A stretch of DNA of 47,631 bases. Source: Candidatus Krumholzibacteriia bacterium (lineage in GTDB: Bacteria; Krumholzibacteriota; Krumholzibacteriia; G020349025). The notes under the pieces were generated by a model, which searched no databases, was not told the DNA's origin, and saw only the letters and a program-made list of their open reading frames with translations. Made by a program: the position numbers and the translations under genes. Positions 1 through 47,631 of this stretch are shown in pieces (position 1 is the first letter of the stretch; each line of letters starts with the position of its first letter). The stretch spans positions 1 through 47,631 of the forward strand of contig JBFJHN010000001.1 in the NCBI GenBank assembly GCA_041613275.1, read 5' to 3'.

Positions 1-107
1 CATGCGTGCTCCCGCACGGTGAGCGAGTGAGTGACCGGAGAGACGACCGTCTCTCGCGTCGTGAGCAGCGACTCGATGAGTTCTCTCGACACTCTGACGC
101 ACTTCAA
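1..107 (-). CDS. hypothetical protein, 5' portion only (ORF leaves window at left edge)
   Basis: High-GC3 minus-strand frame reading LKCVRVSRELIESLLTTRETVVSPVTHSLTVREHA... TTG 107-105 overlaps TGA 106-104 of the upstream gene (alternative GTG 92-90). Truncated, so absent from the ORF track. Confidence 0.3.
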   Translation of the reverse strand, partial: MKCVRVSRELIESLLTTRETVVSPVTHSLTVREHA

Positions 108-322
108 GAGCGCCGCCTGTTCTTTCGTCGCGAGTCGCGCTCCATCTTGCGGCGGCGTCTGCGCTCGCGCGCTCGCCGGTCGCTCTCTCTCCGGTTGAGA
201 CCGGACTCTTCGTCGGAGAGCAGCCGCTCGCACTGCTCGATGCGTCGGCGCAAGCGCTGCGTCGGTGACTTGTCGAACAGCTTGCGCAGATGTCGGTAGC
301 GGCGGATCGTAGACGGTCTCAC
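104..322 (-). CDS. hypothetical small, very basic protein (72 aa, Arg/Lys-rich C-terminus)
   Basis: GTG 322-320 overlaps TGA 321-319 of the upstream ORF (GTGA). GGGAG lies just upstream and GC3 is high. This is the C-terminal two thirds of ORF-track 104..424, whose N-terminal extension looks non-coding. Confidence 0.4.
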   Translation of the reverse strand: MRPSTIRRYRHLRKLFDKSPTQRLRRRIEQCERLLSDEESGLNRRESDRRARERRRRRKMERDSRRKNRRRS

Positions 323-516
323 GCTCCCTCCGCGTCTGCGGCCAGGATTCTGTCGGCTGCTTCCGTCCAGCACGAGTCGTCGCGGTCGGGGCACTCCACG
401 TGCTCCGGGATCAGCTCCCAGCACAGCATGAAGTCAGCCATCATGTCGTCGCAGGCAACTCCGGCGTCCACGAGCCTCCGCTTTGCAACGTCCCAGGCTT
501 GAGTGAGTTCGGTCAT
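319..516 (-). CDS. hypothetical acidic protein (65 aa)
   Basis: ORF-track 319..516. ATG 516-514 overlaps TGA 515-513 of the upstream 45-aa ORF (ATGA). Balanced composition (MTELTQAWDVAKRRLVDAGVACDD..). Confidence 0.55.
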   Translation of the reverse strand: MTELTQAWDVAKRRLVDAGVACDDMMADFMLCWELIPEHVECPDRDDSCWTEAADRILAADAEGA

Positions 517-650
517 CGAGCCACCGCCGAGCGCATACGAAGCGACGCCGCGACTTGCTCGAAGTACGCAGCGACGCCGCCGATCTCGCGCAGTGATCGC
601 CGGTCGGTGAAGCAGAGCAAGAGCGGCGTCTTCGGATAGGGCTGAGTCAT
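513..650 (-). CDS. hypothetical small protein (45 aa)
   Basis: ATG 650-648 lies 4 nt after the TAG (657-655) of the XRE gene. Sequence MTQPYPKTPLLLCFTDRRSLREIGGVAAYFEQVAASLRMRSAVAR. This is the last part of ORF-track 513..875, whose upstream part is Arg-rich off-frame noise overlapping the XRE gene. Confidence 0.45.
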   Translation of the reverse strand: MTQPYPKTPLLLCFTDRRSLREIGGVAAYFEQVAASLRMRSAVAR

Positions 651-654
651 CCGT

Positions 655-960
655 CTACGCTCTGCGACCTGTGCGGTAGTAGGACTCTTCTTCTCTCTCA
701 TCGTCTCTCTCTCCGTGGTTGTTCTCGGTGTCTGGCAAGAAGCCGATCTTGCGCAGCACGTCTTCTGGTTCGAAGCCGAAGACTTCGCAGACAGCTTGAA
801 AGAGCGCGGCGTCGTGCGGGAACGTCTGCAGTGCTTCAAGATGCCGGTACGAGCCCTTCGAGAACGAGCGCCCAAGCGCGAGACCGACTTCTTCTGCAGC
901 TCGATCGAGCGACCATCCGAGTTCGCTCCGAGCGTCTGCTACCAAGTCTCGGAATTTCAC
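655..960 (-). CDS. XRE-family helix-turn-helix transcriptional regulator (101 aa)
   Basis: HTH_3-like N-terminus (DLVADARSELGWSLDRAAEEVGLALGRSFSKGSYRHLE) with an acidic C-terminal tail. GTG start at 960 with no obvious SD. Divergent from the head genes. Confidence 0.8.
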   Translation of the reverse strand: MKFRDLVADARSELGWSLDRAAEEVGLALGRSFSKGSYRHLEALQTFPHDAALFQAVCEVFGFEPEDVLRKIGFLPDTENNHGERDDEREEESYYRTGRRA

Positions 961-1120
961 CGTGCGGGAGTGTAGCAGATGCGCACGGCAGGAAGCGAAC
1001 GGTGTTATTCATACCTCCGTGAAGCCCGAACACTCTCGACTCGCGTCGGTCTATCTGGACGACCCGCGGCTATCGAAAGACTGGCGGGACCGCTCGCGCG
1101 AGCGGACGTCCGACGACGAC

Positions 1121-2086
1121 GTGCTGCTCGTCAAGGACTTCGACGCCGAGATCGAGATTCTCAAAGAGCGGAAGTCGACGGTCGACGGCATGACCGTGCG
1201 ACCGCGCAAGTACGTGCTGTCGACGAAGCGTCGCGACCGCGACCGCGACTCGATCGCCGTCGAAGGTTGGGACCTGGACTCGTACCACAAGCCGCGCGGC
1301 TTCGGTCCAGTGCTGTTCGGTCACATGAGCTTTCTACCGCCGATCGCGCGCGGCACTGCCGAAGTCAAGGGCAAGCGGCTCATCGGTGTCGCCGAGTTCC
1401 CCGAAGAGGGCTACGACGAAGACGCCGATCGCATCTTGCGCATGGTCGACTTCAAAGCGCTGAACGGCTGCTCGGTCGGCTTCTTGCCGAAGAAGTTCGT
1501 GCTCAACGCAGAAGAGCGCGGCTTTGACTTCTCAGAGCAAGAGCTGGTCGAGTGGTCGATCGTCAACGTCGGCTCGAATCCAGACGCGCTCATTCAGGCA
1601 CGAAACCTCGACATCGAAGTCGACTGGATCGCCGAGCTTGCCGAGAAGCAGATCGCGCTGATGCGCGGCGCTGGTAACTGGATCGGTGCCGAGCGTCTCG
1701 ACGAGATCGCTCGCGCGCTCGGCTACCGCAAGGGAACGGAGCTGGTCGAGCTGAGCATCGGCGAGATCGCTCGCAAGAAGGAGCCGGAAGTGAAGACCGA
1801 AGAGAAGAAGACCGAGTCGGAGCAGCCGGAAGAGAAGAGCACCGACCGCACCGACGAGATTCTCGCCGCGATCAAGAGCGTGAGCGAGAGACTCGACAGC
1901 GTCGAAGAGCGACTCGACGACAAGAGCGAGCCGCCTGCGCCCATCAAGAGCGCGGAAGACATGAACGACGACGACGAGTTCGAAGTCGACCCTGCCGAGC
2001 TGAAAGACGCTCTCGCGGCGTTCGAAGAGAGCATCGTCGAGCCAGTCAAGGACTCGATCCAAGCGCTCACCGGGCGCGTGGTCTGA
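1121..2086 (+). CDS. prohead (capsid maturation) protease, HK97-type, with scaffold-like acidic coiled-coil C-terminal extension
   Basis: Within ORF-track 962..2086. Shows the pattern RKYVLSTKRRDRDRDSIAVEGWDLDSY..GPVLFGHM typical of HK97-family prohead proteases and sits immediately upstream of the capsid gene. The last ~140 aa are E/K/D-rich coil. Start is uncertain: GTG 1121 was chosen, but ATG 1190 and GTG 962 are also in frame. Confidence 0.8.
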   Translation: MLLVKDFDAEIEILKERKSTVDGMTVRPRKYVLSTKRRDRDRDSIAVEGWDLDSYHKPRGFGPVLFGHMSFLPPIARGTAEVKGKRLIGVAEFPEEGYDEDADRILRMVDFKALNGCSVGFLPKKFVLNAEERGFDFSEQELVEWSIVNVGSNPDALIQARNLDIEVDWIAELAEKQIALMRGAGNWIGAERLDEIARALGYRKGTELVELSIGEIARKKEPEVKTEEKKTESEQPEEKSTDRTDEILAAIKSVSERLDSVEERLDDKSEPPAPIKSAEDMNDDDEFEVDPAELKDALAAFEESIVEPVKDSIQALTGRVV

Positions 2087-2119
2087 CGTTCGGAACCACT
2101 CGATAGGAGACTGCCGAGC

Positions 2120-3304
2120 ATGAAACTCTCGAAGAACGAAATTCTCGATCTCATCAAGACCGGCACTGCCGAGTCGATCGGCGCGCTGACGTCGGCTCTC
2201 GAAGAGCTGAAGTCCTCAGTCGGCGACCCCGAGCCGACTCCGGTACCGGAAGAGACGTCGGCGAGTGTCGACTCCGACCGCTCGAAGACGGTCGGCGGCA
2301 TCGTCCGAGCGCTCGCCAAGAACGCGGGCGTCCCGTCGCTTGCCGCCGTGTGGGCGCAGAAGGCGTACGGCCCTGAGCACGACGTCACGAAAGCGCTACA
2401 GCTGTCCGACGAGGCTGCTGGCGGCTTCCTGATCCCGCCCGAGTATTCCGGCGAAGTGATCGAGCTGCTGCGCGCCGAAAGCGTCGTGATGCAGCTCGGG
2501 CCGCGCACGCTACCGATCCAAGAGGGCGAGCTGCGCGTGCCGCGCCTGTCGTCCGGGGCAACGTTCTCGTGGATGGCGGAGGGCGACAACGTCACGAAGA
2601 GCGAGCAGACGTTCGGGCAGGAGATTCTGCGTCGCCGCAAGGGCGCAGCGCTCGTGCCGATCTCGAACGACTTGCTGCGCGTCCGCAGCGGCGGCTCGGT
2701 CGACAGCTTCGTGACGATGGACATGGTCGGCGCGGCTGGTGCCGGTGTCGACCTCGCTTACATTCGTGGTTCCGGCGTGTCGAACGAGCCGAAGGGCTTG
2801 CTCAATCGCGGCGTCTCCAACAACGCGAACACGACCGTCAATCTGGCGAACGTCACCAGCGATCTCGTGAGCCCGCTCGTGCGCATGTGGGACGCGAACG
2901 TGAAGGGCCGGAACATCGGCATCCTCATGCCGCCGAGCGTGTGGGGCGGTCTCTACTCGGCGCGCGACGGGAACGGAAACTACGTCTGGAAAGACGAGAT
3001 GGATCGCGGCACGCTGCTGTCGTATCCGTTCCGCAAGACGAGTCAGATTCCGGGCGGCGTGAACTTCGAGCTGTACGTGGTCGACTTCGACAACGTCGTC
3101 GTCGGCGAAGCGGACGGCCTGCTCGTCGAGGCGTTCCCGGGTGCCGCGTACCACGACGGCGCAAGCGTGCAGAGCGGCGTGTCTCGCGACGAGACCGTCA
3201 TCCGCGCGATCATCTACACCGACATCATCGACCGCCACGCCGACGCCATTCAGATCGTGAAGGGCAACGGCGCGGCAGACTGGACGAACATCCCCGCCAG
3301 CTAA
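2120..3304 (+). CDS. major capsid protein, HK97 fold
   Basis: 394 aa with AGGAG at 2105-2109. N-terminal helix MKLSKNEILDLIK. Motif DEAAGGFLIPPEYSGEVIELLR is typical of HK97-family capsid proteins. Directly follows the protease. Confidence 0.9.
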   Translation: MKLSKNEILDLIKTGTAESIGALTSALEELKSSVGDPEPTPVPEETSASVDSDRSKTVGGIVRALAKNAGVPSLAAVWAQKAYGPEHDVTKALQLSDEAAGGFLIPPEYSGEVIELLRAESVVMQLGPRTLPIQEGELRVPRLSSGATFSWMAEGDNVTKSEQTFGQEILRRRKGAALVPISNDLLRVRSGGSVDSFVTMDMVGAAGAGVDLAYIRGSGVSNEPKGLLNRGVSNNANTTVNLANVTSDLVSPLVRMWDANVKGRNIGILMPPSVWGGLYSARDGNGNYVWKDEMDRGTLLSYPFRKTSQIPGGVNFELYVVDFDNVVVGEADGLLVEAFPGAAYHDGASVQSGVSRDETVIRAIIYTDIIDRHADAIQIVKGNGAADWTNIPAS

Positions 3305-3339
3305 GCGAGCTGACGCACTAGAGAAAAGGAGAACAACGA

Positions 3340-3789
3340 ATGATGAACTCCGACATCGGCGCGTACGTCGCCGCACTGAATGCGGGTCGCGCTCTCGGCG
3401 TCGTTGCTGGCGGCGCTGGCGATGCCGTCGAAGCCAACGGTCCGTGGGTCGAGCGTCCAGACGGCGCGATGAGCGTCGCGGTGTATGCGCTCTACCGGAC
3501 CACGCTCGCATCCGCCGAGACGCTGTCTGTCGTCGCGAACATCCAAGACGCCGCCGACTCGGGCGGCACTGGTGCAGCGGACTTCGGCACGGCGCTCGCG
3601 TCGACCGTTCTCGAAACGGGCGTCGTGACAGATGCCGAGGGCGCCGTGAAGATCGGCGACTTCAATCTGTCGGGTGCGCGTTCGCACATCCGTGCGCAAG
3701 TCACTCCCGACCTATCGGCAGGATCGATCGACACCGCCGATCTGATGTTCGTCTTCATCTTCGGAGGCCAGGACTCGCTGCCCGCGTGA
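3340..3789 (+). CDS. hypothetical head-module protein (149 aa; possible decoration/accessory protein)
   Basis: Strong SD (AAAGGAG) upstream, Ala/Gly/Thr-rich beta-type composition, located directly after the capsid gene. No motif recognised. Confidence 0.6.
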   Translation: MMNSDIGAYVAALNAGRALGVVAGGAGDAVEANGPWVERPDGAMSVAVYALYRTTLASAETLSVVANIQDAADSGGTGAADFGTALASTVLETGVVTDAEGAVKIGDFNLSGARSHIRAQVTPDLSAGSIDTADLMFVFIFGGQDSLPA

Positions 3790-3793
3790 TCTC

Positions 3794-4072
3794 GTGCGCT
3801 ACTACTGGATCATCTGCAAGGGTCTGAACCCGCCGTACGTAGTGGGCAATAAGCTCGCGTTCCCTCTTGACGAAGCCGTCAAGAAGGTGCGCAGCGGCGG
3901 GTTCGGCGTGCTGCCGGGTTGCGACGGCGAAGACGAGCTGCGAGCGGCGATCGAAGCTGACGAGATCGCAAGCGGCTTGCACCCACCGAGAGCCGGAGCC
4001 AAGAAGCGAACGACGAAGAAGCGCGCCGCGAAGAAGACCGCGAAGAAAAAGGCGACGTCGAAGGCGAAGTGA
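3794..4072 (+). CDS. small head-module protein with histone-H1-like Lys/Ala-rich C-terminal tail
   Basis: ORF-track 3794..4072 with a GTG start. High GC3. The last 27 aa are AKKRTTKKRAAKKTAKKKATSKAK. Confidence 0.55.
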   Translation: MRYYWIICKGLNPPYVVGNKLAFPLDEAVKKVRSGGFGVLPGCDGEDELRAAIEADEIASGLHPPRAGAKKRTTKKRAAKKTAKKKATSKAK

Positions 4073-4143
4073 GCGCGTCGTGCTGGTGCCGAGAGACCGC
4101 AGCGAAGCGGGTTACGTGACGAAGGGTTCGAAGGGAAAGCCAA

Positions 4144-4779
4144 GTGTCGATCGAAGTTCTGACCGAGCCGACGAGCAAGCTGCTCGTGACGCGCGTCGAA
4201 GCGCAGAAGCGCCTCGAAGAGTCGATCGGCACGGACGACGACCTCTTCGACACTCTCGTCTCGGCGGCGTCTGAGTACATCGCTTCGCGGCTCGGCTTTC
4301 CGCTCACGCGCACCGAGTACCGCGAGTACTTGCCGGGGTACGGACACCTCGAGCTGCGACTCTCGCGCTGGCCGATCGAGACTCCGTCGCTCGTCGAGTA
4401 CGACGGCAGCTCGCTCGCGCAGGGTACCGACTGGCGCGTGTCTGACGCCGAGCGCGGCGTCCTGTACTTCCCCGGCGGGACGTACTTCACAGCAGTTCGC
4501 GGCGATGGCCCCGGTGAGTTCGTGACGCCGTTCTACCGCGAGCACTACAAGGTCGAGTACTTTGCCGGGTGGGTCGAAGCTGGCGGCACTGTCGGCGCTG
4601 GCTCGGTGGCAGTTCCGAGCGACATCAAAGAAGCGTGCTTCGTCTGGATCGAGGAAGCGTACGAGGGTCTGTCTCCTGGCGTCTCTTCGTTCAGCGCTGC
4701 CGGTGTCGCGCTCTCGGCGAAAGCGAATGAGATGATCGACCGCTTGCTCACTCCGTACCGGAGGCTGATCGCGGCATGA
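4144..4779 (+). CDS. head-tail connector/adaptor protein (gp6-like)
   Basis: N-terminus LVTRVEAQKRLEESIGTDDDLFDTLVSAASEYIASRLG..L.LSRWPIETPSLVEYDG matches the gp6-like head-tail connector pattern. Position in the head-tail joining block supports this. Confidence 0.7.
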   Translation: MSIEVLTEPTSKLLVTRVEAQKRLEESIGTDDDLFDTLVSAASEYIASRLGFPLTRTEYREYLPGYGHLELRLSRWPIETPSLVEYDGSSLAQGTDWRVSDAERGVLYFPGGTYFTAVRGDGPGEFVTPFYREHYKVEYFAGWVEAGGTVGAGSVAVPSDIKEACFVWIEEAYEGLSPGVSSFSAAGVALSAKANEMIDRLLTPYRRLIAA

Positions 4780-5162
4780 GAGCGCGAGCACTCCGAGTGC
4801 AGCGGAAGCTGCGTCGTCTGATTCGCCGCTCTGGAGAGCCGGTCTTGTTCCGGCACCGAAGCGGCAGCACTCCAAGCTCGGGCGGCGGCACGATCACGCG
4901 CACGACCGTCGACATCGTGACGCGCGCCCTCGTCGGCGAGTCGGTCTCCGGCTTCTTGCCGCGCCAGATCATCACCGAGAATCAGCTCGCCGTGCTTGCC
5001 GCGCCGCTGCTCGACAAGCAGAACGCCGAGCGCGTACCGCAAGCGGGCGACGAGCTGTTCAGAAGCGAAGACGACACCGGAGAAAAGCTCACTGCAGAGC
5101 GCGTGCGAGAGCGCAAGCTCGCCGGAGTGCCGGTCGCTTACATCGTGGAGCTGACGGGATGA
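4776..5162 (+). CDS. head closure / head-tail joining protein (putative)
   Basis: 128 aa, ATGA overlap with the connector gene. Size and synteny only. Confidence 0.45.
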   Translation: MRARALRVQRKLRRLIRRSGEPVLFRHRSGSTPSSGGGTITRTTVDIVTRALVGESVSGFLPRQIITENQLAVLAAPLLDKQNAERVPQAGDELFRSEDDTGEKLTAERVRERKLAGVPVAYIVELTG

Positions 5163-5692
5163 CGGCTGAAGAGCTGGCGCGTTCGCTCCGTCGTGGCGGC
5201 GAGCATCATCGCCGACTGATGAAGACGATTCTCAAGTACCGCCGAGAAGCTGTCGCCAAAGCGTACGCAGAGACGCGCGCTCGCTGGCCGCGCTGGACGG
5301 GGAACTCGGAGAAGAACTGGATTCCCTGGTCCGGCAAGCCGTCGCGCCGTGTTGTCTTTCCGCCAGCGGCAGACCTGTCGCTCTACATCGGCGCACCGAA
5401 GGGTTACGACTCAGCAGACGAGCGAGCTGCTCTGAGCGCGTTCTCGTCGGCGCGCTCGGTGAACGTCGACATCGGCTTCTCTCACAACGGACCGGAAGCG
5501 CGCGTGATCGAGTACGGTCTCTACCCCGACCCGCCGAAGCGTGGCTCTCGGATCCCCGGCACGACCGGCTTCGTCAAGCTCTCCGAGAGTGGCTTTTCGA
5601 AGCAAGCTCCTGGCGGTGCGGTGCGTCTCGCTCTGCAAGCCGTCACGGCGAGGTATACCGAGTCGTCGAGAACGATTCCTCTGGAGGCATGA
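5159..5692 (+). CDS. HK97 gp10-like neck/tail-completion protein (putative)
   Basis: 177 aa, ATGA overlap. Weak gp10-like pattern (..ARVIEYGLYPDPPKRGS..) plus synteny. Confidence 0.45.
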   Translation: MTAEELARSLRRGGEHHRRLMKTILKYRREAVAKAYAETRARWPRWTGNSEKNWIPWSGKPSRRVVFPPAADLSLYIGAPKGYDSADERAALSAFSSARSVNVDIGFSHNGPEARVIEYGLYPDPPKRGSRIPGTTGFVKLSESGFSKQAPGGAVRLALQAVTARYTESSRTIPLEA

Positions 5693-5698
5693 GCGCTT

Positions 5699-6154
5699 GT
5701 GGGTACAAGTCCAGAGATGTACGATGTCCGAAACGCGATCGGCACGGCGCTCGAAACCGGATGGAACGCGCTCGCGCTCAATCCAGCTCTACCGCTCGTA
5801 TGGGGGAACGAAGAGTTTCGCCCCGACTTGCATCCGGTCGCGCGCATTCATGGCTTCGTGCAGGCCGACATCGCGTTCGGCGCAGCGCTGCCGCTGGAGA
5901 TCGGCAACTACGCGAACCTCGGCGGCGCGTGGCGTCAGCTCGGCTTCGTCTTCGGGACGACGTTCACTCCGATCGGTACCGGCGAGACTGAATCATGGAG
6001 GCGAGCCGGTTACTTCGAGAACATCCTCCGACCGACACGCCCGCTCAGCATCGTTCGTTGGGTGGCATTCGACAAGCAGGCAGCAGGGCAGAACGGTGAC
6101 TTCTTCAGCGTTCAAGTCAGCTGCCGATTCGAATACGAGTACACGAGCACGTAA
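5699..6154 (+). CDS. tail terminator-like protein (DUF4128/gpU-like, putative)
   Basis: 151 aa. GTG 5699 lies 11 nt after GGAGG 5683-5687. N-terminal pattern VRNAIGTALETGW..LPLVWGNEEFRP resembles DUF4128 tail terminators. Precedes the tube gene. Confidence 0.45.
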   Translation: MGTSPEMYDVRNAIGTALETGWNALALNPALPLVWGNEEFRPDLHPVARIHGFVQADIAFGAALPLEIGNYANLGGAWRQLGFVFGTTFTPIGTGETESWRRAGYFENILRPTRPLSIVRWVAFDKQAAGQNGDFFSVQVSCRFEYEYTST

Positions 6155-6165
6155 GGAGAAGCATC

Positions 6166-7347
6166 ATGGCTGAGAAGCTGATCGCCGCATCCGATGTCGG
6201 GCAGCTCGCCATCGGCATCGAAAACGAGTGGGCGGAAGACCCGCCCGTCAGTCCCGCTCTCGATCTTCTCGGCATCCAGTCCGAGACTCTGCAGCAGCGC
6301 ACGACCACCGTCGACATCGACGAGATCGAGCCGGGTGCAGAGCTGACCGACATTCGCCGCGTCGATCTCGAAGCTGGCGGGAACATCAACGCATTCATGC
6401 GCTACCCCGCCGCTGGCAACGTGTGGGACAAGCTCACGCGCGGCTTCATGCGCAAGGACTGGAGCGCGGTCGCGACGCACACGGCGACCGACATCTCGTT
6501 CGACGCCGCGAACCACATCGACCGAGTCGCCGGTTCGTGGATCACGGACGGCTTTCTCGTCGGCATGACGGTGCGTGTGGCTGGCTCGACGTCGAACGAC
6601 GGTTACTTCACGCTCACCGGAGTGACAGCGCTTCAGCTCACGACCGAAGAAGCCGGAGTGAGCGAGAGCGCTGGAGCCTCGATCACCGTCGACAACGACG
6701 GTTGGATGAAGAACGGCGTCGACGACGTCTCGTACCTCATCGAGAAGAAGGTCGGCGGCATCACGACGCCCTTCTTCCAGCAGTACGACGGCATGGTGCT
6801 CGGGCAGTACGGCTTCACGATGGAGCCGGGGCGAGTCATCCAGCCGAGCATGACGTTCCTCGGCAAGCGCGAGCAGACCGCGACGAGTTCGTGGGACGCG
6901 ACTCCGACCGCGCTGCCGTCGACGAAGCCGATCGTCGCCGGTCCCGACCTCAAGGAAGTGCACGAAGGCGGCGCGCTCTCGTCGCTCATCTGGACGCAGC
7001 TCTCGCTGCAAGTGCAGCTCAGTCTGCGCGCGCACAAGGGCATCGTCGGCATCGGTCATCAGGCCGAGCCGGGGCGCGGTAAGTTCATGGTGACGGGGAA
7101 CATCCGAGTCTTCGTGGAAGACAAGGCGATGTACGACAAGTACCTCGGCTACACGGCGTCGAAGGTGCGCTTCCGTTTGCAAGACGCAGACGGCAACGTC
7201 GTCGTCGCGTACATTCACAACTTCTACTTCGAAGACGGCAAGATTCTGAACCCCGGCCCGAACAACTCGATCTTCGCCGAGTACTCCTACAAGGCGTTCC
7301 GAGATGCGTCGCTCGGCACGCTCAGCTTCAACCGCTTCGACGCGTAA
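6166..7347 (+). CDS. major tail tube protein (unusually large, 393 aa)
   Basis: AAGGAG SD. Located between the terminator-like gene and the chaperone pair. C-terminal beta-rich pattern KVRFRLQDADGNVVVAYIHNFYFEDGKILNPGP..FAEYSYKAF is tube-like. No sheath gene is present. Confidence 0.6.
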   Translation: MAEKLIAASDVGQLAIGIENEWAEDPPVSPALDLLGIQSETLQQRTTTVDIDEIEPGAELTDIRRVDLEAGGNINAFMRYPAAGNVWDKLTRGFMRKDWSAVATHTATDISFDAANHIDRVAGSWITDGFLVGMTVRVAGSTSNDGYFTLTGVTALQLTTEEAGVSESAGASITVDNDGWMKNGVDDVSYLIEKKVGGITTPFFQQYDGMVLGQYGFTMEPGRVIQPSMTFLGKREQTATSSWDATPTALPSTKPIVAGPDLKEVHEGGALSSLIWTQLSLQVQLSLRAHKGIVGIGHQAEPGRGKFMVTGNIRVFVEDKAMYDKYLGYTASKVRFRLQDADGNVVVAYIHNFYFEDGKILNPGPNNSIFAEYSYKAFRDASLGTLSFNRFDA

Positions 7348-7493
7348 GGGAGAAGCACGGTCACTCTTCCCGCTGTCGTGATTCGAGCTTGCGTCAAGTC
7401 GCTACTCTGGCCTCCCGTCGGAGTGACGCGAGCCGGGTCACCGCAGCGGGATTCTCAACCACACTTCGCAAGCGACTCGGAGGTAACGGATAG

Positions 7494-8033
7494 ATGCAAC
7501 TCGAAGACTATGTCGTCGACAAGACCGCAGAGAAAGAGGGTCGGTGGTTTCACATCGCCCGTCTAAAGACGTGCGTGCGCGTCGCGCGATGGGGCAACCC
7601 GAAGCACGTCGCTCTCATGTCGGCGGCAAACTTAAGCCGCGCAGAGCGGCAGCAGTTTCTCGAAGGAGAAGTGAGCTATGAGTCGCGCGCCGCGCGCACG
7701 CTCGACGAGATGGCAGAAGCTATCTTCCTCGACTTCGGCAAGTGCAAGGCTCCCGACTGCCCCGGTGGCGAAAAGTGCGAGGGGATCGAGCACGAGGGTG
7801 AGCCGATCGAGAACACGCAAGCGCACCGCCGCGAGATGCTCGACAGAGCGCCGACGTTCTTCGCCGAGATCAATCTGCTGAGCCGCACCGAGAGCGGCTT
7901 CAGGGAAAAGACGCTACAGAAGATCGCGGGAAACTCAGGAGCTTCGTCCGCTGGGAGCGCGAGTGGTCGGAGCATTCCGAAGCGCTCGAAGAGCAGCTCG
8001 CGTACCTCCAAGAGCAAGAGAGCCAAGGGCTAG
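7494..8033 (+). CDS. tail assembly chaperone (gpG-like, zero-frame product)
   Basis: GGAGG SD, 179 aa, located between the tube and tape-measure genes. Contains the slippery heptamer G GGA AAC at 7928-7934. The tail downstream of the slip site is low-complexity Ser/Lys. Confidence 0.7.
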   Translation: MQLEDYVVDKTAEKEGRWFHIARLKTCVRVARWGNPKHVALMSAANLSRAERQQFLEGEVSYESRAARTLDEMAEAIFLDFGKCKAPDCPGGEKCEGIEHEGEPIENTQAHRREMLDRAPTFFAEINLLSRTESGFREKTLQKIAGNSGASSAGSASGRSIPKRSKSSSRTSKSKRAKG

Positions 8034-8311
8034 ACGAGGTTCCCGACTATCTCACCGGTGTTCTCGATGGCAAGCCGAAACTCGACGAGTATGCGCTGTA
8101 CGCTCTGTCGATCTTTCGGAGGGCCGAGCGCGGTCGCGGCGGCATGGGAGACGGTCGGATTCTTCCGAGCGAGCTTCAAGCCGTGCTCGACGAGATGCTT
8201 CTCTTCGACCCGGAGTCGAGAGACTTCTACACGCGCATCATCGACGCCGCCGACGATGAAGTCATGCTCGTGCGCTCAGAGCAGCGAGAAGCGCGCAAGC
8301 AGAGCAAGTGA
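7494..8311 (+). CDS. tail assembly chaperone -1 frameshift fusion (gpGT-like); shift at 7928-7934, -1 frame 7934..8311
   Basis: The -1 frame from 7934 is open for 125 codons to TGA 8309-8311. It reads a well-composed protein (LRSFVRWEREWSEHSEALEEQLAYLQEQESQGLDEVPDYLTGVLDGKPKLDEYALYALSIF..DPESRDFYTRIIDAADDEVMLVRSEQREARKQSK) that has no start codon of its own and is not in the ORF track. Confidence 0.65.
7928..7934 (+). promoter_or_regulatory. -1 programmed ribosomal frameshift slippery heptamer GGGAAAC (X XXY YYZ in zero frame: G GGA AAC)
   Basis: Zero-frame codons GCG GGA AAC TCA were verified against the ORF start at 7494. The heptamer sits 33 codons before the gpG stop, the usual geometry for G/GT. 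Confidence 0.65.
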
Positions 8312-8379
8312 GTGCTGCGGCACTACTCAAGCGCTGATCGTCGCGAATAGGCGGCGCTGCGCGCCAAAGCGGAGCACTC

Positions 8380-11300
8380 ATGGCTGAGCAGATTCCGCTG
8401 GACATCATCAGTCGGCTTCGCGGCGACGAGCGCGTCGAGCGCCAGCTCGAAGACATCGCGAAGAAGCTCGACAAGCTCGACAAAGAGCAAGAAGAAGCCG
8501 CCGACTCGGCGCAGAAGCTAGAGCAGCGTCAGCGTGGTCTCGGCGGCACGCTTGGCTCGGTGCGCTCGCAGTACCAAGCGCTCACCGGCATCGTCGGCGG
8601 CGTCGTAGCTCTGCGGCTCGCGCGGTGGGTTGCCGACACGTCGATCGAGTTCGAGCGGCTTGAGACGCAGCTTGAGTCGGTGGTCGATCGCGGCGAAGAC
8701 GCCGGGGCGATCTTCTCGATGCTGCAAGACTTCTCGGCGTCGACGCCGTTCAAGCTCGCCGAGCTGACGCAGTCCTACATCGGTCTTCGTGCCCGCGGCT
8801 TCGAGCCGACGATGGAGACGATGCGCGCGCTCGGCGATCTCGCGGGCACGTTCGGCAAAGACTTCCTTACCGCGATGCAAGCGGTCTCTCAAGCTGCGTT
8901 TGGTGAAGCCGAGATGCTCAAGCAGTTCGGCATCATCATGCGCCAGGAGCACGACAAGGTTCGGATTCTCTACAAGGGCACCGAGCAAGTCGTCGAGCGC
9001 GAGTCGAACGCGATCTTCGAGCATCTGATTCGACTTGCTCAGGGTCCAGGCATCTCGGGCGGCGCTGAGCGGCTCGCCGAGACGGTCGGCGGCAAGCTCT
9101 CGACGCTGAGCGACAAGCTCGACCTCTTGTCGAACACGGCGTTCAAGGATCAAGGCGGCATGGACGCGCTCGCCGGTCTCGTCGATCTTGGCATCGCTCT
9201 GACCGGTCTCCAGTGGGACTCTGCAGCTTCCGGTCTGGAGTCGCTCGCTAACGCGTGGGCGCAGTTCGTGACGACCGGCCCTGGTGCTGAGCAGCTCGCC
9301 GATGCGCTGGAGCGACTCAGCGATGCCGACAATGCGATCGAGCAAGCTCTCGGCGACAGCGCGAAGCTCCAAGAGACGACCGACTTTCTCGCCGAGCTGA
9401 GCGAGCACGTCGACTCGATCGCTACCGGCTCGGAAGAGATGCAGCGGCTCGACGCGCTTGTCACGCTTCTGGAGCGACAGCGCGAGCTGACGGCGGAGAT
9501 CGAGCAGCACAAGACGGCGGCTCAAGAGATCAAGCGCGAGCTGCAAGAGCATCTCGATCTCGTCGCGGCCCGACTGGAGTCCGAAGAGGCGATCGTCGAA
9601 GCCGTAGAAGCGGCAGCGGACGCGCGCTCGCGCGATCCGATCTATGGCTCTGGCAGCGGCAGAGCTGTACCAGACTTCGAAGTCGACTTCGTCGACGAAG
9701 AGCAGATTCTTTCCGACGCTCAAGAGATGATCGAGCGACTCGCTGCCGAGTGGGCGAGAGCGAATACCGAGATCACGCAAGACGCTCTCGCCAAGTGGGA
9801 GCGCGACGTCATCGACGAGATCACGAAGCAGTTTCACGAGATGCAAGAGCCGTCGTTCGGTTCAGCATTCGCGTCGAGCTTCGGTGAGTCGATGGGGCGG
9901 ATTGGCTCGCGGCTCGGCGATGCGGCGACGCAAGCGATCATCAACGGCGATCTCGAAAACTTCTTCGACAACATCGGCTCGATCTTCGCTGCCCAGCTTG
10001 CCGGGGCGGTGCAAGATGCCATCGCAGACGCTCTCGTGCAGCAGGGCTTGTCGACGAGCGCCGCCGCTGGCGTGGCTGGCTTCTTCGTCTTGTTCGCCGC
10101 AGGGATCGTCTCGGCGATCGACCATACGTTCGGACCGTCGAACGCGGTCGTCACTGGCTTTCTCGGCGTCGTCGACGCATACGGTCGAGAGACCGAAGTC
10201 TTCGTCAACGCTGTCGGCACGTTCGAAGACGCCGCCGTCATCCTGGCCGATGCTGCAGCAGACATACGAAGCGCGATGGGCGATGTGAACACGCTACTCG
10301 GTGGTGGTCTCGGCTTCAGCCCTGCGCCCGGTAGTCCGTTCAACATCATCGGCGACCATCCAGGGCCGGGAAACATCGGTGGGGGTGGTGGCGGGAATCC
10401 GGTCTTGCCTCCAGGTCTCGGCTTCGACTTTGGTGACAGCTTGCGCATTCCAGTGCGCGAGATGTTCGAGGGGTTCTTTGGAGATCTTGAGCTGGTAATT
10501 GAGGAGCGGGGCGGCGAGTGGATCGTCGCCATCGTGGGCGTTGTGACCGGCTTCGGGGATTCGCTGGAAGCAGCGACGCAAGACATGCTCGACCGGTTCG
10601 CTCGGCGTCTGCCGGAGCTGATCCGCACTGGTCTCGTCACGCTCGACTTTGTTCCCGAGGCGCTAATCGACGTGCTCGTCAACAGCGGCGCGCAGACGTT
10701 TGACCAGCTCATGGAAGCTCTGCGGAATGCGAGCGACGTCTTCCTCGCGAGTCTCGGGCCGATCGAGGGCGACGTCTTCGCTCACTTCTCCGAGCTTGGC
10801 GCGAGTGTGCAGCAAGCCGTCGCCGATGGGCTGTCGAAAGACGTAGCCCTTGAGTCGCTTATCAATCAGACGCGCGACTTCTTCTCCGGCATCGCTGGCG
10901 TCAACCTGTTCCCGGTGCTTGCCGATGTCGACGCGGTGCTGCTGCTGCTCGAAGAGCGGCTTGCGGCTCTCGGTCTCACGCTCGAAGACTTGCCGGGGAT
11001 CGCCGACGCGGCGGCGCATGCGGTCGAGCTGTTCAATCAAACGCTGCTCGAAGACGTCTTCACGCGGCTTCTCACGATCATCGAGCGCATCCCTGAAGCC
11101 GAAGAAGACGCGGCTCGCATTCGTGCCGAACTGGCAGAGATTCAGTTTCGGCTCGACATCGAGACTGTTCGCATCCAGGCGGCGACGCTGCGCGAGACAG
11201 ACGCGATCACGAAGCGGCAGTTCAATCGGATTATGGACTTGCTCGATCGAGCGTCGGCTTTCGCTGACAGCTTCGACTTCCGAGAGCGCGACGGCGGTCC

Positions 11301-12570
11301 TGGGGGCGTGAGCAGACCGACGCCAAGAGACGCGCCGCGCATCGAGATTCCCGATCCCCTCGATGTTCGCGTAGTGGAAGACGAGACGGCGCTCACGCCG
11401 GAAGAGATCGCCGACATCATTGAGCGTCGGCGCTCGATCGAGCGGCGGCTCGTGCGCGAGCGCCAAGATGTCCAAGCCGACATCGTCGGCGGCGAGACCG
11501 GCGACCTCATGTCGCTGCTGTTCGACCAGAAGCGGCGCGAAGAAGACCTGCGGCGCGAAACGCATCTCACGAACAAGATGCGCGAAGAGCTGGCTCTAAT
11601 TGCCACGCTTGAACTTCGAGAGTTTCGACTCGGACTCGAAGAGTCGATCCGCAGCGTGTCGTCTCTCGGCGCTGCGCGCGAGAGCGTCTTGCAGACCCTT
11701 CGGAGCATCAACGACATGCGCCGCGCGCTGCTCTTGCTTGCCGCAAACGGCGAAGACGTGACGGAGGCGATGAAGGAGCTTGCCGAGCAAGAGGCGCAGC
11801 TTCGAGCGGAGATGGAGCGCGATCTCGCATCGCAGCTCTTCTCGTTCTTCGAGGGGACCGAGCAGTATCAAGAAGAGATCGCCGAGCTGCGCGAAGCCGA
11901 GCGCATCGCTCAGCTTGAGATGCTGCGCGTCCAGCTCGAAGCTCTCGGCGTCTTCGAGCAGTACCGCGACGTGTGGGAAGACGCTCTCGATGTGGTCGTG
12001 ACCGGACTCGACGACGTGACGACGGCTGTGTCTGATCTCGAAACGGCGCTCGACGCTCTGCGCAAGAGCCAAGACGACGCTCTGCTCGGACAGTCGTCGC
12101 CGCTGTCGTCCGAGCAGCGGCTCTTCGTCGCGCAGCGCCGCTTTAACGACATCTTCGCGGCGGTCGAGGGCGGCGACTTGTCGCGCGTGCAAGAGCTGAT
12201 CGGCGCGCGCTCGACGTTGCTCGATGTGGCGAGCGGCTTCGGCTCTGGCGTGCTCGGGACGGTGTTCGCTCGCACGTTTCGCTCGGTGGAAGACCTCATT
12301 GCGCAGCTCGACGCTGACGCTCTGGAACAGCAGCAAGCGCTGACGCAGGGAGTCTTCAGCGAGAGCGCTCAGCAGACGCGCGAGACGATCACGTCGACGA
12401 GCGCACAAGTCGAGAACGCGATCATCGCCGGGAACGACAGCCAAGCGGAGCGCGACGCTGTCGTTATCCAGCTGCTTGACCGAGCAAACAAAACGCTCGG
12501 CGACGTGTCTGAGCAGACGGCGGCGACGGCAGTCATCTTGCGCGATGTCGAGAAGAGGCTCGCGCGGTGA
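8380..12570 (+). CDS. tail tape measure protein (1396 aa)
   Basis: GGAG SD. Very long Ala/Leu/Glu-rich helical protein with a central hydrophobic/Gly-rich segment (..GGGGGNPVLPPGLGF..). Directly follows the G/GT pair. Confidence 0.9.
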   Translation: MAEQIPLDIISRLRGDERVERQLEDIAKKLDKLDKEQEEAADSAQKLEQRQRGLGGTLGSVRSQYQALTGIVGGVVALRLARWVADTSIEFERLETQLESVVDRGEDAGAIFSMLQDFSASTPFKLAELTQSYIGLRARGFEPTMETMRALGDLAGTFGKDFLTAMQAVSQAAFGEAEMLKQFGIIMRQEHDKVRILYKGTEQVVERESNAIFEHLIRLAQGPGISGGAERLAETVGGKLSTLSDKLDLLSNTAFKDQGGMDALAGLVDLGIALTGLQWDSAASGLESLANAWAQFVTTGPGAEQLADALERLSDADNAIEQALGDSAKLQETTDFLAELSEHVDSIATGSEEMQRLDALVTLLERQRELTAEIEQHKTAAQEIKRELQEHLDLVAARLESEEAIVEAVEAAADARSRDPIYGSGSGRAVPDFEVDFVDEEQILSDAQEMIERLAAEWARANTEITQDALAKWERDVIDEITKQFHEMQEPSFGSAFASSFGESMGRIGSRLGDAATQAIINGDLENFFDNIGSIFAAQLAGAVQDAIADALVQQGLSTSAAAGVAGFFVLFAAGIVSAIDHTFGPSNAVVTGFLGVVDAYGRETEVFVNAVGTFEDAAVILADAAADIRSAMGDVNTLLGGGLGFSPAPGSPFNIIGDHPGPGNIGGGGGGNPVLPPGLGFDFGDSLRIPVREMFEGFFGDLELVIEERGGEWIVAIVGVVTGFGDSLEAATQDMLDRFARRLPELIRTGLVTLDFVPEALIDVLVNSGAQTFDQLMEALRNASDVFLASLGPIEGDVFAHFSELGASVQQAVADGLSKDVALESLINQTRDFFSGIAGVNLFPVLADVDAVLLLLEERLAALGLTLEDLPGIADAAAHAVELFNQTLLEDVFTRLLTIIERIPEAEEDAARIRAELAEIQFRLDIETVRIQAATLRETDAITKRQFNRIMDLLDRASAFADSFDFRERDGGPGGVSRPTPRDAPRIEIPDPLDVRVVEDETALTPEEIADIIERRRSIERRLVRERQDVQADIVGGETGDLMSLLFDQKRREEDLRRETHLTNKMREELALIATLELREFRLGLEESIRSVSSLGAARESVLQTLRSINDMRRALLLLAANGEDVTEAMKELAEQEAQLRAEMERDLASQLFSFFEGTEQYQEEIAELREAERIAQLEMLRVQLEALGVFEQYRDVWEDALDVVVTGLDDVTTAVSDLETALDALRKSQDDALLGQSSPLSSEQRLFVAQRRFNDIFAAVEGGDLSRVQELIGARSTLLDVASGFGSGVLGTVFARTFRSVEDLIAQLDADALEQQQALTQGVFSESAQQTRETITSTSAQVENAIIAGNDSQAERDAVVIQLLDRANKTLGDVSEQTAATAVILRDVEKRLAR

Positions 12571-15500
12571 AGAATTGGGTTGTCATAGCTTCGCCGCGAC
12601 GGCGTGACAACGGCGTACGCGAGACGCTGTATCTGTCGCTCTTGCCGTATACGAGCGGTCCTGGGGACACCCCGGCGAACGAGCCGTTCCTGCCGTACTT
12701 GGTCGCGGCACCGACTGCCGATGCAACGCTCGTCAACGGCAGCGACTTGGCGGCGCACTCTCTGCCGCGTTTCGGCGGCGTCGAGATTCGAAACCACCCA
12801 CTCGCGCGAGACGGCGAGACCGGATTCTTGAGTTTCGAGGATGCAACTCCGTGGCTCTTCGAAGACTCTGATGCGTGGGCGCTGGAGCTGTTCGAAGCGA
12901 TGCTCGGCTTTCCGATCGCCGGCCGGAATGACTTCTTGTTCTCAGACTACTACTGGAGCGGCGCTCCGATCTCGATTCGCGACGGCGAAGACGATGCGAC
13001 GCTCTCGACGTACACCGAGCGCTACTCCGGCACTGCCAAGAGAGAGCCGGGGGCGTCCGTCTCTCAGCGCGGCAGACACGGCACGCTGCAAGTCGAAGTC
13101 TCCGACCTCGCCGAGTTCTTCGAGCGACGACTGCAAGAGTCTCGCTGGCTCGGTCTCGGTGCCGCTGTGCGCGCGACGAACTTGAGCACTGGCGGTCTCG
13201 GCTCGATCACCGGCTTTCCGTTCAGAGCATGGCCCGACACCGCAGGGATGAGCGTGCGACTCAAGCTGCGCGGCAGAGAAGTCGAGACGACGGAGAAGTT
13301 GCTTGAGCAGCGCGGGACTGGCGGCAATACGGGCGGCTTCACACTCTACTTCGACGGCGCGACGCCGAAGCTGAAGTTCGAAATCGACGACGAGACGACA
13401 GTCGTCACTGCGGAGCTGAGCGAGAGCGAGACGGCGGCGATCTTGAACGGCTTCATACACGACGTCGATCTCGTCTACGACTACGCAGTGACGCAGACGG
13501 CGCGCTTCTACGTCGACGGCGTCGCCGCTGGTACTGCCGCCGATCTGAGCACGCTCTCGACCGGCTTCGCCGCGACGACCGGGCACAAAGCGGTAAACAT
13601 GTGGATCGGTCGCGACAAGAATCAAGTCGGCACGCTCGACAAGACGATCGACTTGGTAGAGCTGGCGATCTGGCGCACGGCTCGCAGCGCCGAAGACGTG
13701 AGCGCCGCTGCGGGATCCCCGACGCCGTTCAACGACGCGTCGCTTGTGCTCTTGGTCGACTTCAATCAGAGCTTCTTGCGCAAAGCGTTCAACCGCGCGC
13801 TCTCGACGCCGCTGCGCGAGTCGAAGTCTTCATACATGCTGTGCAAGACGACCGCCGAGCGGCTCGACTTCACCGGAGACGTAACCGCTCTCGATGTTCC
13901 CTCGACGAATGGAGAGGTCACGGTCGAAGCGACGGTCTTCGTGCCGGTCACGGCGACAGCCGCGAAGCCGATCATCTACGAGGTCACTGGAGGGTACCGC
14001 TTCTATTGGGTGTCGGCGACGAAGCGACTCGGCTTCTCGCTTCACAACGGTACTTCGTGGGTCGACGTCGAGACGCCGAACGACGTCGTCGATGAGGGCC
14101 GAGAGCATGACATCGCGGCGGGGTGGGATGATCTTTCCAAAGACGTTGTCTTCTACGTCGACGGTCAAGTCGTGCACACGGCGAATCTCTCCGTCTCGCC
14201 GAACGCAGGCTCGGCTCTGCACATCAACGGCGCTTCGGCGGCTGCGGCGTTCGACGAGCTGCTCATCACCGAAGTGCGACTGTGGAGCGTCAAGCGCACC
14301 CAGAAGCAGATCGAAGCGTGGCGCTCCCGGCGCATGCTCGCGCCGATTGTCGGACTCGTCGAAGCGTGGACGCTCGAAACTGACACGAGCAGCATTACGG
14401 GTGCGCACGACTTGACGGCGACGTCGACTGAGAACTACGGCTCGAAGGACGTGCCGCTCATCACTGGAGCGGTCTACGTCAGCACCGACACCGGAGAGCC
14501 ATCGCTCGCCGACAAGCCGATCGACGTGTGCATGGGGTACGTGCCTGCGGCACGACCGACGCTTGAGATGCCAGCGCTTCTCATCTACCGAGTCAACGAC
14601 GGACCGACCGAAGAGATGGTCGTCGACGAGGGCGGCGAGCCGCTTGTGTGGGCTGGAGACGTAGAAGAGTCTGTCGCTCTCGACGACTTCCACAAGATCA
14701 CAGGAACGGTCACGACGACTACGTCTTCGGACCAAGTCGTCGGCATTGGAACGAAGTTTCTCTCGGAGCTGGTGCCGGGCCAGCGCGTGCGCTTCTGGTA
14801 CCAAGGGCCACCGGGACCGGACTTCATCTTCGACGCCGTCGTCGTCTCGATCGAAGACGACGAGAACTTGACGATGGACCGAGAAGCGAACAGCTCTGTC
14901 GGCGGTACCGGCATCGACATCTACGCATTCGATCTCGGCGAGCTGTCCGACTTTGTTCGGCGCGACGTCTCGCACCGTATCACCGGTACAGTCGGCATCA
15001 CGTCGTCGTCGAAGACGCTTACCGGGAGCGGGACGCTCTTCCAGAGCGAGCTGTACCCTGGGCTGAAGCTGAGCATCGAAGTCTCGGCAGGGACGTACGT
15101 CGACGCGATCGTGACGGTTGTCGCGAGTGACACGTCGGCGACTCTCGGTGCGAACCAAGCGAGCACGGCGAGCGGCTTGTCGTGCTGGCGCTATCGACCG
15201 ATGCCGGGTTACTACGCGACGCAGCACTCGACCGGTCGCTTTCGTCTCGGCTCTGAGCCGCTCTTGCCGGTCTCGGTGCGCGTGCGCGGCGACTCGATCC
15301 AGAACATCGCGCGCGAGTACTCCGACAACCTTGCCGTGCTTCTGGCTTCGGTGATGCTGCGACACGGCTCTGTCGAGCTTGCCGATCTCGACACGAGCGC
15401 AAGCGGACTCGGCGACGTCGCCGGAGCGACCGAGAACGGACTCAAGTCGGCGCTCTCCGGTCTCGTGTGCGGGTTTCACTTCGGGCCGGAAGACCGCTCC

Positions 15501-16121
15501 ATCTTCGAGGCGCTGAGCTACTTGGTCGGAGAGAACTTCGGCGTCTATTGGGGGCAGAGCTTCGGCGGCAAGCTCACGGCTGGATGGATGGGAGCGGCGG
15601 TGTCGAGTCCGAGCGAGATCGAGACGGCGCTCGTCGTCGACCTGGACGCGCCAGCGACGGACCCCCCGGTCGAGCGCGTCTCGCTTGAATGCGAGCTTCG
15701 CGAAGTCGTGCTCGGCGAGTCGGACGTCTCGAAAGCGATCGAGCTGCCGGAAGCGATCGCGCGGCTTGGTAGCGAGCTGCAGACGCTCGATCCAGAAGCG
15801 ACGGACACCGGCAGCGATCTCGCACGGACCCTTCCGGCTTCAATGCCAGCCGCCACGCGCGAGAGCGTCCGAACGTCCGGTCTTCTTGAGACGTGGCAAG
15901 CGCTGCTGTCTTCCGGTCGTCGCTTCTACGAGTACCGCTTCAGAGACGCCGAGGGTCTCAAAGACATCGGCGCTGAAGTTGAGCTTGTCGGTCCGCTCGG
16001 CATCGGCGTCTCGTCGCCGCGCGCCACCGGTCGCGTCGCCGCATGGGCTTTCGTTCCAAGCAGAAGCGAGTACACTCTGACCGCCTGGGCGAACCTGCCG
16101 TCGCATCTAGGGCAGCCATGA
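12567..16121 (+). CDS. large tail-tip/host-specificity-like protein with two LamG (concanavalin-like) domains and a tandem ~80-aa repeat
   Basis: GTGA overlap with the TMP. Two LamG-like segments at about nt 13330-13700 (..DVDLVYDYAVTQTARFYVDGVAAG..NMWIGRD..LVELAIWRTARS) and about nt 13910-14320 (..HDIAAGWDDLSKDVVFYVDGQVV..LLITEVRLWSVKRTQKQIEAW). N-terminus ETLYLSLLPYTSGPGDTPANEPFLPYL resembles tail-tip proteins of GTA/lambda-J-like modules. Confidence 0.7.
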   Translation: MKNWVVIASPRRRDNGVRETLYLSLLPYTSGPGDTPANEPFLPYLVAAPTADATLVNGSDLAAHSLPRFGGVEIRNHPLARDGETGFLSFEDATPWLFEDSDAWALELFEAMLGFPIAGRNDFLFSDYYWSGAPISIRDGEDDATLSTYTERYSGTAKREPGASVSQRGRHGTLQVEVSDLAEFFERRLQESRWLGLGAAVRATNLSTGGLGSITGFPFRAWPDTAGMSVRLKLRGREVETTEKLLEQRGTGGNTGGFTLYFDGATPKLKFEIDDETTVVTAELSESETAAILNGFIHDVDLVYDYAVTQTARFYVDGVAAGTAADLSTLSTGFAATTGHKAVNMWIGRDKNQVGTLDKTIDLVELAIWRTARSAEDVSAAAGSPTPFNDASLVLLVDFNQSFLRKAFNRALSTPLRESKSSYMLCKTTAERLDFTGDVTALDVPSTNGEVTVEATVFVPVTATAAKPIIYEVTGGYRFYWVSATKRLGFSLHNGTSWVDVETPNDVVDEGREHDIAAGWDDLSKDVVFYVDGQVVHTANLSVSPNAGSALHINGASAAAAFDELLITEVRLWSVKRTQKQIEAWRSRRMLAPIVGLVEAWTLETDTSSITGAHDLTATSTENYGSKDVPLITGAVYVSTDTGEPSLADKPIDVCMGYVPAARPTLEMPALLIYRVNDGPTEEMVVDEGGEPLVWAGDVEESVALDDFHKITGTVTTTTSSDQVVGIGTKFLSELVPGQRVRFWYQGPPGPDFIFDAVVVSIEDDENLTMDREANSSVGGTGIDIYAFDLGELSDFVRRDVSHRITGTVGITSSSKTLTGSGTLFQSELYPGLKLSIEVSAGTYVDAIVTVVASDTSATLGANQASTASGLSCWRYRPMPGYYATQHSTGRFRLGSEPLLPVSVRVRGDSIQNIAREYSDNLAVLLASVMLRHGSVELADLDTSASGLGDVAGATENGLKSALSGLVCGFHFGPEDRSIFEALSYLVGENFGVYWGQSFGGKLTAGWMGAAVSSPSEIETALVVDLDAPATDPPVERVSLECELREVVLGESDVSKAIELPEAIARLGSELQTLDPEATDTGSDLARTLPASMPAATRESVRTSGLLETWQALLSSGRRFYEYRFRDAEGLKDIGAEVELVGPLGIGVSSPRATGRVAAWAFVPSRSEYTLTAWANLPSHLGQP
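14691..15194 (+). repeat. tandem protein-level repeat inside the tail-tip gene (aa 709-788 and 803-876)
   Basis: HKITGTVTTTTSSDQVVGIGTKFLSELVPGQRV...DAVVVSIEDDENLTM aligns with HRITGTVGITSSSKTLTGSGTLFQSELYPGLKL...DAIVTVVASDTSATL. Confidence 0.55.
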
Positions 16122-16954
16122 GCAAGCCGCACATCATCGAGCCGCAGGGCTACACGATCTCGGAAGTCGGCGCGGGCGTCGGCACCGAAGAGCACTTGCG
16201 CGACGTCGACTGCGGTCGTCGGTGGGTGACGACGACGATGAGCGGTCTGTACGTCGTGATAGATCGCGGCGCGTCTGAAGACTGCTCGGGACTCGGCATC
16301 TTCCACACTCCAGCGACACCGACCGCGACGCGTCTGATTCGAAGCTCGGACACCGAAGCGAACTTGCTCGGCTCAAGCCCTCCGGGGCCGTTCGCGCGAA
16401 CGATACCGGGGGCCGGTACAGACGACTTCATCGCGAGCGCGACCGACTCGGATGTGCAAGCGCGCATCGCCTATTGGCGGCATCGCTCTACGGTCTGGAT
16501 CGACACCGTCTCGCCGATCACCGAGCGGTATGTGCGAATTGACATCACCGACGCCGCGCTCGCGAGCTTCTACGCGAGCAGGCTCGTCGCCGGAGTCGCA
16601 CACTTGCTGCCGCGCTATCCCGCGCGCCGCGCGCAGCCGCCAGCATTCGAGCAAGCGAGCATCTACCAAGAAGCTCTGACGAGCGCCGTCATTGGCACGC
16701 GCTCGCGGCGCTTCCGCACGACACGCTTCTCGCTCGACGCTGGAGAAGCCGACGAGCTGCTCTTGTCGACCATCTACGAGCGGCGCGGTTCCGATCTCGA
16801 CGTCGTCTTCGTGTGGGACTACGAGCACACGCATGCTCACCGGTACTCGTTTCTCGGCGTGATGGACAGTCCGCAGAGACCGACGATCCCTCATCTAGCC
16901 GATCGGCAGATCGGCTTCTCGTTTCAAGAGACGTTCGACCCCATCGGGAGCTAG
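16118..16954 (+). CDS. hypothetical tail protein (278 aa)
   Basis: ATG 16118 overlaps TGA 16119-16121 (ATGA). The in-frame upstream extension of ORF-track 16043.. overlaps the preceding gene. Assigned by tail-module synteny only. Confidence 0.6.
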   Translation: MSKPHIIEPQGYTISEVGAGVGTEEHLRDVDCGRRWVTTTMSGLYVVIDRGASEDCSGLGIFHTPATPTATRLIRSSDTEANLLGSSPPGPFARTIPGAGTDDFIASATDSDVQARIAYWRHRSTVWIDTVSPITERYVRIDITDAALASFYASRLVAGVAHLLPRYPARRAQPPAFEQASIYQEALTSAVIGTRSRRFRTTRFSLDAGEADELLLSTIYERRGSDLDVVFVWDYEHTHAHRYSFLGVMDSPQRPTIPHLADRQIGFSFQETFDPIGS

Positions 16955-16957
16955 CTC

Positions 16958-17413
16958 GTGACCGACATTGCAGACCGCTCGCTCGACAACGAAGTGACCG
17001 AAGCCGAAGAGCTGATCGTGCGCGATCCAGCGGCTTCGATCTCTCAGCGCGAGCACCGAGCGCTGAGCGTTCAAGGGTCGGTGCACTTGGCGATCACGTC
17101 GCACGGCTTCACGAAGGGCAAGCTCATCGGTCGCAGCGGTAGTGCGTGGGTACTGGCAGACGCCGACAACTCGATCCCCGCGCTGTATTGGGTGGTCTAC
17201 GTGATCGACGCGAATAATGTGCTCGTGGCGAAGCAGTACAAGCTCACACTCACTTCGCACGGAAAGACGCCGCTCGACCAGGACTATTACTTGTCGACGA
17301 CGGCTGGAGACTTCCAAAGCTCCGAGCCGGAGCCGGGAGACATCTCGCAAGTCGTCGGCTACGTGCTCGACGCGAACACCGTGCTCTGTGACATTCAGGA
17401 GGCGAAGCAGTGA
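16958..17413 (+). CDS. hypothetical tail-module protein (151 aa)
   Basis: GTG 16958 preceded by GGGAG. Good composition. No motif recognised. Confidence 0.6.
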   Translation: MTDIADRSLDNEVTEAEELIVRDPAASISQREHRALSVQGSVHLAITSHGFTKGKLIGRSGSAWVLADADNSIPALYWVVYVIDANNVLVAKQYKLTLTSHGKTPLDQDYYLSTTAGDFQSSEPEPGDISQVVGYVLDANTVLCDIQEAKQ

Positions 17414-18471
17414 AGAAGAGAACCCTTGCGATCGTGGCGCTGCTCGCTGCTGCGCTCGTGCTCACCGGAGCGCGGCGCGAGATCGACACGAAGATCACCA
17501 TTTCGCAGCTGCCCACTACGTGCGAGCTGTCGCGGCTCTACACCATCACGGACGGCGCGACGCCCTCGGACACGGCGACGGGCGGCGGCAGCCACGAGCA
17601 CGCGGTCGTGTGCGTGACCGAGAACCCTGCCGCGTATCAAGCGGTGCTGATGTATACCGGCGACGTCGCCGTGATCGGTCATCCGAGCGCTTCTGGCGCG
17701 CGGCTCTCGCAAGTCTTGGAGACGGTGAGCGGCAGCGGGTTCGGCGGCGCTGCGCTTTCGACGTTCGCCTCCGTGGCGGGGCAGTCGACACTCGTCGACA
17801 TCAACCGGTCACGCTCCGCGACGAAGGGCACGCATACGATCGTGCAGTCTGGCGACACACTCGGCATCATCGCGTTTCGCGGATCGAACGGCACGTCGTT
17901 CGACAACGCGGCGGCGATTCAAGCTCTCGTCGGTGCCACCCCCGGAGCGTCGTCTGACATGCCGGGGCAACTGGAGTTTCAGACCGTGCCCGACAACTCG
18001 GGAACGCTCACGACTCGCATGACGATCAACAACGCGGGGCGGGTGCTGATCGGCTCTGGTAGTACGCTCGACGCGCTGCTTCACGTTCGGAACGTCGCGT
18101 CGGGCGACGTGACGGCGCTGGTCGATCACACCGGCACGACCGGGACCGACAACGCGCGACTGTTCGCGCGAGTGAGCGGCGGCTCGGGCGGCGATCCGAT
18201 CACGGTCTACAACGTGACCGGCGTCACGAACTGGTCGAGCGGCGTCGACAACTCGGAGTCGGACTCGTTCATCATCGCCAACGCAGCGGCGCCCGGAACC
18301 AACAACCGCTTCACGATCACAACCGCTTCAGTCTTCCGCTTCGCGACACTCGCGACGGCCCCGGGCACCTGCTCGATCGGCGACTTCTACGTCGACACGA
18401 GCGGCGCTTACTGCGCTTGCGGCGCGACGAACACATGGTCGAACATGATCGCTACGGGGAGCTGCGCATGA
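17410..18471 (+). CDS. tail-fibre-like protein with N-terminal signal/anchor-like hydrophobic segment and Cys-rich C-terminus
   Basis: GTGA overlap. N-terminus MKKRTLAIVALLAAALVLTGA. Internal fibre-type motif GQLEFQTVPDNSGTLTTRMTINNAGRVLIGSG. C-terminus CSIGDFYVDTSGAYCACGATNTWSNMIATGSCA. Confidence 0.55.
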   Translation: MKKRTLAIVALLAAALVLTGARREIDTKITISQLPTTCELSRLYTITDGATPSDTATGGGSHEHAVVCVTENPAAYQAVLMYTGDVAVIGHPSASGARLSQVLETVSGSGFGGAALSTFASVAGQSTLVDINRSRSATKGTHTIVQSGDTLGIIAFRGSNGTSFDNAAAIQALVGATPGASSDMPGQLEFQTVPDNSGTLTTRMTINNAGRVLIGSGSTLDALLHVRNVASGDVTALVDHTGTTGTDNARLFARVSGGSGGDPITVYNVTGVTNWSSGVDNSESDSFIIANAAAPGTNNRFTITTASVFRFATLATAPGTCSIGDFYVDTSGAYCACGATNTWSNMIATGSCA

Positions 18472-18953
18472 TCTGCTTTCAGTCAATCCGACGACTCGCC
18501 CTTGCCGTTCTGCTCGGCGTGCTACTCGCAGCTCCGACAGCGCTCGCCAGTCATCACGAGTGGGCGGTGATGGAAGCGACAATTCTCACCGTCGAGCGCG
18601 ACCGCGACATCGGCATCTCGTCGGTCGATGCGCGGCTCGGTATTCTCTCTGACCTCTCGACGATCGAGCCGGAGACGTGGCCCTTCGTCTACGGCAACGC
18701 GGCGAAAGAGCGCGGTCCGATTCGCGTCGCGTTTCTCGACTCGTACTTGAGCTGCAACGGGCCGCCAGAGCCGGGGACGAAGCAAGAGCAGGGTCCGATT
18801 CGACCGCTACTGCGAGAGGGTGCGCGCGTCGTGATGTCGGTAAAGGGCTCGCCGGTTCGTCGCCTTCTGCGACCGTGGCGCAGGGACGGCACCGTGTTCA
18901 CGATGCGGCTGCTCCTTCGCGTCAACGGTGAAGTCGTGTGGGAGTCGGAGTGA
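18468..18953 (+). CDS. hypothetical secreted protein (161 aa, Sec-type signal peptide)
   Basis: ATG 18468 overlaps TGA (ATGA). N-terminus MICFQSIRRLALAVLLGVLLAAPTALASH. No catalytic motif recognised. Confidence 0.6.
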   Translation: MICFQSIRRLALAVLLGVLLAAPTALASHHEWAVMEATILTVERDRDIGISSVDARLGILSDLSTIEPETWPFVYGNAAKERGPIRVAFLDSYLSCNGPPEPGTKQEQGPIRPLLREGARVVMSVKGSPVRRLLRPWRRDGTVFTMRLLLRVNGEVVWESE

Positions 18954-19429
18954 CACACGTCGGCTCGTTGGTCGCGCTGCTGTCAGGAATCGCGAGTTCT
19001 CTTGCACTCGTGCTCTTGAGCGGACTCGCGATCGCGCAAGACTTCGGAAGCTCTCTCTTCGTTCCAGCTTCAGAAGTCGCGCGGCTCGCGAAGGGAGACT
19101 CGACGGCAGTGTGGGCGGTGTACCTTCTAACAGCAGTGCTTGCAGCTCTCGGCGCTACGGCTGCTGTGCTCGGTCGCGCGGTCCTGCGCCGATGGGAAGA
19201 GCACGAGTCGCATCAGACGCGAGCCATCGCGGCGATCACGGCGATGAACACGACGACGCAGTCGATGGTGACGGCGGCTTTCCTGACGGCGCGCGCAGCT
19301 GGCGCGGGCGAAGTCCCTCCAGAGGTGGCCGCGTTCATGGAAGAGACATCGCGCGCACTTCGGGAACAGCGCGAGTCGTTGCAGCGCGTCTTCAGTTCTC
19401 AGGGTGGTGGTAGTGGTGGAAGAAGATAG
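18950..19429 (+). CDS. membrane protein with two predicted TMDs and charged C-terminus (holin candidate)
   Basis: GTG 18950 overlaps TGA 18951-18953 and is preceded by GGGAGTCGGAG. TMDs are SLVALLSGIASSLALVLLSGLAIA and AVWAVYLLTAVLAALGATAAVLG. Last gene of the rightward late block. Confidence 0.5.
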   Translation: MTHVGSLVALLSGIASSLALVLLSGLAIAQDFGSSLFVPASEVARLAKGDSTAVWAVYLLTAVLAALGATAAVLGRAVLRRWEEHESHQTRAIAAITAMNTTTQSMVTAAFLTARAAGAGEVPPEVAAFMEETSRALREQRESLQRVFSSQGGGSGGRR

Positions 19430-19431
19430 GC

Positions 19432-19457
19432 GGGAGAGCCGCCGTCGCGGCTCCCCC
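19432..19457. terminator. GC-rich hairpin between convergent gene blocks (stem GAGCCGC/GCGGCTC, loop CGTC, flanked by GGG/CCCC)
   Basis: Read directly. Begins 3 nt after the TAG at 19427-19429. No U-tract on either strand. Confidence 0.45.
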
Positions 19458-19461
19458 GGTT

Positions 19462-19484
19462 GAGTCTGGCGATTAAACAGACTC
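19462..19484. terminator. second hairpin in the convergent gap (GAGTCTG / CAGACTC, 9-nt loop)
   Basis: Perfect 7-bp inverted repeat. Overlaps the TAA (19475-19473) of the minus-strand gene. Confidence 0.35.
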
Positions 19485-19904
19485 GGAGTGTGGTTGAGAG
19501 ATGGACGCGCGATCTTCCGACAGCATGCCGGGGTGGCGCGATTTGTCGCGGTCACGAGTGAAAGTGACCGGTGGGGAAAGGCGGCGGTACTTGCCCATAG
19601 CGACGAGACGTCTCTCGTATTGGTAACCGCCGCTGTTGGAAAGCGGATGGTCTCTGCCGAGATAGACGGTCCAGTTCCCGTCCGAAGCTCGGCGGCAGCG
19701 TCGCGGGATAACGCCGCCGCGCATGATGATGTGACTCGCGTGCATCTTCGGCACTCGGATGAACAGGCCGCCCATGTGCTTGTAGATGACGCACTCTTCG
19801 CGCGTGGCGTAGAGAATGGTCGCGGTAGCTTCTGGAATGTCGAACAAGTGCCGCACGATGCGCCCCGGCACGTGCACGCGCGGGTCGAGTCGACGCTTTC
19901 GCAT
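19473..19904 (-). CDS. hypothetical protein (143 aa) with degenerate HNH-associated motif
   Basis: ATG 19904 preceded by GGGAGAG. High GC3. The segment YLGRDHPLSNSGGYQYERRLVAMGKY resembles the ..HP.A...GYV.EHRLVM.. region of HNH_3-type endonucleases, but His is replaced by Arg and the downstream HNH half is absent. Confidence 0.5.
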   Translation of the reverse strand: MRKRRLDPRVHVPGRIVRHLFDIPEATATILYATREECVIYKHMGGLFIRVPKMHASHIIMRGGVIPRRCRRASDGNWTVYLGRDHPLSNSGGYQYERRLVAMGKYRRLSPPVTFTRDRDKSRHPGMLSEDRASISQPHSESV

Positions 19905-19923
19905 CGGCTCTCCCTGCACGCGC

Positions 19924-20256
19924 CTACCCAAGCTCGACCTCGTGTACGTCGACCGCGATCGGCGCGAGCGGTCGCATCATTGGTCTCGGCGCGTACTCGA
20001 TGACGTGCCAGAGCGTCAGGTCCTCTTGCGCGGTCGCGACGTACACCCATCCGTCATCGGCGACGAAGGGTCCGGTCTTGAGCTTGAACGTGCGCGCGTC
20101 GATCTCTTCTACCGACTCGTCAACGACGAACGTCAGCTTCACGCAGCGCAAGCAGTACGCAGCGTGAACGCAGCGCGCGCTGTACGGCAACCCGACCGCG
20201 ATCTGCGCCGTGGTGGCGCTCTCGACGTCGAGCTTCACTTCGATGACTCTGTTCAT
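19924..20256 (-). CDS. hypothetical protein (110 aa)
   Basis: ATG 20256 preceded by AGGAGAGAGA. Begins MNRVIEVKLDVESATTAQIAVGLPYSARCVHAAYCLRC... The longer ORF-track version (to 20394) has an Arg-rich, non-coding-looking N-terminus. Confidence 0.6.
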   Translation of the reverse strand: MNRVIEVKLDVESATTAQIAVGLPYSARCVHAAYCLRCVKLTFVVDESVEEIDARTFKLKTGPFVADDGWVYVATAQEDLTLWHVIEYAPRPMMRPLAPIAVDVHEVELG

Positions 20257-20307
20257 GCGTTTCTCTCTCCTGTTCTGACGGCGCAGAGCGCCTATTCTGC
20301 GAGTTCT

Positions 20308-20340
20308 GCCCCGGCAAGCTTTTGGATAGCCTGCCGGGGC
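20308..20340 (-). terminator. 9-bp perfect hairpin (GCCCCGGCA / TGCCGGGGC, 15-nt loop) in the only gap of the leftward operon's distal part
   Basis: Read directly. Lies between the 81-aa gene (ends 20351) and the 110-aa gene (starts 20256). No U-tract follows on the minus strand, so its role (attenuator, processing site or terminator) is uncertain. Confidence 0.3.
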
Positions 20341-20350
20341 CGATCGTCGC

Positions 20351-20596
20351 TTAGAGAGCCATTTCGGCTCTGATCTGTTCTCGTACGAAAGCATGCGCGG
20401 TGAGTCCGCACCCTACCGTCACGAGCGCGGCTTCGGTAGTGCTCCGGCACTCGTTCATCGTGCAGTCACACGTGAACTTGAGAAGTGCCGATTCGACGAT
20501 GAGAACGGCGAGATCGGACTTGCTCATGCCGTCGCGAAGAATCAGTCGATTGACCTCTTCGAGCGCGTCGGCGATGTTCTCGACGGTCGGTCTCAT
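20351..20596 (-). CDS. hypothetical protein (81 aa)
   Basis: ATG 20596 overlaps the upstream stop (ATGA) and is preceded by GGGAG. Begins MRPTVENIADALEEVNRLILRDGMSKSDLAVLIVESALL... Confidence 0.6.
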   Translation of the reverse strand: MRPTVENIADALEEVNRLILRDGMSKSDLAVLIVESALLKFTCDCTMNECRSTTEAALVTVGCGLTAHAFVREQIRAEMAL

Positions 20597-20847
20597 GGCG
20601 TGCTCCCGAGATGCTCGTCGAGCCATTCGGTCTCGGCTGTGAGCGCTTCGGAGCGCTTGTCGAACGGTCCGAGCAGCTCGCCGCTCATCGGTGACATGTC
20701 GGCAGTCCAGCGTCCGTCTTCGGTCGGCTCGACGTGCGACGCTCGGCGAACGGTCATCGCTCCGAGCGCGCGCGCGAGTCGCGGCGTGTCGACGGCTTCG
20801 GTGTAGATGAACTGAATGAGTCCATCGGGTGTGATCGCGATTCTCAC
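20593..20847 (-). CDS. conserved-looking hypothetical protein (84 aa; RASHVEP..W.ADM motif)
   Basis: GTG 20847 overlaps the upstream TGA (GTGA), 6 nt after GGAGGT. Sequence VRIAITPDGLIQFIYTEAVDTPRLARALGAMTVRRASHVEPTEDGRWTADMSPMSGELLGPFDKRSEALTAETEWL recalls a small family seen in other phages (from memory; function unknown). Confidence 0.6.
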   Translation of the reverse strand: MRIAITPDGLIQFIYTEAVDTPRLARALGAMTVRRASHVEPTEDGRWTADMSPMSGELLGPFDKRSEALTAETEWLDEHLGSTP

Positions 20848-21005
20848 GACCACACCTCCAAGCACGGCAGACAGAGCCATCTACCGCGACGCTGAGCGAC
20901 CGCCGCGACGACGGTCGACTTGAGATCGACGCAGCGCTTGCAGATCGGCTTGTCGAACTGCTTACGCTTGCGACGCTTGCGGTTGCCGCTGGTCTTCTTC
21001 TTCAT
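20844..21005 (-). CDS. small basic zinc-ribbon protein (53 aa)
   Basis: ATG 21005 overlaps the upstream stop (ATGA), with GGAGACG as SD. Sequence MKKKTSGNRKRRKRKQFDKPICKRCVDLKS...WLCLPCLEVWS contains two CxxC pairs. Confidence 0.55.
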   Translation of the reverse strand: MKKKTSGNRKRRKRKQFDKPICKRCVDLKSTVVAAVAQRRGRWLCLPCLEVWS

Positions 21006-21187
21006 CGCTGGTTCGTCTCCAGATTTGTCTGTTCGTTGTAGAACTCGGGCTTGCGCTCGCGCGAGCTTTCCGCTCCGAGCGCTTGTTCGATCGCGCGCGT
21101 GGCGTCTTCGCAGCTCGACCCTTCGAAGCCGTTCGCTTCGATCTGCACGCGACCCTGCTTGTCGATGGTGGCTGTGATCGTCTTCAT
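21002..21187 (-). CDS. DUF2997-family protein (61 aa)
   Basis: ATG 21187 overlaps the upstream stop, with a GGGGGGAG SD. MKTITATIDKQGRVQIEANGFEGSSCEDATRAIEQALGAESSRERKPEFY matches my recollection of the DUF2997 consensus (..I..dG.V...v.G..G.sC...t..le..lG......T.Ey). Confidence 0.65.
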   Translation of the reverse strand: MKTITATIDKQGRVQIEANGFEGSSCEDATRAIEQALGAESSRERKPEFYNEQTNLETNQR

Positions 21188-21381
21188 GCTGTAGCTCCCC
21201 CCATTGCTTGCACCCAAGCGATGTCTTCTTCGGTCGCGCGTCGCACGAGCGGGTCGTTGGCGGTTCCCACCTCTGCAGTGAATTGCTTGATGGCGGAGCG
21301 CTTGCTCCGGTACCAGCGGATGCCACAGCCGAGATCGCTCTGCACGTAGTAGGCGCGCAGTCCGTCCTTCGTGAGCTTCAC
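21184..21381 (-). CDS. hypothetical protein (65 aa)
   Basis: GTG 21381 overlaps the TGA of the DUF1257 gene (GTGA). Begins VKLTKDGLRAYYVQSDLGCGIRWYRSKRSAIKQFTAEVG... Confidence 0.5.
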   Translation of the reverse strand: MKLTKDGLRAYYVQSDLGCGIRWYRSKRSAIKQFTAEVGTANDPLVRRATEEDIAWVQAMGGATA

Positions 21382-21830
21382 CACGCACCCCCTTGCGAGA
21401 GCGTCAGCACGAGCGCGCCGTCTTCGTTGCGCTCTTCGTGCGTGACCGAGAACTCGTAGCCGATCGTCTCTTCGATGACGGCTTTCGCGTACTGCTGGCA
21501 CAGCTCGGAGCACTGCTTACCGACCTTCTCTTCGAGGCCGAAGCCGCCGCAGTAGAAGTCGTAAAGCAGCGTGTATCCCGGCTGTCCGTCGCGGCGCTTC
21601 ACGACGCCGATCTCGTACGCGTTCTTCTTGTCGGGAACGCGGAGCGCGTGCTCGCACTTGCCGAGATCGGTCGCCTTGAACCCATCCGGCAGCGGATAGT
21701 CGCCGACGTGGCGTCCGTACCAGCGGTACGTCTCTTTCCCTTCGGCGAACTCCAGGCCGCAGCGCTTGGCGGCAGTCTTGAGCGCGCTCAGGCTTGTGAT
21801 CTGAAGATTGACTTCGACGACGTGACTCAT
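21378..21830 (-). CDS. DUF1257 (Ycf35-like) family protein (150 aa)
   Basis: ATG 21830 overlaps the upstream stop, with an AGGAGG SD. MSHVVEVNLQITSLSALKTAAKRCGLEF...GYTLLYDFYCGGFGLEEKVGKQCSELCQQYAKAVIEE fits the DUF1257 pattern (MSH start, ..L.Q.YA.. C-terminal part). Confidence 0.75.
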   Translation of the reverse strand: MSHVVEVNLQITSLSALKTAAKRCGLEFAEGKETYRWYGRHVGDYPLPDGFKATDLGKCEHALRVPDKKNAYEIGVVKRRDGQPGYTLLYDFYCGGFGLEEKVGKQCSELCQQYAKAVIEETIGYEFSVTHEERNEDGALVLTLSQGGAW

Positions 21831-22513
21831 GCTGCGTCCTCCTGTCCGAGAATGGCGCATCGCGCCGCGTTCACTGAAGAGCGAGTGCCGACGTTGAGCA
21901 GGTCGTCGATCGTCTCTTGATTCGAGACGCGCGCGACGATCTGCTTGGCGATCTTGCGAGCCGACGCGACGGCGCGCTCGATCGAGCGCGCTTCTGGACT
22001 CTGCGCTTCGAGCACGCGGCTCGTCTGCTTGAGGCGGCTGGCGATGCGACGAATGTCTTTCACTTTGCCGGTCTCCATGGCGCGCTCCAGGTCGCGAAGC
22101 AGCTCGTCGAGTTCGGCGGCTACCGACTCGCGCGCTTCGCGATCGCTCTCGGCGATCTCGCCGCGAAGCACGCTGAAAGACACGTGGCTGTACTGCGCGC
22201 TGTCGTTGAACTCGGCGCACAGCGCTTGCGCTTCGGCGATCTTCTCGTCGAGCTGCTCGACGTTGTCGGTCGGGCAGATGATGCCGAACGGCGTCCAGAT
22301 GCTCACCGACTCGATGAGCGCACGCACGCGCGACTGCAGCTTCTTCGCCGCGTCGTACTCTTCGGCGTCGGTGATCTTGCGCTCGGTCTCCCACTTCGCG
22401 ATGTCGGTCGAGCCGTCGCGCTCGTGGTTGAGATCGACGCGCTCGTACTTGACGCCGCCGCGCAGCCGCGTCGACAACGCCACCAGCATGCCAGGGCGAA
22501 TCTTCTCGATCAT
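21827..22513 (-). CDS. hypothetical protein (228 aa), partly coiled-coil
   Basis: ORF-track 21827..22513, with ATGA overlaps at both ends. Begins MIEKIRPGMLVALSTRLRGGVKYERVDLNHERDGSTDIAKWETERKI... No motif recognised. Confidence 0.7.
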   Translation of the reverse strand: MIEKIRPGMLVALSTRLRGGVKYERVDLNHERDGSTDIAKWETERKITDAEEYDAAKKLQSRVRALIESVSIWTPFGIICPTDNVEQLDEKIAEAQALCAEFNDSAQYSHVSFSVLRGEIAESDREARESVAAELDELLRDLERAMETGKVKDIRRIASRLKQTSRVLEAQSPEARSIERAVASARKIAKQIVARVSNQETIDDLLNVGTRSSVNAARCAILGQEDAA

Positions 22514-22623
22514 GGTCTCTCTCCTTGGTCGTCAAGCGCGGCTTCGATGCCGCTGTCGCTCATCGTGAGCAGCGTTTCGAACGCTGCGCGGTAGCAGTCG
22601 CCGCTTCCGGTGGGGCCGCTCAT
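22510..22623 (-). CDS. micro-ORF (37 aa) coupled between AAA+ gene and 228-aa gene
   Basis: ATG 22623 overlaps the TGA of the AAA+ gene, and its own TGA overlaps ATG 22513. Sequence MSGPTGSGDCYRAAFETLLTMSDSGIEAALDDQGERP. Supported only by the double ATGA coupling. Confidence 0.4.
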   Translation of the reverse strand: MSGPTGSGDCYRAAFETLLTMSDSGIEAALDDQGERP

Positions 22624-24191
22624 TGGTCGAGCAGCGCGGCGCGCTGACTCCGCTTCGGTCGCGGCTTCTTCTTCTTGAGCGGCGTCGACGCCGGTCGCGT
22701 TCTGGACGACGCCCACTCGCGAAGGTCGGCGATGTCTGCCGCTCTCGACTTCGAGATCGGTGTCGTCGCGTCTGCGGCGGCGATGAGATCATCGGTCGAC
22801 AGCTCGCGCTCACCGTCTGCGAAAGCGCGGAACATGCCGCTCGGCACCAGCTCTGCTAGCTCTGCGCCGTTGAACTCGTGGCATGCGCTGACGACGGCTT
22901 CGAGATCGAAGTCGTCCGGGTTGCGCTTGAACTTCTTCAGCGTCGCTTCGAGAATCGCGACCGCTTCGACGTCGTTCGGCAAGTCCACGAAGAAGACGTC
23001 GTCGAACCGCCCCTTGCGGAACAGCTCTGGCGGCAGCGACGTGACGTCGTTCGCCGTGGCGATGACGAAGACCGGCTTCTCGTGCTCTTGCAGCCACGTG
23101 AGCACCGTTCCGAGAGCGTCGGAAGAGACGCCGCCGTCTTCGCGGCCCTTCGTGCTTCCGAGCGCTTTCTCGACTTCGTCGATCCAGAGCGCGCACGGCG
23201 CGACCGCTTCGGCGACGCGCAGCGCTTGGCGCAAGTTCGTCTCGCTGTCGCCGACGTACTTCGAGCGCAGCGCGCCGAAGTCCATGCGCAAGAGCGGGAT
23301 GTTCCACGCCGTAGGAATGGTCTTCGCGAGTAGCGACTTGCCGCATCCGGTCACGCCGAGCAGCAAGACGCCGCGCGGCGACGGCAGACCGTACGCGCGA
23401 GCCGACTCGGTGAGAGCCATCTTGCGCGACAGCGCCCACTCTTTGAACTCGTCGAGACCGCCGACCGCGTTCAGGCCGCGCGGGTCGGGGTCGAACCACG
23501 TGAGCACTTTCTCGCGGTCGATAATCTGGCGCTTCTGCTCGCTGACGACTTTCGGATCGACGACGCCGTCGCGCCTCTGCTTGCCGTTCATGGTCGCGAC
23601 GATCGAGTACGCGAAGGCCGACTCGGCGTCGATCGTGGTGAGTCCAGCGGCGGCGTCGACGACGTTCTCGCGTTCGCCGACGAGCTTCTTGCCGCTGAGC
23701 TTCAAGAAGTCATCGAGCAGCTCGCCGATCTGCTCGCGAGACGGAAGCGGCCATTCGATCGAGACCGTGCTCGGTCTCAGCGCTGGCGGGATGTCGCTCA
23801 CCGGAGTGAGCGCGACAACGGCGGCGAGCAGCTTCGGGTCGGATCCCTCTTGTAGATCGCGCGCAAGCGACTTCAGCATGCGCTCGATGCCGGGATCGCG
23901 CACCCACGGATGGACGTCGCGCAGAATCCATACTTCCTTGCGTGTGCGAGCGCGAATCCGCTTGACGACGTTCGGCAGTGACGGCGGTCCGTCTAGGTCG
24001 ACGGCGTCGCCGCTGTCGACTTCGGTCGCTCCGGTCGCGCAGTCCCACGCGATCGGCAAGTAGCCGCTCAGCTGCGCTTCGCGAGCGACCTCGTGCTCGA
24101 TGCGACGCTCTTCAGATGTAGTAATCCAGATGAACGTGTTCCGCGCTTTCAGATAGCAGCGGAAGCTCTTCTCCGGTTCGTTGGTCTTCAT
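22620..24191 (-). CDS. AAA+ ATPase, Ycf46-like (523 aa: ~250-aa N-domain plus classic-clade AAA module)
   Basis: Walker A GVTGCGKS, Walker B CALWIDEVEK, and IATANDVTSLPPELFRKGRFDDVFFVDLP (sensor-1/SRH). The whole C-terminal half parallels my recollection of cyanobacterial/plastid Ycf46. ATG 24191 was chosen because the upstream ORF-track extension is Arg-rich. Confidence 0.9.
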   Translation of the reverse strand: MKTNEPEKSFRCYLKARNTFIWITTSEERRIEHEVAREAQLSGYLPIAWDCATGATEVDSGDAVDLDGPPSLPNVVKRIRARTRKEVWILRDVHPWVRDPGIERMLKSLARDLQEGSDPKLLAAVVALTPVSDIPPALRPSTVSIEWPLPSREQIGELLDDFLKLSGKKLVGERENVVDAAAGLTTIDAESAFAYSIVATMNGKQRRDGVVDPKVVSEQKRQIIDREKVLTWFDPDPRGLNAVGGLDEFKEWALSRKMALTESARAYGLPSPRGVLLLGVTGCGKSLLAKTIPTAWNIPLLRMDFGALRSKYVGDSETNLRQALRVAEAVAPCALWIDEVEKALGSTKGREDGGVSSDALGTVLTWLQEHEKPVFVIATANDVTSLPPELFRKGRFDDVFFVDLPNDVEAVAILEATLKKFKRNPDDFDLEAVVSACHEFNGAELAELVPSGMFRAFADGERELSTDDLIAAADATTPISKSRAADIADLREWASSRTRPASTPLKKKKPRPKRSQRAALLDQ

Positions 24192-24289
24192 GGTTCGTTC
24201 TCTCTCTTGCCCTGCTTGCTTGACAAGCCGAAGCGAGCGCAGGTAACTTGCGCTTCGACGTCTCTCTCTCAATGATGCGTCAACGTTTT

Positions 24290-24326
24290 GGAGGGAGTCT
24301 CGGCATCGACCACCGAGACTCCCTCC
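24290..24326 (-). terminator. perfect 14-bp stem hairpin (GGAGGGAGTCTCGG / CCGAGACTCCCTCC, 9-nt loop) between the Zn-finger gene and the AAA+ gene
   Basis: Read directly. It is the strongest hairpin I found in the window. On the minus strand it is followed by AAAACG rather than a U-tract, so it could be a U-tract-less terminator, a processing site or a protein-binding site. Confidence 0.4.
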
Positions 24327-24379
24327 GACTCACTCTCCCCAACCGGCCCACCCTGGCGCGGTGATGCCGGTCTTCACTC

Positions 24380-24652
24380 TCACGCGAAGACCTCGCGCTC
24401 GTACGGACCGCCGTCTTCGTCGTAGTCGAGCACGACGCGCGTCGGTCGCGAGCAGTCCTCGCAAGAGCGCGTGACGCCCTGGTCGCACATCGGACAGATG
24501 TCGCCGGTGATGAGCACGCCCTCGCCGCTGCACGTCTCGCAGTCGTCTTCGCTCCAGTGGTGCTCAAGCGGCTGCTCGACTTGACAGTCGCGGCAGATGA
24601 AAGTCTCGGCGCGCGTCACGACGCCAGAGTGCTTCGGCTTTTCTTTGTTCAT
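24380..24652 (-). CDS. small Cys-rich zinc-finger protein (90 aa) with DnaJ-type CxxCxGxG motif
   Basis: ATG 24652 with a GGAGGA SD and an ATGA overlap. Four CxxC pairs: CRDC, CETCSGEG, CPMC, CEDC. Confidence 0.65.
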   Translation of the reverse strand: MNKEKPKHSGVVTRAETFICRDCQVEQPLEHHWSEDDCETCSGEGVLITGDICPMCDQGVTRSCEDCSRPTRVVLDYDEDGGPYEREVFA

Positions 24653-24873
24653 CGTTCCTCCGAGAGTTCGATTCGTTCGACGCCGTCCGTGCCGCGCAGC
24701 TCGCGCGCTAGGTCTTCGGCGCGCTTGCTCCACGTCTCGTAACGAAGCCGAGTCAGATGTGTGATTGTGCCGTCTGAGTTCTTGACGTTCACTTCGCAAA
24801 CGACGATGTACCCGGCAAGCTGTCCGGGCCGAGTCGTGTCGACGAGCAAGCGTCGCTTCTTCAATGCTCCCAT
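24649..24873 (-). CDS. hypothetical protein (74 aa)
   Basis: AAGGAGG SD. Begins MGALKKRRLLVDTTRPGQLAGYIVVCEVNVKNSDGTITHLTRLRYETW... Confidence 0.65.
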   Translation of the reverse strand: MGALKKRRLLVDTTRPGQLAGYIVVCEVNVKNSDGTITHLTRLRYETWSKRAEDLARELRGTDGVERIELSEER

Positions 24874-24901
24874 TGGGCCTCCTTCGGTCGTTGAAGATCA
24901 G

Positions 24902-25285
24902 TTAGTACACCGAGTACTCAGCATCTTCCATCACCTGTCGCACGCAATCCGCGCAGGCAGGTTCGTCTCCGATCGCATCGTTCGCCCGCTGGTGGCAGCC
25001 GGGACAAACGGGCGAGCCGAACACGCGCTCGCAGAATGCCGCCCAGGCGACCTTCGCTGCGAACGGCAGGATCGCCGTCCAGAACTCAAGCCAGGGTGCG
25101 TTCGACGGCTCTTCGGCAGGATCGCCGAAGCCCATTGCCGCGTGATAGTGCGCCTCCTCGTCGAAGCTCTGCAGAAGGTCGCCAGCGAACCTGAGCCACG
25201 CCGGGTCGCTCTCGGTAGTGAGGCCGCGACTCGGCCAGAGCATCTGCTCGTCGATCAGGCGCTCGCGCATCGTGGTTTTCTCCAT
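24902..25285 (-). CDS. hypothetical protein (127 aa) with C-terminal CxxC...CxxC
   Basis: ATG 25285 with a GGAGG SD. Begins MEKTTMRERLIDEQMLWPSRG and contains ..VCPGCHQRANDAIGDEPACADCVRQ. Confidence 0.6.
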   Translation of the reverse strand: MEKTTMRERLIDEQMLWPSRGLTTESDPAWLRFAGDLLQSFDEEAHYHAAMGFGDPAEEPSNAPWLEFWTAILPFAAKVAWAAFCERVFGSPVCPGCHQRANDAIGDEPACADCVRQVMEDAEYSVY

Positions 25286-25381
25286 GTGAACCTCCGTTCT
25301 TGCGCGCACTCTCCAGCGCGCGCGGTTATGAGATGGAGCGAGAGTGAAACTGGCAACAGAGTCGAGCCGCGCGCCGCTCGG

Positions 25382-25939
25382 TCACGCGGCCTTCGCTTCG
25401 CGGTCGATCTCGCGCTCGAAGCGGTTGCGCAGCGCGTGCAGCTTGCGCTGCTCCTTCACGTTCAGCGTCGGGACCTTCCCGTACTTCTGCTCGGGGTGCT
25501 TCCCATCGCTCAGCGCGGTCGAGATGCTCGTTCGACTGATGGTGATGCCCAGCTCACCGCAGATGCGCTCGGCAATGTGGGGCGTGTATGTCTCGGCGTC
25601 GGTCGAGACACTGCCCATCCAGCGGCAGAGCGCCGAGCCGGAGTACTTGTCGAACGCAAGTCCGTGCTTCGTGCGCGCGTTCTTCTTCTTGCGGGTGGTC
25701 TTCTTCTTCGTCGTTGCCATGTGAAACTCCTCTCTCGCGACACGCACGGTCGCATCGTCCGACGCGACTTCGTACCACGTGTCTTGGTTGTTCGGTAGGT
25801 TGTGCTCGCAAATGAAGACTCGCTCTCCATCAGTGAGCGCGTAGAGACTCTGAACTGCTTCACCCCATGCGCCGATCACGACGAGTCGCTCGGCGTCGGG
25901 CTGTCGGTCAAGCCGTGTGCGGTCCGCTTTCTTGAGCAT
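25382..25939 (-). CDS. hypothetical protein (185 aa); possible second internal start at 25720 giving a 112-aa basic product
   Basis: First gene of the leftward operon. ATG 25939 has no SD, whereas the internal ATG 25720 has a strong AGAGGAG SD and begins MATTKKKTTRKKKNARTKHG... Both halves have coding-like GC3. Confidence 0.6.
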   Translation of the reverse strand: MLKKADRTRLDRQPDAERLVVIGAWGEAVQSLYALTDGERVFICEHNLPNNQDTWYEVASDDATVRVAREEFHMATTKKKTTRKKKNARTKHGLAFDKYSGSALCRWMGSVSTDAETYTPHIAERICGELGITISRTSISTALSDGKHPEQKYGKVPTLNVKEQRKLHALRNRFEREIDREAKAA

Positions 25940-26320
25940 CGATTAGATGCGCGTCGTGCAGCTCGGCTCTGATGTCAGCTTCACTCTCGCTTGCTTCGCT
26001 CACGACCACCGACTGCGTACGTCCCGACGCGCGTCCTCGCTGCTGTCGTGCTCCTAGTCTGCGCTCGCTGCGATGCTCCCTCATCGCTGCCGTACACGAG
26101 CGCCTCCTGGCGATCAGCAGCTCACCGCGCGCCCTGTTTCTCGGCGCGTTCCCTCGTGAGCTATTCGACTTTCAACGTAGAGTGACGACTCGTTCAGCTG
26201 GCGTACGGAGCAGAAGCAGACGCCCGATCTCTGAGTCTCCGGAGAGCGTCAGTACAGGGGGCGTTACCGCTCGGTCGCTGCATCGCTTTTGTCTCTCTCT
26301 CAACCAAGCTAAGCGTAGGA

Positions 26321-26350
26321 CCTTTTGGTGAGAATCGCAAGAGGTTTTTT
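26321..26350 (+). terminator. intrinsic-terminator-like element: stem CCUUUUG/CAAGAGG (one G-U), 10-nt loop, then T6
   Basis: Read directly (ccttttg gtgagaatcg caagagg tttttt). Lies in the non-coding region about 45 bp upstream of the rightward promoter. The stem is weak and AU-rich. Confidence 0.35.
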
Positions 26351-26393
26351 GCCACCCTTTGCGCAACCATAAAAACGGGCGCTTTAAGCAGAG

Positions 26394-26423
26394 TTGACAG
26401 CGGCTTGTTCTATTGCGTATAGT
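26394..26423 (+). promoter_or_regulatory. near-consensus sigma70-type promoter TTGACA-N18-TATAGT for the rightward early operon
   Basis: -35 at 26394-26399 and -10 at 26418-26423. About 50 bp upstream of the AAGGAGG SD and ATG 26474. Confidence 0.6.
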
Positions 26424-26432
26424 TGCGAGCGA

Positions 26433-26451
26433 CCCGCTTGCAGAAAGCGGG
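26433..26451 (+). promoter_or_regulatory. inverted repeat CCCGCTT-GCAGA-AAGCGGG at the predicted 5' end of the early-right mRNA (operator or 5' stabilising hairpin)
   Basis: Perfect 7-bp arms, starting about 10 nt after the -10 hexamer. Confidence 0.4.
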
Positions 26452-26473
26452 CGGGTGAAAAAAGGAGGCGAAA

Positions 26474-26722
26474 ATGGGAAAGGGGCAGACACGTGGACGA
26501 CCGCCGAAGCCTGCTGGTGGCGTCTTGCACGTCGAGCTTCCGAGCGATCTCAAGCGCTCGCTCATCGACGGCGCAGACGAAGCTGGTACGAGTCTCGTTC
26601 GATTCGTCACCGTGCTTCTGCGATCGGTGCAGGGCGATCGCGGCACACACACGGCGCTCGTCGATTCGTACTTGAAGCGGAACGCGCACGAGATCGAGAT
26701 AGACCGAAGCGAAGCCGCGTGA
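26474..26722 (+). CDS. ribbon-helix-helix (CopG/Arc-like) DNA-binding protein with N-terminal GRP AT-hook-like motif
   Basis: AAGGAGG SD. MGKGQTRGRPPKP.. then VLHVELPSDLKRSLIDGADEAGTSLVRFVTVLL, a beta-strand/helix/helix RHH pattern. First gene after the promoter. Confidence 0.6.
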   Translation: MGKGQTRGRPPKPAGGVLHVELPSDLKRSLIDGADEAGTSLVRFVTVLLRSVQGDRGTHTALVDSYLKRNAHEIEIDRSEAA

Positions 26723-26746
26723 TCGCGGCACCAGGAGAGAGACTGA

Positions 26747-27709
26747 ATGACAGCTAAGAAGAAGACCACGACCAAGCAGCAGAGCAGCGCCGCTGAAGAA
26801 GAGGCTCGGCTGCCAGAGCCGCCGAGCGCTGAAGCACATCTCTTCGAGCGCTTGCTGTGGGTGCAGAAGCATCTACCGACGTTCGTCCAAGACGTGACCG
26901 TCAGGGGCGGCGGCGCGAACTACAAAGCGACGAGTCACGACCAGGTCGTCGCGAGAGCGAAGCCGCTGCTCGTGCGAGCTGGCGTACTCGTGCTCTCGGA
27001 AGTGCTCTCGCACGAGCATGAGTGGCGCAAGGTGGTAACGAACAACGGTGAGCGCTCGTGGCACTGGCACGAAGTCGTCGTCGGCGTGCGCTTCGTGAAT
27101 GCGTACGTTCCGGCTCAAGCGTACCCGCCGCTCGATCAGCCGCCGATGAAGGCGGTCGGCTGCGCGCTCGACACACAAGACAAGGGCGCGGGGAAAGCTG
27201 TGAGCTACGCGAAGAAGTACGGCTTGCTGCTCGCGCTACTCGGGCAGACTGGAGACTTCGAAGAAGAGCGCGTCGACGGCGAAGACGCTGGTCCGTACGA
27301 GCGCGAGAGTCGACCGAAGAGCCGCTCGACCGGCAAGCGTCGCAGCAACGGGCAGCAGTCGGAGAAAGCGCCGATGCCGACGCTGAACATCGAGCCGCTC
27401 GAATCGACAGCGCACATCGACGGCGCGGCGTGGTCCGAAGTCGTGAGCCTGTGGCACGACAACGGCGTCATCAACGAACAGCAGCGCCGCGCTCTGTTCA
27501 AAGCGGCGACCGATGCCGGGTGGAAAGGGCAAGAAGTGCTCGACGTCATCCATCACCATCTCGGCGTCTCGTCGAAAGCTCTGCCGTGGGGCAAGCCGTT
27601 CGACAAGCTCTGCGAACTGTTCGTCGCGTACGCGCCGCCACGCGAGAGCGAAGACGAAGCGCCGCCACAAGGGGCGGAAGAGCAACCGGGCGAACTGTTC
27701 GACGACTGA
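26747..27709 (+). CDS. ERF-family single-strand annealing protein
   Basis: 320 aa. ..GGGANYKATSHDQVVARAKPLLVRAGV.. and DKGAGKAVSYAKKYGLLLALLGQTGDFEEE fit the ERF pattern. Followed by an exonuclease gene. Confidence 0.75.
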   Translation: MTAKKKTTTKQQSSAAEEEARLPEPPSAEAHLFERLLWVQKHLPTFVQDVTVRGGGANYKATSHDQVVARAKPLLVRAGVLVLSEVLSHEHEWRKVVTNNGERSWHWHEVVVGVRFVNAYVPAQAYPPLDQPPMKAVGCALDTQDKGAGKAVSYAKKYGLLLALLGQTGDFEEERVDGEDAGPYERESRPKSRSTGKRRSNGQQSEKAPMPTLNIEPLESTAHIDGAAWSEVVSLWHDNGVINEQQRRALFKAATDAGWKGQEVLDVIHHHLGVSSKALPWGKPFDKLCELFVAYAPPRESEDEAPPQGAEEQPGELFDD

Positions 27710-28392
27710 TGTCGAGCGGCTTGCCGGTCCCGATACCGCCACAGCCGAACGGCTTCATGGCGACGGAAGCGCATCAGTACTTCTACATGCTGACGCCGAT
27801 TCCCGGCGTGACGACTCTCATCGCTGAGAGCGGACTATCGAACGACTTCTCTGGAGTGCCGAGCGGAGTGCTGGAACGAGCCGCCGAGCGCGGCAGCGAT
27901 GTGCACGACGCGACGTACTTCTTGCTCGAAGACGATCTCGACGAAGAGAGTCTCTTGCCAGACGTCGCCGAGCACATGCGCGGCGTCGACCAAGTGCTCA
28001 AGAGCGCGAGCGTCGAAGCGTGGGCGCATGAGCTGCACGTCTGCAGTCCGAGCTTGAGAGTCGGTGGTCGACTCGACATTTGGGGTCTCGTCTACGGTGG
28101 CCCCGGACTCGTCGACGTCAAGTCTGGAGAGACGCGCGTCGGCTACGTGTCGCTGCAGCTCTGGCTCTACCGGCGAGCGCTGGTCGAGATGTACGAGATC
28201 GCATCGCGCGGCGGCGAAGTCGAAGTCATGCAGCACGCAGCCGAACTTGCGCGCTTGGCGCGGCTGTGGTGCTTGAGAACGAAGCCAGCTCGACTCGTAG
28301 AAGTCGGACTGCCAGACGACGAAGAGACGTGTCTCGCGATGCTCGCGCTGCATCGTCGGCGCGAGTCGCGGGCGCACTGGAGAAAGGTATAG
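27709..28392 (+). CDS. PD-(D/E)XK exonuclease (Cas4/RecB-like fold), recombination partner of ERF
   Basis: ATG 27709 overlaps TGA (TGATG). Motifs GRLDIWGL, GLVDVKSG and YVSLQLWLY give the D..(D/E)xK..QxxxY arrangement. The long ORF-track N-extension (27058..) is an Arg-rich off-frame over the ERF gene. Confidence 0.65.
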   Translation: MSSGLPVPIPPQPNGFMATEAHQYFYMLTPIPGVTTLIAESGLSNDFSGVPSGVLERAAERGSDVHDATYFLLEDDLDEESLLPDVAEHMRGVDQVLKSASVEAWAHELHVCSPSLRVGGRLDIWGLVYGGPGLVDVKSGETRVGYVSLQLWLYRRALVEMYEIASRGGEVEVMQHAAELARLARLWCLRTKPARLVEVGLPDDEETCLAMLALHRRRESRAHWRKV

Positions 28393-28396
28393 AGCG

Positions 28397-28885
28397 ATGA
28401 TCCAAGAGAGAGAGACGACACGAGCGCCGCGTGTGCTCGGTGTCACGACGAAGCCAACAGCCGCGATCGACAACCGCTTGCTCGTGGTGGTCGAACTCGA
28501 CGAGCTGCCGGAGTTTCGCTACAGCAAGATCGGCGAAGAGCGGCGCTACCTCTACGCAGCGAGCGCTGGCGGCTTTCACAAAGCGTACGTCTACGATTCG
28601 AGCGACCGTAGCGGGCACGGCGGTCGACAGATCGAGCTGCCGATGCTCGACGGCACGGTCGCGAGCATCGTCGGTCCGTGGACGGCATCGAACTCGGAGT
28701 TTGCCGCGTGGGGATTCCCTCGGTGCTGTGCGGTCGAACTTGTGACGAGCACGTCGGAGTACTTCGACGCCGTGAACGCTCTCGCCGAAGAGCACGTGCT
28801 GCGCTCGTGGCTCGACGAGAAGCGCTTCGAGCTGCGAAGCGACGAGTCCGGTCTGTTCGTCTACGCAAAGGGCGGTGACGCGTGA
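28397..28885 (+). CDS. hypothetical protein (162 aa)
   Basis: ORF-track 28397..28885 with good composition. No motif recognised. Confidence 0.65.
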   Translation: MIQERETTRAPRVLGVTTKPTAAIDNRLLVVVELDELPEFRYSKIGEERRYLYAASAGGFHKAYVYDSSDRSGHGGRQIELPMLDGTVASIVGPWTASNSEFAAWGFPRCCAVELVTSTSEYFDAVNALAEEHVLRSWLDEKRFELRSDESGLFVYAKGGDA

Positions 28886-29559
28886 GCGTCGACGCTATCT
28901 CGTGGGTGCTGAACGAAGTTCGTGGTCTCAAGCCAGCCGAGCGACTGCTGCTGCTGGTGCTCGCCGACTGCGTCGATGCCGACTGGACGTGGGCACCCTC
29001 GCAGAAGATGCTCGCCGACCGCACCGAGCTAGCGAAAGAGACGGTACGAGTGAACGCGAAGCGGCTCGAAGAGCGCGGTCTCTTGCGGCGCGAAGAGCGC
29101 ACCGACAAGACCGGTCGAACCACGTCGAACCGGTACGTGCTCACGCCGCAGGGAAGACCCTGCGCGACAGGGGGGGCGACCCCCTTGTCGGACGGGGGGG
29201 TCACTACGTTTACCCCCCATAAAAAACAATCACTCATTGCGTGCGCACGCGACCCTGGATGGAGCGTGGACGATTACGAGCTGCCGAGAGAGATCGATGA
29301 GAGCGAAGACGCGCGAGCTGCCGTTCAGCGCTGGCTCGACGACCGCAAGCAGAGGCGTCTCAGCAAGTACGCGAGCGGCGGCTTCGTGAAGCGGCTGCTA
29401 TCGCGCTGTGGCGGCGATGTCGAGCACTTCATCGACTCGATCGACTTCTCGATCGACATGGCATACGCAGGGCCGCATCCGTCCGACAAGCCGAAGCCAA
29501 AGAAGCGGCGCGACGAGCGCTCCGTCTCCGATCTCGCTGAAGACGAGTGGACGCAATGA
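28882..29559 (+). CDS. replication initiator-like protein with N-terminal winged-helix domain
   Basis: GTGA overlap. AISWVLNEVRGLKPAERLLLLVLADCVDADWTWAPSQKMLADRTELAKETVRVNAKRLEERGLL is the typical phage O/DnaD-like wHTH N-domain. Followed by the helicase-loader gene. Confidence 0.6.
   Translation: MSVDAISWVLNEVRGLKPAERLLLLVLADCVDADWTWAPSQKMLADRTELAKETVRVNAKRLEERGLLRREERTDKTGRTTSNRYVLTPQGRPCATGGATPLSDGGVTTFTPHKKQSLIACARDPGWSVDDYELPREIDESEDARAAVQRWLDDRKQRRLSKYASGGFVKRLLSRCGGDVEHFIDSIDFSIDMAYAGPHPSDKPKPKKRRDERSVSDLAEDEWTQ
29165..29240. other. candidate origin-like element inside the initiator gene: G7/C5 and G7/C6 inverted run pairs followed by an A-rich stretch
   Basis: acaGGGGGGGcgaCCCCCttgtcggacGGGGGGGtcactacgtttaCCCCCCatAAAAAAcaatcactcatt. 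It encodes the linker between the two domains of the initiator. Confidence 0.35.
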
Positions 29560-30296
29560 GGCCGCTCTCGGAAGAGTTGGGTCGCAGCTTGGCGATGGCT
29601 GCCGACGAGTGGTCCGGTCGCATGAAGACTTGGACGTGTACGAGCTGCGGCGAGACGTGCGATGTGCCGCAGAGCTACGAGAGCGACAGCGGCGTCTGCA
29701 GCTTGTGCGAGCGCCGAGCCGCGCGCCGCGAGAACTGGATCGAGAATCTCGTCTCAGCTCAAGTCCCTGAGCGGTACTTGTCGGTGCCGAGCACGCTCAA
29801 CGTCGATAAGCGCGTCGCGCGGTGGGCAGCAGAGACTCCGACATGGTCGCTCGTACTGCTTGGTCCGAACGGCGTCGGGAAGACGTGGTCTGCAACGTGG
29901 ACGCTCGGAGAGCTGCTCGCTCGCGGTGTCGACTTGAAGCGCGGTGAAGAGCGCGTACCGATCGGTGCACGCGTGCTGTGGAGTGACGTCGCATGGAGCA
30001 TCGAGACGATGCGCCAGCAGATTGAGAGCGCTCGACCGACCGAGCACTTCGACCGGCTCGTCTTCGCTCGCGTGCTGCTGCTCGACGATTGGGCGTCGAT
30101 GCGCGATACCGAGTACGGTCGCGAGAGGATGCGGCTTGTCGTCAAAGCGCGTTATGATCAGCTGCGCCCGACGATCATCACGACTGACCGACCGTTGAAA
30201 GAGATCGAGCCGCGACTTGCATCTCGACTCTCGGAGAAGAGCGGCCAGTTTGATCCGCTTGTCGTCTTGAAGGGCGCAGACCGGCGCAGGAGCTAG
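29556..30296 (+). CDS. DnaC/IstB-like AAA+ helicase loader with N-terminal Cys4 zinc ribbon
   Basis: ATGA overlap. CTSCGETC...CSLCERR zinc ribbon, Walker A LLGPNGVGKT, Walker B VLLLDDW. Confidence 0.8.
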   Translation: MRPLSEELGRSLAMAADEWSGRMKTWTCTSCGETCDVPQSYESDSGVCSLCERRAARRENWIENLVSAQVPERYLSVPSTLNVDKRVARWAAETPTWSLVLLGPNGVGKTWSATWTLGELLARGVDLKRGEERVPIGARVLWSDVAWSIETMRQQIESARPTEHFDRLVFARVLLLDDWASMRDTEYGRERMRLVVKARYDQLRPTIITTDRPLKEIEPRLASRLSEKSGQFDPLVVLKGADRRRS

Positions 30297-30299
30297 CAC

Positions 30300-30977
30300 G
30301 TGGCGAAGAAGAAGAAGTACCGAGTCTCAGAGCACAGCATCCACGAGTACACGTTCGACGAAGACAACCCGCGCAAGCGTGACGCGAAAGCTCGCTCAGC
30401 TCTTGAGCAGAGCTTGAGGCACTTCGGCGCTGTTCGCTCGCTTGGAGCAACGAAGGGCCGCGTCATCCGAGCAGGCAACGGCACGGCGCGTGCGGCTCTA
30501 GCTGGCGAGATCACCGAAGTGATTGAAGTTGAGACGGACGGCTCGCAGCTGGTCGTCGTGTACCGCCCCGATCTCGACGGTTCGAAAGCTGCGCTCTACC
30601 GCGAAGCCGACAACCGCGCTTCCGATCTCGCGACGTACGACTACGAGAGGCTCGCCGAAGAGCTGCGTCGCCGTGCGGAAGAAGCCGGAACGACGGAAGC
30701 GATCGAAGCTGTCGGATGGGAGCCGCATGAGCTTGCGCCGTTGCTCGGGGCGTGGACTCCGCAAGGAAAGACAAGCGAAGAATTCGTTGCGCAAAGCCCG
30801 CGACACTCGCGGTACTTTGTAGTGACGATGGAGCAGTACGAAGTCGTGATGCGCGCAGTCGAAGCAATGCGCCGCGTCGAAAGCGACGCGTCGATCAGCC
30901 CTGGCCGAGCAATGGAGCTGATTAGCGCCGACTACTTGTCTGGAGTGCAGATCGAAGAAGGAGGAGCGAGCGAATGA
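30300..30977 (+). CDS. ParB N-terminal-domain (ParB/Srx-like) protein, paralog 1; DpdB-like candidate
   Basis: FDEDNPRKRDAKARSALEQSLRHFGAVRSL..VIRAGNGTARAAL.. and YREADNRASDLATYDYERL fit the ParB-like nuclease-domain pattern. ATGA-coupled to queC. C-terminal motif GRAMELISADYLSG is shared with 36732..37211. Confidence 0.6.
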   Translation: MAKKKKYRVSEHSIHEYTFDEDNPRKRDAKARSALEQSLRHFGAVRSLGATKGRVIRAGNGTARAALAGEITEVIEVETDGSQLVVVYRPDLDGSKAALYREADNRASDLATYDYERLAEELRRRAEEAGTTEAIEAVGWEPHELAPLLGAWTPQGKTSEEFVAQSPRHSRYFVVTMEQYEVVMRAVEAMRRVESDASISPGRAMELISADYLSGVQIEEGGASE

Positions 30978-31753
30978 CGAATTTGACTCGAATCAGAGAG
31001 GAGTCAGCAAAGAGAAAAGCAGAGCGCGCGAAGCCAAACGTCGCCGTGCTTCTCAGCGGTGGACTCGACTCGACGTGTCTTCTTGCGTCTCTTGTTGCCG
31101 CGCGAGACGCATCAGGAGTGCGCCCATGCAGCGTGAGCGTCTACTACGGGCAGAAGCACGAGCGCGAGCTGCGAGCTGCACAGGCGGTCGCAGATTATTT
31201 CGGCATCCAGCACAAGACGATCTCGCTGTCCGATGCGCTTGAGCACCCTGGCTCAGCTCTGACAGACGACTGCGTCTCCGTTCCGCGCGGTCACTACGCA
31301 GCAGAGACGATGAAAGCGACAGTCGTGCCGCATCGGAATCTATTGATGCTGACAGCAGCGAGCGCGTTCGGGCTGAGCAGATTCGGCGTCTCAGCGGTCG
31401 CTTACGCAGCGCATGCGGGCGATCACCCTATCTACCCTGATTGTCGAGAGAGCTTCGTCGAAGCGGCTCGCAAGCTGCTCTCGCTGAGCGTTGACCGCGA
31501 GGTCGAGATCATCGCTCCGTACCTGAGCAAGACCAAGGGCGACATCGTGAAAGAAGGCGTGCTCTACAGTGCGCCATTTGCCCTCACGTGGAGCTGCTAC
31601 GAAGGCGGCGAGTACCACTGCGGCGAGTGCGGCACGTGCGTCGAGCGGCGCGAAGCGTTCCGGCTTGCTGGAGTACTCGACCCTACCGTCTACGCACGCG
31701 GCGCACGTGATCTCGACGAGTTGTTAGCGCTAGGCGAGAGTGACGCGCTCTGA
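30974..31753 (+). CDS. queC: 7-cyano-7-deazaguanine (preQ0) synthase QueC
   Basis: PP-loop LLSGGLDST, YGQKHERELRAA, VVPHRNLLML, IYPDCRESF, and the Zn site SCYEGGEYHCGECGTCVERREAF. Confidence 0.9.
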   Translation: MTNLTRIREESAKRKAERAKPNVAVLLSGGLDSTCLLASLVAARDASGVRPCSVSVYYGQKHERELRAAQAVADYFGIQHKTISLSDALEHPGSALTDDCVSVPRGHYAAETMKATVVPHRNLLMLTAASAFGLSRFGVSAVAYAAHAGDHPIYPDCRESFVEAARKLLSLSVDREVEIIAPYLSKTKGDIVKEGVLYSAPFALTWSCYEGGEYHCGECGTCVERREAFRLAGVLDPTVYARGARDLDELLALGESDAL

Positions 31754-31771
31754 GAAGGAGCTTTCGACGCC

Positions 31772-32530
31772 GTGAGTGAGTTCTATTTTGCCTGGGTAGG
31801 GTCGGCTATCGAGACAACGATGAAGAACTGGGACTGGCACTCGAAGCCTCTGAACATCCTGGCCGCGATGCCATACGCGAGGTCATACAAGCAATTCGTA
31901 GACAAGACAGGTTTCAAGGCTCGCGCAACGATCCTTGATTCGGGGGCGTTCAGCGCTTACGCCTCTGGCGCGCCGACAGACATCGACGCCCTGATCTGCG
32001 AAGCCCGAACAGAAGCGTGGAACGAAGTCGTGGCGCTTGACGTCATCGGTGACAGCGCCGCCTCGCGCGAGAACGCTCTCGCGATGAGAGCTGCCGGTCT
32101 CGAAGTGATGCCGGTCTTCCACTACGGCGAGCCGTGGGAGCTGCTGTCGGAGTATTGCAGCAAGTTTCACCGGGTAGGTATCTCGTGCCGCTTCGGGGAG
32201 CCGAAAGGCGACGCGCTGCGATGGGTTGATCAGTGCTTCGCGCGAGAGTGGCCCAAACTCTTCCACTCGTTTGGGTGGGTCTCTCGCGAAGTCCTTCTTG
32301 CGGTGCCGTTTGACAGCGCGGATTCTGGAGCGTGGACAAGCAGCTTGAGGTTCGGCATTTGGCATGGGTACGGGCGAAGAAACCTGGGCTATCGTGTCAA
32401 AGCTAAGGATCATGACGCGCGGGTTGACGTTCAGCATTTTTGGGGATTGCAAGAAGAGCTGCGTGGGACGTGGGGCGCGATGCTTCGCGAGCCGCGCGCA
32501 GCCAAGGAGAGAGAGAATGAATCGAAGTGA
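31772..32530 (+). CDS. dpdA: DpdA-like DNA 7-deazaguanine transglycosylase (TGT superfamily, short phage type)
   Basis: ILDSGAFSAY, FHSFGWVS and FDSADSGAWTS correspond to the alDSGgFs / HgFGvK / saDSmaWs blocks I recall from phage DpdA proteins. Embedded among the que genes. GTG 31772 lies 11 nt after AAGGAG. Confidence 0.75.
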   Translation: MSEFYFAWVGSAIETTMKNWDWHSKPLNILAAMPYARSYKQFVDKTGFKARATILDSGAFSAYASGAPTDIDALICEARTEAWNEVVALDVIGDSAASRENALAMRAAGLEVMPVFHYGEPWELLSEYCSKFHRVGISCRFGEPKGDALRWVDQCFAREWPKLFHSFGWVSREVLLAVPFDSADSGAWTSSLRFGIWHGYGRRNLGYRVKAKDHDARVDVQHFWGLQEELRGTWGAMLREPRAAKERENESK

Positions 32531-32957
32531 AGAAGTCGAGCACCTTGGCAGACCGTCGACGGCGTCGATCGAGCTGCCGCAAGCCGTGCGCTTCGAGCAG
32601 ACGCCGAAACCGCTGGACGGTGGCGGCGCTGGCTTTCGGGTCACGCTGAACTGTCGAGAGTTCACGAGCCGTTGCCCGGTGACAAGTCAACCGGACTACG
32701 CAGAGCTGCGAATCGAATACGAGCCGCGCGGCACGATCATCGAGACGAAGTCGCTCAAGCTCTACCTGCAGAAGTTTCGTGACCGCGCAGCGTTCAACGA
32801 AGAACTGTGTCAAGCGATCTGCGACGAGCTGTTCGCGCTGCTCGCGCCCGGCATGCTCTCAGTCGAGATGAGCTTCGCGCATCGCGGCGGCATCAGCGTG
32901 AACCCGAAAGCCGTTCGGTGGACGGATGACGACGAAGAAGAGCGAGTCGCGCCGTGA
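32517..32957 (+). CDS. queF: NADPH-dependent preQ0 reductase QueF (unimodular type)
   Basis: ATG 32517 after AAGGAGAGAGAGA, overlapping the dpdA end by 14 nt. Catalytic-Cys motif SRCPVTSQPDY and NADPH motif ETKSLKLYLQKFR. Confidence 0.8.
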   Translation: MNRSEEVEHLGRPSTASIELPQAVRFEQTPKPLDGGGAGFRVTLNCREFTSRCPVTSQPDYAELRIEYEPRGTIIETKSLKLYLQKFRDRAAFNEELCQAICDELFALLAPGMLSVEMSFAHRGGISVNPKAVRWTDDDEEERVAP

Positions 32958-33415
32958 GCAAGCTCACGTGCACGCGCCGCCTGCAGTGGTGCATGGGCCA
33001 TCGGCTCGTCGGTCACGAAGGGAAGTGCTCGATGCTCCACGGACACAACTACGTCGGCCTGTTCGAAGCGTCGGCGAACGATCTTGACGACGTCGGCAGG
33101 GTGATCGACTTTTCTGTGCTGAAAGAGCGCATCGGTGGATGGATTGAAGAGCGATGGGATCACGGCTTCTTGCTAGCAGAAGGCGACGTTTCCGGTATGG
33201 CGGCGCTCGCGACGCTCGAAGAGCTTCAGCGAGCCGAAGGCGAGCGCCCGCAGAAGTCGGCGTTCTTGCCCTACAACCCGACCGCTGAGAACATCGCGCG
33301 CTATCTCGGCGAGCACGTCTGCGCGAATGTGCTCGCAGACGTCGGCGTGCGCGTCGATCGCGTGACGGTGTGGGAGACCGAGAACTGCTTCGCGACCTGG
33401 GAGCGCAGCCGATGA
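32954..33415 (+). CDS. queD: 6-carboxy-5,6,7,8-tetrahydropterin synthase QueD
   Basis: GTGA overlap. GHRLVGHEGKCSMLHGHNY (CxxxHGH motif) and ..DHGFLL.. with the TVWETENCFA end, typical of the PTPS/QueD fold. Confidence 0.85.
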   Translation: MSKLTCTRRLQWCMGHRLVGHEGKCSMLHGHNYVGLFEASANDLDDVGRVIDFSVLKERIGGWIEERWDHGFLLAEGDVSGMAALATLEELQRAEGERPQKSAFLPYNPTAENIARYLGEHVCANVLADVGVRVDRVTVWETENCFATWERSR

Positions 33416-33696
33416 AGCACTCGAAGCGCGCGACAGAGATCGCGAACGACATTTTCAACCGGTACCCGGACTTGGTCGCGACGTACACGTCGAATAACTT
33501 CGGAGCAGTGCGCTTGTTCGATGCCGTCGCCGCCGCTCTCGAAGAAGCCATGATTCGAACGGCTCAAGAGTGCGAGCGCCGCATCAGCGGCATGAGCCGA
33601 CTCGGCGTGCGTGGCGGCGATCGTGGTGCCGACGAGATGCGCACCGTAGCCGCTGGCATCTGTCGGAGCGTCGCCGATGACGCGCGGAAGCGATGA
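33412..33696 (+). CDS. hypothetical protein (94 aa) inside the deazaguanine cluster
   Basis: ATGA overlap with queD. Begins MKHSKRATEIANDIFNRYPDLVATYTSNNFGAVRLFDAV... No motif recognised. Confidence 0.6.
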   Translation: MKHSKRATEIANDIFNRYPDLVATYTSNNFGAVRLFDAVAAALEEAMIRTAQECERRISGMSRLGVRGGDRGADEMRTVAAGICRSVADDARKR

Positions 33697-33913
33697 GCAG
33701 CTCGGCCTGGAGCTTGTCGAGCCGAGTCCGTGCCAAGCGGGCGACGTCGTTCGCTGGCACGAGAGCATCTTCAATTTATACCCGGCAAGCGGCGTCGTCG
33801 TCGTGGTCGACAGCGCGCGCCGCGCGGCGAGTGTCGAGCGTGCCGGTCGACTCGTCGACGTGCCGCTGTCGAGAATCGAAGGGGTCGTGAAATGCGCGAA
33901 GAGTTCCCCATAA
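33677..33913 (+). CDS. hypothetical protein (78 aa) inside the deazaguanine cluster
   Basis: ORF-track 33677..33913. Overlaps its neighbours by 20 and 22 nt. Composition is better than the competing Ser/Arg-rich frame 33693..33890. Confidence 0.5.
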   Translation: MTRGSDEQLGLELVEPSPCQAGDVVRWHESIFNLYPASGVVVVVDSARRAASVERAGRLVDVPLSRIEGVVKCAKSSP

Positions 33914-34398
33914 GCATCACCGCGAGCAGCCCGCGCGTCGACACGCTGCGTCGAGCGCGACTGAGACTGCTCGACGAACTGTCCGAGCGCGGCAAGGGCA
34001 CGTGCCCATGCTGCGGACGGATCGCGCGGTATCGGCGCGTGGCTCTCTCAAGCGGTCTCGCGTGGTTTCTCATCCGTCTCTACAAGCTCGGACTTTTCTC
34101 GGATGGTCGATGGGTGCACTACTCGGACGCGGTCTCTCGCGGCTCGAAAAAGCTCGGCGGCTTGAGCTACGGCGATCTGCGACACTGGAAGCTCATCGAG
34201 CCGCGCTACGACGCGAAGCCGGGGCAATGGCGACTGACGCATCACGGCAAGCTCTTCGTCAACGGAGAGCGCTCGGTCGAGAAGCGGCTTCTCATCTTCG
34301 ACGGCAAGGTGCGCAAGCGGAGCGAAGAGACGACCACCATCAAGCAAGCGCTCGGCACGCGCTTCGACTATGACGATCTGATGAAGGGGGTTCTGTGA
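33892..34398 (+). CDS. zinc-ribbon plus winged-helix-like protein (168 aa) inside the deazaguanine cluster
   Basis: ATG 33892. GKGTCPCCGRIARYRRVALSSGLAWFLIRLYKL...YGDLRHWKLIEP...GQWRLTHHGKLFVNG recalls a phage family of putative DNA-binding proteins (from memory). Confidence 0.6.
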   Translation: MREEFPISITASSPRVDTLRRARLRLLDELSERGKGTCPCCGRIARYRRVALSSGLAWFLIRLYKLGLFSDGRWVHYSDAVSRGSKKLGGLSYGDLRHWKLIEPRYDAKPGQWRLTHHGKLFVNGERSVEKRLLIFDGKVRKRSEETTTIKQALGTRFDYDDLMKGVL

Positions 34399-35189
34399 GC
34401 GACAAGACGTACAGAGTGAATGAAGTCTTCTATAGCGTGCAGGGCGAGGGCGCGCTCGTCGGCACGCCGATGGTCTTCATCCGCCTCTCGCGGTGCAACC
34501 TGCGCTGCTCGATGGAACCGGGCGAGAAGTCCCCTGGCGGCTTCGACTGCGACACGGAGTTCGAGAGCGGTCGGCGACTGACGCTCGGCGAGATTCTCGG
34601 CGAAGTGCTCGAAGCGCTCGACGAAGGACTCGCGAGCGTCGCTGGCTTGGTCGGAGTCTTGCGCTCTGGAGAGATCGAGCTGCACGGCTTGCATCCTTGG
34701 CTCTTGCTGACTGGCGGCGAGCCAGCTCTACAAGTCGACACCGAGTTCTGCGAGTACTTCCGCTCGCGCGGCTTTCGGCTCGCGATCGAGACGAACGGCT
34801 CGATGCTGCTGCCGAAGCGCGAGATGGGCGCTCTGTGGCGACCGCCAGACATGTGCATCGACGACGAGCTGACGCGCTTCCCGTTCGACCACATCACCGT
34901 CTCGCCGAAAGTCGCCGAGCATGCCGTGCGCCAGCTCTACGCGCACGAGCTGCGCTACGTGAGAGCGCACGGTCAGTCGATCCCCGAGCCGCGCTGCCAA
35001 GCTCTGCAGAGGTTCATTAGTCCGGCGTGGTCTGCCGAGAGCGCGCGACCGTTCGAAGGGCTCACTGCAGCAGACTCGCGCTTGAGTCGCGAGACGCGCG
35101 ACAACGCTTCGTGGTGCGTCGATCTTGTGAAGTCTAACCCCGACTGGCGACTCTCGCTGCAGACTCACAAGCTGCTCGGAGTGCGGTGA
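34395..35189 (+). CDS. queE: 7-carboxy-7-deazaguanine synthase QueE (radical SAM)
   Basis: GTGA overlap. YRVNEVFYSVQGEGALVGTPMVFIRLSRCNLRCSMEPGEKSPGGFDCDTEF, then LLLTGGEPAL, IETNG and ITVSPK. Confidence 0.85.
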   Translation: MSDKTYRVNEVFYSVQGEGALVGTPMVFIRLSRCNLRCSMEPGEKSPGGFDCDTEFESGRRLTLGEILGEVLEALDEGLASVAGLVGVLRSGEIELHGLHPWLLLTGGEPALQVDTEFCEYFRSRGFRLAIETNGSMLLPKREMGALWRPPDMCIDDELTRFPFDHITVSPKVAEHAVRQLYAHELRYVRAHGQSIPEPRCQALQRFISPAWSAESARPFEGLTAADSRLSRETRDNASWCVDLVKSNPDWRLSLQTHKLLGVR

Positions 35190-35812
35190 TGAACGACGCC
35201 GGTTACAGGCGCTTTCCGAAGCTCACTGAGCACCAGCTCACGCAGCTGACAGAGAAAGCAATTGAGGGCGTCGGCGCGCTCATCTGTCTGTGCAAGGGCG
35301 AGCCGAAGTTTCGGCACTCCGTTCTCGAAGAGACGCGGCTGCGCGTCGTGCGCGCGCTGATCGAGATGGGGCGCGGCTACGAAGAGCGGCCCGAAGACAT
35401 TCTCTCGAAGACGTTCGAAGCCGACGCCGATGAGATCATCGTCGTGAGCGACATTCGCTTCTCGTCGCTCTGCGAGCACCACCTAATGCCCTTCGTCGGC
35501 GCGTGCCACGTCGGCTACTTGCCGGGGGAGTCTGGACGCGTCGTCGGCTTGTCGAAGATTCCGCGACTCGTCGAGTGCTTCGCTCGGCGACTGCAGCTCC
35601 AAGAGCGTCTGACGCGCGAGATCGCGCAAGCGCTGGTCGACTGTCTCGACGTTGCCGGAGCTGGCGTCGTGATGCGCGCCGAGCACTCGTGCACGGCTTG
35701 TCGCGGCGTGCGCAAAGAGGGGTCGTCGATGGTGACGAGCGCAATGCTCGGTCGCTTCCGAGAAGACGAGGGTGCGCGCTTCGAGCTTCTGCGGCTCATG
35801 GAGATTCGATGA
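35186..35812 (+). CDS. folE: GTP cyclohydrolase I (FolE type)
   Basis: SDIRFSSLCEHHLMPFVGACHVGYLP..VVGLSKIPRLVECFARRLQLQERLT..VMRAEHSCTACRGV. Start is GTG 35186 (GTGA) or ATG 35189. Confidence 0.95.
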   Translation: MMNDAGYRRFPKLTEHQLTQLTEKAIEGVGALICLCKGEPKFRHSVLEETRLRVVRALIEMGRGYEERPEDILSKTFEADADEIIVVSDIRFSSLCEHHLMPFVGACHVGYLPGESGRVVGLSKIPRLVECFARRLQLQERLTREIAQALVDCLDVAGAGVVMRAEHSCTACRGVRKEGSSMVTSAMLGRFREDEGARFELLRLMEIR

Positions 35813-36249
35813 AGACGGCGATCGTCGGTGAGTGCCGAGAGCAGAGCGCGCGCTCGATCGAGCTGCTCGCTCGCGTCGCATGGACCGATGCGGCGACTGT
35901 ACGCGAGAGGGCGCCGTGCTTCGACTTGCTGCGCAGCGAGAGCTTCAAGATGATCGACGGACGGCTCGCCGCGCGCGAGCTGCGCTCGGAGCTTGAAGGG
36001 CTGCGCGTCGTCTTGCTCGGCTCGCGTGTCGCTCGGTGCTTCAACGTGACGCCGCCACAAGACGCACCAGCGCTGTTCTTGTGGCGCTTCGGCGTGAAGC
36101 TCTACGGACGCGCGACCGAGTCCGTCGCCGTCGTCACGAGCCGCGCTGACAGCGTGTGGTACGGCGAAGCCGCCGAGCAAGCGAGCGCGTTCGTGCGGAG
36201 CGCTCTCGGCATGAAGGTCGAGCAAGAGCGGCAGAGAAAGATCTTGTGA
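35809..36249 (+). CDS. hypothetical protein (146 aa) coupled to folE
   Basis: ATGA overlap with folE. MKTAIVGECREQ...LRVVLLGSRVARCF faintly recalls the UDG-superfamily layout (IVGE.P ... vvLLG..A). Very weak. Confidence 0.55.
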   Translation: MKTAIVGECREQSARSIELLARVAWTDAATVRERAPCFDLLRSESFKMIDGRLAARELRSELEGLRVVLLGSRVARCFNVTPPQDAPALFLWRFGVKLYGRATESVAVVTSRADSVWYGEAAEQASAFVRSALGMKVEQERQRKIL

Positions 36250-36329
36250 TCCCGAAACCGGATGGGGTAGCGTGAAACGAACCAGCGAGCGCGCAAGACT
36301 GAGCGCACGCACAACCAGGGAGAGAGAGA

Positions 36330-36728
36330 ATGGTCAACAAAGTATTTCTCGTCGGCTATCTCGGCGGCGATCCAGACGTGCGGTCGACGCCGAACGGCAA
36401 GCCGGTCGCGACGTTCTCCGTCGCCACAAGCCAGAAATGGCGCGACCGAGACGGCAACCGCCAAGAGAAAACAGAGTGGCACTCCGTCGTCTGTTGGGAG
36501 CGGAACGCGGAAGTCGCCGGTCAGTACTTGACGAAGGGCCAGCTCGTACACGTCGAGGGGCGGATCGAGACGCGCTCGTGGGAAGACAAGCAGACCGGCG
36601 ACAAGCGGTACAAGACGGAAGTCATCTGCGACCGCTTTCAGATGCTCGGCGGTGGCTCGCGCAGCACCGAAGAGCGAGAGCGCACGGCGAACTACCGAGA
36701 CGACGACGAAGACGACATTCCGTTCTAG
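36330..36728 (+). CDS. ssb: single-stranded DNA-binding protein
   Basis: MVNKVFLVGYLGGDPDVRSTPNGKPVATFSVATSQKWRDRDGNRQEKTEWHSVVCW OB-fold pattern with an acidic C-terminal tip DDDEDDIPF. Confidence 0.95.
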   Translation: MVNKVFLVGYLGGDPDVRSTPNGKPVATFSVATSQKWRDRDGNRQEKTEWHSVVCWERNAEVAGQYLTKGQLVHVEGRIETRSWEDKQTGDKRYKTEVICDRFQMLGGGSRSTEERERTANYRDDDEDDIPF

Positions 36729-36731
36729 CTC

Positions 36732-37211
36732 GTGGGCTGGCGTTCAAAGCGGATCCCCGTCGTCTCTCTGCTCGTGCCGATTCAGCGGAGAGTGAGCAAG
36801 ACGCTGCTCACGATCGCAGAGCGCGAGTTGCGCTCCGGCAAGTACCTACCGCCGCGCGTGAGAGAGAAGGGCGATGGCATGGCCGAAGTCGTGCGCGGCG
36901 AGTACGTCGTGCTCGCGGCGAGACAGCTCGGCGTCTCCGAGCTGCGCGTGCTCGTGTGTGTCGCTGGCGACGACGGACCGCCGATGAGCAAGCCGGTCTT
37001 TTTGACTTCCGAGCAGAGACCCATCTTCGACGCCGCCGCACGGCGCGTGCGAGAGATCGAGGGCGACGAGTCGCTTCGAGACGGTCGCTGCTTGGAGCTG
37101 ATTTGCGCAGACTTCTTGAGCGGCGCTGGATGGCCCGAAAAGCGGCTCGTAAGCCACGAAGCGCCGTCAGGGGTGGCTCGGTATGTGTCCGAGCCGGATC
37201 GTACGGAATAG
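36732..37211 (+). CDS. ParB N-terminal-domain protein, paralog 2
   Basis: RIPVVSLLVPIQRR...LPPRV...EVVRGEYVVLAARQLGVSELRVLVCV is ParB-box-like. C-terminal FLTSEQRPIFDAAARRVREIEGDESLRDGRCLELICADFLSG parallels VVTMEQYEVVMRAVEAMRRVESDASISPGRAMELISADYLSG of 30300..30977. Confidence 0.55.
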   Translation: MGWRSKRIPVVSLLVPIQRRVSKTLLTIAERELRSGKYLPPRVREKGDGMAEVVRGEYVVLAARQLGVSELRVLVCVAGDDGPPMSKPVFLTSEQRPIFDAAARRVREIEGDESLRDGRCLELICADFLSGAGWPEKRLVSHEAPSGVARYVSEPDRTE

Positions 37212-37239
37212 ACGCACTGAGCCGCGAAGGATGGCAAGA

Positions 37240-37650
37240 ATGCAAGACGTGAGAATCGACCTCCCGGTGCCGATCGGGCCGAAGGTGGTCACTCGGAAGA
37301 GGAGCGAGCGCGAGCAGAAGCTCGACGACTTGTGCACGCTGGTCGAAGAGATCGACGGCGTCGGCGGCGAGTTGAGCGCGCTCCGCAAGAAAGAGAAAGA
37401 GCTGCGCGAAGACGTGCAGTCGCTCTCGGTCGAGATTCGCGACCAGGAGCGGCTAGAGCCGGTCACGTGCGAGCAAGTGCCGATTCACGACCGGCAGCAA
37501 GTCGTCGTGATTCGTCGCGACACCGACGAGATCGTGAACGTGCGCGAGATGAACGAAGTCGAAGCGACGCAAGTCGAGATCGGCGACGATGACACCGAGC
37601 GCGTCGACGAAGTCGTGAAGCGGCTCGACGCGGGGGAGTACAAGCCGTGA
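37240..37650 (+). CDS. hypothetical coiled-coil protein (136 aa)
   Basis: ATG 37240 lies 9 nt after GAAGGA. Begins MQDVRIDLPVPIGPKVVTRKRSEREQKLDDLCTLVEEIDGVGGELSALRKKEKELRED... Confidence 0.6.
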   Translation: MQDVRIDLPVPIGPKVVTRKRSEREQKLDDLCTLVEEIDGVGGELSALRKKEKELREDVQSLSVEIRDQERLEPVTCEQVPIHDRQQVVVIRRDTDEIVNVREMNEVEATQVEIGDDDTERVDEVVKRLDAGEYKP

Positions 37651-37799
37651 GCGTTAAGAGAGCTGTCGAGATGGTCGACAAGGTCTTCGAAGACACGACC
37701 GTCGACCAGTCCGAGACGTATCGCCGCCTACAGCGGATCATCGAGCACTGTCGCGAGCTGCAGAACGCGCTCGACGACGCCGAGCAGAATCAGCGCTGA
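37647..37799 (+). CDS. micro-ORF (50 aa), hypothetical
   Basis: GTG 37647 overlaps TGA (GTGA). Sequence VSVKRAVEMVDKVFEDTTVDQSETYRRLQRIIEHCRELQNALDDAEQNQR. Fills the gap exactly up to the next ATG (37801). Too short for the ORF track. Confidence 0.5.
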   Translation: MSVKRAVEMVDKVFEDTTVDQSETYRRLQRIIEHCRELQNALDDAEQNQR

Positions 37800-37800
37800 C

Positions 37801-38031
37801 ATGGCGCGCTGCAAGGGTTGCGACAAGCGGATCGTGTGGGGCGTGGACTCGAAGACCGGAAAGCCGGTCCCGCTCGACCCGGTTGCGCCGACGTACCGAG
37901 TGCTGAAGCACGATGCGTCTGGAGCTTCCGTGGTCGAGCTGCTACCGATCGGCGAAGACGGCGAGCGCGCGAGCATGGTCTCTCACTTCGCCACGTGTCC
38001 GAAGGCGAGCCAGTTCAGCTCGAAGCGATGA
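37801..38031 (+). CDS. small zinc-binding protein (76 aa; CxxC...H..CP)
   Basis: MARCKGCDKRIVWGVDSKTGKPVPLDP...VSHFATCPKASQF is a recurrent small phage family pattern (function unknown). Confidence 0.65.
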   Translation: MARCKGCDKRIVWGVDSKTGKPVPLDPVAPTYRVLKHDASGASVVELLPIGEDGERASMVSHFATCPKASQFSSKR

Positions 38032-38498
38032 AGCGGAGCGCGCTCAAGCGGAAGACGCCGCTCCGCAAGCGTCGCGGTCGAAGCGGCAAGGCGTCGCGCG
38101 AGCGCTACAAGCTGCGCAGACTCAAGCGCTACCGCGACTCGGTCGCGGGACCGTACCGCGGGTACGATCACGGGCAGTTCGTGCGAGACGCCGGATGTGC
38201 GCTGCACTCGGACAGCCGACAGTGCGTCGGCGCTGTTCAAGCGGCGCACGTCCGGCCCCGCTCTCGTGGCGGCACGTGGCGCGAGCAAGTCGGTCTCTGC
38301 GTGCTCGCTCATGTCGAGTTCGACGTGCATCTTGCGAACTCGCCGATGCGCTTCGAATCGAAGCACGGCATCGACCTTGAGCAGCTCGCCGAGCACTACG
38401 CTCTCAGTGCGGAGCTGCGAGCGCGCGAGAATCCCGGTCGCTGGACGACGGACACGCTGCGTCGCTGTGACGAGCTGCTCGAAGAGGAACCGTCGTGA
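38028..38498 (+). CDS. putative HNH-like/DUF1364-like zinc-binding nuclease-fold protein (156 aa)
   Basis: ATGA overlap. Basic N-terminus MKRSALKRKTPLRKRRG, then GCALHSDSRQCVGAVQAAHVRPRSRGG...GLCVLAHVEFD, which resembles C..C.G.v.aHH..R..GG...plC..HH with substitutions. Confidence 0.4.
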   Translation: MKRSALKRKTPLRKRRGRSGKASRERYKLRRLKRYRDSVAGPYRGYDHGQFVRDAGCALHSDSRQCVGAVQAAHVRPRSRGGTWREQVGLCVLAHVEFDVHLANSPMRFESKHGIDLEQLAEHYALSAELRARENPGRWTTDTLRRCDELLEEEPS

Positions 38499-38971
38499 AG
38501 CTCAAAGTCTTCATTCCCGGCGAGCCGCGCGTCTACAAGCTGCAAGCGCGCGTGATCCGTGCCGGTCGCGGCGGCGAGAAGGCGCGAGCGCAGCTCTACG
38601 AGAAGCCGGAGAGCCGAAGCTGGAAGGGTGTCGTGCAGCACCACATGATCGAAGCCGTCTCGAAGCATGGCGCGGCTCTGCCGATGTTCCAGCGCGGCGC
38701 GCTCGGTCTCGTGGTGCGCGTGACGTGGCCCTTGCCGAAGTCGAAGCGGCGGAAGAAGCCGGTACCGGAGTCGTGGCGCGAGCAGATGCCAGACGGCTCG
38801 AATGCGCTGAAAGCGATCGAAGACGCCGGAAACGGCGTCGTGTGGTACGACGACAAGCAGATCGCCTACGTGCGCTTGGAGAAGACGACAGCCGCGCAAG
38901 GCGGCTCGTTCGGTACGTGGATCGAAGTCTTTCGACTGCCGAGCTTCGTGCAGTCACGGATGGAGGGATAG
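38495..38971 (+). CDS. rusA: RusA-family Holliday junction resolvase
   Basis: GTGA overlap. MKLKVFIPGEPRVYK...LVVRVTWPLPKS...MPDGSNALKAIEDAGNGVVWYDDKQIAYVRLEK fits RusA (kpD.DN..K...Da......DD.qi). Confidence 0.8.
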   Translation: MKLKVFIPGEPRVYKLQARVIRAGRGGEKARAQLYEKPESRSWKGVVQHHMIEAVSKHGAALPMFQRGALGLVVRVTWPLPKSKRRKKPVPESWREQMPDGSNALKAIEDAGNGVVWYDDKQIAYVRLEKTTAAQGGSFGTWIEVFRLPSFVQSRMEG

Positions 38972-38974
38972 CCG

Positions 38975-39166
38975 ATGAAAGCCCTTGTGACGAGTCCGAC
39001 GAGAGAGTACGAAGAGCGAAGTGTGCGCGAGAGTCTCGCGATCTTGGTCTCGATGCTCTGCGCGTTCTTCTGTCACTGGCGAGCGGACGTCGCAGCTCGT
39101 CGCGTGGCGCGCTGGAGAGCGCGCGCTGACGTGTTCGCGGTAGCGAGAAAGAGAAGCGAGCGGTAA
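38975..39166 (+). CDS. small hypothetical protein (63 aa), one hydrophobic helix
   Basis: GGAGGG SD, with the segment ESLAILVSMLCAFFCHW. Confidence 0.5.
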   Translation: MKALVTSPTREYEERSVRESLAILVSMLCAFFCHWRADVAARRVARWRARADVFAVARKRSER

Positions 39167-39426
39167 TGGCGAAGAGCGCGGCGAATCTCTTCGTTCCGAT
39201 CGCGCTCGGCAAGATCACCGACGCCGGATTCCGCGACCACGGAGAGGGGAAGCGAGTCGGCATCGTAACGATTGAGCTGAGCGACGAAGAGAGCTGCTCG
39301 GAAGTCTGGCCGCTGCTCGGCACGAGCGTCGAGCTGTACTCGCCCGACGCAAGGGGCGTCGTCAAGATCGTGCCGAGCGGACTCGCGCGCGGCGTCTTGC
39401 TCGATGACGGAGTGAGCGACTCGTGA
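39166..39426 (+). CDS. hypothetical protein (86 aa)
   Basis: TAATG overlap. Begins MAKSAANLFVPIALGKITDAGFRDHGEGKRVGIVTIELSDEES... Confidence 0.6.
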   Translation: MAKSAANLFVPIALGKITDAGFRDHGEGKRVGIVTIELSDEESCSEVWPLLGTSVELYSPDARGVVKIVPSGLARGVLLDDGVSDS

Positions 39427-39659
39427 AGCGACCAGCGAAAATGCAATGGAAGTGCCCGCGCTGTGGCGGTCTGAGCGCGTACTCGCCGCCGAGCAAGACG
39501 TGCTCGCGGTGCGGCTACGTGGTGCGCTCTTCGGTCGAACGGCTGCGCGTCGGTCCAGCCCCGAAGCGCGGGAAGCTGGCGAGCTTGAAGCGCGAGGGCG
39601 GTCGCATCAGCGCCGTTGCTCGGCGGCTCGCCGTAGACGATGAGGGAGACAGGGAATGA
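39423..39659 (+). CDS. small zinc-ribbon protein (78 aa)
   Basis: GTGA overlap. Zinc ribbon WKCPRCGG...CSRCGY. Confidence 0.55.
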   Translation: MKRPAKMQWKCPRCGGLSAYSPPSKTCSRCGYVVRSSVERLRVGPAPKRGKLASLKREGGRISAVARRLAVDDEGDRE

Positions 39660-39865
39660 GCGAAGCAGCAAGCAGACTCGGAGGGATGGTCTTCGACGCG
39701 ATTCTGTGCGTCGGCGGCATCGCGAGTGCGTTGTCGGACTCGACAGCGGGAGCGATCTTCTTCGGCGTCGTACTGGCCTCTCGCGTGCTGAGCGAGCCGC
39801 GCGAAGTGCGCTTGCCGAAAGTCATCAACGTCGTCGTGAAGACGCACGACTCGGAGACGCCGTGA
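39656..39865 (+). CDS. small membrane protein (69 aa, two hydrophobic segments; class-II-holin-like topology)
   Basis: ATGA overlap. Hydrophobic segments MVFDAILCVGGIASAL and AGAIFFGVVLASRVL. Confidence 0.55.
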   Translation: MSEAASRLGGMVFDAILCVGGIASALSDSTAGAIFFGVVLASRVLSEPREVRLPKVINVVVKTHDSETP

Positions 39866-40089
39866 GCGCCAAGACTCTCGACGAGCTGTTCGCAAGCGAT
39901 CGCGAGTACTGGACCGATGGACAGATCGCCGCTTTCATGTGCGCGCACGCGATCACGCGCAAGCCGGTCGGAGTCCGAGCCGCTGCTCACTGGAAGCGCC
40001 AGCGCGGGAACTCGTTTGCTGCGTGGCGAGCGCTCTCGAAGAGTGAGCGGAAGATGCGCACAGAGAGCTACGGTACGGACCGGCAATGA
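39862..40089 (+). CDS. hypothetical protein (75 aa)
   Basis: GTG 39862 overlaps TGA. Begins VSAKTLDELFASDREYWTDGQIAAFMCAHAITRKPVG... The upstream ORF-track extension is Arg-rich. Confidence 0.55.
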   Translation: MSAKTLDELFASDREYWTDGQIAAFMCAHAITRKPVGVRAAAHWKRQRGNSFAAWRALSKSERKMRTESYGTDRQ

Positions 40090-40259
40090 GCTGCGGGTGT
40101 AACAGCAGCTCGGCGGTCGACTGTCGTCTCGGCGCTGGTCGCGAAGCTCCATGTCCGTGCGCGTGCCATCCAGACAACCGCAGAGAGAACGGAGGGAAGA
40201 AGCGATGCTCGGCTCGTTCACAGCGTTCCCGTCGACAAGCTTCCTGCTGCCGCTCGTAG
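40086..40259 (+). CDS. possible Cys-rich micro-ORF (57 aa)
   Basis: ATGA coupling to the upstream gene. MSCGCNSSSAVDCRLGAGREAPCPCACHPDN.., but the 3' third overlaps the next, better-supported gene by 55 nt and becomes Arg/Ser-rich. Confidence 0.25.
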   Translation: MSCGCNSSSAVDCRLGAGREAPCPCACHPDNRRENGGKKRCSARSQRSRRQASCCRS

Positions 40260-40366
40260 CGCTCGGCGTCATCGTCAGCGCTGTCGTCGGCACGGCGCTC
40301 GTCTTATCTGTCGCTCGTATCGCCGCAACGGTGCGGCGCAAACGAAAGGAAGCGTTCGTTGAATGA
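40205..40366 (+). CDS. small single-pass membrane protein (53 aa) with basic C-terminus
   Basis: ATG 40205 after GGAGGGAAG. Sequence MLGSFTAFPSTSFLLPLVALGVIVSAVVGTALVLSVARIAATVRRKRKEAFVE. Confidence 0.6.
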   Translation: MLGSFTAFPSTSFLLPLVALGVIVSAVVGTALVLSVARIAATVRRKRKEAFVE

Positions 40367-40625
40367 AGTCGCGCGCCGCTTCTGGCTTCTGTCTCCTCGC
40401 CGAAAAGTAGGCGGCGAGAATCCGTGGGATCCCTGGTTCGACAAGATGTTCGGCGTTCTTGTTCTGAGCGCTTCCGAGTCAGACGCTCGCGCACTCGCGG
40501 CTCTGCAGTGCGGAGAAGAGGGAGAGCAAGCGTGGCTCGACGAGCGATTCTCCGAGTGCGTTCCGCTCGACGACTTGCCGAAAGACAAAGACCGAGTCGT
40601 GCTGCGAGACTTCGCAAGCGCGTGA
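40359..40625 (+). CDS. hypothetical protein (88 aa)
   Basis: ORF-track 40359..40625 with a TTG start (uncertain). Coding-like sequence ..NPWDPWFDKMFGVLVLSASESDARALAALQCGEEGEQAWLDERFSECVPLDD. Confidence 0.55.
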   Translation: MNEVARRFWLLSPRRKVGGENPWDPWFDKMFGVLVLSASESDARALAALQCGEEGEQAWLDERFSECVPLDDLPKDKDRVVLRDFASA

Positions 40626-40666
40626 CGGACTAAGCTGCTGTGCTACTCTCTAAGGCCGGATAGCAG

Positions 40667-41536
40667 ATGCCGCGCAAGAAGAAGTTCACAGCTCCAGCGA
40701 CCGAGCAAGACCGTGGCAAGCGCGACACGTATCTAGTCGAGACCGGCAAGTGCGGACGCCGCACGCGGCGTTGGAAGGCGAGCGTGAGACCGGCGAAGCT
40801 GCCGTACTGCACGAACGCTGCTGGAGCTGGAACGGACCACCCCGGCGACGGTGCTTGCTGGCAGCACGGCGGCAGAGTGCCGCGCGGCGTCGACTCTCCC
40901 GCGTTCGGCGTCAAGCACCAGGACGGCGAAGAAGTACCGGCGAAGAGTCCCGGCAAGTACTCCGTCATTCGCGCGGCTCTGCCGGAGAACTGGCGCGCTG
41001 CGTACGACGAAGCGAAGAGCGATCCGCGCCGCTTCACGTTCGACCGGAACGTGCAAGTGCTGAGCGGCGCGCTGGTCGATTCCCTGGAGCGTGCAGCCGA
41101 AGCCGATCCCGGCAAGATCATCGACGGCGTGCGAGAGCAGATGCGAGCCGCGCGCGCCGCATCCGAGAGCGGCGATCTCGACGGCTTGCTTTTGGCGGTT
41201 ACGCGCATCGAGACGCTCGTCAGCGACAAAGAGGCGGTGCCGAAATGGTCGAAAGCCGTCGACCAAGTCGTCGACGTGCTGAAAGAGATTCGCTACACGG
41301 TGCGAGACGAGAACAAGCGGCAGCACGAAGAGCGGCTCGTGGTGACGCAAGAGCAGCTCGCTCTGATCTCGATGCGCTGGATCGCGATTCTTGAGCAGCG
41401 ACTTCTCGCGCCCGACGTGATCGCGGCTCTCGGAGAGAAGGAAGCACGCAAGCTCTTGCTCGGCATCGCGCAAGACTGCGACGCGGAACAGAAGAGTCGA
41501 GCCTGGGGTCCACGGCTCGTGGAAGCGTCAGCGTGA
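40667..41536 (+). CDS. putative small terminase subunit or other DNA-binding late protein (Cys..HGG motif)
   Basis: 289 aa. N-terminal basic region plus CGRRTRRWKASV..LPYCTNAAGAGTDHPGDGACWQHGGRVP, a motif I recall from phage proteins often annotated TerS by synteny. Helical C-terminus. Two genes separate it from TerL, so the assignment is weak. Confidence 0.35.
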   Translation: MPRKKKFTAPATEQDRGKRDTYLVETGKCGRRTRRWKASVRPAKLPYCTNAAGAGTDHPGDGACWQHGGRVPRGVDSPAFGVKHQDGEEVPAKSPGKYSVIRAALPENWRAAYDEAKSDPRRFTFDRNVQVLSGALVDSLERAAEADPGKIIDGVREQMRAARAASESGDLDGLLLAVTRIETLVSDKEAVPKWSKAVDQVVDVLKEIRYTVRDENKRQHEERLVVTQEQLALISMRWIAILEQRLLAPDVIAALGEKEARKLLLGIAQDCDAEQKSRAWGPRLVEASA

Positions 41537-41555
41537 CGCGAAAGGAGAAAGCGAC

Positions 41556-41933
41556 ATGAAAAGGGCCAGTCTTTTGATTCTCGTCGCCGTGGCTATTGCC
41601 ACGGCAGGATGTTCGCAGCTGCAGCCGTTGCTCCCCGGCTTCTCACCGATCGACAACGAAACATGCGCGGGCGCGCGGCTCGTGGTCGATCTCGTCTGTC
41701 CGGTGGTAGCGGAGACCGGCAGCATGCTCTCTGCTCGCGACGTCGGCGAGTCGTGCGGCACGGTGATGCTGTTTGACATGGCAGAGCGCCGTCGCTCCGT
41801 GAGCACCGATTCGGAGCTGATGCGCAAGAGCGCGACGCGCACCGTCGTGCGGACGCCGACCGGCGAGAAGTTCACGGTCCCGCTCTCGTTCGACCGAGTG
41901 AACGCCGAGTTCGACGAGCATCGCTGTCGATGA
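41556..41933 (+). CDS. lipoprotein (125 aa; lipobox IATAG|C)
   Basis: AAAGGAG SD. MKRASLLILVAVAIATAGCSQ.. is a signal peptidase II-type signal. Five further Cys in the mature part. Confidence 0.7.
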   Translation: MKRASLLILVAVAIATAGCSQLQPLLPGFSPIDNETCAGARLVVDLVCPVVAETGSMLSARDVGESCGTVMLFDMAERRRSVSTDSELMRKSATRTVVRTPTGEKFTVPLSFDRVNAEFDEHRCR

Positions 41934-43738
41934 AACAGCATCGCGTCTCGATGTGGGGCGAGCCGATCGACGGCCTCGTTCAAGGATTCCCGCAAGCGGC
42001 TGCGTGGTGCGCTCGCCACGGCATCGGAACGAAGCTGCACGTGCAGGCGGTTCGTCTGCTGAATAGGAAGTGGCTCAGTGATCCGGTGACGCGTTTCATG
42101 CAAGAGCGCGCCGATGACATCTACGGCGTCGCCACGAATCGGCAGTGTGTCGAATGGTGCGCGAGGAAAGCAGTACCGCTCGTCGTCTGCGTTTCGCACT
42201 TCCGCCCCGGTTCGCCCGGCGGTCGAGTCGGCTACAACGACGAAGCGTTCAGAGTCACCGACGCCGAGTTCGCGCTCGCTTGCTCACTGGCAGAGAGAGA
42301 GGCGCTACGGCTTCACGTGCTCGACGACCGGCTCGTCATCCAGATTGAGAATGAGCCGTTCGCCGGGAACGCTGCGTACGAGCTTGACGAGTACGACGAT
42401 CGGTGGATGGCGGCAGTCGATGCCGTCGACGAAGCGGAAGTTCTGATTCGAGACGTCACCACATCAACGCGCATCACCGAAGGGCGACACTTCGCGATTC
42501 CCGATGCGTTCTCTCTGGAGCAAGTCGCGCAGGGTGTGACGCAGCGACGTCGCGGCACGAACGGCCCACGGTTCGCTCTCGACGAGTTCTGGCTCGCGCG
42601 CGGCCGAGAAGACAGCGAGCGCTCAGCGGCTCAGTACCGCACGGCTCTCGCGCAAGCAGAGCGCGAAGGGTCGATCGTGACCGGATTCTTCGTCGGTCAC
42701 GAAGGGCAGAGTGCCGGTCTGCGGTGGGGCGCTGCGACGTACTACACGACGGCATGGGGGGACGGCGCGATGACAGCGATCGGCAGGGCGCTCGATGAAC
42801 TGTTCCAGCACGAGACCCCGGTTCCGATCGTGCCGACTCCACAGCCGAAGCCGGACGTGCATACGCGAACGAAGATCGCTCGCGCTCTCGATGCGATCGA
42901 GTCGCTGCTCGTGCGGCGGCAGAGCGCCAAGATGCCGAAGCGCGACAAGTGGGAAGAGACGTCGTTCTTGCGCGACGGCGATCTCGGCTCGCTCCGCGTG
43001 TCGATCGAGACGGTGCGCGGCTGGCTCGCGAGCGTGTCGAACAGACCGAGCCAAGCCGAGACGCGCCAAGCGCTGCGCGAGCTTGAGTCGATGCGCCACG
43101 AGATCGAGTCGCGCGTCGGCAAAGTGCCGAACAGGAAGAAGCGCAAGTCGACCGCTGCTCTCAGGAGCGGCGACGTCGATGACGTCATCGAGACGCTCGA
43201 AGACTTGGAGCTGCTCATCGCTTCGCTCACCTTCGCCGACGACAAGCCAGCGCCGCCGACGCCGCTCCCGCCAGGGCGACCGGACGACCAGCTGCCGAGC
43301 GACGGTGGCGCGCAGTTCTCCGAAGACGACCTCGCGGCTGTGTCCATGCTGATGCAAGATGAGCGCGTTCATCTCGCATGCTTGCGCCGCCGCAACCACT
43401 GGGAGATTCGTCACCGGAACACGGAGGGCGGCGAGCCATCCGCACCGATCCGAGAGGCGACGATCTCCGCTGCGTACTCTCGCTACAAGCGCGAGCGCTT
43501 CGGAGTTACGCTGACGAGACCTCCGCACCAGCTCTCGCGCGACGAAGTCGCAGCGCTCGCTGCGCTGTGGAACGTGCCGCTCGACAACCCGCGAGCCGTT
43601 CGGTGGGAGAGGGATTACACCGAAGTCGACTACATCGACCGAGACGGCGAGCACGCGGGCGGCGCGAGTGACAGTGCGCGGTGGGGGCGAGGCGAACTCG
43701 TCGAGCCGGTGAAGCATCTCGTGCGAGCGCTGTCGTGA
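41930..43738 (+). CDS. large hypothetical protein (602 aa); N-terminal ~280 aa possibly a clan GH-A-like glycosidase barrel
   Basis: ATGA overlap with the lipoprotein gene. VIQIENEPFAGNAAYE (NEP acid/base-type motif) and RFALDEFWLARG (candidate nucleophile strand). The C-terminal half (coil, Pro-rich linker, unknown domain) is unassigned. Confidence 0.6.
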   Translation: MKQHRVSMWGEPIDGLVQGFPQAAAWCARHGIGTKLHVQAVRLLNRKWLSDPVTRFMQERADDIYGVATNRQCVEWCARKAVPLVVCVSHFRPGSPGGRVGYNDEAFRVTDAEFALACSLAEREALRLHVLDDRLVIQIENEPFAGNAAYELDEYDDRWMAAVDAVDEAEVLIRDVTTSTRITEGRHFAIPDAFSLEQVAQGVTQRRRGTNGPRFALDEFWLARGREDSERSAAQYRTALAQAEREGSIVTGFFVGHEGQSAGLRWGAATYYTTAWGDGAMTAIGRALDELFQHETPVPIVPTPQPKPDVHTRTKIARALDAIESLLVRRQSAKMPKRDKWEETSFLRDGDLGSLRVSIETVRGWLASVSNRPSQAETRQALRELESMRHEIESRVGKVPNRKKRKSTAALRSGDVDDVIETLEDLELLIASLTFADDKPAPPTPLPPGRPDDQLPSDGGAQFSEDDLAAVSMLMQDERVHLACLRRRNHWEIRHRNTEGGEPSAPIREATISAAYSRYKRERFGVTLTRPPHQLSRDEVAALAALWNVPLDNPRAVRWERDYTEVDYIDRDGEHAGGASDSARWGRGELVEPVKHLVRALS

Positions 43739-43742
43739 CTCC

Positions 43743-45146
43743 ATGCGTCGAGCCGTCGACCGACCGCTCGTACTCGACTGCTGGAGCGGTCTCAGTGAGC
43801 GCGTTCTCGATCTAGCCGAGCGGCTGCGCGTCGGCGCGTCGTGGGAAGCTGGCATCTGCAGACCGTACTCGGTCTACGCCAGAGAGAAGCAGCGCATCCC
43901 GTTCGGCGAAGAGTGGTTCCTCTATCTCTTCGTCACCGGTCGCGGCATCGGCAAGACGTGGACGCTGTCGGGTACCGGCGTCTCGAAATGGAAAGCGAAC
44001 GAGTGGCGGCGAACGGCGATCATCGCGCCGACGCAAGACGACGTCCGCAAGTGGGTGTCGGAAGACGACGAGTCGGGCATCATGGCGATGTGCTACGCAG
44101 AGGGTCTCGGCGTCCACTACTCGTCGGCGAACATGCGGCTCTCGTTCGACTCTGGCGCGAAGGCGTATCTGTACTCAGCGGAGAAGGGCGGCAAGCTGCG
44201 GAACAAGCAGCACGACTCCGCACTGCTCGACGAGATGCGCGAGTGGGTCGACCTTTCCGGCGTCTACGACAATCTAATTCGCGGTTTGCGGCTCGGTCGT
44301 GACCCGCGCATGATCGGCGCGACCACGCCGCCCGGTGTCGTCGGTGAGAGCAAGGTTGGCGCGAAAGTCCAAGCCGCGAACAAGAAGTTCATCCGCAAGC
44401 TCATGGAGCGCGAGTCGACTCGGATCGTGACCGGCTCATCGATGGAGAACGTCGACAACCTCTCGCCGGTCTACTACGCAGAGGCGATCGAGCCGTACAT
44501 CGGCACGCGCGTCGGACGGCAAGAAGTCGACGGTGAGTTCATCGACGAAGTCGAGGGCGCGCTGCTGAAGCCGAGCGACTTCGACCGGCTGCGCGTCAAG
44601 CCGAGCGAAGTGCCAGACGATCTCGTGCGCGTCGCAGTCTCGGTCGACCCGCCAGGAACGAGCACGAACGAAAGCTCTGAAGCTGGCGTCTTGTCGATGG
44701 CTGTTTCGGGGCCGGTGAACGGCGGCAAGCCGCACGCGTACTTGCTCGACGACGTCTCTGGACACATGAGCCCTACAGAGTGGGCGCGCGCTGCGGCGAA
44801 GCTCTACCACCAGCGGAAAGCCGACGTCGTCTTCGGCGAAGTCAACCATGGCGGCGACATGGTGAAGTCGACGCTGCGCTCGTACGACGACTCGCTCGTC
44901 GTCCAGCAGATTCGAGCGAGTCGCGGCAAGCACGTGCGCGTCGCTCCGGCGATCGGCATGGTTGAGCAGGGGCGCGTGCACCACGTCGGCGAGTTCCCTG
45001 TCCTCGAAGAGCAGCTCTGTTCGTTCACCGACGCGGGGTACTTCGGCGTCGGCTCTCCAGACCGCGCGGATGCGTGGGCGTATCTCGTGCAAGAGCTACT
45101 GCTCAGAGGGCAAGCGCACGGGTACTACAAAGTCGCACGGCGCTAA
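43743..45146 (+). CDS. terL: terminase large subunit
   Basis: Walker A FVTGRGIGKT, Walker B SALLDEMREW. C-terminal RNaseH-like nuclease blocks VAVSVDPPG, VVFGEVNHGGDMV and SPDRADAWAYL. Followed by the portal gene. Confidence 0.9.
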   Translation: MRRAVDRPLVLDCWSGLSERVLDLAERLRVGASWEAGICRPYSVYAREKQRIPFGEEWFLYLFVTGRGIGKTWTLSGTGVSKWKANEWRRTAIIAPTQDDVRKWVSEDDESGIMAMCYAEGLGVHYSSANMRLSFDSGAKAYLYSAEKGGKLRNKQHDSALLDEMREWVDLSGVYDNLIRGLRLGRDPRMIGATTPPGVVGESKVGAKVQAANKKFIRKLMERESTRIVTGSSMENVDNLSPVYYAEAIEPYIGTRVGRQEVDGEFIDEVEGALLKPSDFDRLRVKPSEVPDDLVRVAVSVDPPGTSTNESSEAGVLSMAVSGPVNGGKPHAYLLDDVSGHMSPTEWARAAAKLYHQRKADVVFGEVNHGGDMVKSTLRSYDDSLVVQQIRASRGKHVRVAPAIGMVEQGRVHHVGEFPVLEEQLCSFTDAGYFGVGSPDRADAWAYLVQELLLRGQAHGYYKVARR

Positions 45147-45170
45147 GAGCGCTGTGCTATCCTCCCCGCC

Positions 45171-47429
45171 GTGGCTTCAACACTAGTAGAGCGCGTGAAA
45201 GTCGCCGCGCGAGTGTTCCGAGCGCTCGGAGAGCCAGACCCCGACGCCGCGCGCGGTCTACTTTCTCAAGTGTTCCCGATGATGGGGCCGGGGCCGCGAC
45301 GCACGGCTATCGACTACTTGCGCTACTACACGCGCTCGCCGCTTCTGCGGATGATCGGCTCGCGCATCGCCGGAGCGACGGCGGCTGTTCGATGGGAAGC
45401 GCTGACACCGACCGCGGGCGGCTCTCGTGGTGAGCGCGTCGCCGCCGAAGTGCTCCATGCGGACGCCACGTCGCGCGCCAAGATGCTCGTCGGCATGAAG
45501 CGCGCTGGCGATCTGCGCGAGATCCCGAACCATCCGATTCTGCACCTCAGACAACGCGAGTGGGGCGGCATCTACGGCGGCGAGCGGCGGAAGCTGACGC
45601 AGCTCTACTTCGACATAGTCGGCGAGAGCTTCTTGCTGATGGACCGCAACGCGTTCGGCATGCCGATCGGCTTGCAAGTGCTGCCGCCGACGTGGTGCAA
45701 AGCGATCGCCACGGCGCGCAAGCCGACGTTCCGATTCGAATACGGCACGTGGCGACCGGAGCCGATCCCGGCGACGGAAGTCGTCTACATGCGCGATCTC
45801 GACCCGGTCTTTCCGTCGTCGCGCGGCATCGGTGCGGCGATGGCTCTCGGCGACGAGCTGCACGTCGATGAGATGGCAGCGAAGCACATCGGCGCTGAGT
45901 ATCAGAATCGCGGCGTGCCGCCGTACCTCATCGGCTTGCCGGGAGCGACGCCGCGCCAAGCGCGCGAACTCGAAGACGACATCGTCGCTCGGCGCAGGGG
46001 AGTGCGCAGCTACGCGCCGATCGCGTTCACGTTGCCGCCCGAAGCCGATCTCGCGAAGTCGGTGCTGTTCAAAGAGCTGTCGCGCGAGCTGGTCGGCGTG
46101 CAGTCGACGGCGATCCGCACGCAAGAGCAAGACATCGCGATTCAGATGTTCCATCTCTCGCCAGAGACACTCGGTCGCATCACGAACTCGAATCGAGCGA
46201 CGATCGACGCCGCCGACTACCTGCTCGCTCGTGGCGTACTGATGCCGCGCCTGGAGTACGAGCGCGAAGTGTGGCAAGAGCGCGTCGTGCCGGAGTTCGA
46301 CAACCGCCCCGGCAAGCTCATCCTTGCGTACGAGAGTCCGGTCGAAGAGGACAAGCAGCACACGCTGCGCGTCTCGGCTCGTCATCCGTCCGCTCTGACG
46401 AACGACGAGAAGCGAGAGATGATGAATCTTGAGCCGTGGGGACCGGAGCGCGGCGGCGACAAAGTAATGATCCCGGCGAACGTCGGCTTCATCGACCCCG
46501 CCGAGCTGCCGACGCCGGAAGAGGCGCGACCGCCGAAGCAGAACGGCGAGCGCCAGGACCGCTCTTGGCGCTACCGCCGAAAAGAGCTGGACGTCGAGCG
46601 CGTGATCGAGCAGTTCTCGAAGCTCTTTGCCGCCGCGTATCTGTCCTCGATCGACGCCGAAGTCGAAGCGGCTGCGACCGGTCTCGACGCGGCGGTGGAC
46701 GCGGGACCGCGCTCGGTCGAGCAGCTCGTGTCGTTCGACCGGTTCGCCGAGTCTTTCGAGCCGGAAGCGCGCTCGGCTCTTGAAGCGATCGTGAGCAGTG
46801 TCGGCAGCGAGTCGGCGGCTCAGCTCGGAACGAGCTTCAACGTGGACGGCTTCGCGCGCGAGTGGATTCGCTCGCACGGTGCCGACATGGTGACGGGTGT
46901 CGCTGATGCGAACCGTGCCGGTCTACGGCGCGCGCTCGAAAGCGCCTTCAGAGAGAGCGGCACGACGCGCGAAGCGCTGCTCAAGCAGATCGAGAAGCAC
47001 ATCGGACTCGACAAGAACGGCTCGCGCAGTCTCGACAAGTTCATCCGCGAGCTTGCCGCAGACCCGCCCGACGTCTCCGAAGCGCAGCTGCAGCGGATGA
47101 TAGACCGCAAGCATCGGGAGCTGCTGCGCCGCCGCGCGAATCTCATCGCCACGCAAGAGACGAACGACGCCGCGAACTTCGCCGAGGGCGAGAGCTGGAA
47201 GCGCGCCGTCTCGGATGGCACGATCGGCGAGGACTCGATGCAGACATGGATGCGTGAGCCGAGCACCGAAGCATGCGAGCACGACGGTGGTATCTGCGAC
47301 CGACTCGACGGGCAGACCGTACGAGTGGGCGCTTCATTCAGCGACAACGGCAAGCAGGTCGAGCGGCCCCCGGTCGGCATCGGCTGCAAGTGCCGCAGAC
47401 TGTTAGACGCGACCGACCCTGACGAGTGA
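45171..47429 (+). CDS. portal protein fused to a MuF/SPP1-gp7-like head-morphogenesis domain (752 aa)
   Basis: N-terminal ~430 aa are HK97-type portal-like (..NHPILHLRQREWGG..LTQLYFDIVGESFLLMD..VLPPTW..). The C-terminus has the MuF signature ANLIATQETNDAANFAEGESWK ... CDRLDGQTVRVGASFSDNGKQVERPPVGIGCKCR. GTG 45171 has no SD, so the start is uncertain. Confidence 0.85.
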   Translation: MASTLVERVKVAARVFRALGEPDPDAARGLLSQVFPMMGPGPRRTAIDYLRYYTRSPLLRMIGSRIAGATAAVRWEALTPTAGGSRGERVAAEVLHADATSRAKMLVGMKRAGDLREIPNHPILHLRQREWGGIYGGERRKLTQLYFDIVGESFLLMDRNAFGMPIGLQVLPPTWCKAIATARKPTFRFEYGTWRPEPIPATEVVYMRDLDPVFPSSRGIGAAMALGDELHVDEMAAKHIGAEYQNRGVPPYLIGLPGATPRQARELEDDIVARRRGVRSYAPIAFTLPPEADLAKSVLFKELSRELVGVQSTAIRTQEQDIAIQMFHLSPETLGRITNSNRATIDAADYLLARGVLMPRLEYEREVWQERVVPEFDNRPGKLILAYESPVEEDKQHTLRVSARHPSALTNDEKREMMNLEPWGPERGGDKVMIPANVGFIDPAELPTPEEARPPKQNGERQDRSWRYRRKELDVERVIEQFSKLFAAAYLSSIDAEVEAAATGLDAAVDAGPRSVEQLVSFDRFAESFEPEARSALEAIVSSVGSESAAQLGTSFNVDGFAREWIRSHGADMVTGVADANRAGLRRALESAFRESGTTREALLKQIEKHIGLDKNGSRSLDKFIRELAADPPDVSEAQLQRMIDRKHRELLRRRANLIATQETNDAANFAEGESWKRAVSDGTIGEDSMQTWMREPSTEACEHDGGICDRLDGQTVRVGASFSDNGKQVERPPVGIGCKCRRLLDATDPDE

Positions 47430-47458
47430 GGTAGACTCGCGAGCTAAGGAGAAACTAA

Positions 47459-47631
47459 ATGGCCAACTCTTTTTATGACACCTTCAAGCAGGGACTCTTG
47501 AACAAAGAGTTCGACCTGGACACCGACGTCATCAAAGCGACGCTCATCGACAGCGCCGACTACACGTACTCGGCGGCGCATGACTTCTACGGTGGCGGCA
47601 CGCCAGACGTCGCCGCTGGCGCGAAGGTCGC
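47459..47631 (+). CDS. hypothetical protein, N-terminal 57 codons only (runs off right edge)
   Basis: AAGGAG 47446-47451, then ATG 47459. Begins MANSFYDTFKQGLLNKEFDLDTDVIKATLIDSADYTYSAAHDFYGGGTPDVAAGAKV... Coding-like, function not recognised. Confidence 0.7.
   Translation, partial: MANSFYDTFKQGLLNKEFDLDTDVIKATLIDSADYTYSAAHDFYGGGTPDVAAGAKV

Follow-up and report, generated by a model that had tools for sequence, protein, structure and literature searches.

A five-component module with an AAA+ ATPase and DUF1257 and DUF2997 proteins is conserved among phages and plasmids

We found that the window, as we call the whole 47,631-nucleotide stretch of DNA analysed here, carries a conserved multi-component system of mobile elements that has five components, not nine: an AAA+ ATPase, a 228-aa protein (g3), a DUF1257 protein, a DUF2997 protein, and an 84-aa protein (g8). 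Because the five genes are found together in many phages and plasmids unrelated to one another, their products probably make up one machine. The best explanation, which we hold to be probably correct, is a Cdc48-like remodeller that would thread its substrates early in infection, with a dedicated set of cofactors or clients. A first-pass annotation had proposed host takeover, anti-defence, or protein remodelling as possible roles, and the last is compatible with the fully conserved ATPase and pore-loop motifs; it had also named the module its best candidate for an undescribed system, and our literature search returned no account of it.

All nine minus-strand open reading frames (ORFs) of the proposed operon were recovered by translation of that strand, and each of the eight 4-nt junctions claimed between them is ATGA or GTGA. 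In the called frame of every ORF of the set, GC3 (0.69–0.86) is higher than GC1 and GC2, which supports all nine reading frames, and most of them have a GGAG-type site upstream. Eight overlaps in a row are notable, yet they are no special evidence for a nine-subunit complex, since the 4-nt overlap is the most frequent junction type in the window, with at least 12 further cases on the plus strand. The “fixed-stoichiometry assembly” of nine products is therefore overstated: five of the genes travel together in other loci, four are orphans, and ATGA overlaps are generic in this genome. The orphans, for which homologues were found in no related locus, are ORFs of 37, 65, 53, and 81 aa, all on the minus strand. 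The 37-aa ORF (22510–22623), between the ATPase and g3 genes with ATGA overlaps at both ends, is the weakest of the nine (no Shine–Dalgarno sequence, GC2 0.58), and is doubtful, being either lineage-specific or not a true gene. The 65-aa ORF (21184–21381; GC3 0.73, GGGGG upstream) and the 81-aa ORF (20351–20596; GC3 0.70) are lineage-specific and matched no family, while the 53-aa basic protein (20844–21005; GC3 0.83), for which no homologue turned up by sequence, is zinc-ribbon-like by its CxxC...CxxC pattern. An unrelated 87-aa CxxC...CxxC protein lies between DUF1257 and DUF2997 in one related locus (L039).

The proposed limits of the operon did not hold, as same-strand genes continue past 20351–24191 at the downstream end. 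Two minus-strand genes of unknown function follow, encoding 110 aa (19924–20256; GC3 0.86) and 143 aa (19473–19904; GC3 0.74); both are also annotated on identical metagenome contigs, and neither product had a match in a PHROG search. A strong intrinsic-terminator-like hairpin on the minus strand (19431–19458; 12-bp stem with 10 G-C pairs) closes the leftward unit. In the 188-bp gap upstream of the ATPase start, two perfect 14-bp arms separated by a 9-nt loop form an inverted repeat (24290–24326). This repeat is a candidate operator, RNA structure, or U-less terminator, and a separate unit may begin here. Further upstream are four genes on the same strand (24380–25939; 185, 127, 74, and 90 aa), the 90-aa product having many CxxC pairs and resembling a DnaJ-type zinc finger. 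On the other side of the divergent region from the module are ERF and replication genes.

The putative motor is the 523-aa AAA+ ATPase (22620–24191, minus strand), which matches PF00004 (97 bits) and, along its entire length, phrog_8638 (445 bits). A family-specific N-domain (residues 1–240) precedes a single classical-clade AAA module with Walker A (G279–S286, including K285), Walker B (D338–E339), the pore loop K311-Y-V-G314, sensor-1 N381, and the Arg fingers R392 and R395; the catalytic and translocation motifs are kept at 95–100% across 120 homologues. The N-domain alone as a query retrieved 1072 cluster representatives. It gave sub-threshold matches to AAA-like folds (hhalign probability 9%; PDB profile matches to dynein and RFC at E 0.1–1), and it is possibly a degenerate AAA-like module. 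Of the top 150 N-domain relatives, about 9 have a LAGLIDADG or HNH intein within the AAA domain, which suggests that the gene is important. The “Ycf46-like” label of the first-pass annotation is plausible as a candidate assignment. The sole basis of the family name is the JGI name of the homologues, a generic COG name (SpoVK/Ycf46/Vps4-type); its best support, which is indirect, is the full-length AAA homologues (37–39% identity) that adjoin DUF1257 and DUF2997 on cyanobacterial plasmids.

Among known systems, the ATPase is closest to the Cdc48/p97/VAT class of classical AAA+ unfoldases, which includes PAN/Mpa and FtsH for this comparison. Among solved structures, the p97/Cdc48 D2 domain is nearest (E 4e-52), and the ATPase shares with the class the aromatic pore loop K-[Y/W]-V-G, a second region of homology with two Arg fingers, and AAA_lid_3. 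It is also encoded together with small dedicated partners, as Cdc48/p97 works with cofactors such as Ufd1–Npl4. It differs in having one active AAA module, and no double-psi barrel or known cofactor-binding domain was detectable in its 240-aa N-domain; unlike FtsH, it has no protease domain, and it has neither an HbYX tail nor a proteasome partner. None of the DUF1257, DUF2997, DUF3150-like (g3), and g8 proteins is related to a known AAA+ cofactor, and structure searches with the accessory proteins returned no solved relative.

The 150-aa DUF1257 (Ycf35-family) protein (21378–21830, minus strand) is a borderline match in Pfam (PF06868, 23.0 bits against a cut-off of 22.2, E 9e-5), and its assignment is supported by alignment to 119 homologues; PF06868 is present in about half of these. 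This alignment revealed a nearly invariant N-terminal M1-S2-H3 and invariant G75, G82, D91, and Y114, whereas at position 94 one clade has H and the clade of the window has A, C, or K. The AlphaFold2 (AF2) model (pLDDT 84.5) had no fold match in the PDB. The assignment of the 61-aa product of 21002–21187 (minus strand) to DUF2997 is secure in Pfam (PF11211, 64.3 bits, E 9e-18; also phrog_23133), and the protein has a single conserved cysteine, C26. DUF2997 is adjacent to DUF1257, or one to two small ORFs away, in all but two of the DUF1257 loci examined; the exceptions are cyanobacterial plasmids, on which both genes still share a cluster.

The same pairing is known from cyanobacteria, in which DUF2997 adjoins ycf35 in a DUF2997-ycf35-fed7 cluster (PMC4284462); in freshwater red-algal plastids, ycf35 and ycf46 were lost jointly with several other genes (PMC5940233). 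On cyanobacterial chromosomes, however, an AAA gene is not reported beside ycf35, the neighbour there being a ferredoxin, and the DUF1257 protein of the phage differs from Ycf35 in being just above the Pfam cut-off and in having a 25-aa insertion. These phages infect heterotrophs, which excludes a function in photosynthesis or CO2 use.

The 228-aa partner g3 (21827–22513, minus strand; phrog_11021, E 1e-22) was modelled by AF2 (pLDDT 80) with an N-terminal beta-meander/alpha-beta part and a C-terminal helical bundle. Foldseek matched this model to a Mycobacterium phage Dylan protein (E 2e-17) and to phage DUF3150 proteins (E 7e-4, probability 1.0), so g3 is DUF3150-like by predicted fold; a PDB search with the model gave no match. 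A g3 homologue directly follows the AAA gene in 13 non-redundant related loci (AAA at least 38% identical), including Catdawg gp95, while in three cultured phages an unrelated family of about 200 aa (X2) takes this slot, and in large phages no gene occupies it. The fifth conserved component, g8 (20593–20847, minus strand), has no family in Pfam or PHROG and is recognised by the motif R-A-S-x-V...W...F..R..AL.aE..wL. It usually lies immediately 3′ of DUF2997, and homologues are present in loci L018 (53% identity), L026, L039/L040, and L041, on a Ca. Manganitrophus plasmid, and in the cultured phages Rhizobium phage L338C (gp054) and Pseudomonas phage UF_RH6 (orf113).

The core is found in IMG/VR and metagenome contigs, cultured phages, and plasmids, in accordance with the earlier statement that the AAA+, DUF1257, and DUF2997 genes are recurrent neighbours. 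We surveyed the triad from two starting points, the ATPase and DUF1257. From the ATPase side (30 loci), DUF2997 accompanied DUF1257 in every family member that has DUF1257; from the DUF1257 side, this AAA gene was immediately upstream in 9 of 11 IMG/VR loci and DUF2997 was downstream in all 11, two loci having DUF1257-DUF2997-g8 with no AAA gene within 5 kb. The triad is also on NCBI and ENA contigs. Three cultured phages (Rhizobium L338C gp050–054, Rhodobacter RcTiptonus gp60–63, and Pseudomonas UF_RH6 orf118–113) share the order AAA, the protein of about 200 aa, DUF1257, and DUF2997, with g8 next in two of them. Plasmids with the module span four phyla (Cyanobacteria, Firmicutes, Actinobacteria, and Nitrospirota), and that of Ca. 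Manganitrophus matches the window in all five components (AAA, DUF1257, DUF2997, DUF3150, and g8).

It is very improbable that there is no module at all, that is, that unrelated small early genes are tightly packed here and co-occur through the shared ancestry of a few related phages. The generic ATGA overlaps and the orphan status of four of the nine ORFs would fit this explanation, as would the relatedness of the large “type C” phages, which form a single group whose synteny is not independent. However, the linkage is kept in elements that otherwise have no synteny and range in G+C content from 33% to above 60%, in phages of Actinobacteria and Proteobacteria as well as in the plasmids, and it survives rearrangement: in Pseudanabaena and B. 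thuringiensis, the partners are upstream of the AAA gene.

One partner set can also be replaced by another. In Corndog-like and other phages, a single 110-aa protein (MPCDT...TDxCAYR...HSHDGGxTW) takes the place of DUF1257 and DUF2997 (and g8), and it never occurs together with the DUF1257–DUF2997 set; the AAA proteins of the swapped loci are 45–52% identical to that of the window, or 38% in cluster O. The cluster O mycobacteriophages, compared here through Corndog gp96, gp95, and gp93, resemble the window in an AAA-ATPase that is 38% identical along its entire length (Corndog gp96), a g3 homologue (Catdawg gp95, the orthologue of Corndog gp95; E 1e-23), and the position of these genes within a long leftward non-structural operon, while DUF1257, DUF2997, and g8 are replaced as described. 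Of the Corndog proteins, gp96 and gp95 have both been seen by mass spectrometry of lysates or infected cells (PMC4351075).

The conserved residues and neighbours of the small proteins bear on a less probable explanation, drawn by analogy, in which DUF1257 and DUF2997 (with g8) would be the effector, possibly a small complex bearing a metal, an Fe–S cluster, or a radical, and the AAA+ protein its dedicated assembly or activation chaperone, like CbbX, CoxD, and NorQ-type ATPases. On many plasmids, an NrdG-like radical-SAM enzyme would modify or activate the same client. Plasmid versions indeed often have an extra NrdG-like radical-SAM protein and a helix-hairpin-helix protein, and a Fer4_12/radical-SAM protein of about 200 aa is in the cluster on Paenibacillus, Rhodococcus, Arthrobacter, B. 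thuringiensis, and Treponema plasmids. The N-terminal Met-Ser-His of DUF1257, the cysteine of DUF2997, the His-rich tail of a DUF2997-like ORF (L008), and the link of both families to the ferredoxin gene fed7 point the same way, as do the CxxC...CxxC protein inside the operon and a CxxxCxxC protein one to two genes downstream in large phages with the triad. However, the cassette has no radical-SAM gene in the window, L018, L026, or the three cultured phages; H3 is the sole His or Cys conserved across all DUF1257 proteins aligned; and fold searches with the DUF1257 and g3 models gave no cofactor-binding fold. Moreover, an aromatic pore loop in a classical-clade AAA+ protein usually marks an unfoldase and not a MoxR-type insertase.

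The contexts of the module are diverse, comprising replication modules, the vicinity of lysis genes, and defence-island-like plasmid regions. Hsp70 and GrpE adjoin the set in Pseudanabaena, and DnaJ and ParB are upstream in L018; together with the replication genes near the set in large phages and in the window, these chaperone and DNA-related neighbours favour the preferred explanation. Other contexts favour an anti-phage or anti-plasmid (superinfection-exclusion) system with the AAA+ protein as sensor or effector, as in IetAS and other ATPase-based defence, an explanation we rate slightly below that of a maturation chaperone. The copy on a Geminocystis plasmid is near an RloB-family protein, an ATP-binding protein, and a zeta toxin, that of Ca. 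Manganitrophus near HNH, JAB, and Fic proteins, and that of Pseudanabaena near an ABC/AAA_21 ATPase; L018 is within a prophage with an adjacent integrase. PADLOC gave weak IetA matches (68.7 bits), and SgiA of the mobile-element-borne SgiAT of SGI1 is named a SpoVK/Ycf46/Vps4-type AAA+ protein (PMC10954446), like the homologues of the window ATPase. These matches are limited to the generic AAA domain and are far under the family cut-offs (NCBIfam IteA, 57 bits against 510). Unlike IetAS and SgiAT, defence or toxin–antitoxin pairs of an AAA+ ATPase and an S8 protease, the window has no S8 protease partner and differs in N-domain and partner set, and Pfam and PADLOC searches found no IetS-type protease or recognisable effector (nuclease, protease, TIR, or pore) in the cassette. 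The module is also present in the non-temperate phages of cluster O (PMC4351075) and amid the replication and recombination genes of large phages, and the inteins indicate a core phage function. The GTDB representative genomes scanned yielded one relative, a count that comes from two peptide patterns and has little weight for chromosomal defence islands.

In the preferred explanation, a Cdc48-like remodeller, the AAA+ protein would form a hexamer, by analogy with Cdc48/p97, PAN, and FtsH, and would use ATP and its K-[Y/W]-V-G pore loops to thread a protein substrate, leading to unfolding or to extraction from a complex. The DUF1257, DUF2997, g8, and DUF3150-like proteins would be the dedicated cofactors of the motor, its clients, or both; they would bind the motor and set its substrate, and the small proteins could be substrates instead of adaptors. 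Since the varied genomic contexts mean that the target cannot be read from the neighbours, we infer its nature with caution. The module probably acts early in infection, because it is in a leftward block beside the divergent early/replication region, and its likely target would be a DNA-associated protein complex of the host or the phage.

Among nine consecutive ORFs on the minus strand of this phage genome, we found that five recur together in other elements, namely those encoding the AAA+ ATPase, a 228-aa protein (g3; 21827-22513), a DUF1257 protein (21378-21830), a DUF2997 protein (21002-21187) and an 84-aa protein (g8; 20593-20847). A profile HMM of each component was searched against 49 related loci, and the 37-, 65-, 53- and 81-aa ORFs had no homologues in any of them. 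Translation confirmed the nine ORFs from 24191 to 20351 as first annotated, with ATGA or GTGA at every one of the eight junctions. GC3 is 0.69-0.86 and, in the called frame of every ORF, higher than GC1 or GC2; a GGAG-type ribosome-binding site lies upstream of most, and the same set was also gene-called on four identical metagenome contigs. The least convincing call is the 37-aa ORF (22510-22623, minus strand). It lacks a Shine-Dalgarno sequence, its GC2 is atypical, and nothing corresponds to it in related loci, where the second gene directly follows the ATPase. The first-pass annotation had taken the overlaps to indicate an assembly of all nine products. Such an assembly is not established, as at least 12 more four-nucleotide overlaps occur elsewhere in the window, where they are the commonest junction type, and only five of the genes are conserved together; the run of eight is notable, yet generic to a tightly packed phage genome of 63% G+C.

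The leftward unit extends beyond the nine ORFs, with two further minus-strand genes (19924-20256 and 19473-19904) followed by a strong terminator at 19431-19458, which ends the unit. Upstream of the ATPase, a 188-bp gap separates it from four more genes of the same strand (24380-25939). This gap holds a perfect 14-bp inverted repeat (24290-24326; GGAGGGAGTCTCGG / CCGAGACTCCCTCC, 9-nt loop), after which the minus strand reads AAAACGTTGACG with no T-run; the repeat may serve as an operator, form an RNA structure or act as a U-less terminator dividing the leftward block in two. A 41-nt inverted repeat (25337-25377 / 25951-25991, 83% complementary) flanks the first gene of the block, which encodes 185 aa (25382-25939). 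The 90-aa product of 24380-24652 (minus strand) has eight cysteines in close pairs, with several CxxC motifs including CETCSGEG, and resembles a DnaJ-type zinc finger; in a prophage, L018, a protein with a DnaJ domain is likewise encoded upstream of the module.

The window is a phage genome, with tail-fibre and portal genes; megablast of 25 kb of it against GenBank phages returned nothing, and the phage has no close cultured relative. Beyond a divergent region that holds a sigma-70-like promoter (26394-26423), the plus strand encodes an ERF recombinase, replication proteins and QueC (30974-31753), a QueF-like protein (32517-32957) and PTPS/QueD (33032-33415). The Que genes suggest that the phage modifies its DNA with 7-deazaguanine; the precomputed Pfam annotation showed no radical-SAM QueE.

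In phages, the recurring genes are found in four configurations. The window, prophage L018 and a Kofleriaceae-binned contig (L026) have the order AAA, g3, DUF1257, DUF2997, g8. Rhizobium phage L338C, Rhodobacter phage RcTiptonus and Pseudomonas phage UF_RH6 have AAA, X2, DUF1257, DUF2997, followed by g8 in L338C and UF_RH6; X2 is a family of about 200 aa, and it was rejected as a relative of g3 (hhalign probability 0.1%). Large low-G+C phages carry AAA, DUF1257 and DUF2997 within replication modules, and a radical-SAM-like gene with a CxxxCxxC motif lies closely downstream; in L009-L013 of this group, its product has 320-350 aa and lies one or two genes after DUF2997. The fourth configuration, AAA, g3 and a 110-aa protein, is found in mycobacteriophage cluster O and in seven other metagenome phage lineages.

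The 110-aa protein has the motifs MPCDT...TDxCAYR...HSHDGGxTW, has no Pfam family, and was never seen in one locus with DUF1257 or DUF2997; wherever those two are missing, it is the companion of AAA and g3. The ATPases of the first and fourth configurations are 45-52% identical and their g3 proteins are also close, and therefore the DUF1257/DUF2997 set and the 110-aa protein appear to be exchangeable ways of doing the same job. Members of the 110-aa family (L001 3573-3914, which is Catdawg gp93; L002-L007; L019; L020-L022) share an invariant N-terminal M-P-C-[DT]-T and an Asp-box-like C-terminal HSHDGGxTW, and the gene is upstream of AAA in L020-L022.

When IMG/VR was scanned from the DUF1257 side, with the reference from the large low-G+C phages as query, this AAA was immediately upstream in 9 of 11 loci and DUF2997 downstream in all 11. 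Neighbouring genes often belong to DNA metabolism or encode chaperones, for example ParB and DnaJ (L018), DNA ligase (L019 and L039) and, in the large phages, Whirly, RNase H, RecA and ribonucleotide reductase. In the low-G+C viral contig L039 (region 1136-4401), genes for DUF1257, DUF2997, g8 and a Zn-ribbon protein are present, but no AAA+ gene lies within 5 kb; they are closely preceded by genes for a ParB-like protein, the DNA ligase and a 416-aa protein that looks PAPS-reductase-like by eye. Cultured members infect Mycobacterium, Pseudomonas, Rhizobium and Rhodobacter. In the cluster O phage Corndog, mass spectrometry detected the ATPase (gp96) in infected-cell extracts only and g3 (gp95) mainly in once-purified virion preparations, in which most proteins of this kind were regarded as contaminants from lysed cells (PMC4351075).

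Plasmids carry the same genes. By tblastn, 63 plasmid records have a full-length AAA+ relative, with Bacillus, Paenibacillus, Rhodococcus and cyanobacteria among the hosts, and the neighbourhoods of eight of these records were inspected. The Ca. Manganitrophus plasmid encodes AAA, DUF1257, DUF2997 and DUF3150 and then g8, and thus matches the window in all five components. The gene order is AAA, DUF1257, DUF2997 and Fer4_12 radical-SAM in Paenibacillus polymyxa; AAA, a 141-aa protein, DUF2997, HhH and NrdG-like radical-SAM in Rhodococcus and Arthrobacter; radical-SAM, a 151-aa protein, HhH, AAA and DUF2997 in B. thuringiensis; and radical-SAM and AAA in Treponema. A Pseudanabaena plasmid has GrpE, Hsp70, DUF1257, an ABC-like ATPase, a hypothetical protein, DUF2997 and AAA, and a Geminocystis plasmid has RloB, DUF1257, DUF2997, zeta toxin and AAA. 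In plasmids L043, L044, L045, L047 and L048, an NrdG-like radical-SAM protein (Fer4_12) of about 200 aa and HHH_3 membrane proteins are encoded next to the AAA/DUF2997 genes.

The analysis shows the gene content of the module, the integrity of its motifs and its conserved linkage, and the linkage is kept despite full loss of other synteny, altered gene order and a G+C content from 33% to more than 60%. Such linkage across unrelated replicons counts against chance or simple shared descent, and it makes it very improbable that there is no module at all. The undescribed AAA+/DUF1257/DUF2997 module proposed in the first-pass annotation is supported, and it is widened to five parts, with an alternative partner, optional radical-SAM and HhH additions, and members in phages and plasmids of several phyla.

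The family assignments of the small partners also held. The product of 21002-21187 scores 64.3 bits against DUF2997 (PF11211), above the gathering threshold of 24.1, with residues 6-50 covering positions 3-47 of the 47-position model. For 21378-21830, the match to PF06868 (DUF1257/Ycf35) is borderline (23.0 bits, cut-off 22.2, model positions 29-102 only). An alignment that joins it to 119 relatives supports the assignment: about half of the 120 carry PF06868 in precomputed annotation, as do close homologues (55-59% identity), and the hallmark residues M1-S2-H3, G75, G82, D91 and Y114 are common to 114-120 of the 120 sequences; the Pseudanabaena DUF1257 protein also begins MSHFTT. PDB sequence searches gave nothing meaningful for DUF1257, DUF2997 or g3, and Foldseek of a DUF1257 model (pLDDT 84.5) found no PDB relative below E 0.1. 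Comparisons of the 110-aa partner with DUF2997, DUF1257 and g8, and of g8 with DUF2997, were not significant (probabilities 0.4-40%); these four have only a short I-x-V-x-x-D/N-G hairpin-like start in common.

The g3 structure was predicted from 5 sequences, a word-indexed search having given just 5 homologues, and reached a pLDDT of 80. Against the PDB, Foldseek returned nothing below E 0.1, only generic four-helix bundles, and in BFVD it matched a DUF3150 phage protein (E 7e-4, probability 1.0, TM 0.38-0.46). At the sequence level, g3 has no match to DUF3150 (PF11348) at E <= 0.1, and its profile aligned with the Ca. Manganitrophus DUF3150 protein at an hhalign probability of 0.2%. The predicted fold, together with the PGAP-annotated DUF3150 gene after AAA-DUF1257-DUF2997 on that plasmid, suggests a tie between g3 and DUF3150.

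In an alternative reading, the ATPase, joined in plasmids by the radical-SAM enzyme, would mature the small proteins, which would themselves be the effector or client. The radical-SAM linkage, the near-invariant N-terminal Ser-His of DUF1257, a conserved Cys and a ferredoxin neighbour in cyanobacteria support such a maturation pathway, which we consider unlikely.

The ATPase has the features of classical-clade AAA+ proteins, that is, Walker A GxxGxGK[ST] (G279-S286), Walker B hhhhDE (D338-E339), the sensor-1 Asn (N381), a second region of homology with Arg fingers (R392/R395) and an aromatic-hydrophobic-Gly pore loop 1 (K311-Y-V-G). It scores 97 bits against PF00004 (cut-off 21), is matched by full-length phrog_8638, and has p97/Cdc48 D2 domains as its best PDB matches. 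Across 120 homologues, conservation of these motifs is 95-100%, the two arginine fingers and the pore loop (K-[Y/W]-V-G) included, and on that basis the protein should be an active substrate-threading motor. More than 6000 homologues were found at E < 1e-20, and a scan of GTDB representative genomes from a tighter alignment, run with two peptide patterns, retrieved one Kofleriaceae MAG contig only. A full-length relative with 33% identity is encoded by Streptococcus satellite phage Javan368 (L029, 3962-5539), with no partner proteins detected nearby.

Type II tandem AAA+ proteins (p97/Cdc48) have two AAA modules per chain. The 240-aa N-domain of this ATPase has no Walker A. The N-domain is family-specific, and alone it retrieves 1072 cluster representatives (50% identity clusters), nearly all of 500-560 aa. 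It may be a degenerate AAA-like module, a hypothesis drawn from sub-threshold similarities: hhalign aligned residues 149-224 with an AAA lid at a probability of only 9%, and a PDB profile search gave sub-threshold dynein and RFC matches (E 0.1-0.95). About nine of the best 150 N-domain relatives (P0251, P0258, P0265, P0271, P0306, P0314, P0319, P0323 and P0385; 815-975 aa) have LAGLIDADG or HNH inteins inside the AAA domain. Inteins are typical of conserved, important phage genes.

A role in defence or exclusion is doubtful. The plasmid contexts are defence-island-like and the ATPase has weak similarity to IetA, but the cassette holds no effector, the ATPase gene carries inteins, and the module is present in non-temperate phages, as those of cluster O are (PMC4351075). 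The NCBIfam IteA model gives 57 bits on the ATPase and does not reach its cut-off of 510, and PADLOC IetA gives 68.7 bits on residues 262-493 only. IetAS includes an adjacent S8 subtilisin-like protease, IetS, which was not found in the window operon; no peptidase domain was detected in any of the ten operon products examined. Known defence systems were rejected: PADLOC gave only weak IetA/TRIP13 matches to the AAA domain.

We consider it probable that the module is a Cdc48-like unfoldase or segregase with dedicated partners. We infer its oligomerisation, partner binding, timing and target as follows. The AAA+ protein would form a Cdc48-like hexamer, and specificity would come from its N-domain and from the partners DUF1257-DUF2997-g8 and the DUF3150-like protein. 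Expression would be from the leftward non-structural block, and the substrate would be a protein complex, probably DNA-associated, belonging either to the host or to the element.

To our knowledge, the roles of ycf35 and ycf46 in cyanobacteria and plastids have been obscure for decades. The literature searched gave three pointers only: cyanobacteria have a DUF2997-ycf35-fed7 cluster (PMC4284462), ycf35 and ycf46 are among the genes lost from freshwater red-algal plastids (PMC5940233), and a Ycf46 that is stress-induced and interacts with KaiC has been described (bioRxiv 10.1101/2025.07.21.665879). The identity of the phage ATPase as Ycf46 is not established. It has no Ycf46-specific NCBIfam match, its homologues, distant N-domain relatives included, have only the generic COG name 'SpoVK/Ycf46/Vps4 family' (JGI), and the cyanobacterial plasmid proteins of 508 aa that share 37-39% identity over query residues 13-493 may be Ycf46 itself or paralogues. 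A broader and more tentative reading is that the cassette is an undescribed, ancient multi-component system of phages and plasmids in at least five phyla, with an interchangeable 110-aa alternative partner, optional radical-SAM/HhH add-ons, and Ycf35, possibly also Ycf46, as cellular relatives.

We found no description of the module in the literature searched, and no solved structural relative of the four partner families, which have no known function. The motor is of a known kind, so that its activity is directly testable, but the complete system is uncharacterised. The partner swaps (DUF1257 and DUF2997 for the 110-aa protein, g3 for X2) are built-in experiments for its dissection. Should the module prove to be a routine phage chaperone, it would be of only moderate interest. 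The family is large yet neglected, with more than 1000 N-domain clusters, and through the module DUF1257/Ycf35, and possibly Ycf46, become accessible to genetics. If the ancient-system reading is true, work in a tractable phage would reveal both a new mobile-element function, be it establishment, anti-defence or replication-linked protein extraction, and the biochemistry of the ycf proteins.

Follow-up and report, generated by a model that had tools for sequence, protein, structure and literature searches.

A probable DpdA1-type module for 7-deazaguanine modification of DNA, predicted to yield dPreQ1, in an uncultured siphovirus-like phage

The window, the whole stretch of 47,631 nucleotides analysed here, belongs to an uncultured, siphovirus-like tailed phage that carries a modification module within its replication gene row. 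Mapping of positions 30300–36249 showed a single plus-strand row of eleven ORFs in the order ParB-like, QueC, DpdA-like, QueF, QueD, u1, u2, u3, QueE, FolE and u4, in agreement with the row given by an earlier sequence-only reading, whose quoted motifs are all present in the translations. That reading's description of the junctions as mostly 4-nt overlaps held for six of the ten; of the other four, one is a gap of 18 nt and three are longer overlaps (14, 20 and 22 nt). GC content at the three codon positions (approximately 0.65, 0.47 and 0.75–0.84) followed a coding pattern in each of the eleven ORFs, the four unassigned ones (u1–u4) among them, and led to rejection of the rival frame 33693–33890 as well as of the upstream extensions 33730–33891 and 35503–35808. 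Identical proteins with agreeing start codons are on record in a public protein collection. A promoter-like site (TTGACA-18-TATAGT; 26394–26423, plus strand) matching 11 of 12 consensus positions precedes the replication and modification gene row; it is the sole such site in 26–40 kb, yet shuffled sequence also yields about one, making it weak evidence that is given for context only.

FolE, QueD, QueE, QueC as well as QueF each matched their own family, which bears out the proposal of a complete GTP-to-preQ1 pathway. FolE, a GTP cyclohydrolase I (35186–35812), matched PF01227 at 3.3e-58 and NF006826 with 196 bits (cutoff 162), and QueD, a 6-carboxytetrahydropterin synthase (32954–33415), matched PF01242 at 1.3e-25. 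An assignment of the latter ORF to DpdL was rejected, as it carries the signature C-x3-H-G-H (CSMLHGH) instead of L-x3-H-R-H. The radical-SAM 7-carboxy-7-deazaguanine synthase QueE (34395–35189) fell under the NCBIfam cutoffs (TIGR04508, 6.5e-30); it matched Burkholderia multivorans QueE (PDB 4NJG) at 3.6e-22 and has a C-x3-C-x13-C cysteine triad ending in CDT. QueC, the 7-cyano-7-deazaguanine (preQ0) synthase (30974–31753), scored 161.2 bits to TIGR00364 (cutoff 150.3) and 1.2e-51 to PF06508, and has no glutamine amidotransferase domain. These four enzymes would convert GTP to preQ0, and the unimodular NADPH-dependent reductase QueF (32517–32957; TIGR03139, 101.8 bits, cutoff 86.9) would then reduce free preQ0 to preQ1. 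QueF had been read as reductase-type rather than QueF-L, and our comparisons agree: its best PDB match was the NADPH-dependent QueF of B. subtilis (4F8B, 3.3e-20) in comparison to 6e-6 for QueF-L (5JYX), and it retains the Cys, the Asp and the Glu together with the E-x-K-S-x-K-x-Y motif. Its ATG is preceded by a strong ribosome-binding site, AAGGAGAGAGAGA. Against this stands an Asn at the position of B. subtilis His96, where the functional QueF of phage phiSM has Gln.

The ORF at 31772–32530 encodes a DpdA1-type DNA guanine transglycosylase of 252 aa that matched phrog_887 (6.5e-28), a family annotated as 'queuine tRNA-ribosyltransferase'. The protein is a minimal TIM barrel without the zinc subdomain, has 25–35% identity to the DpdA of phages 9g, CAjan, Rosebush and phiSM by tblastn, and aligns end to end with the DpdA1 proteins of the last three. 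Its AF2 model (pLDDT 93) had phage DpdA proteins in BFVD as its closest structures, with TM scores up to 0.86. Residues D56/F60, D90 and D184 correspond to Asp95/Phe99, Asp130 and Asp256 of bacterial DpdA, in which the residue roles have been described (PMC10164549), so that the three catalytic aspartates are kept, and the catalytic residues are invariant. These results place the ORF with phage DpdA1, as had been suggested, although other searches weigh against the assignment: the protein had no match in Pfam (the TGT family included), NCBIfam or PADLOC, its family profile recovered neither TGT nor DpdA from the sequences of the PDB, and Foldseek against the PDB returned generic TIM barrels only. 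The enzyme would exchange guanine for preQ1 in double-stranded phage DNA after replication by a TGT-like double displacement, in which D184 would serve as the nucleophile and D56 as the general acid/base, with F60 and H165 stacking on the base.

A loop of this protein, S138-C-R-F-G-E143 (codons at 32183–32200), covaried with the presence of QueF. The S-C-R-F/L-G-E form was found in 17 of 17 DpdA proteins from QueF-positive loci of the clade and in none of 83 from QueF-negative loci, and the proteins bearing it are not monophyletic. An hhalign alignment, weak alone (E 0.32), placed G142-E143 on G234-E235 of TGT and F141 on V233; the position of the loop thereby matches the G-G-L-A-V-G-E segment of TGT, an equivalence that rests on this alignment, which is not significant by itself. 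The loop is therefore a candidate preQ1-specificity loop, in which S138–E143 may form the pocket for the 7-substituent. The same loop reads 'ISPAND' in the dPreQ1 phages Dp-1 and phiSM and 'GG(L/M)V' in the preQ0 inserters CAjan and Rosebush. This loop and the adjacency of the ParB-like gene are two points that go beyond the sequence-only reading.

The ParB-like protein (225 aa; 30300–30977; phrog_620, 1.9e-15) consists of an N-terminal ParB/Srx domain and a conserved C-terminal helical domain, and its family profile matched a ParB N-domain (PDB 7BNK) at 3.8e-14. Of the 28 closest loci, 24 have a homologue beside DpdA, as do Rosebush (gp1), Cracklewink (gp1) and phiSM (gp51); where both genes occur (n=33) they always share a strand, and in 24 of these loci they lie less than 300 bp apart. 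In this DpdA clade the gene is thus the conserved neighbour, and its product may be a DpdB-like accessory partner, loading or positioning DpdA on DNA as DpdB would for bacterial DpdA. Bacterial DpdA requires the ParB-like DpdB, and phiSM DpdA1 alone was inactive in E. coli. Several observations count against such a role: GERRxRA, the CTP-binding box of ParB, reads GNGTxxAA here, without the arginines, searches against DpdB, NCBIfam and PADLOC gave no match and no detectable DpdB similarity, and the DpdA1 proteins of CAjan and 9g are active without any ParB-like partner. ParBc proteins are also found next to phage DNA-modification genes of unrelated types. A second, shorter protein (36732–37211, plus strand) carries the C-terminal domain of the ParB-like protein, as indicated by tblastn and HMM cross-matches and by an alignment with the common C-terminal pattern ..GR.LELICADFLSG, and has counterparts near the cluster in three related loci (L014, L024 and L036).

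Replacement of guanine by preQ1 in phage DNA is a known anti-restriction strategy. The expectation of dPreQ1 as product was maintained in our analysis, since DpdM, DpdN, ArcS and Gat-QueC were found nowhere in the window; the absence of ArcS and Gat-QueC signatures had been claimed before, and a methyltransferase was also absent. We infer that the inserted base is preQ1 and not preQ0 because QueF is present, all known tailoring enzymes are absent and the pocket loop covaries perfectly with QueF. dPreQ1 has been measured in the DpdA- and QueF-bearing phages Dp-1, HVTV-1 and phiSM, phage QueF proteins complement a queF-deleted E. coli strain, and the DpdA2 of VH7D inserts free preQ1 (PMC6884629, PMC10516641). 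Taken together, complete pathway, reductase-type QueF, DpdA1 and lack of a tailoring enzyme make it likely that the locus is a self-contained phage DpdA1-type 7-deazaguanine DNA-modification module yielding dPreQ1, which would blunt host restriction.

Alternatively, DpdA could insert preQ0 with QueF acting later, or only partly, on DNA-bound dPreQ0 to leave dPreQ0 or a dPreQ0/dPreQ1 mixture. Most assayed DpdA proteins insert preQ0, and even the exception, VH7D DpdA2, which prefers preQ1, inserts preQ0 at approximately one fifth of that efficiency; the nearest relatives in a neighbour-joining tree (L001 and L013) lack QueF. We nevertheless regard this outcome as unlikely, as complementation shows that phage QueF proteins work on the free base, the QueF of the window has retained the NADPH motif and falls among the free-base reductases and not QueF-L, and the DpdA pocket loop is altered whenever QueF is present, a change that would be expected if DpdA handled a different base.

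The embedded ORFs had been proposed as specificity or tailoring factors, a role that the comparison with related loci does not support. Two of them, u1 (94 aa, basic; 33412–33696) and u2 (78 aa; 33677–33913, preferred over frame 33693–33890), have a coding GC3 signature but matched no family and had no homologue in any related locus. The third, u3 (168 aa; 33892–34398), belongs to phrog_2693 (5.8e-24) and combines a winged helix with a CPCC zinc ribbon and a small beta domain (AF2 pLDDT 88.6), for which the PDB gave weak winged-helix matches only. Its family of 2987 representative proteins occurs mostly in mycobacteriophages (233 of 240 phage records) and away from deazaguanine genes; u3 probably binds DNA and is not specific to deazaguanine clusters, so a specificity or tailoring role is not borne out for it either. 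It is not DpdM. The last, u4 (146 aa, basic; 35809–36249; GC3 0.84), had no match in Pfam, PHROG, PADLOC or the PDB and near-identical copies only among 5.8 billion proteins; a guessed resemblance to UDG was unsupported. Across 93 further loci, of which 92 have a DpdA relative, no homologue of any of the four was found, and u1–u3 are missing from two loci whose gene order matches the window (L022 and L014). They therefore look like lineage-specific passengers or insertions that would be dispensable for modification.

These data also render very improbable a scheme in which dPreQ1 is an intermediate that one or more of u1, u2 and u4, possibly guided by u3, turn into an undescribed 7-deazaguanine derivative. 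Such a scheme draws on the position of u1–u4 within the operon with translationally coupled junctions, on DpdM having itself been found as an unassigned ORF in the phiSM cluster, and on immuto_2-6A having fdPreQ1 and not dPreQ1; for u1, u2 and u4 no relatives could be detected, and homology therefore excludes no function. Yet u1–u4 occur in no other DpdA locus, including 16 with the same DpdA and QueF core, u1–u3 are inserted by comparison with L022 and L014, the non-enzymatic-looking fold of u3 is widespread and occurs in phages without DpdA, and motifs for cofactor binding or catalysis, like matches to any enzyme family, are lacking in all four. Least credible of all is a role in host tRNA queuosine metabolism, or an inactive cluster, with unmodified phage DNA: the genes are homologous to tRNA-pathway enzymes, DpdA activity here is a prediction and phiSM DpdA1 showed no activity in E. 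coli, but all tested phages with DpdA and deazaguanine synthesis genes have modified DNA, the transglycosylase resembles DpdA1 and not tRNA TGT, every ORF is unbroken and has a strong coding signature, and the catalytic residues are invariant.

Set beside known systems, the DpdA of the window shares with Zymomonas mobilis TGT (PDB 1ENU) a TIM barrel with catalytic and substrate-pocket elements in the same order, including the final G-E of the pocket loop at G234-E235 of the preQ1-recognising GGLAVGE, but it has no significant sequence or Foldseek match to this enzyme, lacks the zinc subdomain and N-terminal lid, and would act on DNA rather than tRNA. The bacterial Dpd system (Gedara et al. 2023, PMC10164549), with DpdA and DpdB, a ParB-like ATPase, likewise pairs a transglycosylase with a ParB-superfamily protein, and its three catalytic Asp and stacking aromatic residue have counterparts in the window. 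It differs in that the ParB-like protein of the window lacks a DpdB sequence match and the DGQQR motif, the phage DpdA has neither the C-x-C-x2-C...H zinc site nor the insertions of bacterial DpdA, DpdC and the DpdD–K restriction genes are absent, and the base is preQ0 or ADG there in comparison to the predicted preQ1.

Mycobacterium phage Rosebush and Escherichia phage CAjan have DpdA1 preQ0 inserters and dPreQ0 in their DNA (Hutinet et al. 2019, PMC6884629). Their DpdA1 proteins align over the whole barrel with the motifs DSGAFS, LD.IGD, FH.G, H.FG and DS..W, both have a complete preQ0 pathway, and Rosebush has the ParB-like gp1 directly upstream; unlike the window, both lack QueF and have longer DpdA proteins (306–385 aa) with a GG(L/M)VG loop, and CAjan has no ParB-like neighbour. 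Cellulophaga phage phiSM, whose DNA contains both dPreQ1 and mdPreQ1, has a cluster of DpdA1, ParB-like gp51, QueC/D/E, FolE, unimodular QueF and DpdM (Cui et al. 2023, PMC10516641). It resembles the window in its short DpdA1 without a zinc motif (240 versus 252 aa), a ParB-like gene adjoining DpdA and QueC, the full FolE-QueD-QueE-QueC-QueF set with a unimodular QueF lacking His96, and a location in the replication module with small unassigned ORFs embedded. The two differ in DpdA (approximately 30% identical), in DpdM, present in phiSM and absent from the window, in the pocket loop (ISPANDTHE versus ISCRFGE), in gene order and in their unrelated embedded ORFs.

The closest counterparts come from uncultured phages in IMG/VR and Logan, where six loci (L022, L014, L026, L028, L031 and L036) lack u1–u4 but have the ParB-DpdA-QueF-QueC-QueD-QueE-FolE set with its ParB-like neighbour and a DpdA of the same subclade (40–49% identity, SCRxGE loop); L022 and L014 share the gene order as well. 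Among the related loci, L015 and L023 carry an extra DpdM homologue, and L015 and L025 a second, GG-type DpdA paralogue. The cluster type is therefore already known, with the DpdA and QueF module present in at least 16 IMG/VR or metagenome loci.

The gene row at 30300-36249 comprised eleven plus-strand ORFs in the order ParB-like, QueC, DpdA-like, QueF, QueD, u1 (33412-33696), u2 (33677-33913), u3 (33892-34398), QueE, FolE and u4 (35809-36249), with coordinates exactly as claimed in the sequence-only reading, and all motifs quoted there were found. Its description of the row as mostly joined by 4-nt overlaps held at six of the ten junctions (ATGA/GTGA), the others being an 18-nt gap and overlaps of 14, 20 and 22 nt. 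Codon-position GC of about 0.65, 0.47 and 0.75-0.84 at positions 1, 2 and 3, a coding pattern, was observed in all eleven ORFs including u1-u4, and the cluster proteins are on record in a public protein collection with identical start codons. A rival frame at 33693-33890 and upstream extensions of u3 and u4 were ruled out by codon-position GC. A longer QueF start was rejected given the ribosome-binding site before 32517, and a longer u1 start given the 4-nt ATGA overlap at 33412, with matching public gene calls in both cases.

The window, which spans the entire 47,631-bp contig, is a complete-looking, siphovirus-like phage genome of 63% GC, and further copies of this phage occur across the Logan metagenome runs SRR292574xx. 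Its genes include those for a prohead protease, major capsid protein, tail tube, tape measure, portal and large terminase. Searches of phage records and GTDB genomes with the large terminase found no close cultured relative (≤36% identity), and the 6-kb region had no megablast match among 50,697 phage records. No tRNA gene, terminal direct repeat or integrase domain was found in the window. The cluster is situated in the replication module, following an ERF recombinase, HTH_36 initiator and DnaC-like loader and preceding SSB and RusA. A single promoter-like site was noted upstream of the cluster (26394-26423), which constitutes weak evidence, and terminator-like sites were rarer than in shuffled sequence. 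Elsewhere in the window, a leftward block (21378-24272, minus strand) encodes a 550-aa AAA+ ATPase (PF00004, 1e-27) adjoining a 385-aa protein that matches DUF1257 weakly, and two plus-strand ORFs just upstream of the large terminase (40667-41536 and 41930-43738; 289 and 602 aa) had no Pfam or PHROG match. An antisense ORF of 149 aa (36102-36551, minus strand) that overlaps the u4 3' end and the SSB start passed a simple GC3 filter; the overlapped SSB gene is well supported, and a high-GC shadow ORF is the most likely explanation.

The sequence-only reading had proposed that the cluster encodes the GTP-to-preQ1 enzymes, and our analysis agrees, with QueC, FolE and QueF scoring above model cutoffs, QueD recognised by its signature and QueE indicated by a structural-database match. 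QueC scored 161.2 bits against TIGR00364 (cutoff 150.3) and is a 259-aa protein with the QueC/PP-loop domain alone, which identifies it as QueC and not Gat-QueC, as the latter needs an added glutamine amidotransferase domain. FolE scored 196.5 bits against PF01227 and 196.1 bits against NF006826 (cutoff 162). QueD reached 62 bits against TIGR03367, under the cutoff of 89; the presence of C-SML-H-G-H, the C-x3-H-G-H signature of QueD, and not the L-x3-H-R-H-x-F of DpdL identifies the protein as QueD. QueE fell under the cutoff of every NCBIfam QueE model (best TIGR04508, 104 against 240) and matched Burkholderia multivorans QueE (PDB 4NJG) at 3.6e-22 in an alignment spanning the N-terminal QGEG, cluster loop and C-terminal QTHK motif. 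The cysteines of QueE (34395-35189) at residues ~34-52 have an unusual C-x3-C-x13-C spacing (CNLRC...CDT), which lies between the canonical C-x3-C-x2-C and the pattern of Burkholderia QueE, its best alignment, namely C-x14-C-x2-C.

QueF was likewise of the reductase type, as had been claimed. It scored 101.8 bits against the unimodular reductase model TIGR03139 (cutoff 86.9) and aligned gaplessly to B. subtilis QueF 4F8B (3.3e-20), retaining C53 (Cys55, thioimide), D60 (Asp62), E76-T-K-S-L-K-L-Y (the Glu78 motif) and E95 (Glu97, substrate Glu), numbered from the ATG at 32517. The NADPH motif E(S/L)K(S/A)hK(L/Y)(Y/F/W) is kept, with Thr and not Ser/Leu as second residue. Grouping with the QueF-L amidinotransferases was considered and does not occur, as the protein scored 76 bits against 4F8B and 30 bits (6e-6) against QueF-L 5JYX. 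The position of B. subtilis His96 is Asn in the window QueF and in that of a related uncultured-phage locus (L014), Cys in that of another (L015) and Gln in phiSM, whose QueF complements an E. coli queF deletion (Cui et al. 2023, PMC10516641).

The DpdA-like protein (31772-32530, 252 aa) is clearly a phage DpdA, with predicted DNA exchange activity. It matched phrog_887 at 6.5e-28, and tblastn gave matches in 229 phage records at 25-35% identity, with E-values of 1e-9 to 1e-15 for DpdA1 of 9g, CAjan, Rosebush and phiSM. A MAFFT alignment with the CAjan, Rosebush and phiSM proteins ran end to end, and the small size of the window protein is normal for the subfamily since phiSM DpdA1 has 240 aa. 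D56, D90 and D184 were invariant among 39 family members, fall within motifs shared with CAjan, Rosebush and phiSM, and together with F60, four residues past D56 as in the Asp95-Phe99 spacing, correspond by motif and spacing to Asp95/Phe99, Asp130 and Asp256 of Salmonella DpdA, which act as general acid/base, stacking residue, base recognition residue and nucleophile, respectively (PMC10164549). An AF2 model gave a confident (beta/alpha)8 barrel (pLDDT 93), whose best structural matches in BFVD were phage proteins annotated as queuine tRNA-ribosyltransferase/DpdA (TM 0.58-0.86), with nt-1 DpdA2 and a phiST protein lower in the list.

Membership in the TGT/DpdA family stood for DpdA, by phrog_887, DpdA1 alignment and catalytic residues, and not for TGT by Pfam. 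The protein had no Pfam (PF01702 included), NCBIfam or PADLOC match, Foldseek of the model against PDB gave only generic TIM barrels with TGT and DpdA absent from the top 50, and neither the 39-sequence family profile nor CAjan DpdA retrieved a TGT or DpdA from PDB sequences; on these grounds the narrow expectation that the ORF scores as TGT family failed via Pfam. C-x-C-x2-C, from the structural zinc site (C-x-C-x2-C...H) of TGT and bacterial DpdA, was absent from the window DpdA and from 12/12 DpdA1 relatives checked.

This gene content predicts dPreQ1 as the modification. DpdA with QueF and no tailoring enzyme yields dPreQ1 in Dp-1 and HVTV-1, with mdPreQ1 also present in phiSM, where DpdM is added, and fdPreQ1 present in immuto_2-6A, where DpdN is added (PMC6884629, PMC10516641). 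By Pfam, across 55 window ORFs and precomputed gene-call matches, no DpdM (PF03692/DUF3109), DpdN (PF00551), ArcS (PF17884) or DpdC was found; together with the lack of an amidotransferase domain in QueC, this bears out the earlier statement that ArcS and Gat-QueC signatures are missing. No methyltransferase homologue was found anywhere in the window, and phmmer with the DpdM sequences of phiSM and L015 gave matches in another related locus, L023, and none in six copies of the window phage (L007-L012) covering ~24-44 kb of the window. As in Dp-1 and HVTV-1, the expected product would thus be dPreQ1.

Comparison with related uncultured-phage loci pointed to a feature of DpdA that may relate to this choice of base. 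A profile scan of IMG/VR gave 319 DpdA relatives, and the 80 best were retained; with other look-ups added and window-phage copies left out, 93 loci were scanned. DpdA, the ParB-like protein, QueF and u3 were sought with HMMs, the other proteins with phmmer. Weak QueF HMM matches in L001, L013, L046, L047 and L052 were discarded as T-fold cross-matches on FolE. The loop following strand 134-138 (S138-C-R-F-G-E143 in the window, codons 32183-32200) reads G-(L/I)-S-C-R-(F/L)-G-E in 17/17 DpdAs from QueF-positive loci of the clade, window included, a count that leaves out the GG-type second paralogues of the QueF-positive loci L015 and L025, and in 0/83 DpdAs from QueF-negative loci. GG(L/M/V)(V/A) is the loop sequence in most of the 83, as it is in CAjan, Rosebush, EC151 and Erebus; eight of them carry other variants (e.g. 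AS-GHGA). In a tree built without the loop, by neighbour joining only, the SCRxGE proteins were not monophyletic (0/100 bootstrap replicates) and interleaved with GG-type clades, some being 52% identical to a GG-type protein and 32% identical to other SCRxGE proteins. Dp-1 and phiSM, in which dPreQ1 was measured, have ISPAND in place of GG at this loop.

An hhalign alignment to Z. mobilis TGT (sequence identical to PDB 1ENU) placed S138-C139 on G229-G230, R140 on A232, F141 on V233, G142-E143 on G234-E235 and H165 on M260; its E-value of 0.32 is not significant alone, and its register agrees with that of the catalytic motifs on either side. The aminomethyl group of preQ1 is recognised in TGT by the Leu231/Ala232 peptide together with Glu235, and the size of the pocket that takes the 7-substituent is set by Val233. 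We infer that the loop may adapt DpdA to preQ1, which would favour insertion of free preQ1 over the alternative that preQ0 already in DNA is reduced. The perfect association of the loop with QueF, in proteins drawn from more than one clade, offers a handle on preQ0/preQ1 switching by DNA transglycosylases, a question left open by Cui et al. 2023 (PMC10516641).

Two or three tandem DpdA paralogues were found at L001:7989-11431, L013:9959-13109, L015:9213-10924, L025:5997-8765 and L035:7902-9529. L001 and L013 have three copies each and lack QueF, and in L015 and L025 a copy with the SCRxGE loop is accompanied by a GG-loop copy. Such mixed or tandem paralogues suggest that a single phage may insert different bases or modify different targets.

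The ParB-like gene is a conserved companion of the DpdA clade of the window. Its homologue was detected by HMM in 24/28 loci with the best-scoring DpdA in comparison to 6/58 of the remaining loci, and the 33 loci possessing both genes had them on the same strand in every case and <300 bp apart in 24, although near-duplicates among the loci make the independent counts somewhat lower. The family also adjoins DpdA in Rosebush (gp1), Cracklewink (gp1) and phiSM (gp51), where the genomic surroundings differ each time, and is absent from CAjan, EC151 and Erebus. Bacterial DpdA requires the ParB-like ATPase DpdB and phiSM DpdA1 expressed alone was inactive in E. coli, which by analogy makes it plausible that the phage ParB-like protein may work like DpdB. 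If so, this companion could explain the inactivity of phiSM DpdA1 and would connect phage DpdA systems with the DpdA/DpdB pair of bacteria. Phage DNA-modification genes of unrelated kinds are also flanked by ParBc proteins. The proposal has a forerunner in the genome paper of CRB2, where a brief remark named ORF1 of that phage as a possible dpdB homologue; ParB is unmentioned in the two main phage deazaguanine papers.

Orthology to DpdB was rejected, as the ParB-like protein had no NCBIfam or PADLOC match and carries an A-G-N-G-T box instead of DGQQR/DGQHR. Only the wider ParB/Srx N-domain was matched (PDB 7BNK, 3.8e-14), and at the ParB CTP-binding box GERRxRA the family consensus is GNGTxxAA, with both arginines missing. 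A scan of long DpdA relatives (336-430 aa) found no fused ParB domain, and no ORF in 92 loci held both ParB and DpdA domains. Among the BFVD matches, A0A6J5RUN9 (rank 37), a 424-aa uncultured-phage 'ParB/Sulfiredoxin', matched the DpdA barrel weakly (E 5e-3, TM 0.46); it could be a ParB-DpdA fusion, which if true supports a functional link. Downstream of the cluster, 36732-37211 (plus strand) encodes a second, shorter protein with the C-terminal domain of the ParB-like protein (..T.EQR..VDRA...VR......EGRA.ELICADFLSG), and counterparts occur near the deazaguanine cluster at L014:1313-1723, L024:10824-11735 and L036:5050-5559.

Taken jointly, the proposals that the S-C-R-F-G-E loop is the preQ0-to-preQ1 switch of DpdA1 and that DpdA1 of this clade depends on its ParB-like neighbour as a DpdB-like cofactor are possible if somewhat doubtful, and together they are likelier, and less radical, than a reading in which one of the embedded ORFs creates a new base.

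The sequence-only reading had regarded u1-u4 as candidate specificity or modification factors, and this was not supported. Relative to the related loci L022 and L014, u1-u3 form an insertion between QueD and QueE, and even with permissive thresholds no homologue of u1-u4 was found in any of the 93 loci. u3 belongs to phrog_2693, a widespread family with 2987 representative matches; of the 240 phage records that contain it, 233 are from Mycobacterium phages, and in these records it does not adjoin deazaguanine genes. Its model (pLDDT 88.6) consists of a CPCC zinc ribbon, winged helix and small beta domain. An enzyme fold was rejected for u3, whose matches in PDB were all weak winged-helix ones with E-values no better than 0.19, and so was identity with DpdM (hhalign of the profiles, probability <1%). 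The best cultured-phage match of u3 is in CRB2 (MK059749.1, 48182-48565), which also encodes DpdA (651-1169); at 47 kb apart, this is co-occurrence and not a neighbourhood link.

For u1, u2 and u4 no match was found in Pfam (E up to 10), PHROGs, PADLOC, phage records or related loci, nor for u4 in PDB, and word-index protein searches with u3 and u4 retrieved near-identical copies only, in the case of u4 among 5.8 billion proteins. The suggestion that u4 is a degenerate family-4 UDG, guessed from sequence, found no favour with hhalign (14 columns, probability 0.4%). It is very improbable that one of u4, u1 and u2, conceivably with targeting by the winged-helix protein u3, serves as a tailoring enzyme of a new kind that produces a preQ1 derivative outside the eight described 7-deazaguanines; nothing supports a tailoring role for these three ORFs without relatives. 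The most economical interpretation is that u1-u4 are lineage-specific passenger genes. The insertion of a 536-aa pectate-lyase-fold protein (PF12708) between QueC and DpdA in the closest syntenic relative (L014:3229-4839) is another case of unrelated genes entering the operon.

In summary, the main value of this analysis lies in two testable leads, the DpdA loop and the ParB-like partner, obtained by comparison with ~90 related loci. With this cluster, the DpdA1+QueF type now includes an uncultured siphovirus-like phage of 63% GC. The earlier observation was correct and well read, and describes a known kind of system. The DpdA+QueF core is common to 16 environmental loci, L022 and L014 share the window order of ParB, QueC, DpdA, QueF, QueD, QueE and FolE, and L015 and L023 differ in carrying an extra DpdM homologue that the window lacks. 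The window system therefore belongs to a populous, already described kind, and the cluster is an ordinary, well-precedented phage anti-restriction system.

What the first reader, a model, noticed from the sequence alone, without database searches (positions are those of the whole stretch)
30300..37211. Two paralogous ParB-N-domain proteins bracket the deazaguanine/SSB block and share a private C-terminal motif; the first may be a DpdB-like partner of DpdA
Seen in sequence:
- 30300-30977 and 36732-37211 both begin with ParB/Srx-like N-domains.
- Both end with a clearly alignable ~45-aa segment: VVTMEQYEVVMRAVEAMRRVESDASISPGRAMELISADYLSG versus FLTSEQRPIFDAAARRVREIEGDESLRDGRCLELICADFLSG.
- Paralog 1 is ATGA-coupled to queC and lies one gene from dpdA.

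Established knowledge, from my recollection: in the bacterial dpd system, DpdA needs the ParB-like ATPase DpdB to insert preQ0 into DNA.

Inference: paralog 1 may be the phage DpdB equivalent. The duplicated C-terminal module suggests that both proteins dock on a common partner or DNA site. There is no ParA gene, so a classical partition role is unlikely.
Basis: partly seen in the sequence, partly recalled or inferred. Interest (0 to 1): 0.6.

Follow-up and report, generated by a model that had tools for sequence, protein, structure and literature searches.

The report
ParB-like partner genes of phage DpdA
Two small ParB-like genes flank this phage's genes for swapping guanine in DNA for a 7-deazaguanine; the first belongs to a widespread phage family that sits beside one large branch of the base-swapping enzyme DpdA, so it is probably DpdA's helper, and the shared tail of the two proteins is a common, so far unnamed protein domain rather than a private motif.

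Summary
Both ORFs are real. Their C-termini are truly homologous (BLASTP E 3e-9; shuffle z 17).

The motif is not private. It is a ~48-aa module found in at least 119 protein clusters, mostly at the extreme C-terminus of 190-240-aa phage ParB-N proteins. It also occurs alone and fused to other N-domains. Pfam, PHROGs, NCBIfam and PDB sequences do not cover it.

P1 is a normal member of this ParB-N + module family. P2 has the module behind a short, degenerate ParB-like core that lacks the nucleotide-pocket motifs (hhalign 77%).

Gene linkage is strong in both directions:
- 23 of 53 viral loci found by the module alone have DpdA beside the gene.
- 51 of 80 loci found by DpdA alone have a ParB-N or module gene within 300 nt.
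- The window's DpdA clade is essentially always paired, while the Queuovirinae clade never is.

P1 is therefore very probably a functional partner of DpdA, analogous to bacterial DpdB. It is not a DpdB-family member: it has no DGQQR motif, no SspE-like C-domain, and is half the length.

A packaging-linked role remains a rival, because the family also sits just upstream of terminase genes in phages without dpdA.

Earlier reports of this scan noted ParB-DpdA pairs on other DNA. In print I found only a one-line suggestion for mycobacteriophage CRB2.

The parts
30300..30977 (+). P1: ParB-N domain + 'W-x-P' linker + C-terminal module protein (225 aa). GTG start 3 nt after the DnaC/IstB-like gene; stop overlaps the queC ATG.
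   Evidence: aligned over residues 1-219 with IMG/VR homologues
30300..30722 (+). P1 ParB/Srx-like N-domain (about residues 4-141). Box I is N23-P-R25. Box II is G59-N-G-T62 (Thr where most relatives have Arg). Box III is D104-N105-R106.
   Evidence: phrog_620 E 1.9e-15; family HMM 116.7 bits; motif counts
30810..30950 (+). P1 copy of the conserved ~48-aa C-terminal module (residues about 171-217).
   Evidence: module HMM built without P1 and P2: 61.7 bits, E 4e-21
30974..31753 (+). queC (7-cyano-7-deazaguanine synthase)
   Evidence: Pfam QueC E 1.2e-51
31772..32530 (+). Short DpdA-type DNA-guanine transglycosylase (about 236-252 aa).
   Evidence: phrog_887 E 6.5e-28; 229 phage records by tblastn; tree
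32517..32957 (+). queF-like gene. The start is uncertain; 146 aa as called in other assemblies.
   Evidence: Pfam QueF E 8.3e-22; gene call
32954..33415 (+). queD (PTPS)
34395..35189 (+). queE
   Evidence: homology to queE of 19 loci
35186..35812 (+). folE (GTP cyclohydrolase I)
36330..36728 (+). SSB; P2 starts 3 nt after its stop.
36732..37211 (+). P2: short degenerate ParB-like core (residues about 7-76, no Box I/II/III motifs) + module + 'GWP' + 24-aa tail (159 aa).
36990..37127 (+). P2 copy of the conserved module (residues about 87-132).
   Evidence: module HMM built without P1 and P2: 86.0 bits, E 1e-28

Best explanation
P1 is a phage ParB/Srx-fold protein that works with the DpdA transglycosylase encoded one gene downstream.

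Most likely mechanism (inferred):
- P1 dimerises through its C-terminal module, as canonical ParB does through its C-domain. The module may also contact DNA.
- P1 binds phage DNA, possibly in a nucleotide-dependent way, through the ParB-N pocket.
- It recruits or activates the short DpdA on DNA, so that guanines are exchanged for preQ0 or preQ1 across the genome.
- This is the role that the ParB-like ATPase DpdB plays for bacterial DpdA.

P2 carries the same module on a cut-down ParB-like core without pocket motifs. It most likely pairs with P1, or binds the same target, through the module. It would act as a non-catalytic adaptor or regulator.

Shown here: homology, domain structure and gene linkage.
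Inferred: binding, dimerisation, any NTPase activity, and the effect on DpdA.
For: (1) Module to DpdA. 53 IMG/VR loci were found by the module pattern alone.
- 23 have DpdA beside the ParB-N+module gene, and 28 have DpdA or que genes.
- The link holds in 17 of 32 clusters at 45% identity.

(2) DpdA to ParB. 80 loci were picked by DpdA alone.
- 57 hold a ParB-N or module ORF, and 51 have one within 300 nt of DpdA, usually directly upstream.

(3) DpdA tree.
- Adjacency needs 10 changes on the tree, against 29 on shuffles (0 of 500 as low).
- The window's clade has 61 rows. 54 are adjacent, and 5 are scored non-adjacent; these are extra DpdA copies in loci that do hold ParB.
- The Queuovirinae-type clade of 22 rows has none. 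This is an internal control with the same flanks and the same detector.

(4) The pair stays together in different genome settings.
- In the window it sits in the replication block, 13 kb from TerL.
- In Rosebush and Megan it sits at the left genome end.
- In Cellulophaga phiSM a gene annotated ParB-like overlaps dpdA inside a replication block.

(5) The closest DpdA relatives, L070 and L071, have the same order as the window: ParB, queC, dpdA, queF, queD.

(6) A second ParB or module gene in the same cluster recurs in L072, L096, L106, L134/135, L049 and L053.

(7) Module-only ORFs lie directly in front of ParB-N-only ORFs in L032, L037, L038 and L062. This is a split-gene sign that the two parts work together.

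(8) Bacterial precedent: DpdA needs the ParB-like ATPase DpdB (PMC10164549).

(9) ParB-N proteins also accompany other phage DNA-modifying enzymes (PMC12783734).
Against: - There is no biochemical evidence.
- P1 is not a DpdB homologue beyond the superfamily.
- P1 has Thr where the GxxR arginine sits in 47 of 77 DpdA-adjacent relatives, so NTPase activity is doubtful for P1 itself.
- The ParB-N+module family also occurs without dpdA in 25 of 53 loci, typically just upstream of terminase and portal genes. Relatives above 45% identity differ in having dpdA. The family therefore has, or also has, a dpdA-independent role.
- The Queuovirinae dpdA loci examined carry no ParB-N or module gene near dpdA.
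- Both AF2 models were too poor to check folds.
Confidence: 0.6

Rival explanations
1. P1-type proteins are late-operon or packaging-associated ParB-like factors, for example binding near the pac/cos end or assisting terminase. On this reading dpdA cassettes merely tend to be inserted next to them, between the ParB-like gene and the terminase genes, so the linkage is positional and not functional.
For: - The nearest N-domain homologues, P0002 and P0003, lie directly upstream of terminase or portal genes.
- The Psychrobacter phage Y8A member lies between the Q antiterminator and terS/terL.
- In the 25 module loci without dpdA, the commonest neighbours are TerL, TerS and portal.
- Many matches lie at contig starts.
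- In Rosebush, Megan, L043 and L048 the order is ParB, dpdA/que, TerL.
- Close ParB relatives exist with and without dpdA.
Against: - In the window P1 sits with queC/dpdA in the replication block, 13 kb upstream of TerL. No ParB-like gene precedes the terminase.
- phiSM shows the same separation from packaging genes.
- Adjacency follows the DpdA phylogeny.
- 51 of 80 DpdA-selected loci have the gene within 300 nt, which is tighter than a shared insertion hotspot would predict.
Confidence: 0.2
2. P1 is a ParB-like nuclease that attacks unmodified (host) DNA, while the phage's deazaguanine DNA is spared. Modification and nuclease would form a phage-side 'restriction-modification-like' pair.
For: - Relatives are annotated 'ParB-like nuclease' or 'nuclease' (phrog_940, phrog_15396).
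- ParB-N domains are often fused to DNA methyltransferases (phrog_498; PMC12783734).
- The gene is tightly linked to a DNA-modification cluster.
Against: - The nuclease annotations are by name only.
- No nuclease motif was tested or seen here.
- The family also occurs in phages without any recognisable modification genes.
- The bacterial analogue DpdB has no endonuclease activity (PMC10164549).
Confidence: 0.1
3. P1 and P2 are a classical partition or centromere-binding system of a plasmid-like prophage.
For: The only support is the ParB-like fold and the 'partition protein' label of the PHROG families.
Against: - No ParA (PF13614) lies on the contig.
- No central HTH domain was detected.
- No parS-like repeat family lies in 26-41 kb.
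- The genes are embedded in a DNA-modification operon.
Confidence: 0.03

Closest known systems
DpdB of the bacterial Dpd system (Salmonella Montevideo; PMC10164549)
   Same: It is a ParB/Srx-superfamily protein encoded next to a DpdA transglycosylase and preQ0 synthesis genes. DpdB is required, as an ATPase, for DpdA to insert preQ0 into DNA. It is a homodimer.
   Different: - DpdB is about 400 aa. It has a DGQQR motif and an alpha-helical C-domain related to SspE.
- P1 is 225 aa. It has N-P-R / G-N-G-T / D-N-R motifs and a 48-aa C-terminal module.
- P1 has no PADLOC or NCBIfam match and contains no 'DGQ'.
Phage 'ParB-like partition protein / nuclease' families (phrog_620, 723, 8071, 930, 15396) and the ParB-N domain of phage DNA methyltransferases (phrog_498)
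   Same: P1's N-domain matches these profiles. 86 of 117 module-bearing proteins match phrog_620.
   Different: The PHROG profiles do not cover the C-terminal module. Matches stop at about residue 165, and module-only proteins hit nothing. No function has been tested for these families.
Rosebush gp1, CRB2 ORF1 and Megan gp1 (actinophage ParB-like gene upstream of dpdA)
   Same: A ParB-N gene lies directly upstream of, and overlaps, dpdA. P1 versus Rosebush gp1 gives 30% identity over 106 aa, E 4e-6. The CRB2 paper suggested ORF1 could be a dpdB homologue (PMC6392294).
   Different: These proteins lack the canonical module and have a looser strand-helix-helix-like C-terminus. Their clusters lie at the genome end next to TerL.
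Canonical ParB/Spo0J CTPase clamps
   Same: The N-domain fold family is shared, with conserved pocket boxes. The overall logic is also shared: an N-domain plus a C-terminal self-association domain.
   Different: P1 and P2 have no ParA partner, no central HTH, and no parS repeats. P1 lacks the GxxR arginine.

Membership tests
DpdB (Dpd system ParB-like ATPase) | ParB/Srx-fold N-terminal domain | tested here: met
   P1 matches phrog_620 at E 1.9e-15. Family members hit Pfam ParB_N (34 of 117).
DpdB (Dpd system ParB-like ATPase) | DGQQR/DGQHR nucleotide motif | tested here: not met
   P1 has G-N-G-T at the equivalent position. There is no 'DGQ' in P1 or P2. The motif is as described in PMC10164549.
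DpdB (Dpd system ParB-like ATPase) | About 400 aa with an alpha-helical C-domain related to SspE; recognised by Dpd profile models | tested here: not met
   P1 is 225 aa with a 48-aa module. There is no PADLOC hit at E <= 1 and no NCBIfam hit at E <= 0.1. Caveat: the phage DpdA also misses the PADLOC models.
DpdB (Dpd system ParB-like ATPase) | Encoded beside dpdA | tested here: met
   The window order is P1, queC, dpdA. 51 of 80 DpdA-selected loci have the gene within 300 nt.
DpdB (Dpd system ParB-like ATPase) | ATPase needed for preQ0 insertion by DpdA | not testable with these tools
   This needs biochemistry or genetics.
Phage ParB-N + C-terminal module family (unnamed; N-domain = phrog_620-like) | ParB-N domain with N-x-R-x-H, G-N/H-G-R/T and D-N-R/K boxes | tested here: met
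   P1 scores 116.7 bits against the family HMM. N23, G59 and N105 are present. P2 does not meet this: it has only a degenerate core.
Phage ParB-N + C-terminal module family (unnamed; N-domain = phrog_620-like) | C-terminal module, consensus PI.lT.EQR..iD.A...vR..e.D..iSEGRCLELICADyLaG | tested here: met
   With the HMM built without P1 and P2, P1 scores 61.7 bits and P2 scores 86.0 bits.
Canonical partition ParB | Partner ParA ATPase in the same element | tested here: not met
   PF13614 hits lie only on other contigs of the MAG.
Canonical partition ParB | Central HTH DNA-binding domain and clustered parS sites | tested here: not met
   No Pfam domain was found at E <= 10. No repeat family stands above chance in 26-41 kb.
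Ribbon-helix-helix domains (considered for the module) | Strand-helix-helix unit recognisable by RHH profiles or by fold | tested here: inconclusive
   - The pattern (hydrophobic strand, T-x-E-Q cap, two helices) fits an RHH.
- The low-confidence AF2 models give two helices.
- None of 78 module sequences hits any Pfam RHH family.
- There is no PDB sequence hit.

The most novel reading that the evidence does not exclude
A large branch of phage DpdA enzymes (short, about 240-280 aa) cannot act alone. It depends on a dedicated ParB-fold subunit that is unrelated in detail to DpdB. The 48-aa module is a new dimerising (possibly ribbon-helix-helix-like) domain. It lets different module-bearing proteins (P1, P2, zinc-ribbon and stand-alone forms) assemble into hetero-oligomers that load DpdA on DNA. 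If so, the missing partner should be checked for in any phage DpdA that fails to work when expressed alone in E. coli, as reported for the DpdA3 and DpdA4 families (PMC10516641); whether those loci carry such a gene was not examined here.
Probability: 0.3. Interest if true: 0.7.

Novelty: new variant of a known kind. Interest (0 to 1): 0.6.

Why it matters
Deazaguanine DNA modification is one of the main ways phages escape restriction and CRISPR. The two main phage papers (PMC6884629, PMC10516641) describe DpdA and the base-synthesis and tailoring enzymes, but do not mention a ParB-like component.

A conserved ParB-like gene is glued to one large DpdA branch and absent from another. This suggests two mechanistic classes of phage DpdA: partner-dependent and stand-alone. 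It gives a concrete missing factor to add when reconstituting these enzymes.

It also defines a common, unannotated 48-aa domain of phage ParB-like proteins. The idea is testable in cultured phages (Rosebush, Megan, Cellulophaga phiSM).

Tried and rejected
- **PDB sequence searches.** Searches with P1, P2 and the module profile gave only chance hits.
- **Pfam on 78 module sequences at E <= 10.** No family recurred and no RHH family appeared.
- **Single-protein scans of IMG/VR with P1 and P2.** No relatives were found.
- **Word-indexed search.** It found only 2 relatives for P1 and none for P2.
- **megablast of the region against phages.** Nothing was found.
- **tblastn of P2 against phages.** Nothing was found.
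- **Alignments A8 and A10.** They were too divergent for pattern scans, so the genomic context of the P2 subfamily (P0005, P0006, P0012) remains unknown.
- **The 21 contigs carrying P2.** All are the same phage from one study.
- **Search for parS-like repeats in 26-41 kb.** Only chance-level matches were found.
- **phiSM gp51 versus the ParB-N profile.** The match is weak (hhalign 16%), so its ParB nature rests on the depositors' annotation.
- **Classical partition role.** Rejected: no ParA and no HTH.
- **Recent local duplication of P1 into P2.** Rejected: P2's module is nearer to foreign sequences than to P1's.
Full report
**What is there.** The window is one whole contig of a 3.5-Mb, 713-contig MAG, and it is a phage genome.
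- Structural genes lie at 1-19 kb, with TerL at 43743-45146 and portal at 45171-47429.
- RusA lies at 38495 and Erf at 26747.
- Between 29.5 and 37.2 kb one plus-strand block reads: IstB/DnaC-like, P1 (30300-30977), queC, dpdA, queF, queD, three small ORFs, queE, folE, one ORF, SSB, P2 (36732-37211).
- P1's TGA overlaps the queC ATG. P2 starts 3 nt after the SSB stop.

**Check of the observation.**
- The two proteins align only in their C-terminal ~49 residues: 20/49 identical, E 3e-9. The score is 92 against 21 +/- 4 in 5000 shuffles.
- P1's N-domain is clearly ParB-like: phrog_620 at 1.9e-15 and phrog_498 at 1.3e-13. Pfam, NCBIfam and PADLOC miss it.
- P2 hits no library at all.
- A profile of the N-terminal parts of P2 and its three relatives (A4) matches the ParB-N profile (A5) in register over 63 columns. 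hhalign gives probability 77% and E 1.9e-5.
- P2 lacks the N-x-R, G-x-x-R and D-N-R boxes.
- No ParA is on the contig. No parS-like repeats are present.

**The motif is not private.**
- phmmer of P2 against 1.84 billion representatives gave 119 proteins at E <= 1e-3. Nearly all match only P2 residues ~80-132.
- Most are 190-240 aa with the module at the very C-terminus.
- 86 of 117 match phrog_620 and 34 match Pfam ParB_N.
- The module also occurs as stand-alone 47-90-aa proteins and behind unrelated N-domains.
- The consensus is PI.lT.EQR..iD.A...vR..e.D..iSEGRCLELICADyLaG (A6).
- An HMM built without P1 and P2 scores P2 at 86 bits and P1 at 62 bits.
- P2's module is nearer to many foreign sequences than to P1's, so the pair is not a recent local duplication.
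- The module is absent from Pfam, PHROGs and PDB sequences.
- Its pattern is a hydrophobic strand, a T-x-E-Q cap and two helices. The two helices appear in the low-confidence AF2 models. This resembles a ribbon-helix-helix unit, but that remains an inference.

**Linkage to DpdA, from the module side.** A pattern scan of IMG/VR with the module alone returned 53 loci. ORF maps gave the following:
- DpdA lies beside the ParB-N+module gene in 23 loci.
- DpdA or que genes are present in 28 loci.
- The link appears in 17 of 32 clusters at 45% identity.
- L053 repeats the window's bracket: a module-bearing (zinc-ribbon) gene, queD/E/C, folE, ParB-N+module, DpdA.
- In L032, L037, L038 and L062 a module-only ORF directly precedes a ParB-N-only ORF.
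- The 25 loci without dpdA mostly have TerL, TerS or portal within 3 kb. So do Psychrobacter phage Y8A and the nearest N-domain relatives P0002 and P0003.

**Linkage from the DpdA side.** 80 loci were chosen by DpdA similarity alone.
- 57 hold a ParB-N or module ORF.
- 51 have one within 300 nt of DpdA, usually directly upstream.
- L070 and L071, among the closest, share the window's order: ParB, queC, dpdA, queF, queD.
- L072, L096, L106 and L134/135 have two ParB-like genes per cluster.

On a DpdA tree of 112 rows:
- Adjacency needs 10 changes, against 29 on shuffles (0 of 500 as low).
- The window's clade (61 rows, SH-aLRT 98) has 54 adjacent rows. Five more rows are extra DpdA copies in loci that do hold ParB.
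- The Queuovirinae-type clade (22 rows, including EC151, R7M and Erebus) has none. This also serves as an internal control.

Among cultured phages:
- Rosebush gp1 and Megan gp1 are ParB-N genes overlapping dpdA. P1 versus gp1 gives E 4e-6.
- Cellulophaga phiSM gp51, annotated ParB-like, overlaps dpdA gp52 inside a replication block. Its match to my profile is weak.

**Interpretation.** P1 is best read as the accessory subunit of a partner-dependent DpdA clade, working like DpdB. It is not a DpdB-family member:
- It has no DGQQR motif, no SspE-like C-domain, and half the length (features from PMC10164549).
- Across 77 DpdA-adjacent ParB-N proteins the pocket boxes are kept: N invariant, GxxR Arg in 47, D-N-R/K. 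P1 itself has Thr at the Arg position, so nucleotide use by P1 is uncertain.

The main rival is a packaging-linked role with dpdA cassettes inserted nearby. Against it, P1 travels with dpdA 13 kb away from TerL in this phage, and adjacency follows DpdA phylogeny.

P2 lacks a pocket and keeps the module. It probably pairs with P1, or with P1's target, through the module.

**Literature and earlier notes.**
- Hutinet 2019 (PMC6884629) and Cui 2023 (PMC10516641) do not mention ParB.
- The CRB2 genome paper suggests ORF1 might be a dpdB homologue (PMC6392294).
- A 2025 paper notes ParBc proteins next to another phage DNA-modifying enzyme, with unknown function (PMC12783734).
- Earlier reports of this scan described ParB-DpdA pairs on other DNA. 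I tested the pairing independently here.

Noticed in passing
window 32517-32957: A QueF-like gene sits in the cluster, so the phage DNA is predicted to carry dPreQ1 (or a derivative) rather than dPreQ0. The true start codon is uncertain (the longest ORF starts at 32364).
   Followed up: partly
window 33370-34398 and 35809-36249: Four unassigned ORFs lie inside the deazaguanine cluster. One (ending at 34398) matches phrog_2693, of unknown function, at E 1.4e-23. They may be tailoring or accessory genes.
   Followed up: no
L043:5849-7491, L048, L069:5947-9389, L012:667-2540 (Megan), L091, L134/L135: Tandem DpdA paralogues (two, or three in L069) recur in ParB-linked clusters. In L134/L135 the DpdA-ParB pair itself is duplicated in tandem.
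   Followed up: partly
L032:2-836, L037:123-792, L038:8-848, L062:7911-8724: This is a split arrangement. A stand-alone module ORF is directly followed by a ParB-N ORF; in L037 and L062 that ParB-N ORF ends in a C-x-x-C zinc-ribbon-like motif. Other DpdA-adjacent ParB-N proteins (L106, L114, L135) also end in zinc ribbons instead of the module.
   Followed up: partly
L159:5869-7043 (Cellulophaga phage phiSM gp52-gp51): In a phage whose DNA modification has been studied chemically, a gene annotated as ParB-like overlaps dpdA by 13 nt. The 2023 study of that phage does not discuss it.
   Followed up: partly
window 41930-43738: A 602-aa ORF with no Pfam or PHROG hit lies between a small TerS-position gene and TerL.
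   Followed up: no
window 22620-24272 (minus strand): This is a classical AAA ATPase (Pfam AAA E 1.2e-27; phrog_8638 E 2.7e-133) in a minus-strand operon. It is not ParA-like.
   Followed up: no
window ends (1-1500 versus 46132-47631): The contig ends share no terminal repeat longer than 12 nt, so the assembly itself does not show circularity or completeness.
   Followed up: yes
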